From: Paracoccaceae bacterium | Lineage (GTDB): Bacteria; Pseudomonadota; Alphaproteobacteria; Rhodobacterales; Rhodobacteraceae | Direction: 5' to 3' | Assembly (NCBI GenBank): GCA_963662395.1 | Contig: OY759511.1 | Span: 4,100,820-4,164,819 of the forward strand | Length of the DNA stretch: 64,000 nucleotides | Shown here: one piece after another, positions 1 to 64,000 of the stretch | Position numbering within the stretch: the stretch's first letter is position 1 | Layout of the letters: each line of letters opens with the position of its first letter | Program-made: the position numbers and the translations under genes | The notes under the pieces: generated by a model | Databases searched by the model: none | What the model saw: the letters and a program-made list of their open reading frames with translations, nothing else | What the model was told of the DNA's origin: nothing

Positions 1-264
1 GAACACCTCAAGTCCCCTGAGGCACAGGCGGAGCTTCTTTCCGAGGCGTTCGGGACCGGCGACCCGAAGTTCATGGCTCACGCGCTTGGCACGGTCGCGA
101 GGGCGCGCGGGATGACGACCGTATCCAGGGAGTCCGGCGTCTCGCGCGAAGCCCTTTACAGGGCATTGAGCGAAAACGGCGACCCTCGGCTGAGCACCTT
201 CACCAGTGTGTTGTCAGCGCTTGGCTTCGGCATCGAGGCCAAGGTGCTGCGACACACTGCCTGA
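1..264 (+). CDS. Addiction-module antidote protein, HigA-family HTH (5' end lies outside the window)
   Basis: Frame 1 is open from base 1 (EHLKSPEAQAELLSEAFGTGDPKF then MAHALG...). The block LGTVARARGMTTVSRESGVSREALYRALSENGDPRLSTFTSVLSALGF matches the conserved HTH core of TIGR02684-type antidote proteins. Stop at 262-264. Confidence 0.75.
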   Translation, partial: EHLKSPEAQAELLSEAFGTGDPKFMAHALGTVARARGMTTVSRESGVSREALYRALSENGDPRLSTFTSVLSALGFGIEAKVLRHTA

Positions 265-767
265 CAGGGGCCTGCTCCGGCATCTTCCGCATCGCCTTGC
301 GGTCGGCGCAGCCGCGGCACCTGGCGGCGCGCTTCCGGCCGCGGGTTCAGTCGAAGAGGCTGACCGTCTCAACGGGGCCCCCGCAGTCAATGCAGCGTCC
401 CTCGGCCCTGCGCCGGCCGCGCAGATTTTTCATCATCGCCGCCGAGTGGCGTTGCATTGCCACGGTCGGATTTCGCGGTCGGCCGGGCGCGATCTGGGCG
501 AGCTTGGCCTGCAGGCACCGCATCGACCGGAATTCCGTTCTTTTCGCCGATCCGCGTGCCAGGGGATTGTGGGTCGGTCCTGGAGGACGGGGGTTCGGGT
601 CCAGTTCCGGGATCCGCGGCAAGGATCAGGTCCGCTCGTCCGGGGACGGTGCCCTGCCCGCCAGCATCCCTGTGCCGAAACGCGGCCTTGATCACGAGCG
701 CCTGCGTCATTCCTGTCCGCCTTCTTCCAGATGGTGCCATACCCATTCGAATGCAAAGCCTCGATGT

Positions 768-1711
768 GTAAGAGTTTGAATCTAAACCATTGATTCCATT
801 AATGTTCTTGAAATCAAGGACTTGACCCCCTTGCCAGCCGCCGTCCGGAGCGGCAGACGGCCGGCCGTGCCCGGGCCAGCGAGCTTGCGAAGCTCCGCTC
901 GACGTCCCTTGCCAGCCGCCGGCACCTGCCCATCCAGGCGAAGCTCCGCTCGACCACCCACCGGCGGACAAGGACCGTGAAGCCTTCGACATCCTTCGGC
1001 TTCTTGACGATCTCCCCGAGTCCGGCGGCCGGTTCCGGGCCCCGGTATCCGCCATCGGCCCGGAGCCCGGTCACCCCGGGAGCCTTCTGCGGCATGCCCG
1101 ATATCACCGGACGGGCCCCGTCCCGGTCCTGAGGTCGGCCGTGTGAACCACGATCATGACCGGGATGCCCCCGGTGGAGGCGGCGATGTGACGTTTCCTG
1201 CCCCTGATCTTCCTGCCGGCATCGTGGCCGGCCGGGCCCGCTCCCGGTGGTCTTCACCGTCCGGCTGTCGATGATGGCCGCCATCGGCTCTTCGGGGCGG
1301 CCGTCCGGTTTCCGTGCATGCGCATGAAGCACGTCCGTCATGGTCTCGAACATCCCGGAGCGGGACCAGGCGCAGAAATGGTTCCGGATCGTTGCAGATG
1401 GCGGAAAACACCGGGGAATGGCCCGCCACCGGCACCCGGTGCCGAGCATGTACCGGATGGCATCGAACACCTCCCGCAGGTCGGTGCCGCGCGGCCGGCC
1501 GCGCGGCGAGGGTGGCGGAGGAAGCGGTTCGATCAATTGCCGTTCCCGGTCGGTCAGATCAATTGCCATTCCCGGCCGGTCGTCCATGCTGCTGCCGGGT
1601 GGTCTCGTTCCAGGCCATGCGGGTATCCCCCTGTTCGTGCAGAAACAGACAGGAACATGCCACGTATTTCCGCCCGGCGCGAATCCACTCGCTTTCAGGT
1701 CAGGCTCTGAG
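768..1711 (-). mobile_element. Decayed IS5-family element (left edge approximate)
   Basis: Contains the frameshifted transposase below. The subterminal sequence at 1667-1711 (TTTCCGCCCGGCGCGAATCC...GGTCAGGCTCTGAG) is homologous to the end of the second remnant at 7181-7222. Confidence 0.55.
814..1569 (-). pseudogene. IS5-family DDE transposase, frameshifted
   Basis: The N-terminus (MAIDLTDRERQLIEPL...GTGCRWRAIP) and C-terminus (GFTVLVRRWVVERSFAWMGRCRRLARDVERS) are in frame. The central catalytic stretch reads out of frame: GPGRPRCRQEDQGQETSHRR where GPRGYDAGKKIKGRKRH-like sequence is expected. Confidence 0.7.
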
Positions 1712-1726
1712 CTCGACTTTGCACGA

Positions 1727-3151
1727 TTATGCCGCGTGGCACAGCGTTTCAACCATGCGCCTGACCCTCTCCGGAGGCACTTTGAGCCTGCCGTATCTGG
1801 CTGCTGCCTCGCTCCCGGCATGATCGACAGGATCGGGCGGCCGGGTTTTGTGCCACTCCCGGTCTGGCGGGGAGCGTTGGAATAGTCCATCCAGCCACGA
1901 TCGGCACCGCACGGCGGCGATGGCATCGGAGAAGGTGAAGGCGGATTTGCGGTACCAGGCGGCGGCATTGGAATGCGGCTCCCGGGCCAGAAGATCGGTG
2001 GCCCACAGGCAGACCAGGCTGTAGAGTCCAAGCAGCACCGGGGTGGTGCGCTCGATCGCGGCATCGGACCATTGTCGCTGGGTCTCCACCCCGAGATGGG
2101 CCCGGGCTTCCTGGAAGGTGGTCTCGATCTGCCAGCGCCGCACGAAGATGGCGATGATCCGCGCCGGATCCATGTCAGGATCGGTACTGAAGAAGGCCTG
2201 GGGGTCCCTGACGCCCTCCGGGTCCCGCACCAGCACCCAGCGAATGGGCTTGGCGCCGGCGCCGGCGCGATACCAGAGCGCCTTCCCGGAGAGGATCTCC
2301 AGCGTCTTGTCCTTCAGGCCTCCATACCAGCGCGAAAGCAAGACCGGCGTCCAGCTTGCGGAGCCGTCAGCAAGATATGTCCCGAGCTTGGGCAGTTGCC
2401 TTCCCTTCTGCCTGGGCCGGCCCATCTGGCCCGGCCGGCGCTGCTCCGGCGCCTCGAACAGGTTGGCATCGAGCCTGAGCCGGCTGATGAGGCAGGCGCG
2501 CCGGCCGATGGCGTCTGCGAGTTCGTGGGTGCCGAAACTGCTGTCGCCGACGAAGATGACCGATCGGCCCGGCAGCCAGCGCAGTATCACCAGCATGCCC
2601 TGGCGCGCCCGCTCGGTGAGCGGCTTGTGGCGCCGTCCCTTCTGTCTGGCCCATCGCGCCGAAGGGGCCAGCAGGGTCATGATCGGCAACGCCTTGATTC
2701 CCGGCAACCAGGGCAGCGGCGTCAGCAACATGAAGCTGAGCCAGCGCAGCCCGCTGGTCTTGACGAAATGACCGTGGCTGGAGCGCACCGGGTCACGGTA
2801 GATGCCGCGGGCGCTGATGCGTGAGCCCCAGCGCCGCTCCATGGTGTCATCGACGCCGATGATGACCGGCTCCCCGGTTTCGACCAGTGTTGCCACCAGG
2901 TGGCGGGTCAGCCGCCCCGCCAGCTCGCCCGGCTTCCAGCGGGCCCGGTTCAACACCTGGTGATAGGAGGCGTAATTGCTGTTCATCGCCCTTCCGGTGA
3001 TCCGCAGGCAGGCGGACACGGTCCGCTTTCCGGGTGCCAGCAGGGCTCCGGTGACCAGAACCAGCACCAGGCGCCATGTCGGGGCGGTGAATGCGCCCCG
3101 GAACAGTGCAAGCTGGATGCGCAGGAGATCCGGGACCGGATCGCCGGTCAT
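1727..3151 (-). CDS. DDE transposase (IS4/IS701 superfamily), 474 aa
   Basis: Start taken at MTGDPVPDLLRIQLALF (ATG 3151-3149), which forms an ATGA overlap with the upstream stop. Blocks IIGVDDTMERRWG, IFVGDSSFG and RRWQIETTFQEARAHLGVE are typical of this DDE group. Confidence 0.85.
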   Translation of the reverse strand: MTGDPVPDLLRIQLALFRGAFTAPTWRLVLVLVTGALLAPGKRTVSACLRITGRAMNSNYASYHQVLNRARWKPGELAGRLTRHLVATLVETGEPVIIGVDDTMERRWGSRISARGIYRDPVRSSHGHFVKTSGLRWLSFMLLTPLPWLPGIKALPIMTLLAPSARWARQKGRRHKPLTERARQGMLVILRWLPGRSVIFVGDSSFGTHELADAIGRRACLISRLRLDANLFEAPEQRRPGQMGRPRQKGRQLPKLGTYLADGSASWTPVLLSRWYGGLKDKTLEILSGKALWYRAGAGAKPIRWVLVRDPEGVRDPQAFFSTDPDMDPARIIAIFVRRWQIETTFQEARAHLGVETQRQWSDAAIERTTPVLLGLYSLVCLWATDLLAREPHSNAAAWYRKSAFTFSDAIAAVRCRSWLDGLFQRSPPDREWHKTRPPDPVDHAGSEAAARYGRLKVPPERVRRMVETLCHAA

Positions 3152-3768
3152 GACGGCGCCGCCTCTTCGGCCTCGGCAGCCATGATGGCGGCCAGCACCG
3201 CCAGCCGCTCGCCCGGCGGCATCTCGCCGTAGCGCCGGCCCCAGTTCTCGGCCTTGCGCTTGATGCGCTGGCGGTCGGTGAAGTTCATGCCCGCTGCGCT
3301 TGCCCAGTGCACCCGGTCCAGTTCGAAGTTGAACCACACCGCCTCGGTGCGCACCACGCCATGGGTCATGACCTGCACCTGCAGCCGGCGCCAGCCGGCC
3401 AAATGCTCATCATGGAGCACCGAGGGATGACCCGACACCATCACCTGGCAGGGCAGGGCCCGGAGCAGCGCCAGCAGCCGGGCATGTTCGGCCTCGGTCA
3501 TCTCGAAGCGGTAGCGGCGGGCCGAGCGGCGGGTGGCCCGCAGGCAGGGGGGATCGGCATGGACCAGCTCGGTGCCCTGGAAGGGGAAGGAAGAGAGGAA
3601 ATCATGGGCGCAGCCATGCACCCGTTCGACCGGGTAGTCGCAGCCGAAACCCGCCAGTGCCCCTTCGTCGAGATCGATGCCGATATTGCGCATCGCCGGC
3701 GGCTTGCGTTTCATGATCGCCCCGCCGCCAAGATGGCTCTCGATATAGGTACTGTGCGGCGGCATCAT
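3148..3768 (-). CDS. D12-class (Dam-like) DNA adenine methyltransferase homologue, IS passenger; catalytic tetrapeptide reads DPPC
   Basis: YIESHLGGGAIM sits at the SAM-binding FxGxG position and VHADPPCL at the DPPY position, followed by QVMVSGHPSVL. The stop TGA overlaps the transposase ATG. Confidence 0.6.
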   Translation of the reverse strand: MMPPHSTYIESHLGGGAIMKRKPPAMRNIGIDLDEGALAGFGCDYPVERVHGCAHDFLSSFPFQGTELVHADPPCLRATRRSARRYRFEMTEAEHARLLALLRALPCQVMVSGHPSVLHDEHLAGWRRLQVQVMTHGVVRTEAVWFNFELDRVHWASAAGMNFTDRQRIKRKAENWGRRYGEMPPGERLAVLAAIMAAEAEEAAPS

Positions 3769-3950
3769 GGCAATCAGCGCCTGGCACAGGCCGGGTGTTG
3801 CCTTCGATCCGAAATATCCCGTGCGGTCTCTCCTCTCACGAGAGCCCGATCCATGGAATCCGGCATCTATCGAGTCAATGCATCGAGGGATGCCGGGCTT
3901 GCGCCGGCAGGCAGGGAATGGAACACATCGTATCCAGGAGACACTGCCCC

Positions 3951-4238
3951 ATGACCGATATCGATCCCATCGTGCAGCGCATGGAAGCCTTCAATCGGGA
4001 AAATGGCGGCGGTGTGAGTGTTCGCAAGAGCCGGGGCGGCTACAACCTTGCCATGACCGAAACCGGGGCACCGGTCGCCCGGCTGAAGCCGGAGGGACCG
4101 GGCGACCGGATGCGGATCCTGTACTGGTCATGGCAGGAAAGGTGGAAGGATGTCGGCGACATGGGCGGCATTGTGCTGCCGCTTGACGAAGCACTCGATC
4201 AGATCGCCACTACGGAAATCTTCTGGACCTGGACGTGA
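3951..4238 (+). CDS. Small conserved hypothetical protein (95 aa; DUF3024-like from memory only), IS passenger
   Basis: AGGAG lies 10 nt upstream of ATG 3951. Sequence MTDIDPIVQRMEAFNRENGGG...RMRILYWSWQERWKDVGDMGG...IFWTWT. A second copy at 45628-45915 differs by 2 aa. Confidence 0.5.
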   Translation: MTDIDPIVQRMEAFNRENGGGVSVRKSRGGYNLAMTETGAPVARLKPEGPGDRMRILYWSWQERWKDVGDMGGIVLPLDEALDQIATTEIFWTWT

Positions 4239-4335
4239 GGAAAATGTGCAAAGTCGAGCTGAGGCAGGAGCTCAGATAATCGTCGCGGTCATCGTCGTTG
4301 TCAGTATATTCGAACGAGCGCCTCTCGCAGTCAGC

Positions 4336-4355
4336 TAGTGCCCGCCAGAAAACAC
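4336..4355. repeat. Solo IR-like 20-mer (TAGTGCCCGCCAGAAAACAC)
   Basis: Matches the termini of the 13881-15655 element (TAGTGCCCGCCAGAGAAC / GTTTTCTGGCGGGCACGA) and the end at 46488-46508. No similarity extends beyond ~20 bp. Confidence 0.35.
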
Positions 4356-4481
4356 ACCTTGTCACGCACCTTCGGTTCTAACACTATGATATAGCGTCTC
4401 TTTTTCTTCCTCAACCCGCAGATGCGGCAGGCATTCCGGACCGGTTTTCCCGCATCTGCAACTGGATGCAGGGAGAATACC

Positions 4482-5612
4482 ATGGCGACAGCACGACTGA
4501 CAGATGCACGAATCAGGGCACTCAAGCCAGCGGCGGCGGCGCGGGACATCCGCGACTCGGATCTGAAAGGCTTCGGCATCCGGATCATGCCTTCGGGACG
4601 GCGGCGTTTCTTCATCCACACACAGTGCGATGGCAGGCGCGTCTGGAAGATCATCGGCGATCCGGAGCAGATGCGCGTGAGGGAGGCACGCGATGCGGCA
4701 CGGGCCGCGCTGGCTGCCATCCGAAAGGGCCAGCCGGTCGTGGTATCGCCGGACGAGACCCTGTTCGCGGTGGTCGCCGAGGAGATGTTCTGTCGCTATT
4801 CCCGGCACTGGAAGCCCTCCACATGCAAGGTCAACAGCTACTATCTGCGCAAGCAGATCCTGCCCTGGTTCGGGGACATGCAGATTGCCGACATCACCGG
4901 CAAGGATGTGCAGGACTGGCATGCCTCCCTCAGTGCAACCCCTGTCGCCGCCGATCGCTCGGCGCCGGTCTTGTCGGTGATCATGGCCCAGGCCGAGATC
5001 CACGGCTACCGGCCCGAGAACTCCAACCCGTGCACGAGCATCAGACGCTACCGGCGGGCCGGGCGCGAACGTTTCCTCTCGGCGGCCGAGTTGCGGCGGC
5101 TCGGCGGCATTCTCGAATGCCATGAGAAGGCCCGCCCGTTGCTGGCGGCCATCATCAGTTTGCTGCTCCTGACCGGCTGCCGGTCCAGCGAGATCCGATG
5201 CCTCCAGTGGCGGGACTATCGTGACGGGCACCTGCATCTTCGTGACAGCAAGACCGGACCGCGCACCGTGTGGTTGTCATCACCGGCCCGGGACATATTG
5301 GCCGGGCTGCCGAGAACATCCCGCTGGGTCTTTCCGTCGCGCCGGACCGACGGTCCGGTCTCGAAGCCGGTGGTCCAGAGATTCTGGCAGCGTGTGCGCT
5401 CGGAAGCGGAGCTCGATGATGTGCGGCTGCATGATGCCCGTCATACCTATGCCAGCATCGCCATCATGGCCGGCGAGACCGTTCCCATTGTCGGCCGTCT
5501 TCTGGGTCACAATGATACCGCCACCACGCTCAAATACACGCATCTTGCCGAGACCGTGATGCGCGGTGCGGCCGATTCCATGGGCGGCGTGCTCGGAGGG
5601 ACAGACTCATGA
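4482..5612 (+). CDS. Tyrosine-type integrase (P4-like, DUF4102-type N-terminal arm-binding domain), 376 aa
   Basis: GGGAGA precedes ATG 4482. N-terminus MATARLTDARIRALKP...GFGIRIMPSGRRRFF. C-terminus RLHDARHTYAS...LLGHNDTATTLKYTHL gives the R..HxxR..Y catalytic pattern. Confidence 0.85.
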   Translation: MATARLTDARIRALKPAAAARDIRDSDLKGFGIRIMPSGRRRFFIHTQCDGRRVWKIIGDPEQMRVREARDAARAALAAIRKGQPVVVSPDETLFAVVAEEMFCRYSRHWKPSTCKVNSYYLRKQILPWFGDMQIADITGKDVQDWHASLSATPVAADRSAPVLSVIMAQAEIHGYRPENSNPCTSIRRYRRAGRERFLSAAELRRLGGILECHEKARPLLAAIISLLLLTGCRSSEIRCLQWRDYRDGHLHLRDSKTGPRTVWLSSPARDILAGLPRTSRWVFPSRRTDGPVSKPVVQRFWQRVRSEAELDDVRLHDARHTYASIAIMAGETVPIVGRLLGHNDTATTLKYTHLAETVMRGAADSMGGVLGGTDS

Positions 5613-6730
5613 AGAGGGCCCACCTGACCGATGCCGGCATTCGCAGGCTGAAGCCCGGTGCCCGCGAATACACAATCCGCGACAGCCGGGTCTCCTCCCT
5701 CTGTGTCCGGGTCTACCCGTCCGGATCCAGGGTCTTCGTCTTCCAGTCTGGGTCATGGAAGCAGTCGCTGGGCCCGGCCGCGCTCATGAAGGTCGCTGAA
5801 GCACGGCAGCGATGCTTGAGGATTGAGTCTGCCGGCAGGGACCAACGAGCCGCGGCGCCGGTGTTTGCTGATTTCTGCGCCGGAGAATGGCGCGACTCCT
5901 GGCTTCCCCGCTGCAAGCCGTCGACGATCCGTGGGCGGGACTGGATCCTGGACTCCCTGCTGCTGCCTGCGTTCGGCGGCCTTCGCATCGACCGGGTGGC
6001 GCCGTCTGACATTCACCAATGGTTTGACGCGTATAGCCGGACATCACCCGGGGCTGCCAATCATGCATTGGGTGTGCTGCGCCAGGTCTTCAACCATGCG
6101 GTCAGGCTCGAATACGTCACCGCCAACCCGGCGAGGAGCGTCAGGCCCAATCCGCGCCCGAAGCGCACCCGGTTCCTCTCGCAGGAGGAAATCTGCCGGC
6201 TGCACCAATGCCTTGACCGCCATGCAGCCGGGCGGCGTGGCCAGCAGGCGGACATCATCCGCCTCTTGCTCCTGACCGGCTGCCGCAAGAACGAGATAGT
6301 CCGCCTCAGGTGGCGGGAGGTGAATGGCGACCATCTGCGGCTCGAGGACAGCAAGACCGGCCCGCGAACGGTGTTCCTGAACCGGACGGCGCAGGAGATC
6401 ATCGAGGGCCGGCTGGCAATGACCACAGGCGAGTTCGTGTTTCCCTCTCCCATGGATCCTGACAGGCCGATCTCGGACATTTTGGCCCTCTGGTACGAGA
6501 TGCGCCAGGAGATCGGACTTGAGGATGTCCGCCTCCATGATCTTCGCCATACCTATGCAAGTCAGGCCGTGATGCGGGGGGGGGTTCCTCTTCTTGTCGT
6601 GGCAAGGCTTCTGGGCCACAGCTAGGTTCAGATGACAATGCGTTACGCGCATGTGGGAGACCGCGATGTCGAGGCGGCAGCCGAGCGGATTGGTGAGGTC
6701 GTGGCCGGGGCGCTGGCGGGGAAAGGGTAA
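5609..6730 (+). pseudogene. Second tyrosine integrase with in-frame TAG (6623-6625) upstream of the catalytic Tyr
   Basis: ATG 5609 overlaps the stop of the first integrase (ATGA). N-terminus MKRAHLTDAGIRRLKP. The reading is ...RLHDLRHTYASQAV...LLGHS-TAG-VQMTMRYAHVGDRD..., and the frame continues to TAA 6728-6730. Confidence 0.8.
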
Positions 6731-6798
6731 GCGGAGGGAGGCGAGTCTCTGGATCTCCGGCGGTCTCGCTCCAGACCATGTGGACAGTCACTGTGCCG

Positions 6799-7222
6799 TT
6801 AGCATGCCATACCGGTTGCGGGGTGGGAGTGAACGGCATTGGCGACATCTGGCGAGAATCGCCATGTTGCTGGCGGCAAGGCAATCGTGACGGTCCCCAT
6901 GTCATTGGGGCGGCGAGAACCGGGTGGAATTGCCCGCCACTGGCAGCCGGTTCCCAGCATGTACTGGATGGCGTTCCATACCTCCCGCAGGCAGGTGCTG
7001 CGCGGGCGTCCCATCTTCGAGGGCGGCGGAAGGAGCGGTTCGATCACTTGCCATTCGGCATCGGTCAAATCGGTTTCAAATCGCCGTGCGAGTCGCCTAT
7101 ACTGCTGCCGGGTGGTTTCGCTCCAGGGCATGTGGATATCTCCTGTTGGTGTTGAAGTTAACAGGACTATGCCACGAATTTTCGCCGGGCGCGAATCTGC
7201 CCACTTTTGGTCAGGTTCTTAG
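6799..7222 (-). mobile_element. Truncated IS5-family remnant (about 70 N-terminal transposase codons plus the terminal repeat)
   Basis: MPWSETTRQQYRRLARRFETDLTDAEWQVIEPLLPPPSKMGRPRSTCLREVWNAIQYMLGTGCQWRAIPP, after which similarity is lost. The end sequence at 7181-7222 parallels 1667-1711. Confidence 0.6.
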
Positions 7223-7275
7223 ATCTTCTGCATGAACCATCAGGCCGAACATATTCATGGGCAAGGGGTGCCTGT

Positions 7276-7923
7276 ATGACCTTCGACCTTAGTCAAATGG
7301 AATCTCGACTGGTGCTGATTGAATGGGAACACACTCAGCGGGAAGAAATTACAGAGCAGCTTGAGAACGCTTTTCCATCGCTGGCAGCTGCAATCAAGGC
7401 AGAGATTGATAAAATGCCATTTGATGACGTTGAGAATGCGGATCGCGACGAAGGGACTCTGCTTGAATTGGCCGGGCGTCTGATGAGCTCCTGGAAGGAA
7501 GTGCAGAGCCAAATCGCTGTAGGGAGAGCAGAGCAGAGCCTTTTGGAGATTGCCAAGAAACTGCAGTCTAGCGCTGGCATTAGCAAAAACCTGCAAGATG
7601 TGTGGCCGGCCCTCAGAGAGGACGGTGTGCTTGGTCCATCAATGCACCAATTGCCGACCTTGATTCAATTCCCGATGCTGAACAAGGACTTCTTTCGGCA
7701 CGAACCAAGAAAAAATTTCTTCCGGAAATTGTGGCTTGATGTACGCGGGAGGATTTTGGATCGTCTGACGGATGCACGATCCCGCCTAATCGTGAAAATC
7801 GAGACAATCGCGCGCCAACAACTGTTCGCCAACGGAATGCGGCTGAGTGAACCCTGCTTTGTGAACAAACTTCAAGCTGCCATCCTGAAGGCTGCCGACC
7901 ATATGTTGCAGGAACCCGCCTGA
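7276..7923 (+). CDS. Hypothetical alpha-helical protein (215 aa), no domain recognised
   Basis: AAGGGG lies 8 nt before ATG 7276 (MTFDLSQMESRLVLIEWEH...). The region is lower-GC. The stop TGA overlaps the next ATG (TGATG at 7921-7925). Confidence 0.5.
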   Translation: MTFDLSQMESRLVLIEWEHTQREEITEQLENAFPSLAAAIKAEIDKMPFDDVENADRDEGTLLELAGRLMSSWKEVQSQIAVGRAEQSLLEIAKKLQSSAGISKNLQDVWPALREDGVLGPSMHQLPTLIQFPMLNKDFFRHEPRKNFFRKLWLDVRGRILDRLTDARSRLIVKIETIARQQLFANGMRLSEPCFVNKLQAAILKAADHMLQEPA

Positions 7924-8966
7924 TGCCCCTGTTATACGAGATTCCGAAGGCACTCTCAGAGCTTATTGACGCTGGCAAGGCCGATCTCTTCGGGGCCATC
8001 ATCAAGCACACGGCCACCGGCCAAATTCTGGGACACGTTCAGCAAACCAATGTTGCGCAGAATGGCTTGGCCAGGGTGCTCGGACAAGCGATTAACGTAG
8101 CCCCCTTCCTTCCGCTGGGTCTACTGGATGCCATAACGGTTTTCCAGAATGTCAAGATCGCACAAGGAATTGCTGAACTGCAAAAGGGCATGCAGCTGGT
8201 GCAGAATTTGCAGGTCGGCGCACTCGCACTTAATGGGCTTGGACTCGGGGTGGCAGTGGCCGGGTTTGCGGTGATGCACGACAAACTGAAAGCAATCGAG
8301 AAACGGCTTGATGCGACAGAGCAGCAGAATAGAGAGTTGCATGAAAGGATCGACAAGAGGTTTGACGACCTGCGAGAAGATGATCTGAAGGCTGTATTTG
8401 CGGGTGTCGAGGCGGAATTGCAAAATCTCAAGCTCCTGCATGATCGCCACAACCCGCAAAGAGTCGCAGAACATTTGCAGTTGTCACTAACCCGCGCGAC
8501 GAGGCAACTGGAGCGGCACTTCATGGCTGAGGCAGACATTGCAAATCGCTTGTCGGCACCTTTGGATCTGCTTGACAGGCTTTGGACTCTCGCCGGGGCT
8601 ATTCGGCTATGCCAGAATGCTGCAATTGAGGCACTGTTCGTCGCAAACGAACTGAGAGCGGCAGAAAAATACGGTGAAGTCGAGCTCGACTGTCAGTTCA
8701 AGTTGCTGGAGAGGTGTGTTCCTGACGAGTTGGCTCGCTTAGTCGGCAGAGCCGAGCAGCAGCTGGAGGAGGAGCTAGAGCTGCGCCGCCGGGCACTGAG
8801 TCAGGCGCACATTCTGCGTGACGGGATCAAGGGTGGCTTGCGGGATCTGGCTGGGCAGATCAGTCTTGCGCAGGCACTCAGGGACGAAGGAATGAAGGGA
8901 AGTAAATTCGTGCGTGAAATTCGTGAGACCAATGCAGATCTTGTGTTTCTGATGCCGGAGAATTAA
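7923..8966 (+). CDS. Hypothetical protein (347 aa): N-terminal globular part, one Gly/Ala-rich hydrophobic helix, long C-terminal coiled coil
   Basis: Uninterrupted ORF translationally coupled to the upstream gene. Hydrophobic segment LQVGALALNGLGLGVAVAGFAVM. Heptad-like charged sequence from KLKAIEKRLDATEQQNRELHERIDKRFDDL onward. Confidence 0.6.
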   Translation: MPLLYEIPKALSELIDAGKADLFGAIIKHTATGQILGHVQQTNVAQNGLARVLGQAINVAPFLPLGLLDAITVFQNVKIAQGIAELQKGMQLVQNLQVGALALNGLGLGVAVAGFAVMHDKLKAIEKRLDATEQQNRELHERIDKRFDDLREDDLKAVFAGVEAELQNLKLLHDRHNPQRVAEHLQLSLTRATRQLERHFMAEADIANRLSAPLDLLDRLWTLAGAIRLCQNAAIEALFVANELRAAEKYGEVELDCQFKLLERCVPDELARLVGRAEQQLEEELELRRRALSQAHILRDGIKGGLRDLAGQISLAQALRDEGMKGSKFVREIRETNADLVFLMPEN

Positions 8967-9064
8967 CCGAATCTTCTATTCGAATCTTTGTAGCCCGACA
9001 CCCCAAAGTCTATTCAAAACTGCCGATGCCGGAATATTCCCCTTCAGGAGAGGCTCTCGCCCTA

Positions 9065-9139
9065 TTCCCCGCCAGCACCGACCTTGCGGAACTGGCTGGC
9101 GCCGCCGGGCTGCGCTGGACCATCGAGGCGTGCTTGCAG
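9065..9139 (+). pseudogene. 25-codon relic of an IS4/IS701-type transposase C-terminus
   Basis: FPASTDLAELAGAAGLRWTIEACLQ resembles the ...AG.RW.IEE.FQ... block of that group. It is a high-GC patch inside a lower-GC intergenic region. Confidence 0.3.
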
Positions 9140-9377
9140 CTGCATGTCAACCTGGTCATGCTTCTAGGCTAGGCTGGTGTCGGAATTGTTGATCTGGGCA
9201 CAGCTGTCGGCGTTCCCGAACGCCAATAGCTGATCGCAAACCCCTGCCCAAGCCGCCAACAACAAGGTCATTAATCATGTGCTGGTCGCTGTGGCGGCGC
9301 AAACAGCGGGCAGACGCCGCAAGGGCGCACTACAAAAGACGAACGGGGAATGTATGACTGTTGCGTTGGTGAGATGC

Positions 9378-10610
9378 TTAGCATTTGAAGTCTGCAGACA
9401 GGTTTATCTCGGGGGACGAGATTCTACTCCCAGCGATCATAAACCTAATCATCCGGTCGTTCTTCACCGCTTCGTGGTCGGTGAATTCGATGAATCTGTC
9501 ATTGCTGAGAATGTAGGTATCTTTCCGCCCATCAACGAGTCTTATAATGTACTCGTCTGCCTTGGTTCTAGTTGGCGATACGTAAGTTTGAACGCCATCA
9601 CCAAGCATGCGAGCTAGGTTTTGGTCGTTGGTGTTTAGCAATCCACGAATGTCCGAATCGAATACAGCCGAGATTTCGAATCGGGAAACAAGTTCCTCCA
9701 GCATTGCCCTTATTGCCACAAGACCTATAAAACTCTGCCCTTCATAGCACACATTATTCCCATCTATGACAAGCTTGGTGATGGGACGCGTAAGAATTCT
9801 TAATTCATCCTGAATTCGCCTCTCAATCTTTGTACGCTTCCTGTTCAGGCTGGAAACCTTCTCCGAACATTTCTGAGCAACCAAATGGGGTTTGCTACAT
9901 CCGAACTTCTTCTCACACTCTTGGTGAATCATTGCTCGCTCGTAACTATTTTCTGCGCCGCTCAATTTCTGGCTAAATTGTCTTGCCGCTGATTTCCGTT
10001 TTTCCGCCTTCTTGATTTCAACACAAATGGACTTCCACTCCGAATGATGTGATGAAATCGCTCTCTCAAGAGTCACGATTTCACTCTCCGTGGCCTGAAA
10101 CTTTGATTGCGCATCGGCAATGGCAGCGGACAAATCGCTCAGTTTGGCCTCGAAGTCTTTGCAGTCGAAGGTGCCATACTCTTCGATTTGCCTTGACTTG
10201 TTATCGATGTGGGATGTCAGAGCCAAACGTTGGCGTTGTAATGCTGAATAATTCTTTTCAGCGTGATCCTTTTTGAGTTCCAATTGACGAATTGTCTCAC
10301 GAATGAGTTTCTGTTTGTCTGTAAACCAGCGCCAGACCAAAAACGGCGAGGATTTTCTTTGGATTGCATCGGACAGTTTGTCTGCAATGCGGGATCGCTC
10401 GAAGTCAGCCGATGCTAGCGACGACACTAGACTGTCAATTTGCTGGGTTAGTTGAAAGACATTTTTCTTGGCCTCCTCCAAGTCGAAGCCTCTGAACCAA
10501 TCGAGTTTGGTGTCTGTTGCATTCTTTTCGGATCGTAGTCTGCCAATTTGCTGCCGGAGTTCACGTAGATTGCATTTTCTCTCGTCAATCTCCTTCAGAA
10601 AGTTGCCCAA
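9378..10610 (-). CDS. Coiled-coil protein with C-terminal NYN / Zc3h12a-like ribonuclease domain (410 aa)
   Basis: TTG start with GGAG 10 nt upstream. About 280 aa of coiled coil, then LVIDGNNVCYEGQSFIGL...VFDSDIRGLL...TKADEYIIRLVDGRKDTYILSNDRFIEFTDHEAV, which carries the acidic residues of NYN/PIN-like nucleases. Lower GC. Confidence 0.7.
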   Translation of the reverse strand: MGNFLKEIDERKCNLRELRQQIGRLRSEKNATDTKLDWFRGFDLEEAKKNVFQLTQQIDSLVSSLASADFERSRIADKLSDAIQRKSSPFLVWRWFTDKQKLIRETIRQLELKKDHAEKNYSALQRQRLALTSHIDNKSRQIEEYGTFDCKDFEAKLSDLSAAIADAQSKFQATESEIVTLERAISSHHSEWKSICVEIKKAEKRKSAARQFSQKLSGAENSYERAMIHQECEKKFGCSKPHLVAQKCSEKVSSLNRKRTKIERRIQDELRILTRPITKLVIDGNNVCYEGQSFIGLVAIRAMLEELVSRFEISAVFDSDIRGLLNTNDQNLARMLGDGVQTYVSPTRTKADEYIIRLVDGRKDTYILSNDRFIEFTDHEAVKNDRMIRFMIAGSRISSPEINLSADFKC

Positions 10611-10778
10611 GGCCTTTGCTCCATATTATGTTGTCGCTGGGGATGTCCCGACCGATGTTGAAACTCAGGTAGAGGTTGGCGTTGCTCCCCTCGAGCGCCA
10701 GGCTCGGGGTGTCAAATCCAAACAAGGAAGCAACACCATGAAAACGTCTACACCAACCACCACCCATGCCAGCACCAT

Positions 10779-12187
10779 GAGCTATTGTCAAAAGTGGTGT
10801 TCGGGGTGTCAGTCAAGCGGCGATCCTTGCTGGCTGATTGTCTGATTTATCGTCTGATGTTGCTTCCTCGACTACCTCGATACCATTTCTGAACTTCACT
10901 CCGGTGATGACCTTCCCCAGCTCCCTGAAGCCGTGCAGCCGTCTCCACCTCCCCTGAGCACACAGACCCAGCTTGAAGATCATGTGCAGCATGCCGTCAC
11001 GGGTCAGACATCCCTTTGAGCGGCTGGTCCGGTGGCGGATGGTGGCGAAGGTGGATTCGATCGGATTGGTGGTCCGGATACTCCGCCAGTGCTTGGCCGG
11101 GAAATCGTAGAAGGTCATCAATTCGTCCCGGTCCTTCTCGAGGCACCCGACCGCCTTCGGATACTTGTCCTCCCAGGTCTCGATGAAGAGATCGAACGCG
11201 GCCCCGGCATTCTTCTTCGTGTCGGCCTGCCAGATGTCGTGCAGCGCCTGCCTGGCCTTGGGCTGCACCGATTTCGGCAGGGCATTGAGCACATTTGCAG
11301 TCTTGTGCATCCAACATCGCTGATGGCGTGTCCCGGGCCAGATCTCCTCCTGTGCCGCCCAGAAGCCCATGGCGCCGTCTCCGATGGCCAGTTCAGGCGC
11401 ATTCATGCCGCGGGCCTTCAGCCCCACGAGGACCTCCCGCCAGCTCTGGGTGGATTCACGAACACCATCCTCTACCGCCAGCAGGTGCTTCTCTCCCTGG
11501 TCATTGACGCCGATGACCACCAGGCAGCAGAGCTTCGCATGTTCGGCCCTCAGCCCGCTATAGATGCCATCCACCCACGCATAGACCCAGCGATCCCTGT
11601 TCAGGGGCCTCTTGCGCCATTCCTCGTATTCCCGCCTCCAGGAGGCCTTGAGGCGGGAGACGGTGCTTGCAGACAATCCTTTCGCTTCGGGGCCCACCAG
11701 GGCCTCGAGGGCCGGGCCCATCTCGCCGGTGGAGACGCCCTTGAGATAGAGCCAGGAGACACTCGCCTCCAGCGAGCGTGACTTCCGCAGCCAGGGCGGC
11801 ACCAGGGCCGAGCGGAAGGCCACCGGCTCGCCGGCCCTGGAGCGGATCTTGGGTATGCGGACGGTGATCGGACCGATCCCGGTCTGGATTTCCCGCTCGG
11901 GCAGGTATCCGTTGCGCACGACACCGGCCCTTCCATCCTCGAGACGGCGGTCCTCGAGCCCGGCAAGCACTTCCTGAAGCTCGGCCTCCACGGCCAAGTG
12001 AACGATCTTCCTGGCCCCGGTGCGGATCAACTCTGCCAGCGGATCACGGGGCTTTGCGTGATCTGCAAGTTCGTATATATTCGTGGACATGGCGGTGTAC
12101 TCCCCGGTTGGTGTTTGTCGTGAATTCAATCAACCAGATATGCCGCCTGCCTTCAAACCCCCCGAACACCACTTTTGACAATAGCTC
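10779..12187 (-). mobile_element. IS256-family IS, copy A (1,409 bp)
   Basis: Termini GAGCTATTGTCAAAAGTGGTGTTCGGGG and its inverted copy. 9-bp target duplication CAGCACCAT at 10770-10778 and 12188-12196. Confidence 0.9.
10813..12129 (-). CDS. IS256-family transposase (438 aa)
   Basis: Intact ORF, identical at protein level to 17248-18564. Typical mutator-type blocks: WVYAWVDGIY, LCCLVVIGVN, RCWMHKTANVLN, TTNPIESTFATIRHR. Confidence 0.95.
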   Translation of the reverse strand: MNSRQTPTGEYTAMSTNIYELADHAKPRDPLAELIRTGARKIVHLAVEAELQEVLAGLEDRRLEDGRAGVVRNGYLPEREIQTGIGPITVRIPKIRSRAGEPVAFRSALVPPWLRKSRSLEASVSWLYLKGVSTGEMGPALEALVGPEAKGLSASTVSRLKASWRREYEEWRKRPLNRDRWVYAWVDGIYSGLRAEHAKLCCLVVIGVNDQGEKHLLAVEDGVRESTQSWREVLVGLKARGMNAPELAIGDGAMGFWAAQEEIWPGTRHQRCWMHKTANVLNALPKSVQPKARQALHDIWQADTKKNAGAAFDLFIETWEDKYPKAVGCLEKDRDELMTFYDFPAKHWRSIRTTNPIESTFATIRHRTSRSKGCLTRDGMLHMIFKLGLCAQGRWRRLHGFRELGKVITGVKFRNGIEVVEEATSDDKSDNQPARIAA

Positions 12188-13449
12188 CAGCACCATCGAC
12201 ACCAGAGAACTCGTTCACGAGGCCTGGGGAGATGTCGCCACCAGCTTCTTGACCGCTTCTGCGTCATGGCCGGCATCGATGCCATGAAGACCTTGATGAA
12301 TGAAGATGCGGCGACGCTCGCCGGCGAGCGTTACGAACGGGACCCGGGCAAGTCCGGCTATCGCTGGGGGCGGGCAACCGGCATGGTCGGCTTCCAGGGA
12401 GGCAGGATCAGGGTGGAGCGCCCGAGGGTGCGTGACAAGGAGACCGGGCAGGAGCTGCCACTGCCGAGCTGGCAGGAGATCCGTGATGGCGGCCATCTCG
12501 AGGAATGGGCCACATCGCTGATGCTGATGAATGTCTCCACGAGGAAGTTCCGCGGTGCGGTCCGACTTCCCGAGGCCGGGGTCCCGGACGATCCCGGCTC
12601 CGGGCTGTCACGCTCGGCGGTCTCCCGGCGGCATCGAAGCTTTGACCGAGGAGCGGTTCCATGAATGGATGTCATCGGACATCTCGGCGCTTGATCTCCT
12701 CGTCATCCAGATCGATGGCATGCACCTGAGGAGCGACCTCCTGATGGTCGGCGCCATCGGCGTCGATGCCGGCGGCCACAAGCATCCTCTCGGTGTGGTG
12801 GAGGGCGCCACCGAGAACACGGCCACGGTGCGGGCATTGGCAGGCAACCTCATCGAACGGGGTCTGGACCCGTCTGCTCACCGCCTTTTTGTCCTCGACG
12901 GCGCCAAGGCATTGAGCGGCGCCGTCAGGCGGACCTTCGGGGTGGGCACCGCGATCCAGCGCTGCCGGGGACCTGGGACGAAACATCTCCGATCGCCTGC
13001 CCGGGAGGCTGCATGCCAGTTGCTGTCAGGCGCTCCGCCAGGCCTGGGAGCTCGATGATGCAGATACCGCCGAGAGGCTGCTTCGAAACCTTGCCCGGCG
13101 CCTCGAGAAGGACGCTCCGGGTGTCTCCGGCTCCATTCTCGAGGGCCTGGACGAGATCCTGATGGCGGCCCGGCTCGGATTGCCGAAGGAGCTCAGGCGC
13201 TCCCTGGCGACAACGAACATGATCGAGAGCACCTACTCGATGGTCAGGCAGACCTGCCCGGGCGTCAAGAGATGGCGAGGCGCCGGGATGGCACTGCGCT
13301 GGACCGGAGCCGGGATGCTGGAGGCCGGCAAGCGCATGCGGCGTCTCAGGGCTTACCGGCAGCTGCCGATCCTCAGGGCTGCACTGGAGCGTCATCACCA
13401 GGATGCCGCCAAATCCACCGACATTGACCAGCACGCACGGGCGGCATAG
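12188..13449 (+). pseudogene. IS256-family (mutator-type) transposase of the host element, multiple frameshifts
   Basis: Homologous pieces sit in three frames: ELVHEAWGDVATSF, RWGRATGMVGFQGGRIRVERPRVRD, LLVIQIDGMHL...GVVEGATENTATV, TTNMIESTYSMVRQ...MALRWTGAGMLEA. The first ~13 codons (ATG 10738) lie left of the IS256 insertion. Confidence 0.7.
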
Positions 13450-13880
13450 TGATCAAATGGCGGCGTCGACCGAAGCCAGTTTCAACATCGGTCGGGACAT
13501 CCCCTTGTCGCTTCCTGATTGGGTATGCGCTCTTGCCGTTCAGCAGGCAACGCTCAGTTGAGATGAGGAGACAGGGCGCCATCATCACCATAACACCCGC
13601 AAACCCCGAATCGGTAAATAATGCGTTCGCCAGTAACCATGTTCATTGTTTTCACTCCCCTCCTTCGCCCGGACCTTCCACACCGGCGGATTGGCGAGGA
13701 GAAACAAATTGACCAGCGCACTGTGTCGTCCTCCAGCCTATGATTGAAGCGCGCGGGCGACCCAAGAAGTATGGCGTTCGGTAGTCAGTGTGCGCATGCT
13801 CTCCGTCGCCGTTGGCATGTTGGCCAAGAATTCACCCGCAGTTGGAAACATAACTCATTGCCGATGACCTGAAGCAGAAC

Positions 13881-15655
13881 TAGTGCCCGCCAGAGAACCC
13901 CCCTTGCGGCGAGCTCCAGCCCCAAATTCACCCGGCCTGACCGCCGATAATCGGCAAATTTGACTTCGATCCAGGCGATTTTCGGGCATCCGGCAGCAGA
14001 TTTGCTGCCCCAGGGCGCAATTTCGGCGGCTCCAGACAGGTCTGACCACGGGAGGAGGGCTCCCGGTCCGTTGGGGCCAGGAGCATCGCCGAATTCAGCG
14101 GATGGTTCAGGCGGCGAGGCGGTCCGTCCGGCGGGCGGTGGCCTGCTGGGCCCGGCGCAGCAGGAGCCCGATGCGGTGGATGTTCAAGGCCACCACCGAC
14201 AGCGCCACCGCGCGGGCAAAGTCGCCAGCGCCGCGGGAGCGGACACGACCCGCCCCACGGTGGCCCAGATTATTGATCGCCGATTCCACCGCCGGGTGCT
14301 TGCGGCGCATGGCCACAAACGCATCGCCAGTCTCCCGTTCCCGGTCAGCCTGATTGAGATACCCCTTCTTCGGCAGCACATTCAGGTCAAGCATCTCATC
14401 GAGCCTTGCCCGGTTCTCAGGACTATGGAAGCCGCGATCGAAACTCACTGCCCTGAGCTCGGGGAACCGTTCCTGTGCCGCCGCCACCATCGGCACCGCA
14501 TGGTCGGTATCACCGCCTTCCCACATCACCTCATGGTGCAGCACGAAGCCGTGCTCGTCCTCGAGGATGCAGACCGGGAGACCGAATTCGACCGGACAGC
14601 CGGCCTTGCCCTTGGAGATCCACCTGGTGTGCGGCTCGAATATCGAGAACACCTTCTCGCCATGCGGGATCTGCTCCTCCAGGAGCAGCCGGCGCCGGGT
14701 CTGATCTGCCTGCCGTTCGGCATGGGCGAGAAGGTCCCTGATCCTGCTGCAATTGACACCCTTCTCCTCGAGGGCGGGGAGTGTCTTGCCGGCGCGCTCG
14801 ATCAGCTGCCGGCAGCAATCCAGATACGCCGCAACATCCGGCTTGCTGGCCCGCCGGGTCCGGCGGACAGTATTGTACTGGCCCTTCACCCGGCGGGACA
14901 GATGCTTCCACTGGCGCCAGCCGGGGACATCGCTGGCGATGGCGGCCCGGCCGGTCTCGCGGATGAGGGAGCGCATGGCGTCCCAGAGGAGACTGACATC
15001 GGTGGGATAATGGACATCGGTCTTGGCGACGAAGGAATGGGCGCGCCCGGCCAAGGGCGCGCCAGGCTTGCCTCTGCGACCGCATGGCCGCTCTCCACGA
15101 TCAGTTGGTTCACTTCAACCAGCAATTCGGGACTGAGGAGGGAGACATTGTCCACCACGTTCTGCAGCTCGTACTGGTACTCGTCCCAGGCTTTCGGGTG
15201 GCCGAGGAATTGCCGCAGCGTCTGGTGCTGGTTCACCAGCTCATGCAGCCGGTCATAATCACAACCCAGACCCTGCTTGATCACGCCCATCACCAGGATG
15301 CGCCACATCTCCATTCCAGGCCGTCCGGTCTTCCGGTTGGTGCCGGGGAGGATGTGCTGGTCGAGAAGTGCAAACAGCCGCTCGCGGAACTTCGCATCGG
15401 AATAGAGGTACTACAGCCCGATCAGGAGGGCCGGGATGTCATCCCTGGATTTGGCATCCAGCCTGATCTCCTCGATGCGGATCTCGCCGAACATCTGCTG
15501 GGGATTGCGTATCTGTCGCATGCTGCCTCGTGAAGATTGGCCGAAATCGGGCTGAATTGGCGGGAAACCGGTGCATTCTCCCGATTCTTCGACTTAAGAA
15601 TACAGCATAATATCCAATTAAGTCAACAACTTAATGGGTTTTCTGGCGGGCACGA
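13881..15655 (-). mobile_element. ISNCY/IS1182-like element with decayed transposase
   Basis: Inverted termini TAGTGCCCGCCAGAGAAC (13881-) and GTTTTCTGGCGGGCACGA (-15655). Family assignment is hedged and rests on the N-terminal block below. Confidence 0.6.
14107..15521 (-). pseudogene. DDE transposase (ISNCY/IS1182-like) with an in-frame TAG and a frameshift
   Basis: MRQIRNPQQMFGEIRIEEIRLDAKSRDDIPALLIGL, then TAG (15413-15411), then YLYSDAKFRERLF...MEMWRILVMGVIKQGLGCDYDRLHELV. The frame changes near 15050-15075 into ...HSFVAKTDVHYPTDVSLLWDA...FDRGFHS. Confidence 0.7.
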
Positions 15656-15753
15656 ACTATGGGTCATGTGTGAGCAATGAAATTGGCCCGGTTCATTATG
15701 CATGACCGGACCAAGGCTGTGGTTTCTTGACGGCTGAGTGCATCCCGCCAAAG

Positions 15754-15909
15754 TTACGCGAATGCACCGAGTGACACCATGCCCACGATCAGCAGTGTAA
15801 ACATTGCCATGCCGGCTACCGCCAAGAAGCCCTTGGTTTCTGGTCCGCCGGCTATTCCGATGCCGAGAAAGGCGGAGATTGCTGCCACGATGGTGATGAG
15901 GCCCCACAT
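15754..15909 (-). CDS. Small two-helix membrane protein (51 aa), tentative
   Basis: MWGLITIVAAISAFLGIGIAGGPETKGFLAVAGMAMFTLLIVGMVSLGAFA. The ATG lies 3 nt after the stop of the upstream peptide ORF. It is below the length cutoff of the ORF track. Confidence 0.3.
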   Translation of the reverse strand: MWGLITIVAAISAFLGIGIAGGPETKGFLAVAGMAMFTLLIVGMVSLGAFA

Positions 15910-15912
15910 CGG

Positions 15913-15999
15913 TCAGGAGGCCCCTACTATAGCAACGAGCGCGATGATCGCCACGATCACGATCAGGATAAACATGGGCATCATGTGTTTCTTGTGCAT
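15913..15999 (-). CDS. 28-aa hydrophobic peptide with strong Shine-Dalgarno, tentative
   Basis: On the minus strand GGAGGAATGAAATG gives GGAGG 6 nt before the ATG. Peptide MHKKHMMPMFILIVIVAIIALVAIVGAS. Confidence 0.3.
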   Translation of the reverse strand: MHKKHMMPMFILIVIVAIIALVAIVGAS

Positions 16000-16602
16000 T
16001 TCATTCCTCCTGGTTGTGCGCTCCATGACTGCAAGCGGCACCCTCAATGCCCGTGCTGCCGTCATGATGCGGCCGAAATGCTCCTGCCTATCCCTGGATG
16101 TCGGAGACAACGAACGGGCAATCGTCGATGCCAGTGGATTGGCCTGACGTGACCTTGGTTCTCTGGACAATCTGGGGGAGAGAATCTGGTGCATTCCGGT
16201 ATGGTCTGGTCTGGGTCCTTGGTGAATGAAACGTGGTGGCAACGCGGGGCGATTTCAAGGGGCATCAAGATTAGTATGGTCATCATTGCCGAAATTGTCG
16301 GACTATAACGATCGGATGGTCCCTTCAGGAAACGGCAAGTCGACGGGTAAAGGAGTCGAGGGCGTCACACGAAGGGCAGGGTCGAAATGGAGAACTTCGC
16401 GCATGGTTGTTCCTGAAGTAGTGCAGATCCAAACCGCCGCCTGAGTGAGGGTGGCCGTCACCAGGATTCGGTCATAGCCCCCAGTGAGCACCGGCATACA
16501 GGTTCATCACACCCTTGCTGAACGATCACATCGGTCGGAACGTCAGCTTAGAAAGGGATCATCTTGATCTCACAAAGATCTGCCATTTGCTCAGAGCCGA
16601 TT

Positions 16603-16905
16603 TTCTTTGACGGCGGAGCCTCTTGCGCCATGGATGGCAAGACCATCCGCGGCGTGGTTGATGATGCAGGCCGGAAGACGCATGTGCTCGGCGCCAGCAG
16701 CAGCCATGGCGCCGCGACGCCGCTGGCGCAAAAGAAGGCCGTTCTGACCATCAAGGAAGACGGGAGTGGCACAGGGAAAAGGCCACCAACGACATCAGTG
16801 CCTTCTTCGCCACACAGGTGCCCAGGGGCCCCCGACTTTGCTGCCCAGTCACCACAACCGGCGCGCGGACGTATCGAGAAACGGGAGATCTGGATCGCGA
16901 CCGAA
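16603..16905 (+). pseudogene. ISAs1-family transposase relic with internal deletion
   Basis: AMDGKTIRGVVDDAGRKTHVLGA resembles the ISAs1 central block (AIDGKTLRG). GRIEKREIWIATEL resembles the C-terminal GRIE.R block. About 200 codons that should lie between them are missing. Confidence 0.4.
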
Positions 16906-17189
16906 CTAGCGCCTGCCGCCGCGTTTCTGGGCTTGAACCCGGCCGGGTGGGCAATTGTCGGAGGTGCCGCGGTCTTGGCGGTGACGCTTGGTTCCTATTT
17001 CACCCTCCAGACTATGCGGAAACTGAATGATGAGCGCAAGATTGGAGGACTCGATCCCATCACGCTGCTCCAGATTTTTGAGGAGGTTGAACTGCTCGAG
17101 TCAAAGTCCATGCAAAACATCCTTGAACGGCTGGGAGAAGAAATGGACAACGTATCGCTGTCTGATAATCGACAGGACGCAGTGATCGA

Positions 17190-18598
17190 GAGCTATTGTC
17201 AAAAGTGGTGTTCGGGGGGTTTGAAGGCAGGCGGCATATCTGGTTGATTGAATTCACGACAAACACCAACCGGGGAGTACACCGCCATGTCCACGAATAT
17301 ATACGAACTTGCAGATCACGCAAAGCCCCGTGATCCGCTGGCAGAGTTGATCCGCACCGGGGCCAGGAAGATCGTTCACTTGGCCGTGGAGGCCGAGCTT
17401 CAGGAAGTGCTTGCCGGGCTCGAGGACCGCCGTCTCGAGGATGGAAGGGCCGGTGTCGTGCGCAACGGATACCTGCCCGAGCGGGAAATCCAGACCGGGA
17501 TCGGTCCGATCACCGTCCGCATACCCAAGATCCGCTCCAGGGCCGGCGAGCCGGTGGCCTTCCGCTCGGCCCTGGTGCCGCCCTGGCTGCGGAAGTCACG
17601 CTCGCTGGAGGCGAGTGTCTCCTGGCTCTATCTCAAGGGCGTCTCCACCGGCGAGATGGGCCCGGCCCTCGAGGCCCTGGTGGGCCCCGAAGCGAAAGGA
17701 TTGTCTGCAAGCACCGTCTCCCGCCTCAAGGCCTCCTGGAGGCGGGAATACGAGGAATGGCGCAAGAGGCCCCTGAACAGGGATCGCTGGGTCTATGCGT
17801 GGGTGGATGGCATCTATAGCGGGCTGAGGGCCGAACATGCGAAGCTCTGCTGCCTGGTGGTCATCGGCGTCAATGACCAGGGAGAGAAGCACCTGCTGGC
17901 GGTAGAGGATGGTGTTCGTGAATCCACCCAGAGCTGGCGGGAGGTCCTCGTGGGGCTGAAGGCCCGCGGCATGAATGCGCCTGAACTGGCCATCGGAGAC
18001 GGCGCCATGGGCTTCTGGGCGGCACAGGAGGAGATCTGGCCCGGGACACGCCATCAGCGATGTTGGATGCACAAGACTGCAAATGTGCTCAATGCCCTGC
18101 CGAAATCGGTGCAGCCCAAGGCCAGGCAGGCGCTGCACGACATCTGGCAGGCCGACACGAAGAAGAATGCCGGGGCCGCGTTCGATCTCTTCATCGAGAC
18201 CTGGGAGGACAAGTATCCGAAGGCGGTCGGGTGCCTCGAGAAGGACCGGGACGAATTGATGACCTTCTACGATTTCCCGGCCAAGCACTGGCGGAGTATC
18301 CGGACCACCAATCCGATCGAATCCACCTTCGCCACCATCCGCCACCGGACCAGCCGCTCAAAGGGATGTCTGACCCGTGACGGCATGCTGCACATGATCT
18401 TCAAGCTGGGTCTGTGTGCTCAGGGGAGGTGGAGACGGCTGCACGGCTTCAGGGAGCTGGGGAAGGTCATCACCGGAGTGAAGTTCAGAAATGGTATCGA
18501 GGTAGTCGAGGAAGCAACATCAGACGATAAATCAGACAATCAGCCAGCAAGGATCGCCGCTTGACTGACACCCCGAACACCACTTTTGACAATAGCTC
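17190..18598 (+). mobile_element. IS256-family IS, copy B (1,409 bp), inverted relative to copy A
   Basis: Same termini as copy A. Its own 9-bp target duplication AGTGATCGA at 17181-17189 and 18599-18607. Confidence 0.9.
17248..18564 (+). CDS. IS256-family transposase (438 aa)
   Basis: Protein identical to 10813-12129. Confidence 0.95.
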   Translation: MNSRQTPTGEYTAMSTNIYELADHAKPRDPLAELIRTGARKIVHLAVEAELQEVLAGLEDRRLEDGRAGVVRNGYLPEREIQTGIGPITVRIPKIRSRAGEPVAFRSALVPPWLRKSRSLEASVSWLYLKGVSTGEMGPALEALVGPEAKGLSASTVSRLKASWRREYEEWRKRPLNRDRWVYAWVDGIYSGLRAEHAKLCCLVVIGVNDQGEKHLLAVEDGVRESTQSWREVLVGLKARGMNAPELAIGDGAMGFWAAQEEIWPGTRHQRCWMHKTANVLNALPKSVQPKARQALHDIWQADTKKNAGAAFDLFIETWEDKYPKAVGCLEKDRDELMTFYDFPAKHWRSIRTTNPIESTFATIRHRTSRSKGCLTRDGMLHMIFKLGLCAQGRWRRLHGFRELGKVITGVKFRNGIEVVEEATSDDKSDNQPARIAA

Positions 18599-18644
18599 AG
18601 TGATCGATGGCCAATCCTATCCTGTTGCTCGACTTAAATATATT

Positions 18645-19031
18645 ATGAACGAAGATGGCTCGGAGGAGATTCATTCTGTTTCAAGAATTGGGCGAGATAC
18701 ACCGATTTTGCAGATTAAGGAGGCAGATGAAATTGAAGTGAGTCCTTCGCAACCGGGTGATTTCATTCGTGACGCGGTTCTCAAGGCGTATGATCTTAAT
18801 GAATCCCGTGCAGCGGAGCATCTCGGATTGGATGAAGCCAAGTTTTGTGATTTGCTGGACGGAAAATTGGCGATATCTCCAGAAATAGCTCTACGTCTGG
18901 AAAAGGCCTTCGGTCTTAGCATGGACATGTTGTTGCATATGCAGGCAATACATTCTGCTGCGCAAATGCGCACGCTTGGCGACGAGATTGACGTTCAACG
19001 TTTCAATTTGAAGTTGGAGCCGAGTTGCTGA
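18645..19031 (+). CDS. XRE/HigA-type HTH antitoxin-like protein (128 aa from the first ATG; frame is open further upstream)
   Basis: PGDFIRDAVLKAYDLNESRAAEHLGLDEAKFCDLLDGKLAISPEIALRLEKAFGLSMDMLLHMQ matches the HigA HTH consensus. Lower GC. Confidence 0.55.
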   Translation: MNEDGSEEIHSVSRIGRDTPILQIKEADEIEVSPSQPGDFIRDAVLKAYDLNESRAAEHLGLDEAKFCDLLDGKLAISPEIALRLEKAFGLSMDMLLHMQAIHSAAQMRTLGDEIDVQRFNLKLEPSC

Positions 19032-19200
19032 ACTTGTTTTCTTTGCCTGGCGGTTGAGGGACGTAGGATAACAGGATGGCGGCGGGATTGCGGATGCCGC
19101 CGCCGGTGCTCATAGGGAGGAGAAATCATGCCTGCCTTCGGGCAATATCCGCATTCGCCAGGAGCAGAAGCAGGCAATGATTGGCCTGCCTGGCTTCCGT

Positions 19201-19226
19201 GGGAATGTCCCGACCAATGTTGAAAC
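19201..19226. repeat. Solo terminal repeat of the 10639-13504 IS256-type element
   Basis: GGGAATGTCCCGACCAATGTTGAAAC differs from GGGGATGTCCCGACCGATGTTGAAAC at 2 positions. No adjoining transposase homology. Confidence 0.4.
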
Positions 19227-21279
19227 AAGGCTCGGTCAGCGCCGCCGTCTGATGATCAAGCTGCCTGTCCTGCCCGTGCCGCCGTTTTCCGGTGCGTTGC
19301 GGCAGAGTTGGTGTCGGCGGTTCAGAATCACAATCTGACTTCAACAGGTCCAGACCACTCGGACTCCCGCGCATTGTTACACCCGTTTCTTCACGAACCG
19401 ACTCGCCAGCGGCCAGCCGATCAATCATATCTCGTTGCTGGCAAACGTGAAGTCAGGCATTAGAACGGTCAATGCTCGGCGTTGATCAACCAGGCGATCT
19501 GACAATCCCATGCCCATCCAGGAAAATGCCCTCAATTCCGCATTGACCGAAGCGCTTTCAACGCATGACCTTCATGCCACGCCGGAACAGACGAAGGCAA
19601 AGAGCGGCGCCAAGCGGTGTGACGTGCGGATTCGACGGCGGCACGGCGACCGCTATTTCACGGCTCTTGAGTGCAAGATTGGACAGAGCACGACGCAGCA
19701 GCAGGCGGCGGTCAAGGATGCACAAAGATGGCTCAAGGAGAGCGACTGCTGGAACGCGCTTGCTCTTTGCTATCCGGAGGAGCTGAGCGAGGACCGACAG
19801 GCGACATCACGGCAGAGGCTGGAAATTGCGAGCGACCTCCTGATGGTCAAGATCAGCAAGGCCGGCATGATCGGACGCTGGCGAGAGGGAAGTCTGGCCG
19901 ATCTGGCAATACTCGCCGACGATATCGGCGCCAACGAGACCTATGCGGTCACCGACATCCTGCAGCGGGCAATACTCGAGGCAAGCGAAGAACTGGATTC
20001 ATCAACAGGACAGGAACTGGCCGAAACGCTGGAACTTCCATGGGATCCGGGCAAGAGCGGCGTTGATCCGCGACCGGCGCGTATTGCCTGTCTTGTCATG
20101 GCCAACATGGCCTTGCTGCAGAATCGCATGCGAAGCGAGGGAATCAGGGTCGCCGGTCTCGACCCGCTCGTTGCGTTAAGAAATGCTCCGAACAAGCAGA
20201 CGGCACTGCTCGACAACTGGCAGCGAATCCGTGACATCGACTATGCACCGGTTGTCGACCCGGCCCTTGCAGTGCTCCAGAAGCTGCCGAGCGACCACCA
20301 TACCGACAATGTGCTCGGGGTTCTGATCGAGGCTGTACTCGAATGCGCGCCGAGGATCCGCGGACTGCAACTGGACCATGCCGGGCCACTCTATCACGGT
20401 CTGTTGCAGACGGCGCGATATGACGGCTCGTTCTATACGAGCACGGCTGCGGCAGTGTTGCTGGCCGAATTGGCAATGCCGCCCGATTGGTCCGTCGTGG
20501 GCGATGGCTGGTCAGATGCCAGCAGGCTGATGGATCTCAAGGTTTGTGATCCGGCATGCGGTACCGGAACATTGCTCATGGCTGCCGCACGGACGATCGA
20601 GGGACGGTTTCGATCAGCCGGCGGTGACGAGACCGATCTTTCCGTCTTGCATCTTGGTCTGATCGAGAATGTGCTGCATGGGCTCGACATCAACCGCCAT
20701 GCGATTCACCTGGCCGCTTCCATGCTGACGCTCAGCGCACCGAAGATCGACTACAACAAGATGAATCTCTACAACATGCGGCATGGCGTGATGCGGCATG
20801 GCGAGAGCGCCAATGAAGAAGTGCGCGCTGGCTCGCTCGACATTCTGATCGACAATGCCGGGTACCTATCGGTGCTGGTACCGGACAACAGCCAGGAGTT
20901 GGCGCCGGACACCAGCCAGCATCGGGTGACCGCGTCCGGATACGGGGAAGAGGCGCCTGACCTCGAAGGAACTTGTGACCTCGTCATCATGAACCCGCCA
21001 TTCACCCGGAATGACATCCGCAATCGCAGCCTGCCTGAGTCGGACCGCAAGAAGGTGCAGAAACACGAGATATCACTTGCAAGAAACGTCCGGGACAAAA
21101 TTCACCGTGATGCGATAGACCAATCGACAATAGGCACATTCTTCACTCCGATTGCCGATCGACTGCTGAATTGCAGGGGAGTCATGGCAATTGTAAAGCC
21201 ATTTACCGCGTGCACCAATGCCAGCGGCAAGAGTGAACGGAATCTCCTTACAGACCCCGACCGGTTTCACCTTGAATTA

Positions 21280-22149
21280 GGGCCTGTTGACAATCGGGTT
21301 GCGAATCAGCCGCGTCAATGCCATTTTCCCTGCAACGCACGCCGGAATGGCGGCACGAGCAGTATAGAGGCAAATGACGGATGAATACAGACAGGACGGT
21401 GCTCACCGACGCCATGTGGGCGCGGACCCGCCCCATGCTGCCCGGCAAGGCGACCGATCCCGGCGCCGCCCGGCAGTGGGCAGGCAGTTTCTCGAGGCAG
21501 TACTCTGGCGGGCCCGCCGGCTCGCCATGGCGCGACCTTCCCGAGAGTTTCGGAAACTGGAACAGTGTCTTCAAGCGCTTCCGCAGATGGGCCCTTTCGG
21601 GCATTTTCGAACAGGTATTCAACGAGCCCCCGGATGAGTTCGACCTCGAATACGTGTTCGTGGACGGCACCATCGTGCAGGCCCACCAGAAGGCGGCCGG
21701 CGCAAAAGGGGGACCTGCCGGCAGGGGATCGGACGCTCCCGGGGCGGCCTGACCAGCAAGATCGTGGCAATCGTGGACGCCCTTGGCTGTCTCGTGCGCT
21801 TCGTGATCCTTCCCGGACAGGCACATGATCTTCTCGGGGTGCCGGAACTTCTTGCAGACCTCCGCTACGGGGCCCTCATCGGCGACAGGGCATTCGATGC
21901 CGACTGGCTGATCGAGGAGATCGGGGAGAGCGGCGCCATGGCGGTGATTCCCGCGAGGCGCCACCGGACAGTGCCCCGGCATCATGATCCCGAGATGTAC
22001 AAGTGGCGACACCAGATCGAGAACTTCTTCGCAAGAATCAAGGAGTTCCGGGCAGTGGCGACCCGCTACGACAAGACCGACACGAGCTTCGCGGCGGCGA
22101 TTCATCTCGTCAGTGGCGTGGTTGCGGCAACATGATTGTCAACAGGCCC
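21280..22149 (+). mobile_element. IS5-family (IS427-group-like) IS, copy 1 (870 bp)
   Basis: Termini GGGCCTGTTGACAATC and GATTGTCAACAGGCCC. TA target duplication at 21278-21279 and 22150-22151. Confidence 0.85.
21381..22135 (+). pseudogene. orfA/orfB transposase of IS copy 1 (normally joined by a -1 frameshift near GCAAAAGGGGG); orfA damaged
   Basis: The orfB part (VDALGCLVRFVILPGQAHD...RYDKTDTSFAAAIHL) is intact. In orfA the conserved VGRQFLEAVLWR stretch reads in another frame (GAARQWAGSFSRQYSGGPAG), which implies two compensating indels. Confidence 0.7.
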
Positions 22150-23137
22150 TAGTCATTACGAGCCACGACAACCGCCGGATCTATTTCTCCGAAAACACGG
22201 ATATCCATGAATCCCTGATTGTCGCACGCCGTCCAGCACCGGAAACCCGAGAGCGGCAGACAGCATTCGTCTCTCTTGCCGAGAACCCCGCCCATGCAAG
22301 TGAAGCGCATTTTCTTGCGGAGGCAATCCGGAAGGCACTCGACGGCGATAACAGCCTCCTGGCCAATTTCGGCACCATTGCCTGGCGGAGCGCAGGCCAG
22401 CTTCGGGACCGTCCGTGGAACGCTGCGTGCTTCTATCACCAGAGCCTTGCCGATGCATATGACGGGATGCTCGACAATCCCGCACTGGCAGCCATCGGCA
22501 ATCTTGCGAAGGTCGAACCAGAAGGACGAAGGATCAGGGATGCGTTCGGCAAGGCTGCGAATCGACAGAACCCGGACATGCGGGCCCTCTGGCAGCACAA
22601 ATCCGCTCGCCAAACCAAAATGCGAACGGGTCCGGACGAGTTTCTGGTCGCCAAGGAGGGCAAGCACCCATACGCCCAAAAACTCTGGCAGAAACGGAGC
22701 CATCTTCTGCTTGCCAATCGCATGTGGCTGAATTTGACGCAAACGCCGGCGGTGTTCTCGGATGATCAGATTCTGGGGTCGGCCTTTGTCCCGGTGTCTC
22801 CGGTTGAAGGCGATAAAGAACAATTGTGCAAGGCGTGGTGCGTCTGGCTGAATTCGACATTCGGCATCATTGCCTTCCTGAACACACGCCAGAAGAAACT
22901 CACCTATCCGAGTTTTTCCCTTGATGGTCTGCGGTCGCTTCCGGTTCCGGATCCCGCCCGTTGCGACATCGAGGGTTTGGCAGCGACCTACGACCTGCAC
23001 GCGAACGACACCTTGAAACCGCTTCCCGAAATTCATGCTGATCCGGTACGTCATATTCTTGATGAGGCCGCCATCCGAGCAATTCCCGGGTTGTCCGAAA
23101 GCGATGTTGCAGGCTGGCGGCAGTCAATCTCGCTGGA

Positions 23138-23186
23138 GCCCAGTGTCAATAATGAGAAGGAACCGTTTCGGCTGACGTGATGTTGA
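23138..23186 (+). repeat. 49-bp perfect direct repeat, copy 1 (includes the last 13 codons and stop of the type IIG-like gene)
   Basis: GCCCAGTGTCAATAATGAGAAGGAACCGTTTCGGCTGACGTGATGTTGA is identical at 26969-27017. Confidence 0.95.
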
Positions 23187-23443
23187 AACCGGTGCATGAG
23201 GGTCATGCACACAATTGATCGGACGTCCTGCGACAATTGCGCGTGGAGGGTCGAAATTGGGACTGACGTCGGGGAGATCTGCTCAAACAGGTTCGGCCAG
23301 GCATGGATCAACACCAACATGAACGCCCTCGATCGTGTCCGGCCGAGATGTTGCGCGCAACATAGCAGTTGATTTCGTCGGCAAGACACGTGAGGGGCCG
23401 CCGGAGGACTGGAACGTGTCGAGGAACGCCGGAGAAGACGGGA

Positions 23444-23791
23444 ATGAGGAGGAGATCGTTGACGCGTGATCTCATGCACACCTTCTTGGACCTGGGTGAT
23501 GCCACGTCGCGCAATCTCGGGTTCTCGCATCGGAGCGACGTCTGGGTGAGCTACGGTGAGGAGACCATCACCGAGACCAATCTTCTGGAGATCAGGCGGC
23601 GGCATCCCCACCATGTCCGTGTCCGCACCTTCCCGAAGCAGATCGAGGCGACGAACGGCGCGGACTGGGAATGGCGCATCGTCGGCTTGAAGCGAACGGG
23701 CCCTGCTGCAAAAATTGGGAATTATATACTTGCCGGAACTGGGTCGCCTGCTCTAAGCGTGGTGCATGAAAAACGAATCGTCAAATCCTGA
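23444..23791 (+). CDS. Hypothetical ORF, possibly the 5' fragment of a longer gene
   Basis: MRRRSLTRDLMHTFLDLGD...EETITETNLLEIRRRHPHHVRVRTFPKQIEATNGADWEWRIVG looks protein-like, then degenerates before the stop at 23789-23791. Confidence 0.25.
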   Translation: MRRRSLTRDLMHTFLDLGDATSRNLGFSHRSDVWVSYGEETITETNLLEIRRRHPHHVRVRTFPKQIEATNGADWEWRIVGLKRTGPAAKIGNYILAGTGSPALSVVHEKRIVKS

Positions 23792-23939
23792 TAATCAGCC
23801 TAAGCTGAAAAAAGACCAGTCCACCCGTCCACCCGTCCACCCGTCCACCCGTCCACCCGTCCACCCGTCCACCCGTCCACCCGTCCACCCGTCCACCCGT
23901 CCACCCGTCCACCCGTCCACCCGTCCACCCGTCCAATGA
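23766..23939 (+). other. 57-codon leader frame running through the octamer repeat and ending at TGA 23937-23939
   Basis: ATG 23766 gives MKNESSNPDNQPKLKKDQ followed by STRPPVHP repeats. With 14 units it is +2/-1 out of frame with the methyltransferase. Confidence 0.6.
23821..23932 (+). repeat. Simple sequence repeat (CCACCCGT)x14, perfect
   Basis: Counted directly: 112 bp in 14 units, with no stop codon in any + frame. Confidence 0.97.
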
Positions 23940-23988
23940 AGCCAACTGGCTGAACCGCACCCTCTTCCACGGCGACAATCTGAAATTC

Positions 23989-25245
23989 ATGCGGGCCATG
24001 AACTCGGAGTCGGTGGACTTGATCGCCACCGACCCGCCGTTCAACAAGGGTCGTGACTTCCATGCCACGCCCGATAGCCTCGCCGCCGGGGCCAAGTTCC
24101 AGGACAGGTGGTCATGGGAGCGGGATGTTCACCAGGAATGGGTTGACCAACTGCAGGATGACTACCCCGCGGTATGGGCCGTCATTGACTGGTCTCGAAT
24201 GACCTATGGCGATGACTTGGGCGCATTCCTGTGTTTCATGGCCGTTCGTCTTCTGGAAATGCACAGGCTACTCAAGCCGACTGGCAGCATCTATCTGCAC
24301 TGCGATCCGACCGCGTCACACTATCTGAAAACGCTAATGGACGCAGTGTTCGGAAATAAGCAATTTCGAAATGAAATTGTGTGGTGCTACTCGACTTCTG
24401 GACGAGCCAAAACCTGCTTTGCCCACAAACACGACATCATCCTGTATTACGCCAAGAGCAGGAATGCGTATTGGTCTGGATACAGGATCCCGGTCACGGA
24501 TAAATATCTCGACAGCCATTACAGGCAGATTGACGAGGACGGCAACCGATGTCGGATACGCACCGACCATGGCAAAACAAGAATATATTACCCGGATGAC
24601 GGGATGACATGTAACGATTGGTGGACGGAGTTTCCATATGTCAACTCTCAAGCCAAGGAACGATATGGCTACCCGACGCAAAAGCCGCTGAAACTCTATG
24701 ACCGCATCATTGAAGCATCCAGCAAGGAGGGTGACATCGTCCTTGATCCGTTCGCCGGTTGCGCCACAACCCTTGTCAGTGCCGAAAAACTGCAACGGGA
24801 ATGGGTAGGAATTGACATCTGGGATGATGCACACAAGGCCGTGATTGACCGTCTGAATGCAGATGTGATTGGCACTATCGGGATGTTTGGCAAAGTGCAT
24901 CTTGAAACCAAGCCGCCCCTTCGCACCGATGATAAGCAAACAGCCGCGCCCTTCCTGCGGGTCAAGCAGCGCGTGAAGGAACCGGAAGGGCAGAAGTGGA
25001 CACGGGCGCAGATGTACGAGCACTTGCTAGGCCAGCACGGCCCCCGATGTCAGGGCTGCGACCGTGCATTTGATGATCCGCGCTACCTTGAACTCGACCA
25101 CAACACGCCCCGCAGTGACGGCGGGCTCAATCACATATCGAACCGCATTTTGCTTTGCAGCCCTTGCAACCGGCTAAAATCGAACACATTCACGCTGTCG
25201 GGGTTGAGGCTGGAGAACATGAAGCGCGGATTCATGGCGAAATAG
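23989..25245 (+). CDS. N4/N6 DNA methyltransferase (pfam01555-type) fused to a C-terminal HNH nuclease domain; coordinates start at the first in-frame ATG, which lies inside the conserved N-terminal block
   Basis: SVDLIATDPPFNKG gives the DPPF motif and SIYLHCDP...FRNEIVWCY follows. Near the C-terminus of the MTase part is DIVLDPFAGCATT (FxGxG). The C-terminus YLELDHNTPRSDGGLNHISNRILLCSPCNRLKSN is an HNH motif. The frame is open upstream to 23809. Confidence 0.85.
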   Translation: MRAMNSESVDLIATDPPFNKGRDFHATPDSLAAGAKFQDRWSWERDVHQEWVDQLQDDYPAVWAVIDWSRMTYGDDLGAFLCFMAVRLLEMHRLLKPTGSIYLHCDPTASHYLKTLMDAVFGNKQFRNEIVWCYSTSGRAKTCFAHKHDIILYYAKSRNAYWSGYRIPVTDKYLDSHYRQIDEDGNRCRIRTDHGKTRIYYPDDGMTCNDWWTEFPYVNSQAKERYGYPTQKPLKLYDRIIEASSKEGDIVLDPFAGCATTLVSAEKLQREWVGIDIWDDAHKAVIDRLNADVIGTIGMFGKVHLETKPPLRTDDKQTAAPFLRVKQRVKEPEGQKWTRAQMYEHLLGQHGPRCQGCDRAFDDPRYLELDHNTPRSDGGLNHISNRILLCSPCNRLKSNTFTLSGLRLENMKRGFMAK

Positions 25246-25254
25246 GAGGGCGCA

Positions 25255-25530
25255 ATGACCCATAGGAGACAGGTGATGACAGAAGACGAAATGCGTAGCG
25301 AAATAGACCGTCTACAAGGCGAACTATCGGCGGCGACCGCCTGCATCGGCGACATTTTCCAAATCATCATCAATCTCGGTGGCGATGACATGCATGGTGT
25401 CGTTCTTGGAAAGATCAACAGTCGCAGGATTGAGATTGGTGCACTCGACATCAAAGGACCCGATTGGCGGGCTGGCATCCAACGCTTCAATGATCGCCTT
25501 GCGAAAGTCCTCACGCGTGATGAAAGTTGA
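25255..25530 (+). CDS. Hypothetical 91-aa protein downstream of the methyltransferase, tentative
   Basis: AGGAGG lies 6 nt before ATG 25255 and overlaps the MTase stop. First codon positions are purine-rich. A codon-aligned antisense ORF (25324-25533) competes with it. Confidence 0.35.
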   Translation: MTHRRQVMTEDEMRSEIDRLQGELSAATACIGDIFQIIINLGGDDMHGVVLGKINSRRIEIGALDIKGPDWRAGIQRFNDRLAKVLTRDES

Positions 25531-25590
25531 CATGGCACAATGCTCCGACTAGATTGGTTTCCAGCCGGAAGGTCACGTCATTGAATTTTG

Positions 25591-25632
25591 CGCCCCGCCC
25601 AGTCGCCAAACTTGCGGGGCGTTGTGCTTTTT
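25591..25632 (+). terminator. Possible rho-independent terminator
   Basis: Stem CGCCCCGC (25591-25598) pairs with GCGGGGCG (25614-25621) and is followed by TTGTGCTTTTT. The 15-nt loop is long, so this is only tentative. Confidence 0.3.
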
Positions 25633-26614
25633 AGCCCCTTGCGCCAGAGGCCAATCCGTTGTCGGCCTTGAGCGTCTTGTATGTCAGGCGCTTCCCGACC
25701 ATTCCACTGACAAGATAACCCATCTGGTCAACAGTGTTCAAGTCTCGAACGTTGTGACGACCTGCAAAATCGGCGACATAGCGATCAAGATGCTTGACGC
25801 TGAATTTGTGATAAACGCCCTTGTGCGCTCGCTTCAGGACACTCCAGAAACTCTCGATCCCGTTGGTGTGCGCCATTTCCCGGACGTATTCTCCAGCCGA
25901 GTGATTGACGCTCTCATGCGCCCTGTCCATCCCCACATAGCCGCGCCCATCATCGGTGTAGACCTGCGCTTCCGGCTCGGTGCGGCCTTCCACGAAACCC
26001 TGCAGGGTCGCGGCCTTCGTGTCGGTCACAACCGCGGCGGACACCCGGTTGGTATCCCGATCCTTCAATCCGGCAACAATTGACTTGCCGACAGCTCCCC
26101 GGCCGGCATTCAGCTTCTTGTCGGCGTGCTTGTTCTTCTCAACGCCGCCGATATAGGTTTCGTCCGCCTCGACCGGCCCGCCGAACGGCGGCTCGTCATC
26201 ATCTTCGAACGCCTTGCGAATGCGCTGGAGCATGAACCACGCGGTTTTCTGCGTCACGCCCAGATCCCGATGCAGCTTCATGCTGGACACGCCCTTGAGG
26301 CTGGTGAGGTGCATGTAGATGGCGATGGCCCAATCCTGGAAGCTGATCTTCGACCGCTCCAGAAGCGTCCCGATGCGGACACTGAAATGCTGTTTGCAAT
26401 CGCGGCAATGGTAGGGTCGGCGCTCGGCTCCCTTGTTCTCTGTCGTGTTGACCGATCCGCAATGCGGGCAATGGCGGCCATTCGGCCATATCTGCGCTTC
26501 GAACCATTTTCTGGCTGCATCTTCGGTCGGGAATTTCTGCATCAATTCCTTGACCGTCATTCCTTGCCGCTCTGATCTTCCGGGTGCTGTCGCCATGTCC
26601 GTGTTTCCCTTCAC
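25631..26614 (-). CDS. IS1595-family transposase (327 aa from the first ATG; may start at MTVKELMQKF)
   Basis: N-terminal zinc ribbon WPNGRHCPHCGS...YHCRDCKQHFS. DDE part VEADETYIGG, VYTDDGRGY, HTNGIESFWSVLKR. Element ends not resolved. Confidence 0.9.
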   Translation of the reverse strand: MKGNTDMATAPGRSERQGMTVKELMQKFPTEDAARKWFEAQIWPNGRHCPHCGSVNTTENKGAERRPYHCRDCKQHFSVRIGTLLERSKISFQDWAIAIYMHLTSLKGVSSMKLHRDLGVTQKTAWFMLQRIRKAFEDDDEPPFGGPVEADETYIGGVEKNKHADKKLNAGRGAVGKSIVAGLKDRDTNRVSAAVVTDTKAATLQGFVEGRTEPEAQVYTDDGRGYVGMDRAHESVNHSAGEYVREMAHTNGIESFWSVLKRAHKGVYHKFSVKHLDRYVADFAGRHNVRDLNTVDQMGYLVSGMVGKRLTYKTLKADNGLASGARG

Positions 26615-26728
26615 AAACGAATATAGGGATCGTCGGCTATTCCGTCAAGTATATAATCCCCCAAAAATTGCTCTCAGTTCTCCTTGTGAGCGAGGTCGCG
26701 GTAGATTGTGCTTCTTGGAGACTCTCCC

Positions 26729-26872
26729 ATGACCCATGACTTCACGTGGCGGCTTTTCCGGGGCGAGATCATTCCGTGGGCAGTTCAGTGGTATTGCCGA
26801 TATGACGTCGGCTATCGTGACCTCGAGGAAATGCTGGAAGAGCGCGGCATCAAGGTTGACCACACCGTGTTC
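26729..26872 (+). pseudogene. IS6-family transposase N-terminal fragment
   Basis: MTHDFTWRLFRGEIIPWAVQWYCRYDVGYRDLEEMLEERGIKVDHTV parallels the IS26-type N-terminus (F.GRHF..DIILWAVRWYCKYGISYRELQEMLAERGV.VDHST). Homology is then lost. Confidence 0.55.
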
Positions 26873-26968
26873 AAGGGCTTCGTGGCGATGGGTGCCCTCC
26901 GGAAGAAGCAGGCCAAGGCCTTCCAGCTTCAGCCCGGCATCAGGGGCGAAGTGCGTCTTGTCGAACGT

Positions 26969-27017
26969 GCCCAGTGTCAATAATGAGAAGGAACCGTTTC
27001 GGCTGACGTGATGTTGA
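26969..27017 (+). repeat. 49-bp perfect direct repeat, copy 2
   Basis: Identical to 23138-23186. Confidence 0.95.
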
Positions 27018-27167
27018 GCAAGTTGATGTCCCTGCATGGAGCGGAGCTCAAGCAAATCGCGATCCAGCAAAGATTTTGACGAAAGGCGGAGTCAGACCAC
27101 ACCCCGGGCAACTCCGGCAAATTCTTGCAACTGAGCCCGGAATGACAGTGAGACGGCAGTACCACCC

Positions 27168-28802
27168 ATGACTTTGAAAGACGACTTGCTAAGAAAAGGC
27201 TATCTGCCCGAGAACTTGCCACCTGCCTTTACGACAAAGCTAATTGCAGACCATTTCTTGGAACAGCCATCAAGCAACTTTCACACGCGACTCGGAACCC
27301 CACTTAGAGCTGCCACATACAATGCATCCAAACGCGGTCTGACCCGACGTGTTTTTTCTGCAGTGCATCCTGCCACCGCCCATAACATGGCAAAATTCGT
27401 CTCCGATCGCTGGGACGAAATCACGGTGTTCTTGTCGCAGAGCAATACAAGCTTCTCGATTCCTGAACATACTGAAGATACAGACCGCGCGCTTGTTATC
27501 AAATCACACATGGCACTTGAAAAGGAGAAATATAAACGCTTGTCCGCATGCCGTTTCATTGCAGGGACTGATATCGCTCGATTTTACCACTCGATATACA
27601 CACATTCGATCCCATGGGCCTTTCATGGAAAGGCTAATGCAAAAGCGGACCGCCGCCTGCGATCACAGCAGGTGTTTTTCAATCGCGCCGACGCCGTGAT
27701 ACGCAATGGCCAAGACGGTCAAACCGTGGGTATCCCGGTTGGGCCAGACATGTCCAGAGTCTTTGCCGAGGTGATCGGAGTCGCAATTGACAAGGAGTTC
27801 GAACAACGACGTGAAGGCATCGATTGCGAGGTAATCCGCCATGTGGATGATGTCTGGATTGGTGCTAATTCGCATGCGGACGCAGAACAAGCGTTGTCGC
27901 TATACCGGGAGGCAATCCGGGAATTCGAGCTGGACATCAACGAGAGTAAAACCGGCATATTTGCGACGGAGTTCAGCTTTTCGGACTATTGGCCAACCGA
28001 GATTTCAAATCAGATCGAGTTCGCCATCAATTCACCCAAACCCCGAGCAAATGACCGCCTGCGCTCGACGCTTGAGCATGTCTTTGCCATGGCTGTTTCA
28101 CGTAACGATGAGGGTATCCTCAAATATGTTCTGCGCTACGTCGATCAACACAATCGGAAATGGAATTGGGATGTCGTTGAACCATTCCTGAAGCGGATGG
28201 CAGTTCATTTTGGTCACACGATCGACTACATAGCGCGTATCTTGATTTGGCGGCAGCTTACCCGTGGCGATCTCGACCTTAATGGCTGGAGTCGAATCAT
28301 GGGCGAAGTTCTTGGCAAGCATGGACGCCTTGGCAACGACAGCGAGGTATGCTGGACCATTTATGCTCACCATCACCTGGACGTGAAGGTTAGCCACGAA
28401 GCCGCAAAGCATATCGTCAGGAACTGCGGCGCACTTTCTATCGTTGCACTGCTTAATACCATCGATCGTGCCGGTAATAATCTTGACATCTTTAAGGATG
28501 CGTTTGAGCGGCTAAAGGCGGAAAATGACTCCGGGCGATACTGGCCTGTGTTTTTGGAATGGAAAACAAAGCATTGGCCAAGACATGTTGACATCGTATT
28601 ATCCAATCCGACAATCAAGGCATTGCACGAAAGCGGTGCCCATGTCTACGATCTAGAGACCCTGCCGGCCGTTTTCCAGAATGTCGAAAAGGTTGAGTTC
28701 GAGAAAGTTGCCAGTGCCATAGAAATACTATCGGAAATTTACGGCCACGGAGAAGAAAATGATGATGAGTTTCTAATAGATGGCATGGATTCAGCTATTT
28801 GA
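27168..28802 (+). CDS. Reverse transcriptase of the defence-associated UG/Abi type with a helical C-terminal extension (544 aa)
   Basis: RT motifs GTDIARFYHSIYTHSIPWA (motif A-like), GIPVGPDMSRVFAEV (motif B), VIRHVDDVWIG (xVDD motif C) and ELDINESKTGIF. About 270 aa of helical sequence follow. Lower GC. No msr/msd-like repeats recognised upstream. Confidence 0.8.
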   Translation: MTLKDDLLRKGYLPENLPPAFTTKLIADHFLEQPSSNFHTRLGTPLRAATYNASKRGLTRRVFSAVHPATAHNMAKFVSDRWDEITVFLSQSNTSFSIPEHTEDTDRALVIKSHMALEKEKYKRLSACRFIAGTDIARFYHSIYTHSIPWAFHGKANAKADRRLRSQQVFFNRADAVIRNGQDGQTVGIPVGPDMSRVFAEVIGVAIDKEFEQRREGIDCEVIRHVDDVWIGANSHADAEQALSLYREAIREFELDINESKTGIFATEFSFSDYWPTEISNQIEFAINSPKPRANDRLRSTLEHVFAMAVSRNDEGILKYVLRYVDQHNRKWNWDVVEPFLKRMAVHFGHTIDYIARILIWRQLTRGDLDLNGWSRIMGEVLGKHGRLGNDSEVCWTIYAHHHLDVKVSHEAAKHIVRNCGALSIVALLNTIDRAGNNLDIFKDAFERLKAENDSGRYWPVFLEWKTKHWPRHVDIVLSNPTIKALHESGAHVYDLETLPAVFQNVEKVEFEKVASAIEILSEIYGHGEENDDEFLIDGMDSAI

Positions 28803-29075
28803 GACAACACACGAGTTTCAGTTGTAGGATGGATGGACGGAATTCCCGCTCCCATTACCCGAACTCTGCTAAACCCAGCTGAACTGTCTACTCCTGAAGA
28901 TCACCCTTCACTGCGCCCGCTTGGTAGGCAAAACGGGGCCCGGATCCAGGGATGTCCCGATGGCACGAACACTGGCTGACCTGCTTGTAGTTTTCCCCTG
29001 TGATCCTGTAAGCCACCTGCGCGTCCATACGAAAAGAGATTGACCATCGCTGGTCTCAACTTAGTTGGAGTAACA

Positions 29076-29627
29076 ATGCCGACAAGAACACTCATTGCAT
29101 GCCTCACGTGCCTGTTGGTCATCGAAAGCGCAGCCCAGGCCCAGGAGAGGGATGAAGTCGATTTGTCACGCTATCAAGTCGTTGAGGAAGGCGAACGCAT
29201 CAGACTGCTCAGCGAGGTCAATAGGCTGGAAGACAACTACAAGGAATTGATTGTAGCGGGTGACTGTAACGCTGCTCTGCCGACCATAGCGACTTACTAC
29301 GAGGCCGCCAATGTGACTGCCAACATTCTGAGGCAGGGACTGGAGCCGTTCTACGATGCCAGTAGGGACGACAGGGGGTCCGTGTCTACAGACCGCCAGT
29401 TGATCAAAGAATTGGCCGCAGCTGAAGACTTGGCAAACGACTTGATAAGACGAAGAAACGCAGCTTGGGTTGATGAGGCCAAATGTCTCTTGGTGATTGG
29501 CGACAGAAGTGCGGCGGTCACACGACTCTTCCGTGCGCTCGACTTTATTGGCACAGGTAATGAACATAGGAATCTCTGGAATGAGGCTCGGAGACTGCTT
29601 TGGGCGGAGATTGGATACAATCCATAG
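29076..29627 (+). CDS. Hypothetical secreted helical protein (183 aa)
   Basis: GGAG lies 5 nt before ATG 29076. Signal-peptide-like MPTRTLIACLTCLLVIESAAQAQ. The rest is helical, TPR-like by eye only. Confidence 0.5.
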   Translation: MPTRTLIACLTCLLVIESAAQAQERDEVDLSRYQVVEEGERIRLLSEVNRLEDNYKELIVAGDCNAALPTIATYYEAANVTANILRQGLEPFYDASRDDRGSVSTDRQLIKELAAAEDLANDLIRRRNAAWVDEAKCLLVIGDRSAAVTRLFRALDFIGTGNEHRNLWNEARRLLWAEIGYNP

Positions 29628-30705
29628 CTACAGAATGCGGCAATTTCCCGCTTGATTTATGGCTGGGCTGGCACCGGAAACATTAAGACCTTCTTGGTGC
29701 CACAATGTTCAGCGAAATGGCTCTCAATTCAGGAAAACTGGCAATTGTAGAGCGTCAATCAGGATGACAACCTGACGCCGCGGCAAGAACGATATTTTCC
29801 GCATCTCCCGCCGGTTGCAAGCAGTTTTTCACCGCTCCCGATTGTCGCCGATCTCCCCCGGACACCCGCCGTGACAAGAACTTCCAAGGCCTCCGGCGGC
29901 CAGGGCGCTCGCCGCCCCTGGAGCCCAGGCACTGCCCGATAGGGCCCTGGCTTCTGCGGCCCGGATCGGCCCTTGCGGGTGCGCCGCTCTGGCGGCCCGT
30001 CCGGCTCCGTGTCCCACCTTGCAAACCGATGCGGTATGGCCATCTGCAGGATCATGTGAATGGATTGCACACAGGCGTCAGGCAACGGCAGTGCGCCAAC
30101 CCCTCACCACCGCAAGGTCATGCCCACACCCACGCCATGCACCGGCGCCGCGGCCCCATCCTCCCGCCTCGTGGCCTCAAGACCGAGCGAGAGGTCGGGT
30201 GCTCCCTTCTCCGGGGTGAGTCGCCAGCCGAGCGTATAGTCGCGCGAGGCGTCATCCATGCGCAGCCTTGCATGCGGGGCGATGGTGAAGCGGCCGGCAA
30301 AAGGGCCGGCAGCCCGTAGGCGGCCTCGGCGGTGGTGGCAGTGCCGCCGCCTTCCTGCCGCCGCAGCGCCTCAGGCATGAACAGGGCATCGACGCCGCCC
30401 GTGGCCTTGCCCGCATCCTGGCGCAGCGAGACCGAGAGACCACGTGCCGAGGCAGGCTCGGGATCGAAGATGAAGCTGGCCGCCAGGCCGTTCTCCTCGA
30501 AGTCATCGTCGTCATGGGCAATCAGCTTGCGGGCGGACAAATCCATGGCAAAGCCTGATGCCGGGTCGCGGAAGCCAAGGGACCCGCCGACCTCGATGCC
30601 GGCCCCTCGCTCGGCATCGCCGCCATCATGGCGGATACCTGCCTCCAGCCCGGGGGTGAGGATGGCACCGCTCTCAAGACCGATCTGCCAGGAGGCCTCC
30701 AGCCC

Positions 30706-33071
30706 GACCCGCCGCCTTTCAACAGGACACGGTCAACTCGAGGTTATTGACGTTATAGCCTTGGTTCGATGAGAATCGGTCTTCGACATTACGCCCCCGA
30801 GACGGTTGACTGGCTGAAGGCGACGCCTGGATCCGGGGACTGCACCCGGACTTCCCTGGCGCGCGAGCCGTGCGAGCGCGGGGACTGGCGGAACGCGAAG
30901 GGCGAGCCGTGCCTCGCCTCTGCCCGTGCCGTTCTGCCGAAGCTTTCCTCTTCCCTCGGCCTGCCTCTGCCGGAGGCCCGGCCGATGGGAGCCGTCAGCG
31001 TGGAGTCGCTGGTCCCGTCCACCGACTGTCCGGATTTGCATCCGTCATGCACGCTCGCCGACATCGGCCGGCTCGACGTGACTCCGCTCGCCGATGCGCA
31101 GAAGGGCCTGGCGCGCTCGATGATGGCCACGCACCATCCCGGGGGCGACGCCGCCTGTCCCGGCGGGCGCATCCGCTACTGGCTCCGGTCGTCCGAACAC
31201 GGCATCCTCGGCGGCTTCACCGTCGGCGCCGCCTCCTGGCACCACAAGGCGCGCGACCTCCATATCGGCTGGTCGCAGGCGGCGCCGGACGCCAATATCG
31301 GGCGCGTGGTCGACAACGATCGGTTCCTGATCCTTCCCGGGGTGCGCGTCCACGGGCTTGCCTCCTTCGCGCTTTTTCTGCTCGCCCTTCGCGTTGCCGG
31401 TGACCGGGAGGGGCGCTGCGGTGTCCGCCCGTGCCTGGCCTGCAGCCATGTGGGCCCGGCGCATACGGGGTTCAGCTACCGGGCGGCGGGCTGGACGTGC
31501 TGCAGGGAGCCGAAGCCGGGCAAGGGGCCGCGGGTGCATGTGAAGCCGCTGTCGGCGGGATGGCGGGAGGCACTCGGGCGTGAGCCGCAGCGGGTGATCG
31601 GCGCCGGCCCGCCTCTCGTGGCAAGGGAGGATCCGACATGGGCGGAGCGCGAATACGGACGCAGCGGGCACAGCGACGGGCGCGTGCGCGAACGCCTGGT
31701 GATGATGGGCGGGGCCTGGTGTGCGCGCCCCGGAGCGCCGCTTCCGGTGATCTTTCCCGGCGAGGCGGAGCAGAAGGCGGCGTACAGGTTCCTGTCCAAT
31801 CCGAGGGTCGGCGTGCAGGACATTCTTGAGCCCCACCAGGAGGCGATGACCGAGCGCTGCCGCCGCCGGCCCGTCGTACTCGCGGTGCAGGACACGACGG
31901 TGCTGAACTACAGCGGGCTGAAGGCGACGGAGGGTCTTGCCCCCATCGGCGGCGGCGCATCCGGCAGCACCGGGCTGGCGGCGCATTTCGGCGTCGCCTT
32001 CAGCGAGGGCGGCTGCGCGCTGGGGGTCTTCCATCTCGATGCCGACTTCCGCCCGGTGGAGAAAGGGACGGCGGTGGAAGGCGAGGAAAGCGGACGCCGG
32101 CTGGACGGTCTCGGCAAGGCTGCCGAGCTGGCGGCCGCCTGTGAGCGGACCCGCGTCGTGGCCCTCTGCGACCGGGAGGGCGACATCTGGGCGCTCATGT
32201 CGGAAGGCTGCGCCGCTGCCGACCTTCCCGACGGCGCCGGCCTTCTGGTCCGCGCCAGCCGTTCGGCCAGGCGGCGGGTCCTCACGGCGGAAGGCGGGCT
32301 GGAGGAGCTGCTCAAGCACGCGGCCGGGCTTGATGTCGCCGCCGTGAAGAGGATCGACATCGAAGCCTGCGGCGGGCCCCGGAAGCGCAAGGGACGCAAG
32401 GGCGTGAAGCTCGAGCTGCGGGCCGGGTTGGTCGATCTCGTCCCGCCTCAGGACCTGCCGAAGGACACGGCCCCCCTGCGCATGCTCGCCGTGCGCGTGC
32501 TTGAGCCCGACCCGCCGAAAGGAAAGAAACCGCTCGACTGGCTGCTCCTGACCACCGAGGGCGAGCCGACGGAGCAGAACGCGCTGCGTATCGCCGGGTG
32601 GTACGAGAAGAGATGGCTGATCGAGGAGTGGTTCGCGGCCCTGAAGACCGGGACGCGGATCAAGGACCGCAGGCTCAACGCCGCCGACGATTTGCGCCGG
32701 TGCCTCGCCTTCGACGCCGTCACCGCCTGCACCGTCATGTCCGTCGAGCGTCTCGCGCGGAGCGCGCCGGACACGCCAGCGCGAACAGCCGTCCATGTGG
32801 ACGAGATCCATGTCCTCGCCGTGCACATGGCCAAGCCGAACCATCGAAAACAGCGCGACCCGCCAGACCCGCAACAGACGATCGCAGACTTCGCAGTCAA
32901 CACCGCCCGCCTCGCCGGATTCATCCCGTCAAGGCGACAGCCCATACCGGGAACTCACAAACTCTGGGAAGGATACCTCATCCTGTCACTCTTCGTCGAA
33001 AATTACCGCGCCTTCCGAGATTACACCAACGTCGAGTCAACAGTGTACCATTGAAAGGCCGGAGGCGGGTC
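30706..33071 (+). mobile_element. Tn5/IS50-like (IS4-family) IS, ~2.37 kb, boundaries approximate
   Basis: Imperfect inverted termini GACCCGCCGCCTTTCAACAGGACACGG (30706-) and CAGTGTACCATTGAAAGGCCGGAGGCGGGTC (-33071). It splits the autotransporter frame. No clean target duplication found. Confidence 0.6.
30769..33054 (+). CDS. 761-aa fusion: N-terminal DUF4338 (DruA-like) domain plus Tn5-like DDE transposase
   Basis: GGRIRYWLRSSEHGILGGFTVGAASWHHKARDLHIGWSQAA...VVDNDRFLILPGVRVHGLAS fits the DUF4338 consensus. WAEREYGRSGHSDGRVRERLV...KAAYRFLSNP...LAVQDTTVLNYSG...YEKRWLIEEWFAALKTGTRI is Tn5-type. No stop or start signal lies between the two parts. Confidence 0.8.
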   Translation: MRIGLRHYAPETVDWLKATPGSGDCTRTSLAREPCERGDWRNAKGEPCLASARAVLPKLSSSLGLPLPEARPMGAVSVESLVPSTDCPDLHPSCTLADIGRLDVTPLADAQKGLARSMMATHHPGGDAACPGGRIRYWLRSSEHGILGGFTVGAASWHHKARDLHIGWSQAAPDANIGRVVDNDRFLILPGVRVHGLASFALFLLALRVAGDREGRCGVRPCLACSHVGPAHTGFSYRAAGWTCCREPKPGKGPRVHVKPLSAGWREALGREPQRVIGAGPPLVAREDPTWAEREYGRSGHSDGRVRERLVMMGGAWCARPGAPLPVIFPGEAEQKAAYRFLSNPRVGVQDILEPHQEAMTERCRRRPVVLAVQDTTVLNYSGLKATEGLAPIGGGASGSTGLAAHFGVAFSEGGCALGVFHLDADFRPVEKGTAVEGEESGRRLDGLGKAAELAAACERTRVVALCDREGDIWALMSEGCAAADLPDGAGLLVRASRSARRRVLTAEGGLEELLKHAAGLDVAAVKRIDIEACGGPRKRKGRKGVKLELRAGLVDLVPPQDLPKDTAPLRMLAVRVLEPDPPKGKKPLDWLLLTTEGEPTEQNALRIAGWYEKRWLIEEWFAALKTGTRIKDRRLNAADDLRRCLAFDAVTACTVMSVERLARSAPDTPARTAVHVDEIHVLAVHMAKPNHRKQRDPPDPQQTIADFAVNTARLAGFIPSRRQPIPGTHKLWEGYLILSLFVENYRAFRDYTNVESTVYH

Positions 33072-33836
33072 ACCGTGGCATCGGAGGCGGCCAGCGCATG
33101 CGTCTTCTCCGAGCGGGTGCGGGACCAGAGCGCGTCCGAGGTAAGGGCAAGGTCAACACCTGCACCGCCGGCCAGTTCGGCCCTGAGGCCGGCAGCCACC
33201 ATCTGCCAGGAGGTATCGGCAGTAAGCGTGCCGCCGGTCTTGGGCCTGAGCGTCACCTCGCCTCGGCCATGGCCAAGGGCGCCCCAGAGGCGCAGCCGCT
33301 CGGAGGGCCTGATGGATGCATAGGGCACGAGTGCGGTAAGGGAGGCCTCGATCTTGCCATCGCCTTCGCGGATGGCGCCGGCGCAGGGGATGTCATCCTC
33401 CCCGGTCGGCGGCGGGCAAATCTGGGTCTCGGGCCGGGGATCGATATCGGCATCGGCATAGCTGCCCTTGCCGCTTGATTGCAGGATGGAAAGGCCGATG
33501 AGCCAGCGATCGCGTCCGTAATCTGCGCCCAGCATGGCGGTGGTGGCGGTTCCGTCGAGGGAGAAGGCGCCTTCCTTTCCGTCGAAGTTTGATCGTGCTG
33601 CTCGCCCCCAGATGGCGAGGGTGCCGCCATCGGCGGTCTCGCCGGTGGTGGTGAAGCTGCTGGAGAGGAGCGCCTCCCGGGCGGTCATGGACAGCGGCTG
33701 CGGCGGGTGGTGGTCGAAGGGGTCGGTGTCAATGGTGTTGGGTTGCAGGGTAGTTCGGTGTTCAGTAGCCGGTTTGTCACGGATTGCATCGGGTGCTGAT
33801 TGGCTGGAAGCCGGAAGTATCCGCAACACCCTCTCT

Positions 33837-33906
33837 CTTTCCCGGCAGCGCTGACAGCAGCGTGTTTCCCGGTAGCATGGCGGATGCCTGCTTTCCCGGC
33901 AGCATT
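33837..33906 (+). repeat. Three direct copies of (C/G)TTTCCCGG(C/T)AGC spaced 26-27 bp apart; candidate transposase-binding sites at a transposon end
   Basis: Copies at 33837, 33864 and 33890. TTCCCGGCAGC recurs at 41183-41193 and the inverted form GCTACCGGGAA at 41210-41220, near the other side of the module. Confidence 0.4.
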
Positions 33907-34015
33907 GTCCCGGTTGCCGGTTTTCGGGGTTGATTTGCCCGCACCTGCCGGTTGATTACGGATCTGGCGGGGGCGTTCGGCCTTCCGGCAGCGCCGGCGA
34001 GACCCGGCGCGAGGT

Positions 34016-34693
34016 GTGACATTCCGGAAAGAGGCGGCCCGTGCGGTCATCGACCCCGCCGGGCCGGTAGCCGTGCAACTCGATTGGAATCTGTCGCTGT
34101 CCGGCGAGGACTGCGTTACCACGCAAGCCTGGCGGGAAGCAAAGCTTGATTGCTGCCCGGCCCATCCCGATGGCGGCTGCAGTTTTGCCCGCCATGGCAG
34201 CTACCTGCGCAAGACCCGCCGGGGGGATGCCCGCATTCCCCGCTGGTACTGCCGGGAGGCCCACCGGACATGGTCACTGCCGGCCCGCTGCTTTGCCGCC
34301 CGCCTGCCGGGCACGCTGGACGAGCTCGAGACGGCGGCGCTGGCGGTGGAGACGGCGGAGAGCCTGCGGGCAGCGGCCGAGGCCGCCCGTCCCGGCCATG
34401 CGGTGAGCGATGCCGGCAATCGCCGCTGGATCGGATACCGGCGCGACCTGGTCGCCGCCGGCCTGACGACACTCATCACCCTGTTGCCGGATCTGCTGGC
34501 CGGCTGCACGCCATCGGTTACCGAACTCGGGGCCCGTCTCGGCACCGACCGGCTCCTCTTCGATTTGCGCGGTCATGCGGGTCCGCATCTCCAGCATCCG
34601 GAACCTCCGCCGGGCTTTGCGGTCCGGATTGATCCGGCACCGGTTTCGAATCCGGCAATCCGACACAAGTCAGGACCTGACCCGCCGGGCTGA
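34016..34693 (+). CDS. Hypothetical Cys-rich protein (225 aa), possibly transposon-associated
   Basis: LDCCPAHPDGGCSFARHGSYLRKT...IPRWYCREAH is zinc-ribbon-like. High-GC context gives many alternative ORFs, so confidence is low. Confidence 0.3.
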   Translation: MTFRKEAARAVIDPAGPVAVQLDWNLSLSGEDCVTTQAWREAKLDCCPAHPDGGCSFARHGSYLRKTRRGDARIPRWYCREAHRTWSLPARCFAARLPGTLDELETAALAVETAESLRAAAEAARPGHAVSDAGNRRWIGYRRDLVAAGLTTLITLLPDLLAGCTPSVTELGARLGTDRLLFDLRGHAGPHLQHPEPPPGFAVRIDPAPVSNPAIRHKSGPDPPG

Positions 34694-35434
34694 GCGGCAC
34701 CATGCCTGTCCGAGGTGGCGGAAAGGGAGACCAGGCATGGACCAGATGCGCGAAAAGCACCGGATTGAGGTGGCGATGTTCCGATACCGGGTCATCGCCC
34801 CCCTTCCTGACCTCGCCGGGACGGCGCGGATGGCCGGGACGCGCCGTCTTGCCGGCAAGCCGTGGGTAATTCCCGGCACCAGCCGCACCCGGATTGCCGA
34901 GGGCACGATCCTGCACTGGCTGCGCAATTGGCGGCGCGGCGGCCTCGATGCTCTCAAGCCGGGGCTGCGACGCGATCGCGGCAAGCCCCGGCGCCTCGGG
35001 GTCGGCGCGGCCGAGCTGCTGATCGCCATCCGCAGGGAACATCCCGGTCTCTCGGTGCGGGACGTGATCGCACGGGCCGGGAAGCAGGACGAAGCCCTGG
35101 GCCCGATCCCGCTTTCATCCACCTGTCGGCTGTTCCATGCCGAGGAGCTGATGGATCCGGTGCAGGCGCCGCAGGACCTCCGGCGCCTTGCCCATCTTCA
35201 TGCCGGCGACCTCTGGCAATCCGATGTGATGCACGGCCCGAAATGCGGCGATGGCAGGCGGCGGCGCAAGACCTGCATGATCGTCATCATCGATGATGCG
35301 ACCCGCATCGTGCCCTGGTCGGCCTTTGCCTTCCCGGAAGGTGTGGCCGAGTTCCTGCCGGTGTTCCGGCAGGCCCTGCTGCGGCGGGCGATCCCGAAGA
35401 AACTCTACACCGAATATGTGTCATGACACATATT

Positions 35435-35524
35435 CGGTGTCATGTGCCCAGTTCGGTTATGTGGCCGGTTGCCCGCAACCGGCCAGCTCCAGCCGCGGCA
35501 AGCGGATTTCCGGCCACATGATTT
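35435..35524. repeat. RIT terminal inverted repeat, left (90 bp)
   Basis: CGGTGTCATGTGCCCAGTTCGG...CCACATGATTT is the exact reverse complement of 38801-38890. It contains an internal hairpin CCGGTTGC-CC-GCAACCGG. Confidence 0.95.
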
Positions 35525-35525
35525 C

Positions 35526-36527
35526 CTACCTGGATTTGAGCCAGTCCAGCAGTGCCCGGTCATTCTTCCAATGATAACCGTCCGGGTGTTCCGCACCGGC
35601 ATTCAAGGGAGCCGAAGCGCAGGCCAGGGCCTTCTCCTTCATGGCCATGGTGATTTCCGCATAGTGGTTGGTGGTGGTCAGGCTGACATGTCCGAGCCAG
35701 CTCCGAATCACGTTCGGCTCGACTCCGGATTCCAACAGGTGAACGGCGGTGGTGTGCCGAATCTGGTGCGGGGAGACGGTTGGCGGCGCTCCATGCCGGT
35801 GCAGTTCGAGGCCCCGGGTATGCCGGCGGACGATCTTGTAGATGCCGAAACGGGTCAGCGCCTGCCCGCGCTGGGACAGGAACACCGGCCTGTCGGGTCT
35901 TGCGTCCACGGCAAGGTCCCGCAACAGGTTGATGGTTTCGTCCCATAACGGGCAAACCCGCCACTTGTCACCCTTGCCATGCAGGTGAACCCGCTTCCGG
36001 GCGATGTCGAGATTGCCCTGCCGGAGGTCGGCAACCTCCTGGACCCGGGCGCCGGTATTGTACAGGAACAGCAGCAGCGCACGGTCCCGGCCGGCAAGGG
36101 CTCCCGATGTCGGCAGGCCGGCAAACATGGCCTCGACCTCGTCGCGCTCGAGGTAGGATGCGCGTGGCGGCGGCACCCGCCTGCCCGGTATCGCCGCCAC
36201 CTTCTCGGCTTCGGGCCAGGTCTCCAGTTCCCGGCTGGCCATCCACTCGAAGAATGACTTGAGCGCCGTCAATCGCTGGTTGCGCGTCCGGACATGACAG
36301 CGCCGCCGCTGTTCGATGTCGGCGAGGAACCCGAGAACCGCGGCCTCGGTCAGGTCAGCGGCCGTCAATCGGGTGAGCCGGCAGCGACGCGTCCCGGCCA
36401 CGAATTTCAGGAACAGCAGCAGCGCGTCCCGGTAGCTGCGAATGCTGGCCGGACGCAGGCCCTTCTGCACCTTGAGATGATCCTCGAGATAGCCGTGCAG
36501 CAGGCGGCCCAGGGTAGGACGGGTCAT
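35526..36527 (-). CDS. Tyrosine recombinase, third gene of the trio (333 aa)
   Basis: ARVQEVADLR...HLHGKGDKWRVCPL...HQIRHTTAVHLLESG...WLGHVSLTTTNHYAE gives the R..HxxR..Y pattern. ATGA overlap with the upstream gene. Confidence 0.9.
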   Translation of the reverse strand: MTRPTLGRLLHGYLEDHLKVQKGLRPASIRSYRDALLLFLKFVAGTRRCRLTRLTAADLTEAAVLGFLADIEQRRRCHVRTRNQRLTALKSFFEWMASRELETWPEAEKVAAIPGRRVPPPRASYLERDEVEAMFAGLPTSGALAGRDRALLLFLYNTGARVQEVADLRQGNLDIARKRVHLHGKGDKWRVCPLWDETINLLRDLAVDARPDRPVFLSQRGQALTRFGIYKIVRRHTRGLELHRHGAPPTVSPHQIRHTTAVHLLESGVEPNVIRSWLGHVSLTTTNHYAEITMAMKEKALACASAPLNAGAEHPDGYHWKNDRALLDWLKSR

Positions 36528-37513
36528 GGTCGCACCTCCTCCAGGACCGGTGCCGCATAGCGTTCAAATCGCCGGTTGCCCTGTTGCAGCAGGGCATCGG
36601 TGATGGTGATGCAGACGGCGGTGGAGGACGGATCGGCATGGCCAAGAAAGGTCGACAGATGCATGAGACGCGCATTCGGGTCGATCCCGGCGCGATACCA
36701 GCCGAGCAGGGTCGAGACGGCAAAGCTGTGGCGAAGGCAATGCAGTCTTGGCGGCGCGGTGCCCGGTGGAACCGTGAGGTCCAGCCCGAAGACGAGATGC
36801 CGGAATGTCCTGCTGACGGACCGGCTTCCCACCGGCAGCCGCCCGCCTGCGTCCAGCGAGAACAGCGGATCGTCCGGCGCCGGCCGCAGGCGGCTCCAGC
36901 GCCGCTGCAGGCAGTCACCAAGCGCGGCCTCCATGCGCGGACCGAAGGGGACCAGGCGGCTCTTCAGGAACTTGGTGTTGCGGATATGCAGGCACCGGCG
37001 CTGGTGATCGATGTCTGCGTGCAGCAGCCGGGTCGCCTCGCTGACCCGCAGGCCCAGCCCATACATCAGGGCAAGGATCATCCGGTAGGTCGCGGCCCGA
37101 TGGACGTGGCGCCGGGTATCCCGCAGCGTGGCAGCGCAGGCAAGAAGACGTTCGACGTCAGCCGGCTCGAGCAGGAACGGCATCGGTTGCCCGCCGACCC
37201 GGCGGGGCCGGGCCCGCACCGGCGAGGAGGACAGCACCTCCTGGACGACCAGCCAGCGAAACAGCCTCTGCAGCACGCCGACCAGGTGATTGTAGCTGCG
37301 CGGCCGGCCTCGCGGCCGCGAGGCAAGAAAGGAATCGATCAGGTCGGGCGTGATGCCGGAGAGCTCGCTCACGCCGTGCATGAACAGGAACCGGTCGAGC
37401 AGCCTGAGGGCGTTTTCCTCGGTGTCGAAACGCTTGCCCAGGGCCCGGTGGTGCGCAAGGAAGCGACGGATTCCGTCGGCCAGCACGCTGTGGAAGTGGT
37501 CCGTCATGTTCAC
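36524..37513 (-). CDS. Tyrosine recombinase, second gene of the trio (329 aa)
   Basis: GLRVSEATRL...IRNTKFLKSRLVPF...HCLRHSFAVSTL...FLGHADPSSTAVCITI. 4-nt overlaps on both sides. Confidence 0.9.
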   Translation of the reverse strand: MNMTDHFHSVLADGIRRFLAHHRALGKRFDTEENALRLLDRFLFMHGVSELSGITPDLIDSFLASRPRGRPRSYNHLVGVLQRLFRWLVVQEVLSSSPVRARPRRVGGQPMPFLLEPADVERLLACAATLRDTRRHVHRAATYRMILALMYGLGLRVSEATRLLHADIDHQRRCLHIRNTKFLKSRLVPFGPRMEAALGDCLQRRWSRLRPAPDDPLFSLDAGGRLPVGSRSVSRTFRHLVFGLDLTVPPGTAPPRLHCLRHSFAVSTLLGWYRAGIDPNARLMHLSTFLGHADPSSTAVCITITDALLQQGNRRFERYAAPVLEEVRP

Positions 37514-38756
37514 AGCACCGCCTCCCCGTCGCCGAGAGCCAGCTCGCGAAGGGCCTCGAGTTCAATCTTGCTGTAGATGTCCGTGCTGCCGGGATCCCGG
37601 TGGCCAATGAAGTCTCCGATGGTCTTGAGCGGAAACCGGGAATCGATCAGGCGTTGCACGCAGCTGTGCCTGAAGGTGTGCGCGCCGCCACGGTGCACCT
37701 CAACGCCGGCACGTCGCAGGCGCCTGCCAGCCATCTGCGAGATGCAGGCGGCGCTGACGGGGTTGAATGGCGGTGTGCAGCACCGGAACACGGCGCGGCC
37801 GGCAACATCGGGACGTCCGTGGCGCAGATACTCGATGATGGCCCCGGCAACGACGCCGGCCAGGGGGAATGCGGTGTTGTGCCCTGCCTTGCGGTCGGCC
37901 ACCAGCAACCTTTCGCGCTCCCAGTCGATGGAATCGAGGCTCAGCGACGCGACCTCGCGGCCACGCAGCCCGCAGACAATCAGCAGCAGCAGGATTGCGT
38001 AGTCGCGATTGCCGATCCGGGTGCGCCGGTCGACATGTTCGAGGACGCATTCGATCTCCGGCCAGGAGATTGAACGCGGAAGGCTGGACAGGCGGTAGAC
38101 CCGGGGACCGTCCACGGCGGCGCTGAGGTCACGCTCGTGCAGGCCGACCCGATACAGGTAGCGAAGAAAGATGCGCAAATCGCTGCACAGCACATGCATT
38201 GCCGACTTGCTCAAATCACGTCCGCAGCCGGCGACGAATGCACTCGGGATGGTCGGCGACAGATGCCGCAACGCCGTCAGTTCGATGCGATCGAGATATC
38301 TCTCCAGACGTCGCAGATGCGCCGCATGGTGCGATAGCGTTGTCTTCTGCAGACCACGTTCCTGCAGAAGATGGTCGAGGAATCCCGGAACGGAAAGGGG
38401 AGCCGGCGGCGGGCGCAGGGCATGCCGGGCAGCAGGATTTGCAGCATCTGCTCGACCGAAATCCGGATCTTGCCGGTGAACCATGGCGGCGGCGCCTTGC
38501 GGTTGCGCCGTCGATAGCTGCGCGCCATGTGTGCCACGAACGCCTCGACCAGGTCGGGCAGGTCTTCGACCCGGCTCGCCCCGCCCCTGCCGGCATGGTC
38601 GGCAAGGTGCATGAGCACAAACACCCTCTGGCGAATTGTGCTTGCCGAATATCCCTGCGTGGCCAGCCAGCCCACGTAATCCTCGATCGGCCGGCCGAGC
38701 CATGATGCCCGGATCCGGTCCCAGCTTCCCGGTTGCACGAAATACTGTTCTGACAT
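37510..38756 (-). pseudogene. Tyrosine recombinase, first gene of the trio, frameshifted
   Basis: GGGGAG precedes ATG 38756 (MSEQYFVQPGSWDRIRASWLGRPIEDYVGWL...). The length of 1,247 nt is not divisible by 3. The frame switches near 38395-38410 into PGFLDHLLQERGLQKTTL...GLRGREVASL...HTFRHSCVQRL...FIGHRDPGSTDIYSK. Confidence 0.8.
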
Positions 38757-38800
38757 GACAATCTCCCCGTCGAATTTGAAACAGGGTGAATTGTCCATGA

Positions 38801-38890
38801 AAATCATGTGGCCGGAAATCCGCTTGCCGCGGCTGGAGCTGGCCGGTTGCGGGCAACCGGCCACATAACCGAACTGGGCACATGACACCG
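38801..38890. repeat. RIT terminal inverted repeat, right (90 bp)
   Basis: Exact reverse complement of 35435-35524. Confidence 0.95.
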
Positions 38891-39492
38891 ACAATGGCAG
38901 TGCCTGCCGGTCCCGGCGCCTCGAGCTCGTTTGCGCCCGTCCCGGTGTGGCCCTGATCCATGCACGGCCATACAGGCCCCGGGGAAAAGGTAAATGTGAG
39001 CGCTGTATACGCACTGTCAGACAACGCTTCCTGCCGGGCCTGGAGCCGGCCGACACCGCCAGCCTCGATGTCCTCGATCGCCGCCTGGCGGCCTGGGTGG
39101 AAGGCGAATATCACCATCGCCCCCACCGCGGTCTCGAAGGCATGACCCCGGCCGATGCCCGGGCCGCCAGGGCCCGGGATGTCCGCCTCGTCGATGGCAG
39201 CATCGATCCTGACGACCTGTTCCTCGAGGAGGCGGTGCGCAAGGTCGGCAAGGACCGGGTGGTCAGCCTGCGAAACCGGCTCCACGAGGTGGGTGCCGGC
39301 CTGGTCGGGCAGAAGGTGACCCTGCGCTTCGAGCCGGCAGCCCCGCCGGGCCGTCCGATCATCGTGGTGACCGATGACGGGGATGCCGGGCAGGCCCGGC
39401 CGCTCGACCCGGGTACAAATGCCAGGGTGAAGCGCGGCCACGCCATCTCCTTCTCCAGTATCGGCAATGATGGCGGGGAGGAGGGCCGAGCC

Positions 39493-40272
39493 ATGTACCG
39501 TCGATCCTTCTCGCTCGCCCGCCGGCCCTTCGAAAGCGACATCCCGTCCGACCAGCTGTTCCAGGGCCAGGCCGCCACCGAGGCGCAGGCACGCCTCGGC
39601 CTCCTGACCGGCGAGGCCGGCTCCGGCAAGACCACCGCCTGCCGGCGCTTCGCCGACAGCCTTGCCCGCGGCCTCTTCAGGATCATCTACCTGCCGCTCG
39701 GCGCCGTCACGCCGCTCGAGGCCATGAACGGCATCGCCGCCGGGCCCGGGCTTGCCCCCGGACAGTCCCGCCACATGGTCGGGCGCGCCATCGCCGGCGA
39801 ATTGTCGCGCCTGGCCGGTGGCCGGCAGACACCGGTGCCGATCATCGACGAGGCCCGTCTGCTGCCGAATGCGGTGCTCGAGGATTTGCGCCTGCTCACC
39901 AGTTTCGAAATCGATTCCGAGCAGCGCTTCTGCCTGCTGCCGACCGGGCTGACCGGGCTCAGGCGGCGGCTGGCAATGGGTGTCAACGAATCCCTTGCCC
40001 AGCGCCTGGTGGTGCGCCACCACATGGACGGGCTGGCGGCAGAGGAGATCGGGCCCTGGATCGAGCACCGGCTTCGCCTGGCCGGCGCTGCCGACATCCC
40101 GCTCTTCGAAACGAATGCCATCGCCGCCATCGTGCAGACCGCCCGCGGCCTGCCGCGCCGGGTGGGCCAGATTGCCCATGATGCACTGGCGGCCGCTGCC
40201 GCCGGCAAGGACCGGCAGGTCACCGAGAACCACGTCGCCCGGGCAGTGGACGAACTCAACCTCAAGACATGA
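39493..40272 (+). CDS. AAA+ ATPase, TniB/ExeA-like transposition helper (259 aa)
   Basis: GGGGAGGAGG precedes ATG 39493. MYRRSFSLARRPFESD...LLTGEAGSGKTTACRR is a Walker A motif and PIIDEARLL a Walker B-like motif. It lies in the same frame as the transposase with no intervening stop. Confidence 0.7.
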   Translation: MYRRSFSLARRPFESDIPSDQLFQGQAATEAQARLGLLTGEAGSGKTTACRRFADSLARGLFRIIYLPLGAVTPLEAMNGIAAGPGLAPGQSRHMVGRAIAGELSRLAGGRQTPVPIIDEARLLPNAVLEDLRLLTSFEIDSEQRFCLLPTGLTGLRRRLAMGVNESLAQRLVVRHHMDGLAAEEIGPWIEHRLRLAGAADIPLFETNAIAAIVQTARGLPRRVGQIAHDALAAAAAGKDRQVTENHVARAVDELNLKT

Positions 40273-41351
40273 ACAGGCGGCAGGATGACTGGAGCCGGCT
40301 GCGGCAATTGCCGCTCCGGCAGGTCGCCGCCAGGCTCGGCTACCGGTGCGATCCGCGCGACCGCAGCCGCTTCCGGCGCGAGGGATCGATCCTCAGCATC
40401 ACCGGCGAGAAGTTCTGCGATCACCGGCAGGGCTGTGGCGGTGGCGGTGCCATCGATCTGGTCATCCATGCCGAAGGGACAAGCTTCCCGGAGGCGGTGA
40501 AGCGCCTCCGGCAGCCGGCAGGGGAGCTGGTGCCGGAGAAGGCGGCGGCACCCGGCCGGGAACTGGTTCTGCCACCGCCGGCAGATTCCGCATGGCCGGC
40601 CATCCGCCGCCGGCTCACCCGGGAGCGGGCCCTGCCAGCCGATCTGGTGGCGGCGCCGGGCCGGCGCGGCCCGGTTCATGCCGATGCCCGCGGCAGCGCG
40701 GTCTTCCTTGCCACCGACCGGCACCGGAAGCCGGCCGGCGCCGAATGCCGTGGAACCGCCTGCATTCCGGGCAGGAAGCGGTTCCGGGGAATGGCGCCCG
40801 GCTCGCGCAAGGACCGCGGCAGCTTCCGGATCGGCGGCGGGCCCGCTACCGTGGATACGCTGTTCATTGCCGGGAGCGCCATCGACGCGCTCTCGGCATT
40901 TGCCATGCCCGGATCCTGCAGAACCGGATGCGTCTTCCTCTCGACCTGCGGCACCGCCAGCCGGCTGCCCGCATGGGCCGAGGCCTGGAAGCCGGCGCGC
41001 ATCATCTGCGGATTCGATGCCGATGCGGCCGGCGACGAGGCTGCAGGCCGGCTGGCGGCAAGTGACCGGCGCGTCAGCCGGATCCGGCCGGCCGGCGGAA
41101 AGGACCGGAACGCAATCCTCGTGGCGCGCCGCCGGGAACAGACCGCGCGCACGCGGACCGGCCGCACCGCCGGTTCATTCTTCCCGGCAGCCAGGTCCTT
41201 CCGGCCCTGGCTACCGGGAACGGAAACCGGCCGCCGTCATCCCGGAGAAATCAAGGCAGCGCGCAACGGAATCCCGGTCCGGAGCCGAAACAATCAGGAA
41301 ACCGGCCGCCGAGGCACTCTGGAATCCAACAGTGTGCCATTCCTCGGATAG
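40269..41351 (+). CDS. DUF3991/Toprim-domain protein; the C-terminal ~70 codons look non-coding
   Basis: ATGA overlap with the ATPase gene. RQVAARLGYRCDPRDRSRFRREGSILSITGEKFCDHRQGCGGGGAIDLVIHAEGTSFPEAVKRL is DUF3991-like. LFIAGSAIDALS...ICGFDADAAGDEAA...GGKDRNAIL is Toprim-like. Confidence 0.6.
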   Translation: MNRRQDDWSRLRQLPLRQVAARLGYRCDPRDRSRFRREGSILSITGEKFCDHRQGCGGGGAIDLVIHAEGTSFPEAVKRLRQPAGELVPEKAAAPGRELVLPPPADSAWPAIRRRLTRERALPADLVAAPGRRGPVHADARGSAVFLATDRHRKPAGAECRGTACIPGRKRFRGMAPGSRKDRGSFRIGGGPATVDTLFIAGSAIDALSAFAMPGSCRTGCVFLSTCGTASRLPAWAEAWKPARIICGFDADAAGDEAAGRLAASDRRVSRIRPAGGKDRNAILVARRREQTARTRTGRTAGSFFPAARSFRPWLPGTETGRRHPGEIKAARNGIPVRSRNNQETGRRGTLESNSVPFLG

Positions 41352-41410
41352 TCGCTCTGCACAAGCCATATCAGCAAATCCAGCGCAATGATCAACTCGA
41401 CTTTGCACGA

Positions 41411-42499
41411 TTATGCCGCGTGGCACAGCGTTTCAACCATGCGCCTGACCCTCTCCGGAGGCACTTTGAGCCTGCCGTATCTGGCTGCTGCCTCGCTCCC
41501 GGCATGATCGACAGGATCGGGCGGCCGGGTTTTGTGCCACTCCCGGTCTGGCGGGGAGCGTTGGAATCGTCCATCCAGCCACGATCGGCACCGCACGGCG
41601 GCGATGGCATCGGAGAAGGTGAAGGCGGATTTGCGCCACCAGGCGGCGGCATCGGAATGCGGCTCCCGGGCCGGAAGATCGGTGGCCCACAGGCAGACCA
41701 GGCTGCAGAGTCCAGGCAGCACCGGGGTGGTGCGCTCGATCGCGGCATCGGACCATTGTCGCCGGGTCTCCACCCCGGGATGGGCCCGGGCTTCCTGGAA
41801 GGTGGTCTCGATCTGCCGGCGCCGCACGAAGATGGCGATGATCCGCGCCGGATCCATGTCAGGATCGGTACTGAAGAAGGCCCGGGGGTCCCTGACGCCC
41901 TCCGGGTCCCGCACCAGCACCCAGCGAATGGGCTTGGCGCCGGCGCCGGCGCGATACCAGAGCGCCTTCCCGGAGAGGATCTCCAGCGTCCTGTCCTTCA
42001 GGCCTCCATACCAGCGCGAAAGCAAGACCGGCGTCCAGCTTGCGGAGCCGTCAGCAAGACATGTCCCGAGCTTGGGCAGTTGCCTTCCCTTCTGCCTGGG
42101 CCGGCCCATCTGGCCCGGCCGGCGCTGCTCCGGCGCCTCGAACAGGTTGGCATCGAGCCTGAGCCGGCTGATGAGGCAGGCGCGCCGGCCGATGGCGTCT
42201 GCGAGTTCGTGGGTGCCGAAACTGCTGTCGCCGACGAAGATGACCGATCGGCCCGGCAGCCAGCGCAGTATCACCAGCATGCCCTGGCGCGCCCGCTCGG
42301 TGAGCGGCTTGTGGCGCCGTCCCTTCTGTCTGGCCCATCGCGCCGAAGGGGCCAGCAGGGTCATGATCGGCAACGCCTTGATTCCCGGCAACCAGGGCAG
42401 CGGCGTCAGCAACATGAAGCTGAGCCAGCGCAGCCCGCTGGTCTTGACGAAATGACCGTGGCTGGAGCGCACCGGGTCACGCCAGATGCCGCGGGCGCT
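41411..42499 (-). pseudogene. 3' two-thirds of the IS4/IS701-type transposase (truncated, with substitutions)
   Basis: Near-identical to copy 1 from ...RDPVRSSHGHFVKTSGLRWL to the stop, with changes such as FVRRRQIETTF versus FVRRWQIETTF. Homology ends at 42499. Confidence 0.8.
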
Positions 42500-42727
42500 G
42501 AGTAACCGGGCAATCCACGGCGTCCCTTGACACGACATGGCCCTGATTCCGGGCTCGCACCTGTTCTCCCGCCCTGATGTCACGCCGCCACTGCCGACAC
42601 TTTCCTGTGGGCGACATGGACCCGCCTGCGCGGTCTTTCGCCATCCGGGCGAATCACCGCGGCGGCGACATGGCGGCATGACACGGATCGAAGGCGGGCG
42701 GCCGGGCTCTGCCGGCCGCTGATTGCC

Positions 42728-43276
42728 ATGATGCCGCCGCATGACGTCCATGTCGGGACGCATCCGGGCGGCGGTGCCGTCATGCAGCGCAAGCCGCCTG
42801 CCCTGCGCGATATCGGCATCGACGGGAATGCCCGGTCCATCGACGATTTCCGCTGCGACTGTGCGGTCGAGCTCATCCATGGCTGCCGCCACCGTTTCCC
42901 GGCCGGGTATCCGTTCCGGGGCCGGGAGCCGGTCCATGCCGATCCGCCCTATTTGCAGGCCACGCGCCGCCCGGCCCGGCGCTACCGCCACGACATGACC
43001 GACGAAGGCCATGTGGAGCTTCCCGGCATCCCGTGCGCGCCCTGCCGGGTGATGCTCTCCGGCTGTCCGTCCGACCCTTGCGGCGGGATGCTCGAAGGCC
43101 GGGGCTCGCCGGAGCTGCAGCTCGCCAACCAGGCCGGCGTCGCCGCCGGGAAGCTCCGGTTCGACTTCTTTCCCGACCGCGTGCACCGGGCCGGGCCGGC
43201 CGGTCGCAATTTCACCGACCGCCCGGGAAGGACAGATCGCCGGGATGGCGGGACAGATCGCCCGGATGCAGCGTGA
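42728..43276 (+). pseudogene. Diverged paralogue of the IS-borne Dam-like methyltransferase (retains DPPY), opposite orientation, 3' end replaced
   Basis: MMPPHDVHVGTHPGGGAVMQRKPPALRDIGID...VHADPPYLQATRRPARRYRHDMTDEGH aligns with 3148-3768, at roughly half identical residues by eye. Similarity stops after NFTDR (~43222). Confidence 0.55.
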
Positions 43277-44690
43277 GCCTTGCGGCTCGCGCCCGGAGAA
43301 GGGCAAGGGCAGCAATGCGCCGCCGAACAGCAAGGATGGATCGGCGACAGGCAGGAAGAAGACGCGACCGGGCGGCAAGCCCGGACGCAGGAAGGACCGC
43401 AGCGGGTCGGTGAACGAGGCCGGGCTGCGCTACGGCCCCGAAGCGGTCGTCATCGACATCGACGTCATGCCGCCGGAGGTGGAGGGGTTGTCTGCGGATG
43501 AGTACGAGATCATCTCCGAGCGGGTATGCTGCAAGCTGGCAACGGTGCCGGTCCGCCACGCGGTCATCCGCTACCACTACAGGAAGGTGCGGCTGAAGCG
43601 CACCGGCGTGCTGATCTCGCCGCCAGCCCGGGAAGGCGTGTTCGGGAACAGCTGCATCGACGTCTCCTTCGTCGCCGACATGCTCGTGGACAGGCTCGCC
43701 CGGCACCTGCCCCCCTGCCGGCAGCACCAGCGGCTGGCCGAGAGCGGAATCACCATTTCCCGCCGGGCGATGAGCGACTGGGCCAATCGGGCCATCACCC
43801 TCCTGGAGCCGATCTACGAGGCACAGCTGCAATCGGTGCTGCAGAGCGATGTCATCATCATGGACGAGACGCCGGTGCGGGCCGGACGCAAACCCGGCCG
43901 TCCGGGCAGGATGAAGACCGGCCATTGCCGGCCGGTGCTCGGCGAGAGGGGCGAGGTCGTGTTCCCGTTTGCCCGGTCCCGGCAGCACAGGCATGTCGCC
44001 GGGATCCTCGGTGATCATGCCGGCACGCTGGTCAGCGATGGCTACGGTGCCTGCGAGGCCCATGTCGCCATCCGCGAGAAGATGGTGAAGCAGCAAGGCT
44101 GCCGGGCGCATGTCCGCCGCAAGTTCGAGGAACAGCTGGCGAGCCATCCGCAGCTGGCCGCCGAGGCACTGGCGCTGATCGCGCCGATCCACGCCATCGA
44201 GGACGAGATCGCCGGCAAGCCGCCGGGCGTTCGCCTCGAGGCGCGGCGCAGCAGAACCCGCCCGGTGGTCGATGCATTCCGGGTGTGGTGCAGGGAGCGG
44301 CAGGAGGACCCGGCGCCGACACCGGAGCATCCGATCGCCAGGGCAGTCGGCCATGCCACCACCCGGCAGGCGACACTGGAGGTGTTCCTCGAGGACCCGC
44401 AGGTGCCACCGGATTCGAATGGCGTGGAGCGCCAGCTGCGCGGCATCAAGCTGGGGCAGAAGAACTGGCTGTTCTCGTGGACCGGGCCTGGTGCCCGCAA
44501 TGTCGGGATCATCAATAGCTGCACCGCCACCTGCCGGATGCAGGGCATCGATCCCTGCATCCGGCTGACTGATGTGCTCATCCGTGCGGGCACCCATCCG
44601 AACAGCCGGGCAGGCGAGCTGACACCGCGGCGCCGGGCCGAGCTGTTTGCCGACAATCCGATGACATCGGATATCGCCACCACCGGGTGG
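43245..44690 (+). pseudogene. IS66-family transposase TnpC, N-terminally truncated; natural stop lost at the junction
   Basis: RYGPEAVVIDIDVMPPEV...LPPCRQHQRLAESGITISRRAMSDW...DVIIMDETPV...GTLVSDGYGAC...NGVERQLRGIKLGQKNWLFS...ELTPRRRAELFADNPMTSD. Beyond ~44690 the ORF is antisense to tnpB. Confidence 0.75.
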
Positions 44691-44692
44691 CG

Positions 44693-45049
44693 TCACGCCG
44701 CCATGGGCAGGACATGGCGCTTGCGGCGCCGGCGGACGGTGATGTCGATACCCTCCAGCAGCGCCGACAGTTCGGTCGGTGACAGCGACAGTGATTTTCG
44801 CCCCCGTCCCGGCAGCGATGCAAACAGCCCCTGCTCCAGGCGCTTGGACCAGATGAAGAAGCCACCCTGGCCCGCTCCGAGCACCTTGATCATGGTCCGG
44901 CGACGGTTGATGAACACGTACCACCTCCCGGAGGCCGGATTCTCCCCGGGACGGGTCTGCACCAGCGCGCACAGGCCATCGAAGGATTTGCGCATGTCCG
45001 CCGCCTCCGTCTGCAGCCGGATGCCGCCGGCTGGCCAGCCGGCCAGCAT
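44693..45049 (-). CDS. tnpB: IS66 family TnpB (118 aa)
   Basis: IRLQTEAADMRKSFDGLCALVQ...RWYVFINRRRTMIKVL...GFFIWSKRLEQGLF is the canonical IS66 Orf2. Confidence 0.9.
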   Translation of the reverse strand: MLAGWPAGGIRLQTEAADMRKSFDGLCALVQTRPGENPASGRWYVFINRRRTMIKVLGAGQGGFFIWSKRLEQGLFASLPGRGRKSLSLSPTELSALLEGIDITVRRRRKRHVLPMAA

Positions 45050-45333
45050 CAGGACCGCCTGAGGCGCAGGATCATGCCGCCGCCCGGTTCAAGCTCGACA
45101 TCCCAGCCCGGATTGTCCGCTGGTGGTGCGACCTCGACGAAGCTGCCGGCCTTGCCCGCCACAGGATGACCGAGGCGCCGCCGCCAGTTCCGGAAAGTCT
45201 TGCGGGACAGCGCCCGCGATTCGCAGAAGCCCGACTGCGTCATCCCCGAGGCCTCGTAATCGGCCAAGATGGCACGCCACTCATCCTCGCTTCGCATCAC
45301 CGGGGAAGAACCGGCACCGTTCAGATCAGACAT
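45049..45333 (-). CDS. tnpA: IS66 family TnpA accessory protein (94 aa)
   Basis: EWRAILADYEASGMTQSGFCESRALSRKTFRNWRRRL...FVEV is the canonical IS66 Orf1. Its stop overlaps the tnpB start. Confidence 0.85.
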   Translation of the reverse strand: MSDLNGAGSSPVMRSEDEWRAILADYEASGMTQSGFCESRALSRKTFRNWRRRLGHPVAGKAGSFVEVAPPADNPGWDVELEPGGGMILRLRRS

Positions 45334-45627
45334 GACAATATCCTCCGTTCATTGATCGATGAACGGATCATCCTCGTACGATCCCCGGTTGCCCGATCGG
45401 AAAACAGACGCCGTCGTTTGCCCGGTTACGCTGCGGCGGCATCATGGCAATCAGCGCCTGGCACAGGCCGGGTGTTGCCTTCGATCCGAAATATCCCATG
45501 CGGTCTCTCCTCTCACGAGAGCCCGATCCATGGAATCCGGCATCTATCGAGTCAATGCATCGAGGGATGCCGGGCTTGCGCCGGCAGGCAGGGAATGGAA
45601 CACATCGTATCCAGGAGACACTGCCCC

Positions 45628-45915
45628 ATGACCGATATCGATCCCATCGTGCAGCGCATGGAAGCCTTCAATCGGGAAAATGGCGGCGGTGTGAGTGTTC
45701 GCAAGAGCCGGGGCGGCTACAACCTTGCCATGACCGGAACCGGGGCATCGGTCGCCCGGCTGAAGCCGGAGGGACCGGGCGACCGGATGCGGATCCTGTA
45801 CTGGTCATGGCAGGAAAGGTGGAAGGATGTCGGCGACATGGGCGGCATTGTGCTGCCGCTTGACGAGGCCCTCGATCAGATCGCCACTACGGAAATCTTC
45901 TGGACCTGGACGTGA
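45628..45915 (+). CDS. Second copy of the small IS-passenger protein (95 aa)
   Basis: Differs from 3951-4238 by 2 aa (E to G and P to S). Confidence 0.5.
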   Translation: MTDIDPIVQRMEAFNRENGGGVSVRKSRGGYNLAMTGTGASVARLKPEGPGDRMRILYWSWQERWKDVGDMGGIVLPLDEALDQIATTEIFWTWT

Positions 45916-45935
45916 GGAAAATGTGCAAAGTCGAG

Positions 45936-46187
45936 ATCAGATGTCGATCAGAATCTCTACATTTAATCTCCCGGAAATGCAATTCTGATTTAAATCATTT
46001 TCACAATTATTTATACGTATCTTGAGAGGATTTGTGCTTGTCGGGCAGGATAATATGATGTAAAACAATATGTTATGGAAGGACAAGACGACGATCTGTA
46101 TTGGATAATGTAGGCTGCAAGTCATTCGTGTGAGTTTCACACCAAGTCACCGACCTGATCGGATACTACGCGGCAATGTCCGGTCGG
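45936..46187. other. AT-rich spacer of unknown origin
   Basis: Runs such as TTTAAATCATTTTCACAATTATTTATACGTATC. It is visibly far below the GC of the flanks. No convincing ORF. Confidence 0.5.
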
Positions 46188-46508
46188 GGAATCGGGAGAC
46201 AGGGCCGGTTTCGGGCCATTTCCCGCCAATCGGCCCGGTTTCGGCCGATCTTCACGAGGCAGGCATCGGGCAGATACGCAATCCGCAGGAAATGTCCGGC
46301 GAGCCTCGCACCCCGGACATCAGGCCGGGTGCCAAATCCGGGGACGACATCCCGGCCCTCCTGCCGGAACCGGTGCCGGGAGCAGGAAAGCTGCTGCCGG
46401 ATAGCCGACAATCTCCCGGACCGGGGTCAGATCCGCCGGTTACCGGCGCTCCGGACGGGCGTATTCGGGGTTGGACCTTGCCGAAAGGGGGTTCTCTGGC
46501 GGGTGCTA
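46188..46508 (+). mobile_element. Internally deleted remnant of the ISNCY/IS1182-like element
   Basis: 46188-46400 parallels the 5' leader and first ~35 codons of 15521-downstream (QIRNPQEMSGEPRTPDIRPGAKSGDDIPALL versus MRQIRNPQQMFGEIRIEEIRLDAKSRDDIPALL). It ends with GGTTCTCTGGCGGGTGCTA, matching the 13881 terminus. Confidence 0.5.
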
Positions 46509-47378
46509 GGGCCTGTTGACAATCATGTTGCCGCAACCACGCCACTGACGAGATGAATCGCCGCCGCGAAGCTCGTGTCGGTCTTGTCGTAGCGGGTCGC
46601 CACTGCCCGGAACTCCCTGATCCTTGCGAAGAAGTTCTCGATCCGGTGGCGCCACCGGTACATCTCCCGGTCATGATCCCGGGGACTTGTCCGGTGGCGC
46701 CTCGGGGGAATCACCGCCTCTGCCCCGCTTGCCTCGATTTCTGCCAGCAGCCAGTCGGCATCGAATGCCCTGTCGCCGATGAGGGCTCCGAAGGGGAGGT
46801 CCTCGAGAAGAGCCGGCACGCCGGCCAGGTCATGTGCCTGTCCGGGAAGGATCACGAAGCGCACGAGGTAGCCAAGGGCGTCCACCACGGTCACGATCCT
46901 GCCGGTCAGGCCGCCCCGGGAGCGTCCGATCCCCTGCTTCGAGGTCCCCCTTTTGCGCCGGCCGCCTTCCGGTGCGCCTGGACGATGGTGCCGTCCACGA
47001 AGATGTATTCGAGGTCGAACTCATCCGGGGCTCGTTGAATACCTGTTCGAAAATGCCCGAAAGCGCCCATCTGCGGAAGCGCTTGAACACGCTGTTCCAG
47101 TTTCCGAAATGCTCCGGAAGGTCGCGCCATGGCGATCCGGTGCGGATCCGCCACAGTACCGCCTCGAGAAACTGCCTGCCCACTGCCGCGGTGACACCGG
47201 GATCGGTCGCCTTGCCGGGCAGCATGGGGCAGGTCCGCGCCCACATGGCGTCGGTGAGTACCGTCCTGTCTTCATTCATCCGTCATTTTCCTCACCTGCT
47301 CGTGCCGCCATTCCGGCGTGCGTTGCAGGGAAAATGGCATTGACGCGGCTGATTCGCAACCCGATTGTCAACAGGCCC
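46509..47378 (-). mobile_element. IS5-family (IS427-group-like) IS, copy 2 (870 bp)
   Basis: Same termini as copy 1. TA duplication at 46507-46508 and 47379-47380. Confidence 0.85.
46523..47279 (-). pseudogene. orfA/orfB transposase of IS copy 2; orfA carries an uncompensated frameshift
   Basis: The N-terminus is intact (MNEDRTVLTDAMW...VGRQFLEAVLWRIRTGSPWRDLP...FNEP). DEFDLEYIFVDGTIVQAH then continues in another frame. The orfB part is intact. Confidence 0.7.
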
Positions 47379-47747
47379 TAGTCCAGCAGATTGCCGCTGG
47401 CCAGAGTACCCGTGGTCGCGTCCGAGCCGAACAGCGAGGTGACGCCGATATCCGGGAATTCCGGTATGCCGACCAGTGCGGCGCCGGCCGGCAGCCAGCC
47501 AGCCAGCCGCGCCGCCAACACTGGCCGAAGGATCCTGCGAATTCGTGCTGCAAGCGCGGAACTTGATTGCGGACATGATCGGCATTCCGATGCCGACAAG
47601 GACAGCCGTGGCGCCGATGAGTTGTCCAGGATCGGTGATCTGGCCGGTCGGCGTGTTCGCGACGTCTCCCAGGCCCTGCCGGGCAAGTGCCGGCACGCAC
47701 ATGCATGCCGCCGACGTGCCGATTGCAACGCGAGAAAGGCGTTTCAT
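47378..47747 (-). pseudogene. Signal-peptide/membrane protein (pilin-like by shape only), frameshifted at a (GCTG)4 run
   Basis: MKRLSRVAIGTSAACMCVPALARQGLGD...GATAVLVGIGMPIMSAIKF...GGAAGWLAAG is in one frame. AALVGIPEFPDIGVTSLFGSDATTGTLASGNLLD-stop is in the +1 frame. Confidence 0.35.
47492..47507. repeat. Tetranucleotide run (CAGC)4 on the + strand, (GCTG)4 on the coding strand
   Basis: Counted directly. It coincides with the frame switch of the gene above. Confidence 0.9.
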
Positions 47748-47770
47748 GATCCCGGTTCCGCGAGTGCCTG

Positions 47771-48514
47771 TCATCGCGGGTGCTTCCTTTCACCTTGCAG
47801 TGGCGGCTGCTCGCGTATTGCAAGGGCGGTCCATGGCAGGAAGGCACCGCCGCCGGCCGGGCCCGCTGCACCCACTCCGTCGGCAAGGTAGCCACCTCCG
47901 CCTTGCGTCTGGACACCCGTCAATCTGCCGACATGTGTCGCGCTGCCCTCCGCAAGCCGCGTCATTGCGATCCGGCATGCCTGCATGCGGCCTCCATTCG
48001 CGCCGGCCGCGGCGTCCGGCATGCAATCCGGCCGAAGGCCGCAACCGGCAAACTGCCGCAGGCCGCCCGGGCCGGGAAAATGCGTGGCGGCCAGCATGCC
48101 GCCTTCAGTGACCCTGACCTGACCGACTTCGGTCCCGACCAGCGACCTGGTGCTGCCGAGGCGTTGCCAATTCGGCGCGGTGCAGTGATCGAAGGCCTCG
48201 TTCTGCGCATCGAGATCCGCAGCGAACTCCCTGTCGGAAGTGATGCTCCATGGATTGCCCATCCATTCACCCGAGCGGGTCTTCCGGCCGATGTCGGCCA
48301 GGGCGGCATCGGTCATCTGGCGGCAGCCGACCGCGCCCGAATGCGGATTTCGGGCAAGACGGCGTTCGGACCGGCCGCATCCTCCGACCTCGTGGCGGAT
48401 GACTTGCGCGCGGTGGCTGCCGCAATCCATGCTGCCGGCCAGGAGAGTCGCGGGCAACGATACGAGAACGATGTGAAGAAGGCCCCCGACCGCAACCGGC
48501 TTCCAGTCAGGCAT
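47771..48514 (-). CDS. Putative lytic-transglycosylase-like (SLT-type) protein with N-terminal membrane anchor, tentative
   Basis: VAVGGLLHIVLVSLPATLLAG is a hydrophobic N-terminus. IRHEVGG...NPHSGAVGCRQMT loosely fits the E-S...S-GA-G-x-x-Q SLT pattern. The stop overlaps the downstream ORF start. Confidence 0.35.
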   Translation of the reverse strand: MPDWKPVAVGGLLHIVLVSLPATLLAGSMDCGSHRAQVIRHEVGGCGRSERRLARNPHSGAVGCRQMTDAALADIGRKTRSGEWMGNPWSITSDREFAADLDAQNEAFDHCTAPNWQRLGSTRSLVGTEVGQVRVTEGGMLAATHFPGPGGLRQFAGCGLRPDCMPDAAAGANGGRMQACRIAMTRLAEGSATHVGRLTGVQTQGGGGYLADGVGAAGPAGGGAFLPWTALAIREQPPLQGERKHPR

Positions 48515-48958
48515 GCAGACTACCGGCCTGGTCCTGGACGGAACAGGGCGCTGCCCGAATGGAATGAAAGTTCAAGGAGGTCACGATGCCACGACGATTG
48601 CGTTTGCGATCACACCATCCCTGTTTCGGATCATGCCGATTGGCGGACACCGTCGGCGCCAGCGCTCCCGGATGCTGCGCAGGCGACGACACGGGCGTAA
48701 CAGGCGATGCGACCGGAGACGTCATTGGTCTGCCGTACCTGGTATCTTGCTGCAAGACGCCTGTGGCATGCGGTGACTTCCGGCAGCCTGCCGTGCATCC
48801 GCCGCCGCTGACCGACAACAGGTTCCTCCTGATTGTTTCCGCGCCGGAGCATGCCCCTTCAATCGCAGGCCCAGGCAGGCCTGGTCCACGAGGCCAGGCG
48901 AGAATCTTCCGGAACGGTCCGGACAGGCTTGCCCGGATAATCCTGGACGGTACGTCTT

Positions 48959-49663
48959 TCACCCTGTAGCCCGCTGTCCCGTGGCGGCGCGCATCTCTCC
49001 CTTGCCGCCGCCGCTGACCGACAACAGCTCATTCGCACGTTCGGTAGCGCGTTCGATATGCTCGCTCATGAGGCTCACGGCGAGCGCCGCATCCACGGCC
49101 TTGACCGCGGCAAGAATTTCCTCGTGTTCCTGGTGGTGGGGATCAACGAGGTCCGGGTCGTTGACGACCATGTAGTGGGTTAGCCGGGCCAGGCCGACAT
49201 ATTGCTCCGAGATGATCGACTTGGCTCGCCCGTAGGCCGACGGAGCAAGCAGGGCCAGATGAATCTGCTCGTTCAGCTCAACCTTTTCCCAGAGGTCGCT
49301 GCACGCTCGATCCCTCTCCAGTAGCGACTCGCAGGCCGCCAGTGATTCCGATGTATGGTGTGGCACCGCGTCCCTCAGCACCATGGGCTCCAGGCCCCTC
49401 CGAATGCTGTTGATTTCCACGAGGTCATGCCCGCAGATATCGGCGACAATCGGGCTGCGTCGCGCCCGCAGGATGATCAGGTCTTCCGCTGCAAGAATTC
49501 GGAATGCCTCGCGGACCGGAACGATGCTGACTCCCAGCTCGTTGGCAAGCGGCATGATCTTGAGTTCGCTACCACCCTTGAGTTTCCCGGCGATGATGCG
49601 CTGCTTGATCTCTTCATAGATGGCCCGCGGTCCATCTCCGTATTTGACCGGTGTTTCTGCCAC
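48959..49663 (-). CDS. GntR/FadR-family transcriptional regulator (234 aa)
   Basis: GTG start at 49663 with a GGAG-containing SD upstream. AIYEEIKQRIIAGKLKGGSELKIMPLANELGVSIVPVREAFRILAAEDLI is the GntR winged-helix domain. The C-terminus is a helical FCD-like domain. Confidence 0.8.
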   Translation of the reverse strand: MAETPVKYGDGPRAIYEEIKQRIIAGKLKGGSELKIMPLANELGVSIVPVREAFRILAAEDLIILRARRSPIVADICGHDLVEINSIRRGLEPMVLRDAVPHHTSESLAACESLLERDRACSDLWEKVELNEQIHLALLAPSAYGRAKSIISEQYVGLARLTHYMVVNDPDLVDPHHQEHEEILAAVKAVDAALAVSLMSEHIERATERANELLSVSGGGKGEMRAATGQRATG

Positions 49664-49677
49664 GTCGTGCTCCGCTC

Positions 49678-51144
49678 CTACACCGCTGATGCTGCCAGCA
49701 AGTGAATCCGGCTTGCGAACTTGCACAACATCAGGTCCGAGTATTTTCGTGTGATGAGTTGAATGCCCGCCGGCATCTCGCCATCCGATTTTCCCAGCGG
49801 CACGCTCACCGCCGGATTGCCGGGCAGGCTGGCAAGGCCGAACCAGAAATGCTGCTCCACGACAGGACGCCTTGTTCCGTTGACCTCGACCGTCCGCTCG
49901 AACGCACCATCTGCCATCTCGAAGAGGGGGGCAGTTCTTGCTCCCGAAGGACAGATGAGCAGGTCGAACTCCTCGAAGAACCTGTCCCATTCCCTCGTCA
50001 ATGAAAGACGCTCTTCCTGCAGTTCGAGCCACCCGCGGTGCGAGAGATCTGCCCCCTTTGCAGCTGGTCCGGAACATGTCCTGTCATCGCCTTTGCGAAT
50101 GTCCCCGGAAGAGTTCCATGCAGGGCCGAGCGACGGTCTCGTCGACGTTTCTGCCCGAACCAGGAGATTCATGATTTCGGTGTGCCTGGCAAGGTCGATT
50201 GCCGGTCGGGCATTTCGATCGATCGTTGCACCGGCACGTGCCAGGGAGTCGACAAACCTGTCCATCCGGTCCAGGTACCTGGAATCAACCGGGCACAGTT
50301 CGTGTTCCAGCAGCACCGCAATCTTCAGGTCTTGCAACCGTTTCGGGCGGTGGTTCTTCAATTGGACCCGCCAGGCGGAAGCTGGCGACGCCGGTCCGGC
50401 AAGCACTCCCAGGAACGTCGCTGCATCGCGTGCCGATCGCGTGATCGGTCCGGCCACGCCGATGTCCGGCTCCCTTGCTTCGCCGAGCGGACTGTGCCCG
50501 CGCATCGGAACCAGGCCCCAGGATGGCTTGAGCCCGAAGACACCGCAGTAATGCGCTGGCAAACGGATTGATCCGCCAAGGTCGCTGCCAATGTCGGCAT
50601 AACTCATGCCGGAAGCCACCGCTGCCGCAGACCCGCCCGATGATCCCCCGACGCCGCGCCTGTAATCGTGCGGATTGCGGGTGCTCCCGCAAAGCGGGTT
50701 CCAGGTTTCCCAGTCACCCAGATAGGCCGGGATGTTCGTCTTGCCGAAGATCACGGCCCCGGCATTTTCAAGGCGCTCCACGACGACAGAACTCGCGTCC
50801 TTGATTTCTCCCGCGCGGTCGGGATCACCCCAATGCGTCTGCCTGCCTTCCCAGTCGAAACACTCCTTTATCGTGACTGGAACTCCGTGCAGCTGACCCC
50901 GGCCATGGCCAGCACGCTGCAGCCGGTCGCAGCTGTCGGCCGCATCCCGGGCTGCGGAATGCTCCTGGTAGATGATCGCGTTGATGTCATCATTGAGCAG
51001 GGATGCCCGCTCATAGCATGATTCAAGTGCCTCCCTGGCAGTGGTTTCCCCATTCCGGAGAGCTTCCTGCAGTTGTGTCGCATCAGCGTAGATGACTCCG
51101 GGCCCGGTTCCGGTGTTCCTGGCAAATTTCCGGCTTGCAATCAT
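49678..51144 (-). CDS. Amidase-signature family amidase (488 aa)
   Basis: [10 protein letters not shown]...GKTNIPAY...[43 protein letters not shown] is the AS signature. ATGA overlap with the upstream ABC ATPase gene. Confidence 0.85.
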
Positions 51145-51917
51145 GTGGCCTCGAGAATCTTGCTCAGGAACTGTTTCAGCCGTTCATTCTGCGGGTTTCC
51201 GAAGATGTCGTCCGGTTTGCCCTCCTCGACGATGGCACCCTCGTCGAAGAAACACACACGGTCGGCAACCTCGCGGGCAAATCCCATCTGGTGAGTGACA
51301 AGAAGTATCGTGTAGTCGCCCGATTTCGCCAGATCGCGGATGACATTCAGGACCTCGCCGACCATCTCGGGATCAAGTGCGGAAGTCGGTTCGTCAAACA
51401 ACAGGATTTCCGGGCGCATGGCGAGTGCCCGGGCGATGGCCACCCGCTGTTGCTGGCCTCCGGAGAGTTGGCTGGGGTAATGATCACGCTTGTCACTGAG
51501 GCCGACCATGTTCAGGAGTTCAAGTGCCTCCGAAGTGGCCCGGGCCTTTTGCATCCCCTTGGATTGCACGGGTGCCTCGATGCAGTTCTCGAGCGCGGTC
51601 ATGTGGGGGAAAAGATTGAAGTTCTGAAACACCATTCCGATCTTCGAACGGATACCCCTGATGTATGACTTGCTTGCCGGCACAAGCTGTCCGTTCTGCC
51701 GCATCAGGTTCAGGGGCCCGCCATCAACGAAAATGATGCCTTCCTGGATGCCTTCAAGAGTCATCAATACACGCAGGACCGTGGTCTTGCCGGACCCCGA
51801 CGGCCCTATGATTGCGACGACCTCGTTTTCATCCACGTGAAAGTTCAGCCCCTCGAGGACGTTGAGGCTGCCATAGACCTTCAGGACGTCTTCAAACATG
51901 ATCTTGGGGTTGCTCAT
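51141..51917 (-). CDS. Polar amino-acid-type ABC transporter ATP-binding protein (258 aa)
   Basis: GPSGSGKTT (Walker A), [15 protein letters not shown] (signature motif), [11 protein letters not shown] (Walker B). Start at [10 protein letters not shown], overlapping the permease stop. Confidence 0.9.
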
Positions 51918-52579
51918 TTCAGGATGCTCCTCTTGAGCCTGATCTCCACGATGCGGACCAGTTGGGCGGAAAACAGGCTCATGATGAGAAAGAACACGCC
52001 GGTAATCGTGACGGCTTCGGTGAACCGGTAGTATTCCGAACCGATCAGCTTCGATTCGTGCATGATCTCGCCAACGGCTACAAATGAAAGCAGGGGCGTT
52101 TCCTTGAATATGGCGATCAGGTAATTTCCGAGGGCTGGCACTATCGGCGGAAGAGACTGCGGAAGAATGATCCGCCTGAAGGCGGTGAAGGTCGAGAGAT
52201 TGAGTGCCGTGGCAGCTTCCCACTGGCCGCGGGGAACCGCCTGCAGGCCAGCGCGATAGACCTCGGCGCACAGGGTCGAATTGTAGAGCGCAATGGCGAT
52301 AATTCCCGATGTCAGCGGCGGCAGCACAATTCCCGCTTCCGGCAACAGGAAGAACACGAAGAATATCTGGACCAGCAGGGGCGTCGCCCTGATGACTTCG
52401 ATGAACTCGGTCACGACTTTCGACACAACCGGGTTCCTCGACATCTTCAAGAGCATCAGGATCAGGCCACCGACGAGTGCAAGCAGGAATGATACGAAGG
52501 TCGCATAAACCGTGATACCTGCCGCATCCCAGAGCCGTGGAATGACAACGTCAAACGTGAAGTCCCACCGCCAATCCAT
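51914..52579 (-). CDS. ABC transporter permease (His/Glu/Gln/Arg/opine family), 221 aa
   Basis: Multiple TM segments. [21 protein letters not shown] is the EAA loop. Confidence 0.85.
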
Positions 52580-52582
52580 GGG

Positions 52583-53302
52583 TCAATGCCCCCGATCCAG
52601 ATGCCTCGTGAACCGGTCTTCGAGTGCACTGCCGCCAAGCCGGACGAACTGGGCAAGGCAATAGTAGAGCATGACCGTAACGGCGAAGATCTCGAGCGTC
52701 CTGTAGTGAAGCTGGTTCTGCTGGGCCGACGCGTAGGTGATATCGACAAGCGTGACCGCCGAGACCAGCGAGGTCGCCTTTATCAGTTCGATGGTCAGGT
52801 TTGTCATTCCCGGCGTCATGACCATGATGGCCTGGGGGATCTCGATGCGTGTCAACCGCCTCCAGTCAGTCAGGTTCAATGCAATCGATGCCTCAAGCTG
52901 GCCCCGCGGAACAGCTGCCATCGAGCCGCGGACGATTTCCGCCCCGTATGCACCGAAATTGAGGCCGATACCCAGGATTCCGGCTGTCATCGGCGTCAGC
53001 ACGATACCGAATTCGGGCAGGACGAAATACAACCAGAAGAGTTGCACCAGCAGCGAGGTTCCGCGGAACACCTCGATATACGCGATCGAGATCCAGCGGA
53101 TGGCCGCGACCGAGCTGTCCTTGGCGATGCCGGCGACAAATGACATGACAAGAAAGAGCAGCGCCGAGAGCACGGAGATCTGGACCGTGACCACGGCACC
53201 GCGCAGCAATGCCGGCAGAAACACCCGCATCTCGGAAAATGTCGCGAAACTGAGTCCGAAGAGGAACCCGGAGAGGGCAAGCACAGCTGCAATACGTGTC
53301 AC
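52583..53302 (-). CDS. ABC transporter permease, 239 aa
   Basis: GTG 53302 is preceded by GGGAGGGAGGAG. EASIALNLTDWRRLTRIEIPQ is the EAA loop. Confidence 0.8.
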   Translation of the reverse strand: MTRIAAVLALSGFLFGLSFATFSEMRVFLPALLRGAVVTVQISVLSALLFLVMSFVAGIAKDSSVAAIRWISIAYIEVFRGTSLLVQLFWLYFVLPEFGIVLTPMTAGILGIGLNFGAYGAEIVRGSMAAVPRGQLEASIALNLTDWRRLTRIEIPQAIMVMTPGMTNLTIELIKATSLVSAVTLVDITYASAQQNQLHYRTLEIFAVTVMLYYCLAQFVRLGGSALEDRFTRHLDRGH

Positions 53303-53376
53303 CGCGGACGACTCCTCCCTCCCATTGACCAGACCTCGCGCATGCATGCTGCCCCGATCAAGGCCAGGGCTGCAAC

Positions 53377-54909
53377 CTATTCCCGTCTGCCTGACCGGAG
53401 GTCGTCGACGCCCCTGTAGCACCAGGCGGTGTAGGTACTTCCCCGGCGCAGGTAGCGTCCGCCCGTCGGCGAGTGAGGATCGTCCCAGGAATGGACCTTC
53501 CCCCGTTCAAGCGCCTCTCGTACCAGGAGTCGGGTCTTCTGGTTCCGGACAATCCTGGCCCGAAGCTCCTTCAGATCACCCCAGGTTGCGTCGACCAATC
53601 CCCGCAATTCCGTTTCCTGTCCGGCGGCTCGGGTCTGCCCGGCCAAATTGTCCAGTTCGAGCGGGTCCTCGTCGAGGTCGAAGAGGAGCGGCTCGGTCGA
53701 AGAGGAATGGATGTACTTGTACGGACCTCGCTTGACCATCATGACAGGCTCGACCACACCCTCGCAGGTCATTTCGCTGAACACGGTGTCAGGCCAGCCC
53801 CGTGAATCACCCAATGCGAGCGGGGTGATGCTGTTTCCGGCGACCGGTTCGACCGGCTCAAGCGATCCCGACCCGCCGGCAATGTCCACGAAGGTTGGCA
53901 GGAGATCGACCAGTGATACGTTTTCCCGAACACGCAGCGGTGAAAATCCCGGCCCGCCGAGGATCAGTGGAACCCTGACGGAATCCTGGAAGAACACCTT
54001 CTTGAACCACATGCCGCGTTCACCGAGCATCTCCCCGTGGTCGGAAGTCAGCATGATGGTCGTGTTGTCGGCGAAACCTGCCTCCTCGAGAGCGTCCATC
54101 ACACGCCCGATCATGCGGTCGATGTAGGACATTGAGCCGTAATAGGCGCGGCGGGCATTGCGGATATGCTGTTCGGTGATCCCCGGCGAGGAGAGATTGT
54201 AGTGGCGGTAGATCCTCCTGCTGTGTTCATCGATGCGGCTTTCATCGAGCAGCCCCACAACGGGCAATTCGATCTCGTCATCCGTGTACATGTCCCAGCA
54301 GGATTGAGTGCAGAGGAACGGCTCATGTGGATGGGTAAAGGACACCGTCAGGAAGAAACTGCGGGAATCCTCGCTCCTGGCCAGGTCGAACAGCTTTTGT
54401 TCGGCGTGAAATCCCACCTCCTCGTCATAATCCATCTGGACCGTCCTGGGCACCGGTCCGGCCTCGACCAGCGCCTTGTGCGCGTCCGTGGCGAAATCAT
54501 CATCCACGCCGTCCCATTGCGGCAGCGTCCGGATGTCTGCGGAGTAGATTTCGGGCGTAAGGCGTTCCTCGAAACCGTGCAACTGGTCCGGTCCGATGAA
54601 GTGCATCTTTCCGCAGAGCGTCGTCTGGTAGCCCAGCAATCGCAGGTAGTGCGCAAGTGTCGGAATCGTCGCTCGAAACTCCGAAGCATTGTCGTAGCAC
54701 TCGATCCTGCTGGCGAGTTGACCGCTCATCATCGAGAACCTGGACGGCGCACAGACCGGAAAGTTCGTGTAGGCATTGTCGAACACCACGCCCCGCTCTG
54801 CAAGCCGCTGGATGTTCGGTGTCCTGGCGGTCCTGCCGCCATAGGTCGACAATGCCGACGCGGCCTGCTGATCAATCATCAGGAAGAGGATGTTCGAACG
54901 CTTGTACAT
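53377..54909 (-). CDS. Choline-sulfatase-like (BetC-type) sulfatase, 510 aa
   Basis: ILFLMIDQQ...FPVCAPSRFSMMSG carries the CxPxR formylglycine motif. Also GKMHFIGPDQLHGFEERL and LTSDHGEMLGERG. Confidence 0.85.
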   Translation of the reverse strand: MYKRSNILFLMIDQQAASALSTYGGRTARTPNIQRLAERGVVFDNAYTNFPVCAPSRFSMMSGQLASRIECYDNASEFRATIPTLAHYLRLLGYQTTLCGKMHFIGPDQLHGFEERLTPEIYSADIRTLPQWDGVDDDFATDAHKALVEAGPVPRTVQMDYDEEVGFHAEQKLFDLARSEDSRSFFLTVSFTHPHEPFLCTQSCWDMYTDDEIELPVVGLLDESRIDEHSRRIYRHYNLSSPGITEQHIRNARRAYYGSMSYIDRMIGRVMDALEEAGFADNTTIMLTSDHGEMLGERGMWFKKVFFQDSVRVPLILGGPGFSPLRVRENVSLVDLLPTFVDIAGGSGSLEPVEPVAGNSITPLALGDSRGWPDTVFSEMTCEGVVEPVMMVKRGPYKYIHSSSTEPLLFDLDEDPLELDNLAGQTRAAGQETELRGLVDATWGDLKELRARIVRNQKTRLLVREALERGKVHSWDDPHSPTGGRYLRRGSTYTAWCYRGVDDLRSGRRE

Positions 54910-54998
54910 TTCCGGTCGTTCCCCGACCCGTTCGATTGGAGTGATTGCCCCGGCAGAATTGCCGGCCGGCGGCCGGCGATTCCTTCGGAATTGCCCTG

Positions 54999-55850
54999 TC
55001 AGCCCTCACACAGGTCGGTTGTGCTTTGCGAAGGCAGTTCGTCCGCCATCATCCCGTGTCTCTCGAAGATCGCAAGGTGTTCCGGTGAACCGATAAAGGC
55101 GGTCAGCTCCTCGTTGAACGCGTCAACGAAGTCGCCATCTTCCTTGCGGAATGCAAACGCGCCGTGCGGCATCGCCACCCTTCCCGCCACCATGTTGAAC
55201 GCCGGGACCATCTCCAGATCCTGTTCCGGCACCCCGTTCACCACTTCACGGCTTCCGGGCACGGACAGGGCATAGACTTGTGCCCTGTCAGCCCGCAATG
55301 CGGCAATGGCTGTCGGGTTGTCGGGAATCTGCATGATGTTGGCTTCCCCAACGCCCGAATCCCGGGCATATGTGCCCTGTGCGGCACCCGAAATCACTGC
55401 GACGGTCAGTCCCTTCTCCGCAATCGAATCATAGTCGGTCACGCCGTGCGGGTTGCCCTTCATGACGATCAGGGATTGCTGGATTCCGAATGTCGGCTCC
55501 GAGAAACGAACTTCGGCGCAGCGCTTCGGTGTAACGAACATGCCGGCGGCAACGACATCAAAACGCTCCGACTTGACGCCCGGGATGAGGGCACCCCACT
55601 CGATTGCCTTCGCATCGGCAATTCCGCCACCCAGTCGATCAAGTACCGCTTTCAGCGTATCGACATCAGTGCCGGTCAGGACTCCGTCTTCGCCAGTATA
55701 GGCATAGGGCTTGAAATTGTAGAAAGCGACGTTCAGCCCGTCATCCATGGCCTGGTCCATCAGGCTCTGGGCATGTGCGGTCAGCGATCCCATTGCAACC
55801 GCTCCCGCCAGTCCTGCTGCATACAGCCTGTTTTTCCAACCTGTCTTCAT
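54999..55850 (-). CDS. Periplasmic substrate-binding protein (EhuB/polar amino-acid family), 283 aa
   Basis: Signal peptide MKTGWKNRLYAAGLAGAVAMGSLTAHAQ. SBP_bac_3-like body (GTDVDTLKAV...WGALIPGVKSERFDVVAAGM). Confidence 0.85.
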   Translation of the reverse strand: MKTGWKNRLYAAGLAGAVAMGSLTAHAQSLMDQAMDDGLNVAFYNFKPYAYTGEDGVLTGTDVDTLKAVLDRLGGGIADAKAIEWGALIPGVKSERFDVVAAGMFVTPKRCAEVRFSEPTFGIQQSLIVMKGNPHGVTDYDSIAEKGLTVAVISGAAQGTYARDSGVGEANIMQIPDNPTAIAALRADRAQVYALSVPGSREVVNGVPEQDLEMVPAFNMVAGRVAMPHGAFAFRKEDGDFVDAFNEELTAFIGSPEHLAIFERHGMMADELPSQSTTDLCEG

Positions 55851-55935
55851 CTTGGCTACTCCTTTCTGAATGTCTGTGGACGAGTCGGCGCGAAAGCCAC
55901 TTCACGCCGACGAGTTTCAATGTACTGCTCTTGCC

Positions 55936-57099
55936 TCATGTTTCGATAACCGGAATGTCGAACTCTGCGGCCGGAGCCGACAGGAGGTCCGGGTCGTTCG
56001 AGGTCACCGCCCAGTTATCCTCCGCATTGATGAACCCGAGATGATTCGAGAAGTTCGGATTGCAGGCGAAGACGTTTCCCGGCTCGAAAGTGACGTCCTC
56101 GAACGCTGCCAGAGACGGGAACTCCGTCGTTTCGATGCCGACCCCGTGGCCGACGCGCCCGACACCCATGGTCTTGAGGCCGCGCTCCTCCAGGTAGCTG
56201 TCGACAACGGCGATGACGTCGGCCGGCCTTTTGCCGGCCCGCAACTGCATGTTGCAGTCATGCCGGAGTTGCATCGTCCAGCGATAGAACTCGGCGAGTT
56301 CTTCGGATGGTGGGCCGACCGAGGCGGTCCTGGCAAGATCCGACCAGTAGCCGCGGTACGAGACGCCGACATCGAAGCCGAGCGTCTCGCCCTTGCGGAT
56401 GACCCGATCGGTCGGCAGGAGCACGATGCCCTTCTCGTTGGCCCCTGACAGCACGCAGAGGAGGGAGAGTTTCTCGGCACCGCCCTCGATCAGTTTTCGG
56501 CGCAGGACCCGTGCGACCTGATTCTCGGTCATTCCTGCACGAACCTCGCTGAATGTCCCGGCCTGTGCTTCGGCACTGATGATTGCAGCGCGGCGCATGT
56601 ATTCGATTTCCAGGGCCGACTTGACGTTCCGTACAGCGAGAATGATGTCGGCGGCATCAACGAATTCGGCACCGGGAAGACCGTTCACCACCTCCTGGAA
56701 ACCGAGGTAGCTGATGCCCAGATACTGCTCCCTTCCAAGTTCACACCCGATACGCGCCTTCGCCAGGCCGGCATCCCCGAGAACACCTGCGATGAATTCC
56801 GGATGTCCCGTCAGCCCGCCGGTTGTCCTGACATCGGCGACAAAACACGTCTGTTCAACCTGGGCGATCTCGAACGGCATGGTGATCAGCGTCGGATCGT
56901 CATCCTTTGGCAGAATGAACATGTAGGGACGAATCTTGTCGACGGCACACTGCTCGGAGCGGTGCCCGCTGTAGTACTGGTAGTTGAGACGTTCGGTAAT
57001 CAGGAGCGCGTCGATCTTCTTCGCGGCCATGAGGGCACGGGTTCTCGCGTAGCGATCCTCGAATTCCTCACGCGGAAAATCCGCGAATTCCGGCTCCAT
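55936..57099 (-). CDS. M24-family hydrolase (Xaa-Pro peptidase / creatinase / DoeA-like), 387 aa
   Basis: Start at MEPEFADFPREEFEDRY. N-terminal creatinase-like domain. Metal-site blocks GFDVGVSYRGYWSDLART and VGHGVGIETTE. Confidence 0.8.
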   Translation of the reverse strand: MEPEFADFPREEFEDRYARTRALMAAKKIDALLITERLNYQYYSGHRSEQCAVDKIRPYMFILPKDDDPTLITMPFEIAQVEQTCFVADVRTTGGLTGHPEFIAGVLGDAGLAKARIGCELGREQYLGISYLGFQEVVNGLPGAEFVDAADIILAVRNVKSALEIEYMRRAAIISAEAQAGTFSEVRAGMTENQVARVLRRKLIEGGAEKLSLLCVLSGANEKGIVLLPTDRVIRKGETLGFDVGVSYRGYWSDLARTASVGPPSEELAEFYRWTMQLRHDCNMQLRAGKRPADVIAVVDSYLEERGLKTMGVGRVGHGVGIETTEFPSLAAFEDVTFEPGNVFACNPNFSNHLGFINAEDNWAVTSNDPDLLSAPAAEFDIPVIET

Positions 57100-57435
57100 T
57101 ATCCCTGCAACCCCCTGTTGACCTGCCAATGACAATAGATAATATATTGTTTGACGCAAGCAGTTTTTCGGAGTGACGGCGGATGCCCGGCCCAGAGGGA
57201 AACCAATGCCGGTTCGGCATGGCGCACATGACGGCCGGACTGCAGGGGATGCCGGCAGGCAATGCCGGCAGAACTCCTGGACGGCTTGACCCTTCCGATG
57301 TCGCGGTGCCTGTCCCGGGAGTGACCGCGCATCTGTCCGCTCCGGGCCCCCGGATTTCGGCGGCAACGGAGCCATGAGAATGGCGGGATCCATCCGCACA
57401 ATGACCGCCACGACCCCGGGCATCCCCGTGGGCAG

Positions 57436-58620
57436 ATGACCGGATTCAGGTTTGCCAGAAGGTCCTCGATCCTGGGCAGGTCGGTATTCGACCACGTCCC
57501 GGGCACGATTTCCCTTGGCAGCGCCGCCGCTTATCCTCCGTTATTGCCGGAGACCGTGGCTGAAGCGGTGGAGGCGGTCGGTCCGTTGCGCGAAGAGGCG
57601 ATGCAATACGGACCGCTCATGGGGCTGGATGACCTTCGCGAGGAAATCTGCCGGTTCGCCTGCGAGGACGGGATCAAGGCAGAGCCCGACAACGTGCTCG
57701 TCACCTATGGGGCAAAGAGCGCATTCGACCTGGCATGCCGGGTGTTCATCGAACCGGCCGACCGGATCATCGTCACGCGTCCGACCTACATGACGGCCAT
57801 CCACATCATGCGCACGCACAACGTCCAGTTCGTCGATGTCGGCCAGGATGAGGACGGGCTGGATACCGACGAACTCGAGGCGAAACTCCGTCACATCGCG
57901 GCCAACGCCGAGCCGATGCCGAAACTTCTCTTCGACGTTCCCGACTTCCACAATCCAACCGGGATCACCACCAGCCTTGCGCGGCGTCAAAGGATGTTGG
58001 AACTGGCCCGGCGTTACGATTTCCTGATCTGCGAAGATGACCCCTATCGCCGCGTCCGGTTCGAAGGCGACTCCGTTGCACCGATCAAGTCGCTGGACAC
58101 GACCGGTCATGTCATCTCGCTGGGCACCGTATCCAAGACACTGGCGCCGGGATTGCGCGTGGGATGGGCTATCGGCGAAGCAGGCGTAATCCGGCGAATG
58201 GCTCTCCAGAAGGCCGATGGCGGATCCAACACGTTTGCGCAGCGAATCGTCGTGCAACTCATGCGATCAAACAGGATCAGCCATCACATCGACGAGTTGA
58301 AAAAACAGATGCGGTTGCATCGGGACGTGATGATTTCGGCGCTCGCAAGGCACATTCCCGAAGCTGTCGTCAGAGCTCCGGGCGGCGGATATTTCCTGTG
58401 GGCCGCCTTGCCGACCGGGGACAAAGCGGAACGCGTGGTCGAACTGGGAATCGAGGAGGGGGTCGAGGTCTCGCCGGGGCGGCTGAGCTTTCCCGTATCC
58501 GACCCGGGAAATTTCATTCGGCTGGCCTACAGTTTCGTGACGGAAGACGAGATCAGGCGCGGCATCGCAATGCTGGGTGTGGCGTTCAGGACCTACAAAT
58601 CAGCAGCCTCGACCGGCTGA
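57436..58620 (+). CDS. Class I/II PLP-dependent aminotransferase, 394 aa
   Basis: VTYGAKSAFDLACRVF, PDFHNPTGIT, ICEDDPYRRVRF, and LGTVSKTLAPGLRVGW with the PLP lysine. Confidence 0.8.
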   Translation: MTGFRFARRSSILGRSVFDHVPGTISLGSAAAYPPLLPETVAEAVEAVGPLREEAMQYGPLMGLDDLREEICRFACEDGIKAEPDNVLVTYGAKSAFDLACRVFIEPADRIIVTRPTYMTAIHIMRTHNVQFVDVGQDEDGLDTDELEAKLRHIAANAEPMPKLLFDVPDFHNPTGITTSLARRQRMLELARRYDFLICEDDPYRRVRFEGDSVAPIKSLDTTGHVISLGTVSKTLAPGLRVGWAIGEAGVIRRMALQKADGGSNTFAQRIVVQLMRSNRISHHIDELKKQMRLHRDVMISALARHIPEAVVRAPGGGYFLWAALPTGDKAERVVELGIEEGVEVSPGRLSFPVSDPGNFIRLAYSFVTEDEIRRGIAMLGVAFRTYKSAASTG

Positions 58621-58642
58621 AACAACAGCAAGGGAAACAACC

Positions 58643-59668
58643 ATGTCATGTCCGATCGTAAGCTTCGCGCCTGCCTGCGAAGTCGATTTCCAGCAGGATG
58701 GCAAGCATCATGGCTACCTGCGAATCCAGTATTCCTCCGACCGTTCCGCCTATGGCTGGATTCCGGTTCCAGTCATGTCGATCCGGAACGGCGAAGGGCC
58801 TTGCGCGGTCGTCGTCGGTGCAAATCACGGCGACGAATACGAGGGAGTCTCCGTCTGTAACGAACTCTACCAGACCCTGCAGCCATCGGATATCACCGGG
58901 CAGATCATCCTTCTTCCCGCGGCAAATGCACCGGCATTCTATGCCGGTCGTCGAACCTCGCCTCTGGACTGGACTGGCGAGGCCAATCTCAACCGGTTGT
59001 TCCCCGGCAAACGGCTGGGATCGCCAACCGAGATGATCGCATGGTTCATGACCAACCACCTGATCGACCTGGCAGATGCCGTATTCGATCTCCATTCCGC
59101 CGGCAAGTCGATTGACCACCATCCCTCGGTGAAGATCCGCCTCATGGGCGATGCAACCAAGGATGCCATGCAGATGAAGTTCCTCGAACTCTTCGGGGCA
59201 CCGCTCGGGATCGTCGGTAACCGGGTTCATGAAACGACCCTGTCGGGCGAAGTGCTGCCCAAGGAGATCATCTATCTTTCGACGGAACTCGGAGGCGGAG
59301 GCAAGATCAGGCCGTGGATCCGCGACTTTGCCTACAATGGAATGAGGAGGTGCCTCAGCGAGATGGGCATACTTCCGTCGAGCCTCGACCTGCCGGAACC
59401 GGAACACAGGGTTCGTCTCATGAACATGCAATCGGACGAGAACTACATCTTTGCCTACAAGGACGGCATGTTCGAGCCGCGGGTCAATCTTGGCGAGGAG
59501 GTCGAGGATGGCCAGTTTGCAGGTTACATCTGGTCCCTCAAGGAGCCCTGGCTTGCACCGGAGAAACTGCATTTCAGGAAGGGAGGGGTGGTGTTCTGCA
59601 AGCGCACACCGGCACTCTGCCAGGTCGGCGACACCCTTTTCTTCACGCTGAACGACTATACGGGATGA
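58643..59668 (+). CDS. Succinylglutamate desuccinylase/aspartoacylase (AstE/AspA, DoeB-like) family deacylase, 341 aa
   Basis: AGGGAAA precedes ATG 58643. VVVGANHGDEYEG (zinc site), NLNRLFPG and FDLHSAG blocks. Confidence 0.8.
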   Translation: MSCPIVSFAPACEVDFQQDGKHHGYLRIQYSSDRSAYGWIPVPVMSIRNGEGPCAVVVGANHGDEYEGVSVCNELYQTLQPSDITGQIILLPAANAPAFYAGRRTSPLDWTGEANLNRLFPGKRLGSPTEMIAWFMTNHLIDLADAVFDLHSAGKSIDHHPSVKIRLMGDATKDAMQMKFLELFGAPLGIVGNRVHETTLSGEVLPKEIIYLSTELGGGGKIRPWIRDFAYNGMRRCLSEMGILPSSLDLPEPEHRVRLMNMQSDENYIFAYKDGMFEPRVNLGEEVEDGQFAGYIWSLKEPWLAPEKLHFRKGGVVFCKRTPALCQVGDTLFFTLNDYTG

Positions 59669-59723
59669 TTGCCACCCGGAAGCCGGACTGCCCGGCCGGC
59701 CCGCAAAGGGGAGTGATCCGGGA

Positions 59724-61376
59724 TTGACGGCACCGGCGCCAAGCTGTGATTTCATCGTCGTGGGCTCGGGCAGCGCCGGAGCAATCGTTGCCTCGAGACT
59801 GGCCGAGTTCGGTGCCGGCAATGTTCTGCTCCTGGAGGCGGGCCCGACCGATGGGAGCCTGCTCCTGCGCATCCCGGCCGCCATGCGCCATGCTTACGAT
59901 GCACCCGGTTACAACTGGAACTACGAGACGGAACCCGAACCATTCCTTGGCCACCGCCGTCTGAAGCAGCCGCGCGGCCGGGTGCTCGGGGGATCTTCCT
60001 CGATCAACGGCCAGTTGTATTTGCGCGGCCACCCGCTCGATTACGAGGGCTGGGCCGATTCAGGGGCAGCCGGCTGGTCATACTCCGACGTCCTGCCCTA
60101 TTTCAGGCGGCTGGAAACACGGACGGACGGAGAAGGCGCGTACAAGGGCGAGAGCGGACCGGTCTCGGTGACCACGACAGAGCCAGACCCGCTCGCCCGG
60201 GCTTTCCTGGATGCCGGCCGGCAGGCAGGTTACCGATCAACCACTGACGTCAACGGCTTCCAGCAGGATGGTTTCGGATTTCTCCCGAAAAACGTCGCGA
60301 ACGGGCTGCGCTCGTCAACCGCCCGAGGCTATCTTCGCAATCCTCCGGCAAACCTGCGAATTCAAACCAACTGTGTGGCGACACGCATCCTGTTCGACAA
60401 GAGGAGGGCGCAGGGCATCGAATTCCGCCGAGGCAACGAGACGACAACTGCGTTCGCCAGACGCGAAGTCGTGATCTGTGCCGGAGCATTCAACAGTCCG
60501 GTCCTGCTGATGAATTCCGGAATAGGCCCTGCAGATCATCTCGGGGATCTCGGGATCGAGGTCATTCACGATCTGCCGGGTATCGGGGAAAACCTGATGG
60601 ATCATCCACTCACCTCGGTCCAGGTGGAGTGCACGGAGCCGGTTACTCTTCACCGATACGACAACCCGATATCGAAAGCGAAAGGTGTGATCCGGTGGTT
60701 GTGGACACGGAAGGGCGTACTTGCCAACAACCATTTCGACACTGTCGCGTTTATCCGGACCAGGGCAGGAATTCGATTTCCGGATCTTCAGATTGCCCTG
60801 TTTGCAATAGCGGTGGCGGAAGGCAGTTCAGATTTTGTCAGGCGGCACGCCTTCCAGCTCCAGTTTTCCGTCCAGAGGCCGGCAAGCAGGGGGTATGTCC
60901 GCCTGGGCAAGGCCGAAGAGAGAGAGTTTCCTCGCATTCGGTTCAACCTGCTGGAGCATTCCCGTGACATGGAAGACCTCAAGGCCGGACTTTCCCATTC
61001 GCGCGAGTTGCTGCGTCAACCTGCCCTGTCCCGGTTCGCCGGGAAGGAGCTGTTTCCGGGAGAGCACGTCGAAAGCGACGAAGACGTGGAGTCATGGCTG
61101 CGCGGAACCTGTCATTCATCATATCACCCGTGCGGCACCTGCAAGATGGGTGACGACGGCATGGCGGTTGTCGACAGCGAGTGCCGCGTGATGGGTGTGG
61201 ACGGCCTGCGCGTTGCTGATGCATCCATCATGCCATTCATTCCATCAGCGAACCTGAATTGCCCGACGATGATGATCGGCGAAAAGGCGGCCGACCACAT
61301 CCTGGGAAAGCGAATGGAGCCGCCATTGGACCTGCCGTATTTCGTCGACCCCGATTGGGAAACTTCCCAACGTTAG
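59724..61376 (+). CDS. GMC-family FAD oxidoreductase (choline-dehydrogenase-like), 550 aa
   Basis: TTG start. CDFIVVGSGSAGAIVASRLAE is a Rossmann fold. Also PRGRVLGGSSSINGQLYLRG and the C-terminal SSYHPCGTCKMG...GLRVADASIMP. Confidence 0.85.
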   Translation: MTAPAPSCDFIVVGSGSAGAIVASRLAEFGAGNVLLLEAGPTDGSLLLRIPAAMRHAYDAPGYNWNYETEPEPFLGHRRLKQPRGRVLGGSSSINGQLYLRGHPLDYEGWADSGAAGWSYSDVLPYFRRLETRTDGEGAYKGESGPVSVTTTEPDPLARAFLDAGRQAGYRSTTDVNGFQQDGFGFLPKNVANGLRSSTARGYLRNPPANLRIQTNCVATRILFDKRRAQGIEFRRGNETTTAFARREVVICAGAFNSPVLLMNSGIGPADHLGDLGIEVIHDLPGIGENLMDHPLTSVQVECTEPVTLHRYDNPISKAKGVIRWLWTRKGVLANNHFDTVAFIRTRAGIRFPDLQIALFAIAVAEGSSDFVRRHAFQLQFSVQRPASRGYVRLGKAEEREFPRIRFNLLEHSRDMEDLKAGLSHSRELLRQPALSRFAGKELFPGEHVESDEDVESWLRGTCHSSYHPCGTCKMGDDGMAVVDSECRVMGVDGLRVADASIMPFIPSANLNCPTMMIGEKAADHILGKRMEPPLDLPYFVDPDWETSQR

Positions 61377-61734
61377 ACCCGACACCAATGCCGGGCAGGC
61401 AGGTGGTTGCGGGTTCACTTGAATTGCAGGGCCGGGTATCAGCATACTGACGGGAAGGCATCGGTGCCCTGAAACTCGTCGCCGTCGCAACTGGATCCTG
61501 CAGGCCAGAGATCCCTTCCCGCTGCAGAACCGTCTGTCCAGGACCAATTCAGTCGGTTGTCGAGTGCTGTGAACCTTGATCAGCGATCCGGCCCCGGGGA
61601 GCGAAGACGGGCATGGATCGATGACGGCACCGGTCTTCCTGTATGCCGGCAGCAAGCCCAGATGTTCGGTTCAGGAGTATTGCAAACGCTTGCAGAAGAT
61701 GACCTGGCGAAACTGCTGGCCTGCCAGACTCGCC

Positions 61735-62571
61735 TCAGACTCTCGAGATGGCCGCGAACGCCGCTGCCCAGTCCTTGTGCCAGCGCGAGAGTGGCGGGCG
61801 ATTCTCCACGATATCCCCCATTGCCCATGTCATGCGTTTCTCATCCATACTGCGCGTAACTTCGCCGTCAGGGCAAAGGATGTAGAAATCACCCTCTTCC
61901 AGACGCTTGAACATGAATTCGGCAGTCTGATCAGGAGTCCACGCGCCAGGGGGCTTTTCCGTTCGGCCTCGGCGGGTGAGATCGGTGAAGACGAATCCGG
62001 GGATGAGCAGATGCACATCCAGTTTCGATCCTTCCTCACGCAAATGATGCGCAAGCGCCTCGGTAAAGACGCGAACCCCGGATTTCGAAACGTTGTAGGC
62101 CGGATCGCCCGGCGGCGTCGTGATGCCCTGCTTTGAGCCCGTATTTATGATGATGCCGGGACGGGTTGCCGCGATCATGTCCGGCACGAAGACCTGGCAC
62201 ATGTTGACGACACCCCCGAGATTGACATCCAGCACGCGAGACCAGGTTTGACCCGCGTCGAAAATATCACTGCCGGGCTGGATGCCTGCATTGCACATCA
62301 AGACATCGATATGTCCAAACCGGTCGAGAATACTGCCTTGCAGTTCGGTTACGGCAGAGCGGTCGGCGACATCCGTTGCGCTTGTCATGACCACCGGCGC
62401 GCCGCTCTCCTCGAGTGAAGCCGCAGCATTGTCAAAAAGCTCCGAACGGGTATCGACGAGGACCAGCGACAGCCCCCTGGCTGCAAGCCTGCGGGCTACG
62501 GCCAGACCTATTCCCGCCGCGCCCCCGGAGATGACGGCAACATTTCCTTCATTCAATGCAACAGGGCTCAT
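61735..62571 (-). CDS. Short-chain dehydrogenase/reductase (SDR), 278 aa
   Basis: GGGGAGG precedes ATG 62571. VISGGAAGIGLAVARRL is TGxxxGxG-like, with NAG and YNVSK (YxxxK). Confidence 0.85.
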   Translation of the reverse strand: MSPVALNEGNVAVISGGAAGIGLAVARRLAARGLSLVLVDTRSELFDNAAASLEESGAPVVMTSATDVADRSAVTELQGSILDRFGHIDVLMCNAGIQPGSDIFDAGQTWSRVLDVNLGGVVNMCQVFVPDMIAATRPGIIINTGSKQGITTPPGDPAYNVSKSGVRVFTEALAHHLREEGSKLDVHLLIPGFVFTDLTRRGRTEKPPGAWTPDQTAEFMFKRLEEGDFYILCPDGEVTRSMDEKRMTWAMGDIVENRPPLSRWHKDWAAAFAAISRV

Positions 62572-62901
62572 CCAGACCTCCCCGATACGGCTCCGTTGCA
62601 GCCGGACGATTGGCCGGGCAACCACGTTGAAAGTGCTCGTATCTAGGTAACGAGTTTCAAGAGCGCAAGCACGATCAGAGGGGGTTCCCGTTATCGCAGC
62701 ACGTGTTTGCCTTCAGGATTCTCCCCGATATCCGGGTGGGTTTGAGGTCCTTGCAGGGGTTGCCCGGTACCGGCCTGGAAAGTGTCTCTGCCTTGTCGGC
62801 AACGATTTCGAGCAGCGAATTCAAGGTCTCGAAGACGAACCTGGCAGCGAGCACCTGCCACCTGCTGCACGCCCAATTCTGGCTGCCTGCCTTACGCGCG
62901 C

Positions 62902-64000
62902 GAGCTATTGTCAAAAGTGGTGTTCGGGGGATTTGAAAGCAGGCGGCATGTCCGGTTGATCGAATTCACGACAAACCCCAACCGGGGAGTACACCGCCAT
63001 GACAACCAGTGTATGCGAACCCGAAGGCCGCGCAAGGCCCCGTGATCCGCCGGCGGAGTTGGTCGGCGCCGGTGCCCGGCAGATCCTTCACCTGGCCGTG
63101 GAGGCCGAATTGCAGGATGTTCTTGCCGGGCTCGAGGACCGCCGTCTCGAGGATGGCCGGGCCGGTGTCGTGCAGGGCGGATACCTGCCCGAGCGGGCGA
63201 TCCGGACCGGGATCGGGCCGGCCCAACCGCATGCCGAAGATCCGCTCCAGGACCGGAGAGCCGGCGGCCTTCCGCCCGGGCAGGGTGCCCCCCGGCTGCG
63301 CAAGAGCCGCTCCCTCGATGCGGCCGTGCCCCGGCTCTGGCTCGAGGGCGTCTCCACCGGCGGGACGGGCCCGGCTCTCGAGGCGGGCCTTCCCGGAAGC
63401 GAAAGGATTGCCTGCAGGCACCGCCCTCCGCCTCGAGGCCGCGTGGCGGCAGGAACACGAGGAATGGCGCCGGGGCCCGCCGGCAGGGATCGCCGGGTCC
63501 ATGCGTGGGTGGATGGCATCCATGGCGGCCCGGGGCCGAACATGCGAAGCTGTGCTGCCTGCAGGTCTCGGCGCCGGTGACAGGGGCGAGAAGCACCTGC
63601 CGGCGGTAGAGGATGGTGTTCGTGAGCAGGCGCGGAGCCGGCGGGAGGTCCTCCCGGGGCTGAAGGCCCGGGGAATGAATGCGCCTGAACCGGCCACAGG
63701 AGACGGCGCCACGGGTTCCGGGCGGCACGGGAGGAGATCCGGCCCGGGACATGCCGGCAGCGCTGCCGGGTCCGCAAGAGTGCAGATGTGCAGGGTGCCC
63801 TGCCGAAATCGGTGCAGCTCGACAAGCCGGGGCGGCCATTCACGACATCCGGAGGCCGATACGAAGGAGCATGCCGAGAGAGCATTCGATCTCTTCATCG
63901 ATACGTATGCGGACAGGTATCCGAAGGCGACCGGATGCCTCGATGCGGCCGCGGCGAGCTCATGACCTTCCACGACTTCCCGGCCGCACACTGGCGCAGC
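62902..64000 (+). pseudogene. Degenerate third copy of the IS256-family element (runs off the window end)
   Basis: Starts with the same terminus GAGCTATTGTCAAAAGTGGTGTTCGGGG. Transposase homology (ILHLAVEAELQDVLAGLEDRRLEDGRAGVV...) is scattered over all three frames. Confidence 0.8.

What the first reader, a model, noticed from the sequence alone, without database searches (positions are those of the whole stretch)
23766..25245. Octanucleotide repeat (CCACCCGT)x14 holds a methyltransferase-HNH fusion out of frame: candidate slipped-strand phase-variable R-M switch
Seen directly: 14 perfect tandem CCACCCGT units (23821-23932) with no stop codon in any + frame. ATG 23766 opens a frame (MKNESSNPDNQPKLKKDQ then STRPPVHP repeats). 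With 14 units this frame ends at TGA 23937-23939. The enzyme frame is open from 23809 through the whole repeat. It contains no ATG, GTG or TTG until ATG 23989. That ATG lies inside the conserved N-terminal block of pfam01555-type methyltransferases (NRTLFHGDNLKF-M-RAMNSESVDLIATDPPFNKG). The FHGDNL part is therefore encoded upstream of the only available start. Because the unit is 8 bp, 15 or 12 units (any multiple of 3) would fuse ATG 23766 to the enzyme frame, whereas 13, 14, 16 or 17 units would not. This is the architecture of contingency-locus R-M genes (phasevarions) known from Neisseria, Haemophilus, Helicobacter and Mycoplasma. Two things are unusual here. The setting is a high-GC, alphaproteobacterium-like genome. 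The switched gene couples a DNA methyltransferase to an HNH nuclease (YLELDHNTPRSDGGLNHISNRILLCSPCNRLKSN) in one polypeptide, so both modification and cleavage would toggle together.
Basis: partly seen in the sequence, partly recalled or inferred. Interest (0 to 1): 0.85.

Follow-up and report, generated by a model that had tools for sequence, protein, structure and literature searches.

The report
Repeat-switched methylase-nuclease on a transposon
Fourteen identical 8-base repeats sit inside the start of a DNA methylase-nuclease gene carried by a jumping gene and put it out of frame, so gaining one repeat or losing two would turn it back on; this is a known kind of on/off switch in a new setting, and nobody has yet seen it flip.

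Summary
(CCACCCGT)x14 lies at 23821-23932. ATG 23766 reads into it and stops at TGA 23937. The enzyme frame has no start codon before ATG 23989. Only 9, 12, 15 or 18 units join the two frames.

Comparative evidence supports the frame-switch reading. The first 14 nt of the leader match the start of an intact homologue (L263, MKNESRANW). Its NPD..LK..Q segment matches the N-terminal extension of P0111 and P0027, and "EANW" after the tract is shared by several homologues. So the array lies inside the real ORF.

Relatives carry other repeats at the same place: poly-C8 (L127, out of frame), a (GGCAACC)x3.7 heptamer (L260, in frame) and a scaffold gap (L128).

The methylase-HNH fusion is not unusual: the search returned its maximum of 8000 hits, and most loci examined adjoin IS1595 transposases.

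Apart from the array, the ORF looks undecayed (1 of 159 conserved columns deviates).

Actual switching is untested, because no reads or sister strains were available. A dead-end pseudogene remains the main rival.

Verdict: a new member of the known class of repeat-controlled, phase-variable methyltransferases.

The parts
23709..23716 (.). Left copy of the 8-bp target-site duplication CAAAAATT
   Evidence: Identical octamer directly outside both inverted repeats.
23717..23738 (+). Left terminal inverted repeat (IRL) GGGAATTATATACTTGCCGGAA of an IS1595-family transposon. It contains a -35-like TTGCCG at 23730-23735.
   Evidence: 20 of 22 nt complementary to 26640-26661 (pair I3). The same IR core is found at L127, L249/253, L261, L263 and L125.
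23766..23820 (+). Start codon and unique N-terminal leader (MKNESSNPDNQPKLKKDQ) of the methylase-HNH ORF
   Evidence: The first 14 nt are identical to the start of the intact homologue in L263 (MKNESRANW). The NPD..LK..Q segment is homologous to the N-terminal extension of P0111 and P0027. ATG 23766 lies 31 nt from the IR core, compared with 29 nt for the transposase GTG and 35 nt for the L249 and L263 methylase ATGs.
23819..23935 (+). Octanucleotide array: 14 perfect CCACCCGT units (23821-23932), 14.6 units as a period-8 run. The complementary strand is (GGGTGGAC)n, a canonical G-quadruplex motif.
   Evidence: Three non-overlapping matches to G3N1-7G3N1-7G3N1-7G3 on the minus strand.
23766..23939 (+). 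57-aa leader ORF made in the 14-unit (OFF) state, ending at TGA 23937-23939
23941..25245 (+). Methylase-HNH enzyme frame (434 codons from NEANW to the stop). The beta-class N6/N4 methylase domain is about 24013-24837 and the HNH domain about 25048-25185. The conserved N-terminal block NWLNRTLFHGDNL starts at 23944.
   Evidence: Pfam PF01555 at 5.6e-43 and PF01844 at 1.4e-9. PDB relatives are CcrM, M.MboIIA, M.RsrI and Type III Mod subunits; the Mod alignments start at query residues 6-7. Only 1 of 159 family-conserved columns deviates.
23989..23991 (+). First in-frame start codon of the enzyme frame (an internal Met). The public annotation starts three codons later, at ATG 23998 (P0001, 415 aa).
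25255..25530 (+). 91-aa ORF of unknown function with a good Shine-Dalgarno sequence (AGGAGGG). This slot holds variable cargo in related elements.
   Evidence: No family hit. Not conserved in related elements.
25631..26614 (-). IS1595-family DDE transposase (327 aa), convergent with the methylase gene. TTGACG-17-TATATT lies in or next to IRR, 5 nt before its GTG start.
   Evidence: NCBIfam NF033547 at 190 bits against a cut-off of 75, plus Pfam DDE_Tnp_IS1595 and Zn_ribbon_IS1595. Promoter geometry read from the sequence.
26640..26661 (-). Right terminal inverted repeat (IRR; reverse complement GGGGATTATATACTTGACGGAA)
26662..26669 (.). Right copy of the 8-bp target-site duplication CAAAAATT

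Best explanation
The array is a slipped-strand frame switch inside the authentic 5' coding region of a methylase-HNH gene. That gene is cargo of a 2,945-bp IS1595-family transposon (23717-26661).

How it would work:
- Translation starts at ATG 23766. This codon lies 31 nt inside the left inverted repeat, where relatives place a leaderless or short-leader start fed by a -35 embedded in the inverted repeat.
- With 14 units the ribosome stops at TGA 23937 and makes only a 57-aa proline-rich peptide. The enzyme is OFF.
- Slippage during replication adds or removes 8-bp units.
- With 15 units (495 aa) or 12 units (487 aa), the leader, an (STRPPVHP)n linker and the full enzyme are read as one protein. 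The enzyme is ON.
- With 13 or 16 units the third frame is read, and it stops at TGA 23951.
- So one length state in three is ON, and methylase and HNH activities appear and disappear together.

Shown here: the anatomy, the frame arithmetic, the homology of both flanks of the array to intact ORFs, the transposon boundaries, and the recurrence of other repeats at this site in relatives.

Inferred: that the tract length actually varies in the population, that ATG 23766 is transcribed and used, that the G-quadruplex-prone complementary strand promotes slippage, and that the switch is biologically used, for example to let the element settle in a new host with a dangerous methylase-nuclease silent.
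For: - Frame arithmetic is verified.
- The leader is real coding sequence. ATGAAAAACGAATC is identical to the start of the intact 431-aa homologue in L263, which has the same IR and starts MKNESRANW.
- AATCCTGAYA...CTGAAARARGRCCAG (NPDx..LKxxQ) is shared with the in-frame N-terminal extension of P0111 in L261, an element with the same IRs and the same convergent transposase. P0027 has the equivalent SRLERGQPA.
- 'EANW' immediately after the tract, in the enzyme frame, is shared by P0027, P0043, P0060 and P0101.
- Independent repeats of different sequence occur at the homologous position. L127 has poly-C8 right after its ATG; it is OFF as assembled and ON at C7 or C10. L260 has (GGCAACC)x3.7; it is ON as assembled and OFF at plus or minus 1 or 2 units. 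L128 has a scaffold gap of about 24 N between the ATG and the NW codons.
- 117 of the 120 best homologues contain the N-terminal FHGDN block. The three that start at the internal Met are the window itself, L127 and L128.
- The enzyme ORF shows no decay: 1 of 159 conserved columns deviates, which equals the family median.
- The element looks recently active: perfect TSD, 20 of 22 IR match, intact transposase.
- REBASE surveys accept tracts of at least 3 units of 4-9-nt repeats in methylase ORFs as phase-variable, and they report such loci in environmental bacteria (PMC5909438, PMC7383803).
Against: - No read data, sister strains or alternative alleles exist in any collection searched, so length variation is unobserved.
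- No ON-state protein carrying this leader plus STRPPVHP repeats was found in the word-index protein search.
- The IRL-proximal promoter is degenerate in the window (TTGCCG-16-TCTAAG). ATG 23766 has only a weak, badly spaced GGTG as a possible Shine-Dalgarno sequence.
- The only consensus promoter hit (ATGAAA-18-GATAAT, 23766-23795) would start transcription downstream of ATG 23766.
- Decay is common among transposon-borne copies. L249/253 has a 10-nt duplication plus a second frameshift, and L251 has one frameshift.
- Only 3 of about 19 distinct family loci examined carry a 5' repeat, plus one with a gap.
- The same octamer array occurs in other phyla as a non-coding element just upstream of start codons, so such arrays can exist without any frame-switch role.
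Confidence: 0.62

Rival explanations
1. Dead-end pseudogene. A repeat expanded in the 5' coding region of a transposon cargo gene and knocked it out. The gene is on its way to decay like other copies, and no adaptive switching takes place.
For: Several transposon-associated homologues are plainly decayed: L249/253 has two frameshifts, one of them a 10-nt duplication just before the internal Met, and L251 has one. The surrounding island is littered with IS insertions and gene fragments. No ON allele exists in the databases searched. The IRL promoter is degenerate.
Against: The array is the only lesion. The 434-codon enzyme frame is open and deviates at 1 of 159 conserved columns, the family median. 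Fourteen perfect units make the lesion intrinsically reversible. Independent non-3n repeats at the same codon position in L127 and L260 are hard to explain by random decay. However, the insertion looks recent (perfect TSD), so the lack of decay is only weak evidence.
Confidence: 0.22
2. Assembly miscount. The true genome has 15 or 12 units, or the consensus hides a mixture. The gene would then simply be intact, with an in-frame proline-rich linker.
For: Tandem arrays of 112 bp are a classic place for unit miscounts in consensus assemblies. One unit more would give a clean 495-aa ORF.
Against: The assembly looks accurate elsewhere. Two IS copies are 100% identical over 1410 nt, and operon junctions show ordinary 4-nt overlaps. 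This cannot be tested without reads. A mixed population would in fact be the phase-variation hypothesis itself.
Confidence: 0.08
3. The array is a 5'-UTR element abutting the native start codon ATG 23936, as in other genomes. A 1-nt deletion (ATG AA[N] GCC AAC TGG) broke the frame, and ATG 23766 is fortuitous.
For: ATG 23936 lies 8 nt before the NW codons, where most homologues have an in-frame ATG or GTG at 9-15 nt; compare L120 ATG GCG GCC AAC TGG. In other phyla the same array often ends 0-15 nt before start codons: 27 of 127 arrays, against 13.6% at random positions. A promoter-like GATAAT at 23790-23795 would place ATG 23936 first in the transcript.
Against: The leader upstream of the array is homologous, at both DNA and protein level, to in-frame N-termini of intact relatives. 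'GAA GCC AAC TGG' (EANW) is in-frame coding sequence in at least 4 homologues, so the ATG created by AAT-GAA needs no deletion to explain it.
Confidence: 0.04
4. The enzyme is made constitutively from the internal ATG 23989 or 23998, as annotated publicly. The array would then be irrelevant to its expression.
For: The Pfam domain model starts after this Met. Public annotation calls a 415-aa protein from ATG 23998. The Met is conserved in the family.
Against: 117 of 120 homologues include the upstream N[WF]xNRTL[FY]HGDN-type block. Type III Mod structures align from query residues 6-7, so the block belongs to the methylase fold. No Shine-Dalgarno sequence is visible before 23989. The only other proteins starting at this Met have a repeat or a gap upstream.
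Confidence: 0.04

Closest known systems
[quoted passage not shown]
   Same: A beta-class N6-adenine-type methylase (PF01555 fold; Mod subunits are among its PDB relatives). A non-3n simple repeat sits shortly after the start codon and sets ON or OFF by reading frame. Repeat types arose independently at the same region of related genes. The central target-recognition region is variable and is flanked by conserved ends.
   Different: There is no separate res gene; instead an HNH nuclease is fused to the C-terminus. The gene is cargo of an IS1595 transposon. The unit is 8 nt. The host is a 62% GC genome rather than a small-genome pathogen. No evidence exists that methylation regulates other genes.
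Type I hsdM/hsdS/hsdR genes containing simple repeats (REBASE survey, PMC7383803)
   Same: Candidate phase-variable restriction-modification genes identified purely from repeat tracts in ORFs, including in environmental species. Octanucleotide units were explicitly among the accepted classes.
   Different: A different enzyme class. Those are multi-subunit systems and are not transposon cargo.
Phase-variable single-chain Type IIG restriction-modification enzymes, e.g. Campylobacter jejuni cj0031 with a poly-G tract (from my own knowledge, not checked here)
   Same: One polypeptide carries both nuclease and methylase, so a frameshifting repeat toggles both activities at once.
   Different: Type IIG enzymes combine an N-terminal PD-(D/E)XK nuclease with a gamma-class methylase. 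Here a beta-class methylase carries a C-terminal HNH domain, and its cleavage activity is unproven.
IS1595-family insertion sequences and transposons with passenger genes (Siguier, Gagnevin and Chandler 2009; seen in the reference list of PMC2853133; details from my own knowledge)
   Same: A DDE transposase with an N-terminal zinc ribbon, short terminal inverted repeats, an 8-bp target duplication, and extra passenger ORFs.
   Different: I found no description of a methylase-HNH passenger gated by a simple repeat.

Membership tests
Repeat-mediated phase-variable gene (contingency locus) | Perfect tandem repeat with a unit not divisible by 3, of a length known to slip, located inside the ORF or promoter | tested here: met
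   Fourteen perfect 8-nt units at 23821-23932, between the start codon and the conserved enzyme core.
Repeat-mediated phase-variable gene (contingency locus) | An authentic start codon upstream of the tract whose frame joins the enzyme frame at some unit numbers | tested here: met
   ATG 23766 joins the enzyme frame at 9, 12, 15 or 18 units. The start and leader are homologous to those of intact relatives L263, L261 and L260.
Repeat-mediated phase-variable gene (contingency locus) | Tract length differs between cells, clones or strains | not testable with these tools
   No reads were available. The genome is a singleton in every collection searched.
Repeat-mediated phase-variable gene (contingency locus) | Expression or activity follows tract length | not testable with these tools
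   Needs an experiment.
Phasevarion (methylase-controlled regulon) | Switching of the methylase changes genome methylation and the expression of other genes | not testable with these tools
   No methylome or transcriptome data.
Beta-class N6/N4 DNA methyltransferase (PF01555) | DPP[YF] catalytic motif followed by the AdoMet-binding motif, with a significant profile match | tested here: met
   PF01555 at 147.9 bits against a cut-off of 26.7. TDPPF and LDPFAGCATT are present. PDB relatives are CcrM, M.MboIIA, M.RsrI and EcoP15I Mod.
HNH nuclease domain (PF01844) | HNH/HNN motif with two zinc-binding CxxC pairs | tested here: met
   PF01844 at 38.4 bits against a cut-off of 21.4. The motif reads CQGC...DHNTPRSDGGLNHISNRILLCSPCN. 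Catalytic activity was not tested.
Restriction-modification system (single-chain) | Sequence-specific cleavage of unmodified DNA that is blocked by the enzyme's own methylation | not testable with these tools
   Only the domain content is known. PADLOC matches cover the methylase part only.
IS1595-family transposable element | IS1595-type DDE transposase | tested here: met
   NF033547 at 190 bits against a cut-off of 75, plus PF12762 and PF12760.
IS1595-family transposable element | Terminal inverted repeats and an 8-bp target-site duplication | tested here: met
   22-nt IRs matching at 20 of 22 positions, at 23717-23738 and 26640-26661. The TSD CAAAAATT lies on both sides. Sister elements L127 (TTCTGGAT) and L249 (TAAGTTTT) also have 8-bp TSDs.

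The most novel reading that the evidence does not exclude
A widespread lineage of IS1595 transposons carries a single-chain methylase-HNH module whose 5' end has repeatedly evolved hypermutable repeats: an octamer here, poly-C in L127 and a heptamer in L260. The transposon would therefore arrive in new genomes with its potentially lethal nuclease-methylase stochastically OFF and switch it ON later. That would make it a self-gating selfish or defensive cargo, and would represent phase variation acting for a mobile element rather than for the host.
Probability: 0.2. Interest if true: 0.75.

Novelty: new member of a known kind. Interest (0 to 1): 0.55.

Why it matters
Repeat-driven switching of DNA methyltransferases is well established in small-genome pathogens and has been predicted from REBASE surveys in environmental bacteria. 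If this locus really flips, it adds three things:
- A gene family not previously linked to phase variation in the papers I could search: methylase-HNH fusions, of which the protein search returned its maximum of 8000 matches.
- A case where the switched gene is transposon cargo. The switch would then travel with the element and could govern how a risky methylase-nuclease establishes itself in new hosts.
- A concrete, testable example in a high-GC, large-genome bacterium.

The recurrence of different repeats at the same codon position in relatives makes the family a good natural experiment on how contingency loci arise.

Tried and rejected
- **Native start at ATG 23936 with a 1-nt deletion.** For a while I favoured the idea that the array is a 5'-UTR element abutting ATG 23936. 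I rejected it as the main reading once the leader and the post-array EANW proved homologous to in-frame N-termini of intact relatives.
- **ON-state or sister alleles.** None was found. The leader-plus-repeat peptide gave only 8 unrelated short proteins. Exact look-ups of the window's methylase and transposase found nothing on record. Each of the four window or near-window proteins checked is alone in its cluster. Plasmids gave only two distant methylase matches. A protein-pattern scan of viral contigs found nothing.
- **The genome-wide scan for the octamer.** It returned at least 119 loci, but none carries the methylase or the IS. These arrays are an unrelated phenomenon.
- **Rfam searches.** They found nothing relevant at the locus or at the other-genome arrays.
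- **The metagenome scan for the conserved NWxNRTLFHGDN coding pattern.** It gave only 9 loci, and the viral scan gave 1. The sample for estimating how often 5' repeats occur in the family is therefore small, about 19 distinct loci.
- **Small ORFs between the methylase and the transposase.** They are not conserved between elements.
- **Literature searches.** They found no report of repeat-gated methylase-HNH genes or of IS1595 methylase-HNH cargo.
- **Not attempted.** I did not determine the host taxon. I did not run a structure prediction, because it would not bear on the switch.
Full report
**1. The observation**

The sequence is as described. A perfect (CCACCCGT)x14 lies at 23821-23932, and the period-8 run spans 23819-23935, or 14.6 units. 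It is by far the strongest tandem array in the window: TRF scores it 235, against 88 for the next best. The unit occurs nowhere else on either strand.

ATG 23766 opens a 57-aa ORF that runs through the array and stops at TGA 23937-23939. The enzyme frame is open from 23809 to the stop at 25243-25245. It has no ATG, GTG or TTG before ATG 23989.

I simulated 8 to 20 units. Only 9, 12, 15 and 18 units join ATG 23766 to the enzyme frame, giving 479-503 aa. All other numbers stop within a few codons after the array.

Pfam finds N6_N4_Mtase (5.6e-43) and HNH (1.4e-9).

**2. The enzyme family**

The methylase-HNH fusion is not rare. The protein search returned its maximum of 8000 hits at E<=1e-10, and every one of the 120 listed has both domains. 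The N-terminal 130 residues and the C-terminal HNH part are highly conserved. The central region varies in sequence and length, as expected for a target-recognition domain.

Of the 120 best hits, 117 contain the block N[WF]xNRTL[FY]HGDN, usually 2-5 residues after their Met. Solved Type III Mod subunits align from query residues 6-7, so this block belongs to the methylase fold.

Only three proteins start at the internal 'MNS[EN]S' Met: the window's own annotated product (P0001), P0003 and P0006.

**3.

The gene lies inside a transposon. A 22-nt inverted repeat pair matches at 20 of 22 positions:
- 23717-23738, GGGAATTATATACTTGCCGGAA
- 26640-26661, reverse complement GGGGATTATATACTTGACGGAA

The pair is flanked by a perfect 8-bp direct repeat, CAAAAATT, at 23709-23716 and 26662-26669.

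Between the inverted repeats lie the leader, the array, the methylase-HNH gene, a 91-aa ORF and a convergent IS1595-family transposase at 25631-26614 (NF033547, 190 bits against a cut-off of 75).

Almost every homologous locus I could fetch is also next to an IS1595 transposase or the same IR core: L120, L124, L125, L127, L249/253, L251, L257, L258, L260, L261 and L263. L127 (TSD TTCTGGAT) and L249 (TSD TAAGTTTT) have the same convergent layout and perfect 8-bp duplications.

The element sits in a lower-GC island (50-60%, against 62% for the whole window) that is full of IS copies and defence genes.

**4. Is ATG 23766 the real start?**

This was the crux. Initially I doubted it, for four reasons:
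- An ATG at 23936 abuts the array exactly where most homologues start, but one base out of frame.
- The leader is AT-rich and contains the only consensus promoter match.
- The leader peptide has no hit among the proteins the word-index search scored.
- The same octamer array in other phyla tends to lie just upstream of start codons.

Comparative data overturned this view:
- **L263 (P0071).** This is an intact 431-aa homologue behind the same IR. It begins ATGAAAAACGAATC... (MKNESRANW), identical to the window's first 14 nt.
- **L261 (P0111).** This element has the same IRs and the same convergent transposase. Its protein begins MPRKKNPDSLKEGQPAFGVPNW. The window's ...SNPDNQPKLKKDQ aligns with it at DNA level (AATCCTGAYA...CTGAAARARGRCCAG). 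P0027 has the equivalent SRLERGQPA.
- **After the array.** The enzyme frame reads NEANW, and 'EANW' is in-frame coding sequence in P0027, P0043, P0060 and P0101. The ATG produced by AAT-GAA therefore needs no special explanation.
- **Position.** ATG 23766 lies 31 nt from the IR core. The transposase GTG at the other end lies 29 nt from it, behind TTGACG-17-TATATT. The L249 and L263 methylase ATGs lie 35 nt from it, in L249 behind TTGACA-17-TACCAT.

Both flanks of the array are therefore authentic coding sequence of one ORF, and the array is an expansion within it.

**5. Recurrence of repeats at this site**

The two other proteins that start at the internal Met are explained by their 5' DNA:
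- **L127** has ATG GCT GTA T-C8-TT.... It is out of frame as assembled and in frame with C7 or C10.
- **L128** has a scaffold gap of about 24 N between its ATG and the NW codons.
- **L260 (P0027)** has a (GGCAACC)x3.7 heptamer directly before GAAGCCAACTGG. It is in frame as assembled and out of frame at plus or minus 1 or 2 units. The heptamer arises at the same 'GQPA' codons after which the window's octamer begins.

That makes three unrelated non-3n repeats at one homologous position, plus a gap, among about 19 distinct loci. This is the pattern REBASE surveys take as evidence for independently evolved phase-variable methylase genes (PMC5909438; PMC7383803).

**6. State of the gene**

Apart from the array's phase, the gene looks healthy. 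It deviates at 1 of 159 columns that are at least 95% conserved among 119 homologues, which is the family median. The catalytic DPPF, the AdoMet motif and the HNH/zinc motifs are all present.

This fits a reversible OFF state. It also fits a very recent knock-out, because the perfect TSD suggests a young insertion. Decay is common in sister elements: L249/253 has a 10-nt duplication just before the internal Met plus a second frameshift, and L251 has one frameshift.

**7. Mechanism and its weak points**

The most likely mechanism is slipped-strand mispairing of the 8-bp units. It would change the frame between ATG 23766 and the enzyme, so that one length state in three is ON, and methylase and HNH would toggle together.

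The complementary strand, (GGGTGGAC)n, matches the canonical G-quadruplex motif three times over. This could favour replication stalling and slippage, but that is inference.

The weak points are these:
- The IRL promoter is degenerate here (TTGCCG-16-TCTAAG).
- The Shine-Dalgarno sequence is poor.
- A better -10 (GATAAT, 23790-23795) lies downstream of the start codon.
- No length polymorphism could be observed, because the genome has no close relative in any collection.

**8. Comparison with known systems, and verdict**

[quoted passage not shown] It meets the sequence-level criteria for a contingency locus. The population-level and expression-level criteria are untested.

It should not be called a phasevarion or a restriction-modification system yet.

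What is new is the gene family, the transposon-cargo setting and the recurrence of repeats across elements. The mechanism itself is known. I rate it a new member of a known kind, with interest 0.55. My confidence that it is a working switch is about 0.6. The main rival is a dead-end pseudogene, at about 0.2.

Noticed in passing
One Gemmatimonadaceae MAG and one Rubrivirga MAG each hold many loci; Bacteroidota, Draconibacterium and Streptomyces also have them. 27 of 127 arrays end 15 nt or less before the start codon of a housekeeping gene (ackA, alr, mscL, surE, hisA and others) in sense orientation, against 13.6% at random positions and 6% in antisense. None is linked to the methylase or the IS.
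   Followed up: partly
L010:2890-2989(-), L049:4861-4960(-), L084:1282-1381(-), L086:3789-3888 and 6707-6806, L089:895-994 and 3877-3976, L096:6478-6577(-), L097:5604-5703(-): In the Rubrivirga and Bacteroidota-MAG loci the array is preceded by a conserved element of about 75 nt. It consists of the hairpin GGACACGAUGAAUCGUGUCC (with compensatory changes), then CUAC, a variable stretch, a second hairpin GCUGGCGG...CGGCCGG, and AGAU, followed by the array and then the start codon. It matches no Rfam family. It could be a mobile 5'-leader cassette or an unknown cis-regulatory RNA.
   Followed up: partly
Inverted pairs lie 0.46-3.5 kb apart, ranging from MITE-like to cargo-bearing. In L185 the pair at 6996 and 7723 encloses only a small, distantly related methylase.
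   Followed up: partly
window 26612-26648 (minus strand); L249 and L253: Both ends of these elements carry a -35 embedded in the IR, with the ORF start 5-6 nt after the -10. In the window this is TTGACG-17-TATATT-5-GTG for the transposase; in L249 it is TTGACA-17-TACCAT-6-ATG for the methylase. This suggests leaderless mRNAs.
   Followed up: partly
L253:1985-2000 and about 2880; L251: Sister transposon-borne methylase-HNH genes are frameshifted at sites that are not simple repeats. L253 has a 10-nt duplication (ATGAACGACT|ATGAAC) just before the conserved internal Met plus a second shift. L251 has one shift near residue 230. In the window, L127 and L253 alike, the disruption detaches the N-terminal NW..FHGDN block from a remainder that begins MNS[EN]SVDLIATDPPF.
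   Followed up: partly
window 27168-28802 (+): A defence-associated reverse transcriptase. It matches PADLOC Drt6 at 7.8e-139 and Drt4 at 3.5e-105, but falls below NCBIfam's Drt4 cut-off. It lies 0.5 kb beyond the transposon.
   Followed up: no
window 19510-23180 (+), with IR pair 21278-21302 / 22127-22151: A large PglX/Type IIG-like N6 methyltransferase gene appears to be split by an IS5-like insertion that has 25-nt inverted repeats and two transposase ORFs at 21381-22135.
   Followed up: no
window about 10.8-12.2 kb (-) and about 17.2-18.6 kb (+): Two inverted copies of another IS (438-aa transposase) are 100% identical over 1410 nt and bracket about 5 kb, resembling a composite transposon. 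The identity also suggests a low random error rate in the assembly.
   Followed up: partly
window 23138-23186 and 26969-27017; 26705-26983: A perfect 49-nt direct repeat flanks a 3.8-kb mosaic. The mosaic contains a truncated gene (23196 to about 23700), the IS1595 element and an N-terminal fragment of an IS6-type transposase. The origin of the duplication is unexplained.
   Followed up: no
L128:319-342: A TARA scaffold carrying a homologue at 69% identity has its only N-gap exactly between the start codon (ATGATGGCAAATTCGAAA) and CCCCCAACTGG. This may hide another repeat that could not be assembled.
   Followed up: no

Follow-up and report, generated by a model that had tools for sequence, protein, structure and literature searches.

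The UG12 reverse transcriptase (RT), a member of class 1 of the UG/Abi RTs, was named DRT6 by Mestre et al. in 2022 (PMC9226505), and the DRT6 of Sphingopyxis protects against T5 and ZL-19 in a manner that requires the RT active site (PMC9226505). The DNA made by DRT6 is template-independent and covalently bound to the protein, and protection takes the form of abortive infection (PMC12783706). In the same study, DRT6 was toxic when co-expressed with the T5 DNA-binding protein ORF55, which represents its activation, and it was also toxic in an sbcB knockout, while mutation of the residue pair D223/D224 abolished its function (PMC12783706). DRT6 forms a hexamer in cryo-EM (9wy8). Its sister class 1 family, DRT4 (UG15) of E. 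coli (9vdo, 9vdv, and 9l9s), has the same domain order and is characterized by a hexamer, template-independent and protein-primed synthesis of single-stranded DNA (ssDNA), T5 ORF55 as the trigger, and restraint by exonuclease I (ExoI) (PMC12783706); the priming residue of DRT4, Tyr125, was published as absolutely conserved in that family. AbiK, Abi-P2, and AbiA also belong to class 1 of the UG/Abi RTs; their C-terminal domain is helical and their DNA synthesis is protein-primed and untemplated, but their published oligomeric states and priming sites are different. Class 1 UG/Abi systems are published as consisting of the RT alone and acting without RNA. According to recent reviews, the product, mechanism, and regulation of DRT6 are still incompletely settled.

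Here, we describe a DRT6 (UG12) RT gene in a window of 64,000 nucleotides from a Paracoccaceae bacterium (contig OY759511.1). The gene is located on the + strand at 27168..28802 and encodes 544 aa plus stop from an ATG start, as given by the ORF list, PADLOC, and the PDB sequence and fold matches. An earlier note, made from the sequence letters, had described this ORF as an orphan defense-type RT and quoted four RT motifs, all of which were found in their places: DIARFYHSIYTHS (T134–S147, containing D135), GIPVGPDMSRVFAEV (G188–V202), HVDDVWIG (H225–G232, containing D227 and D228), and INESKTG (I257–G263). The start codon is right because the N-terminus, MTLKDDLLRKGYLPENLPP, agrees with those of the homologues. 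In an alignment of 30 homologues, D135, D227, and D228 were invariant, and D227/D228 aligned with D621/D622 of 9wy8, the equivalents of D223/D224 in the validated DRT6. The catalytic Asp pair, on which the earlier note had made its reading depend, is therefore present.

Four parts can be distinguished along the + strand of the gene. The N-terminal domain (aa 1–113, 27168..27506) is conserved in DRT6 and DRT4, the alignment beginning at residue 5 for 9wy8 and at residue 10 for DRT4, and contains the residues S54-K55-R56-G57, R60, R61, and P68, which were invariant among the 30 homologues. The RT fingers and palm (aa 114–272, 27507..27983) carry D135 at 27570–27572 and D227-D228 at 27846–27851. 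They are followed by a C-terminal all-helical (alpha-repeat-like) domain (aa 275–520, 27990..28727), which consists of AlphaFold2 helices and is covered by both the Drt6 profile and the 9wy8 superposition, and by a disordered acidic C-terminal tail (aa 521–544, 28728..28799) with a pLDDT of 25–30, which begins just ahead of the near-invariant Y525 (28740–28742). Pfam sees the RT core alone (RVT_1, residues 118–271, 38.3 bits, with a cut-off of 29.6). The AlphaFold2 model, built on the 30 homologues, had a pLDDT of 81 and a pTM of 0.83, and its predicted architecture comprised the N-terminal domain, the RT core, an all-helical block at 275–513, and the disordered tail at 521–544. The helices run from H275-287 through H508-513 with a block pLDDT mostly of 79–96, which was in agreement with the roughly 270 helical residues that the earlier note had expected after the RT core.

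Among 5027 PADLOC models, the top match of the RT was Drt6 (PDLC03748), with an E-value of 7.8e-139 and 462 bits, and the match, which lies far outside what chance would give, spanned RT residues 4–523 on profile positions 4–497 of 511. For all 30 aligned homologues, too, Drt6 was the family with the best E-value. The best PDB sequence match was 9wy8, with E-values of 4.9e-53 for the single sequence and 1.3e-81 for the family profile, and the DRT4/UG15 chains came second (9e-32 and 8.5e-45, respectively). Upon comparison by BLASTP, the RT showed 30.5% identity and 188 bits to DRT6 versus 25% and 128 bits to DRT4, and the same ordering held for 38 relatives. When the predicted model, not a solved structure, was used as the Foldseek query, the top match was 9wy8_A (E 1e-22, TMq 0.79, TMt 0.86), an MBP fusion chain from an entry of six chains that Foldseek labels 'Cryo-EM structure of the hexameric DRT6'. 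The TM values of the predicted fold were about 0.75 against UG15/DRT4, 0.55 against AbiK, 0.48 against Abi-P2, 0.37 against a group II intron RT (GsI-IIC RT), about 0.32 against a retron RT, and 0.28 against a DGR RT. AbiK, Abi-P2, and AbiA were the more distant class 1 relatives, with PADLOC scores of 109–120 bits covering the N-terminal half to about residue 312 and TM values of 0.4–0.55.

Judged by its sequence and its modeled fold, the product of 27168–28802 is a full-length DRT6 (UG12), a class 1 UG/Abi RT. The earlier note had placed the protein among the class 1 UG/Abi defense-type RTs and left the class open, and the PADLOC run that it had proposed has now supplied the class. The DRT6 of Sphingopyxis sp. 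(PHR10625.1, 9wy8), which ranks first by sequence, profile, and fold, shares with the window RT the length class, the N-terminal domain, the RT palm and fingers with the catalytic xVDD aligned, the helical C-terminal domain, the acidic disordered tail, and the organization as a single-gene system. However, the two proteins are only about 30% identical, the Sphingopyxis protein has FRYVDDFYFF where the subclade of the window RT has RHVDDVWIGA, and the tail of the window RT is shorter and lacks an aromatic last residue. For annotation, a 'hypothetical RT' becomes a named single-gene anti-phage system, for which a search for an RNA or protein partner is unneeded. The window gene adds little alone, as DRT6 is already defined and validated and its structure is solved.

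The family to which the RT belongs is large. A word-indexed search returned 534 clusters of homologues at E ≤ 1e-10, the closest being 71% identical, and a profile search returned 1166 representatives at 50% identity at E ≤ 1e-30, a number that probably includes sister families. The window RT falls in a large, mainly alphaproteobacterial subclade with hundreds of members in public data. A conserved partner gene was found neither in 49 related genome loci, mostly from Alphaproteobacteria, nor in 3 metagenome loci, where unrelated defense systems occupied variable positions. The sole recurrent neighbors, SIR2 and HerA (10 of the 49 loci), are a separate known system because they lie upstream of the RT in some loci and downstream in others. 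One relative with 70% identity is flanked by an ArdA-like gene and by Hachiman (HamA plus a helicase), beyond which a STAND NTPase follows, and another close relative has transposases in front of it. The plasmid search yielded no close relative, its best match being 26–29% identical. The relatives of the RT reside in defense islands beside unrelated systems, and being an 'orphan' is the normal state for a single-gene DRT6 system.

The RT gene of the window lies within a low-GC island of ~23 kb, which carries several mobile elements and has a tyrosine integrase gene (5609–6625) as its left boundary. The GC content of the gene is 0.495 and its GC3 is 0.53, compared to 0.65–0.72 outside the island, which was consistent with the lower-GC stretch described before. 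The statement that this stretch adjoins restriction-modification genes was right only in part, since methyltransferase genes are near but IS1595 and IS6-like elements lie between them and the RT. These genes are a type IIG-like methyltransferase gene (19510–23180), split by an 874-bp element, and a methyltransferase-HNH fusion gene (23989–25245), which is a passenger of an IS1595-family transposon (23717–26661). The ends of the transposon carry the inverted repeats GGG(A/G)ATTATATACTTG, the target duplication, CAAAAATT, is 8 bp long, and the empty site of the transposon is seen in a sponge metagenome contig. The 3ʹ end of the type IIG-like gene (23138–23186) recurs as a perfect 49-nt copy at 26969–27017, 150 nt before the RT gene, and the 3.8-kb block between the two copies holds the IS1595-family transposon.

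Several other explanations of the locus have to be weighed against a stand-alone DRT6. That the RT belongs to DRT4 (UG15) instead is very improbable: although several PADLOC 'Drt4' models match it over the full length with 335–351 bits and DRT4 structures are its second-best fold matches, even the runner-up, a Drt4 model with 351 bits, stands 110 bits below Drt6, the score against the NCBIfam Drt4 equivalog NF041749 is 201 bits with a cut-off of 450, the column of the priming Tyr125 of DRT4 holds a near-invariant His (H114) in the family of the window RT, and the protein is closer to 9wy8 than to DRT4 in both sequence and fold. The group II intron, retron, and DGR RTs, against which the earlier note had already argued, also proved remote. 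For a group II intron RT or maturase, TIGR04416 gave 38 bits versus a cut-off of 300, with the low TM to the GsI-IIC RT given above, and no group II intron RNA was matched by Rfam at E ≤ 1 around the ORF. For a retron RT, NF038233 gave 21.9 bits versus a cut-off of 235, again with a low TM, and there were neither Rfam matches nor flanking inverted repeats. As for a DGR, the sole nearby repeat is the 49-nt perfect copy, which superficially resembles a variable-repeat/template-repeat pair, yet it is short and shows no adenine-specific differences, and the RT is not of the DGR type by its TM value. Neither inverted repeats nor repeats with mismatches were found near the RT gene. A partner protein has equally little in its favor. 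Downstream of the RT lies a small ORF (29076–29627) in the same orientation, as the earlier note had reported; it has a good ribosome-binding site (GGAG), and its N-terminus resembles a signal peptide. The proposal that the two genes form one system draws on this shared orientation, their distance of 273 nt, their similarly low GC, and their position on one unique assembly unitig (26988–29917). The neighborhood comparison nevertheless showed that none of the 49 related genome loci carries a homologue of the small protein at a distance of up to 5 kb from the RT, contrary to the suggestion that the secreted protein might be conserved with the RT. The small protein is also rare, with 9 homologues in 5.8 billion proteins and no PADLOC or Pfam match, and the homologues examined adjoin Gabija-like OLD/UvrD genes and a transposase, or CTP synthase, but never an RT, so that a two-gene system is hardly credible.

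A non-coding RNA partner encoded in the flanks, as in the class 2 systems DRT2, DRT3, DRT9, and DRT10, was another idea raised before, with 27018–27167 and 28803–29075 as its possible sites. Non-coding stretches of 150 nt and 273 nt do border the RT gene, and the 49-nt repeat just upstream contains a small hairpin, but no sign of such an RNA was seen. At E ≤ 1, Rfam gave two chance-level matches over 24000–31000, neither of them in the flanks of the RT gene, and the upstream and downstream flanks folded no better than shuffled sequences (z of −0.57 and +0.78, respectively). Neither flank was matched by blastn in the 49 related genome loci, the 300-nt flanks of the relatives, compared all against all, were alike only among near-syntenic loci, and along the DNA the similarity to the closest relatives sets in at 27166–27168, that is, at the start codon, and stops inside the ORF. 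As the class 1 relatives also work without RNA, the chance of an RNA partner is very small. A somewhat less remote, though still quite unlikely, explanation is that the RT, though it looks intact, is a silent or decaying remnant without current function in a degrading graveyard of mobile elements. The split type IIG-like gene upstream, the IS1595-family transposon and the IS6-like fragment that closely precede the RT, the lack of a sigma-70-like promoter on the + strand at 26984–27167, and the loss of the aromatic C-terminal end of the family, possibly through a +1 insertion before TAA TAG, are all in line with decay. The ORF itself is full length, however. In an alignment of 112 sequences, it differs from the family at 2 of 170 columns with at least 90% conservation, whereas the family median is 4, and both departures are conservative (N73 for D and E315 for D); with 168 of these columns kept, the RT looks functional as far as its sequence tells. 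Moreover, five isolate-type runs contain the RT sequence free of indels, and sponge metagenomes contain part of it. The public runs with the RT sequence, whose type is unlabeled, resemble DNA assemblies in that their depth is flat and their unitigs end at repeats (26988 and 29917). A Cys at position 128 was considered as a lost conserved Tyr and dropped, as the column is less than 90% conserved in the larger alignment.

Taken jointly, the evidence makes it very likely that the locus is an intact, stand-alone DRT6 (UG12) defense RT, horizontally acquired into an IS-rich low-GC island, with a mechanism like those of DRT6 and DRT4. Family membership, the catalytic residues, the fold, and the lack of a partner gene or RNA were read from the window RT directly. 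Its oligomeric state, priming, product, trigger, and phenotype we infer from its relatives, the Sphingopyxis DRT6 and DRT4, and its biochemistry is extrapolated because it is only about 30% identical to the single DRT6 studied. By analogy with these relatives, the window RT most likely assembles as a hexamer, would use one of its own tyrosines to prime DNA synthesis, and would make ssDNA without an RNA or DNA template. In an uninfected cell, a host 3ʹ–5ʹ exonuclease (ExoI/SbcB in E. coli) would remove the ssDNA product. During infection, a phage ssDNA-binding protein would shield the product from removal, and the protected ssDNA would build up until the cell is killed or arrested, that is, until infection is aborted.

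[quoted passage not shown] The Tyr125 column of DRT4, occupied by H114 in the window RT, is Phe in 9wy8. As the priming Tyr of DRT4 has no counterpart in the family, DRT6 must prime elsewhere. Tyr144 is the sole fully invariant tyrosine and is located within an RT motif common to DRT4, and the best-conserved tyrosine apart from it is Y525, located where the disordered tail begins. The motif AIE-x5-Y is shared by 112 of 113 homologues and recurs in both subclades that were sampled from genomes, and the tail that follows this motif has a median length of 17 residues and a median D/E content of 61%. The validated DRT6 too has a long poly-D/E tail containing a tyrosine. In the literature searched, whose reach ended short of the DRT6 cryo-EM paper (BBRC 2025), no priming residue is established for DRT6 and the tail of the family is not mentioned.

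The last residue of the tail was aromatic in 79 of 113 close homologues and in 58 of 118 representatives at 50% identity, compared to 17 of 306 background ORFs. An ending of the form ...[DE]x0-1[ILVMA]P[FYLW], such as DDDIPF, DDLPF, or EIPF, was seen in fourteen representatives; the last two residues of chain 9wy8 are not 'PF'. In bacteria, the C-terminal tip of SSB docks exonuclease I and other partners, and the ...DD(I/L)PF-type endings of the DRT6-family tails correspond to what we take to be the bacterial SSB tip motif. Y525 could be the priming residue because the priming tyrosine of DRT4 is absent from the family, and the resemblance of the tail end to the SSB tip implies that the tail could tether the exonuclease that restrains the DNA product, or could bait SSB-like triggers of phages. 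The combined proposal, in which the tail of the DRT6 family is an undescribed functional module, with Y525 as the primer, a tip that tethers an exonuclease or baits phage SSB-like triggers, and a masked tip in the window RT, is speculative, and we regard it as a doubtful possibility.

The tail of the window RT, GHGEENDDEFLIDGMDSAI, is atypical for the family, as it reads GHGEENDDEF-LIDGMDSAI and ends in ...DSAI, not in an aromatic residue. Because the Phe codon is followed by C TAA TAG, a one-base insertion may, speculatively, have lengthened the ORF past an ancestral ...DDEF end. Going by this sequence, the window RT would be a natural variant with its tip masked, in which ...DDEF is followed by 9 extra residues. 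All runs examined carry the same sequence.

A perfect 49-nt direct repeat was found at window positions 23138–23186 and 26969–27017, upstream of the DRT6 (UG12) reverse transcriptase (RT) gene at 27168–28802. The first copy comprises the last 14 codons of a type IIG-like gene, its stop codon and 6 further nucleotides, and the second copy ends 150 nt upstream of the RT start. The 3.8-kb block between the two copies consists of an IS1595-family transposon, 0.5 kb of unassigned sequence and an IS6-like fragment, which corresponds to the N-terminal part of a transposase (26729–26870). An earlier arrangement in which the type IIG-like gene adjoined the RT gene is suggested by this duplication.

The IS1595-family transposon itself (23717–26661, approximately 2.95 kb) is bounded by imperfect terminal inverted repeats, GGGAATTATATACTTGCCGGAA and GGGGATTATATACTTGACGGAA, and flanked by an 8-bp target duplication, CAAAAATT, located at 23709–23716 and 26662–26669. 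The empty site is seen in sponge metagenome run X6, where one contig fuses the sequence ending in GGGCCCTGCTG straight to position 26662. The transposase is encoded on the minus strand (25631–26614), and the transposon carries as a passenger a gene for a fusion of an N6/N4 methyltransferase with an HNH domain (23989–25245). Within the same transposon, the octamer ACCCGTCC is repeated in about 15 tandem copies (23815–23943), and this array stops about 45 nt upstream of the methyltransferase-HNH gene start. Such an arrangement could make expression phase-variable.

The type IIG/PglX-like methyltransferase gene (19510–23180) is itself split, as the open reading frames (ORFs) 19510–21384 and 21984–23180 are two halves of a single gene interrupted by an 874-bp element (21278–22151) whose termini are 25-nt inverted repeats. 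The element occurs again at 46506–47385, as an inverted copy that is 89–98% identical. At L029, a related genome locus, the type IIG/PglX-like homologue is uninterrupted and likewise lies near a DRT6-like RT, at a distance of about 2 kb. As a separate observation, the rightmost 82 nt of the 874-bp element (22070–22151) are matched on an unrelated metagenome contig (L053, 5873–5954; L054, 2333–2414). The match lies about 50–75 nt upstream of a gene homologous to the one for the small secreted protein that follows the RT in the window.

These genes reside in a lower-GC island of about 23 kb (7000–30000), with a GC content of 0.50–0.60 versus 0.65–0.72. A tyrosine integrase gene (5609–6625) marks the left edge of the island, and no tRNA genes were found across the whole window. 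The ORF at 7923–8966 gave a weak JukB-like match (E = 8.9e-13). Two 1410-nt copies of an IS256-family (Transposase_mut) element, inverted and 100% identical (10778–12187 and 17190–18599), flank 5.0 kb in a composite-transposon-like arrangement, and a third, diverged copy (79–87% identical) is located close to the window end at 62899–63943. At 30769–33054 lies a transposase gene of the IS4 family, which encodes a DruA-like (PF14236) domain at the N-terminus of its product. The word depth of this gene in the sequencing runs was about 10–20 times that of its flanks, and it therefore belongs to a multi-copy element in this genome.

Among the 49 genome loci with a DRT6-like RT, a SIR2 and HerA defence pair directly adjoins the RT in 10 (L005, L013, L014, L016, L022, L024, L026, L027, L038 and L041). 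The pair shares the orientation of the RT and precedes it in four loci but follows it in the other six, which may reflect either co-residence in islands or a preferred pairing.

The C-terminus of the DRT6-family proteins (P0001–P0279) forms a disordered acidic tail, whose onset is marked by a near-invariant Tyr and whose last residue is usually aromatic. This tail frequently reads ...DD(I/L)PF and resembles the tip of bacterial SSB. The tail of the window RT (28728–28799) reads ...DDEF followed by nine residues, without an aromatic end, and the DNA from the Phe codon of DDEF onwards is TTT C TAA TAG.
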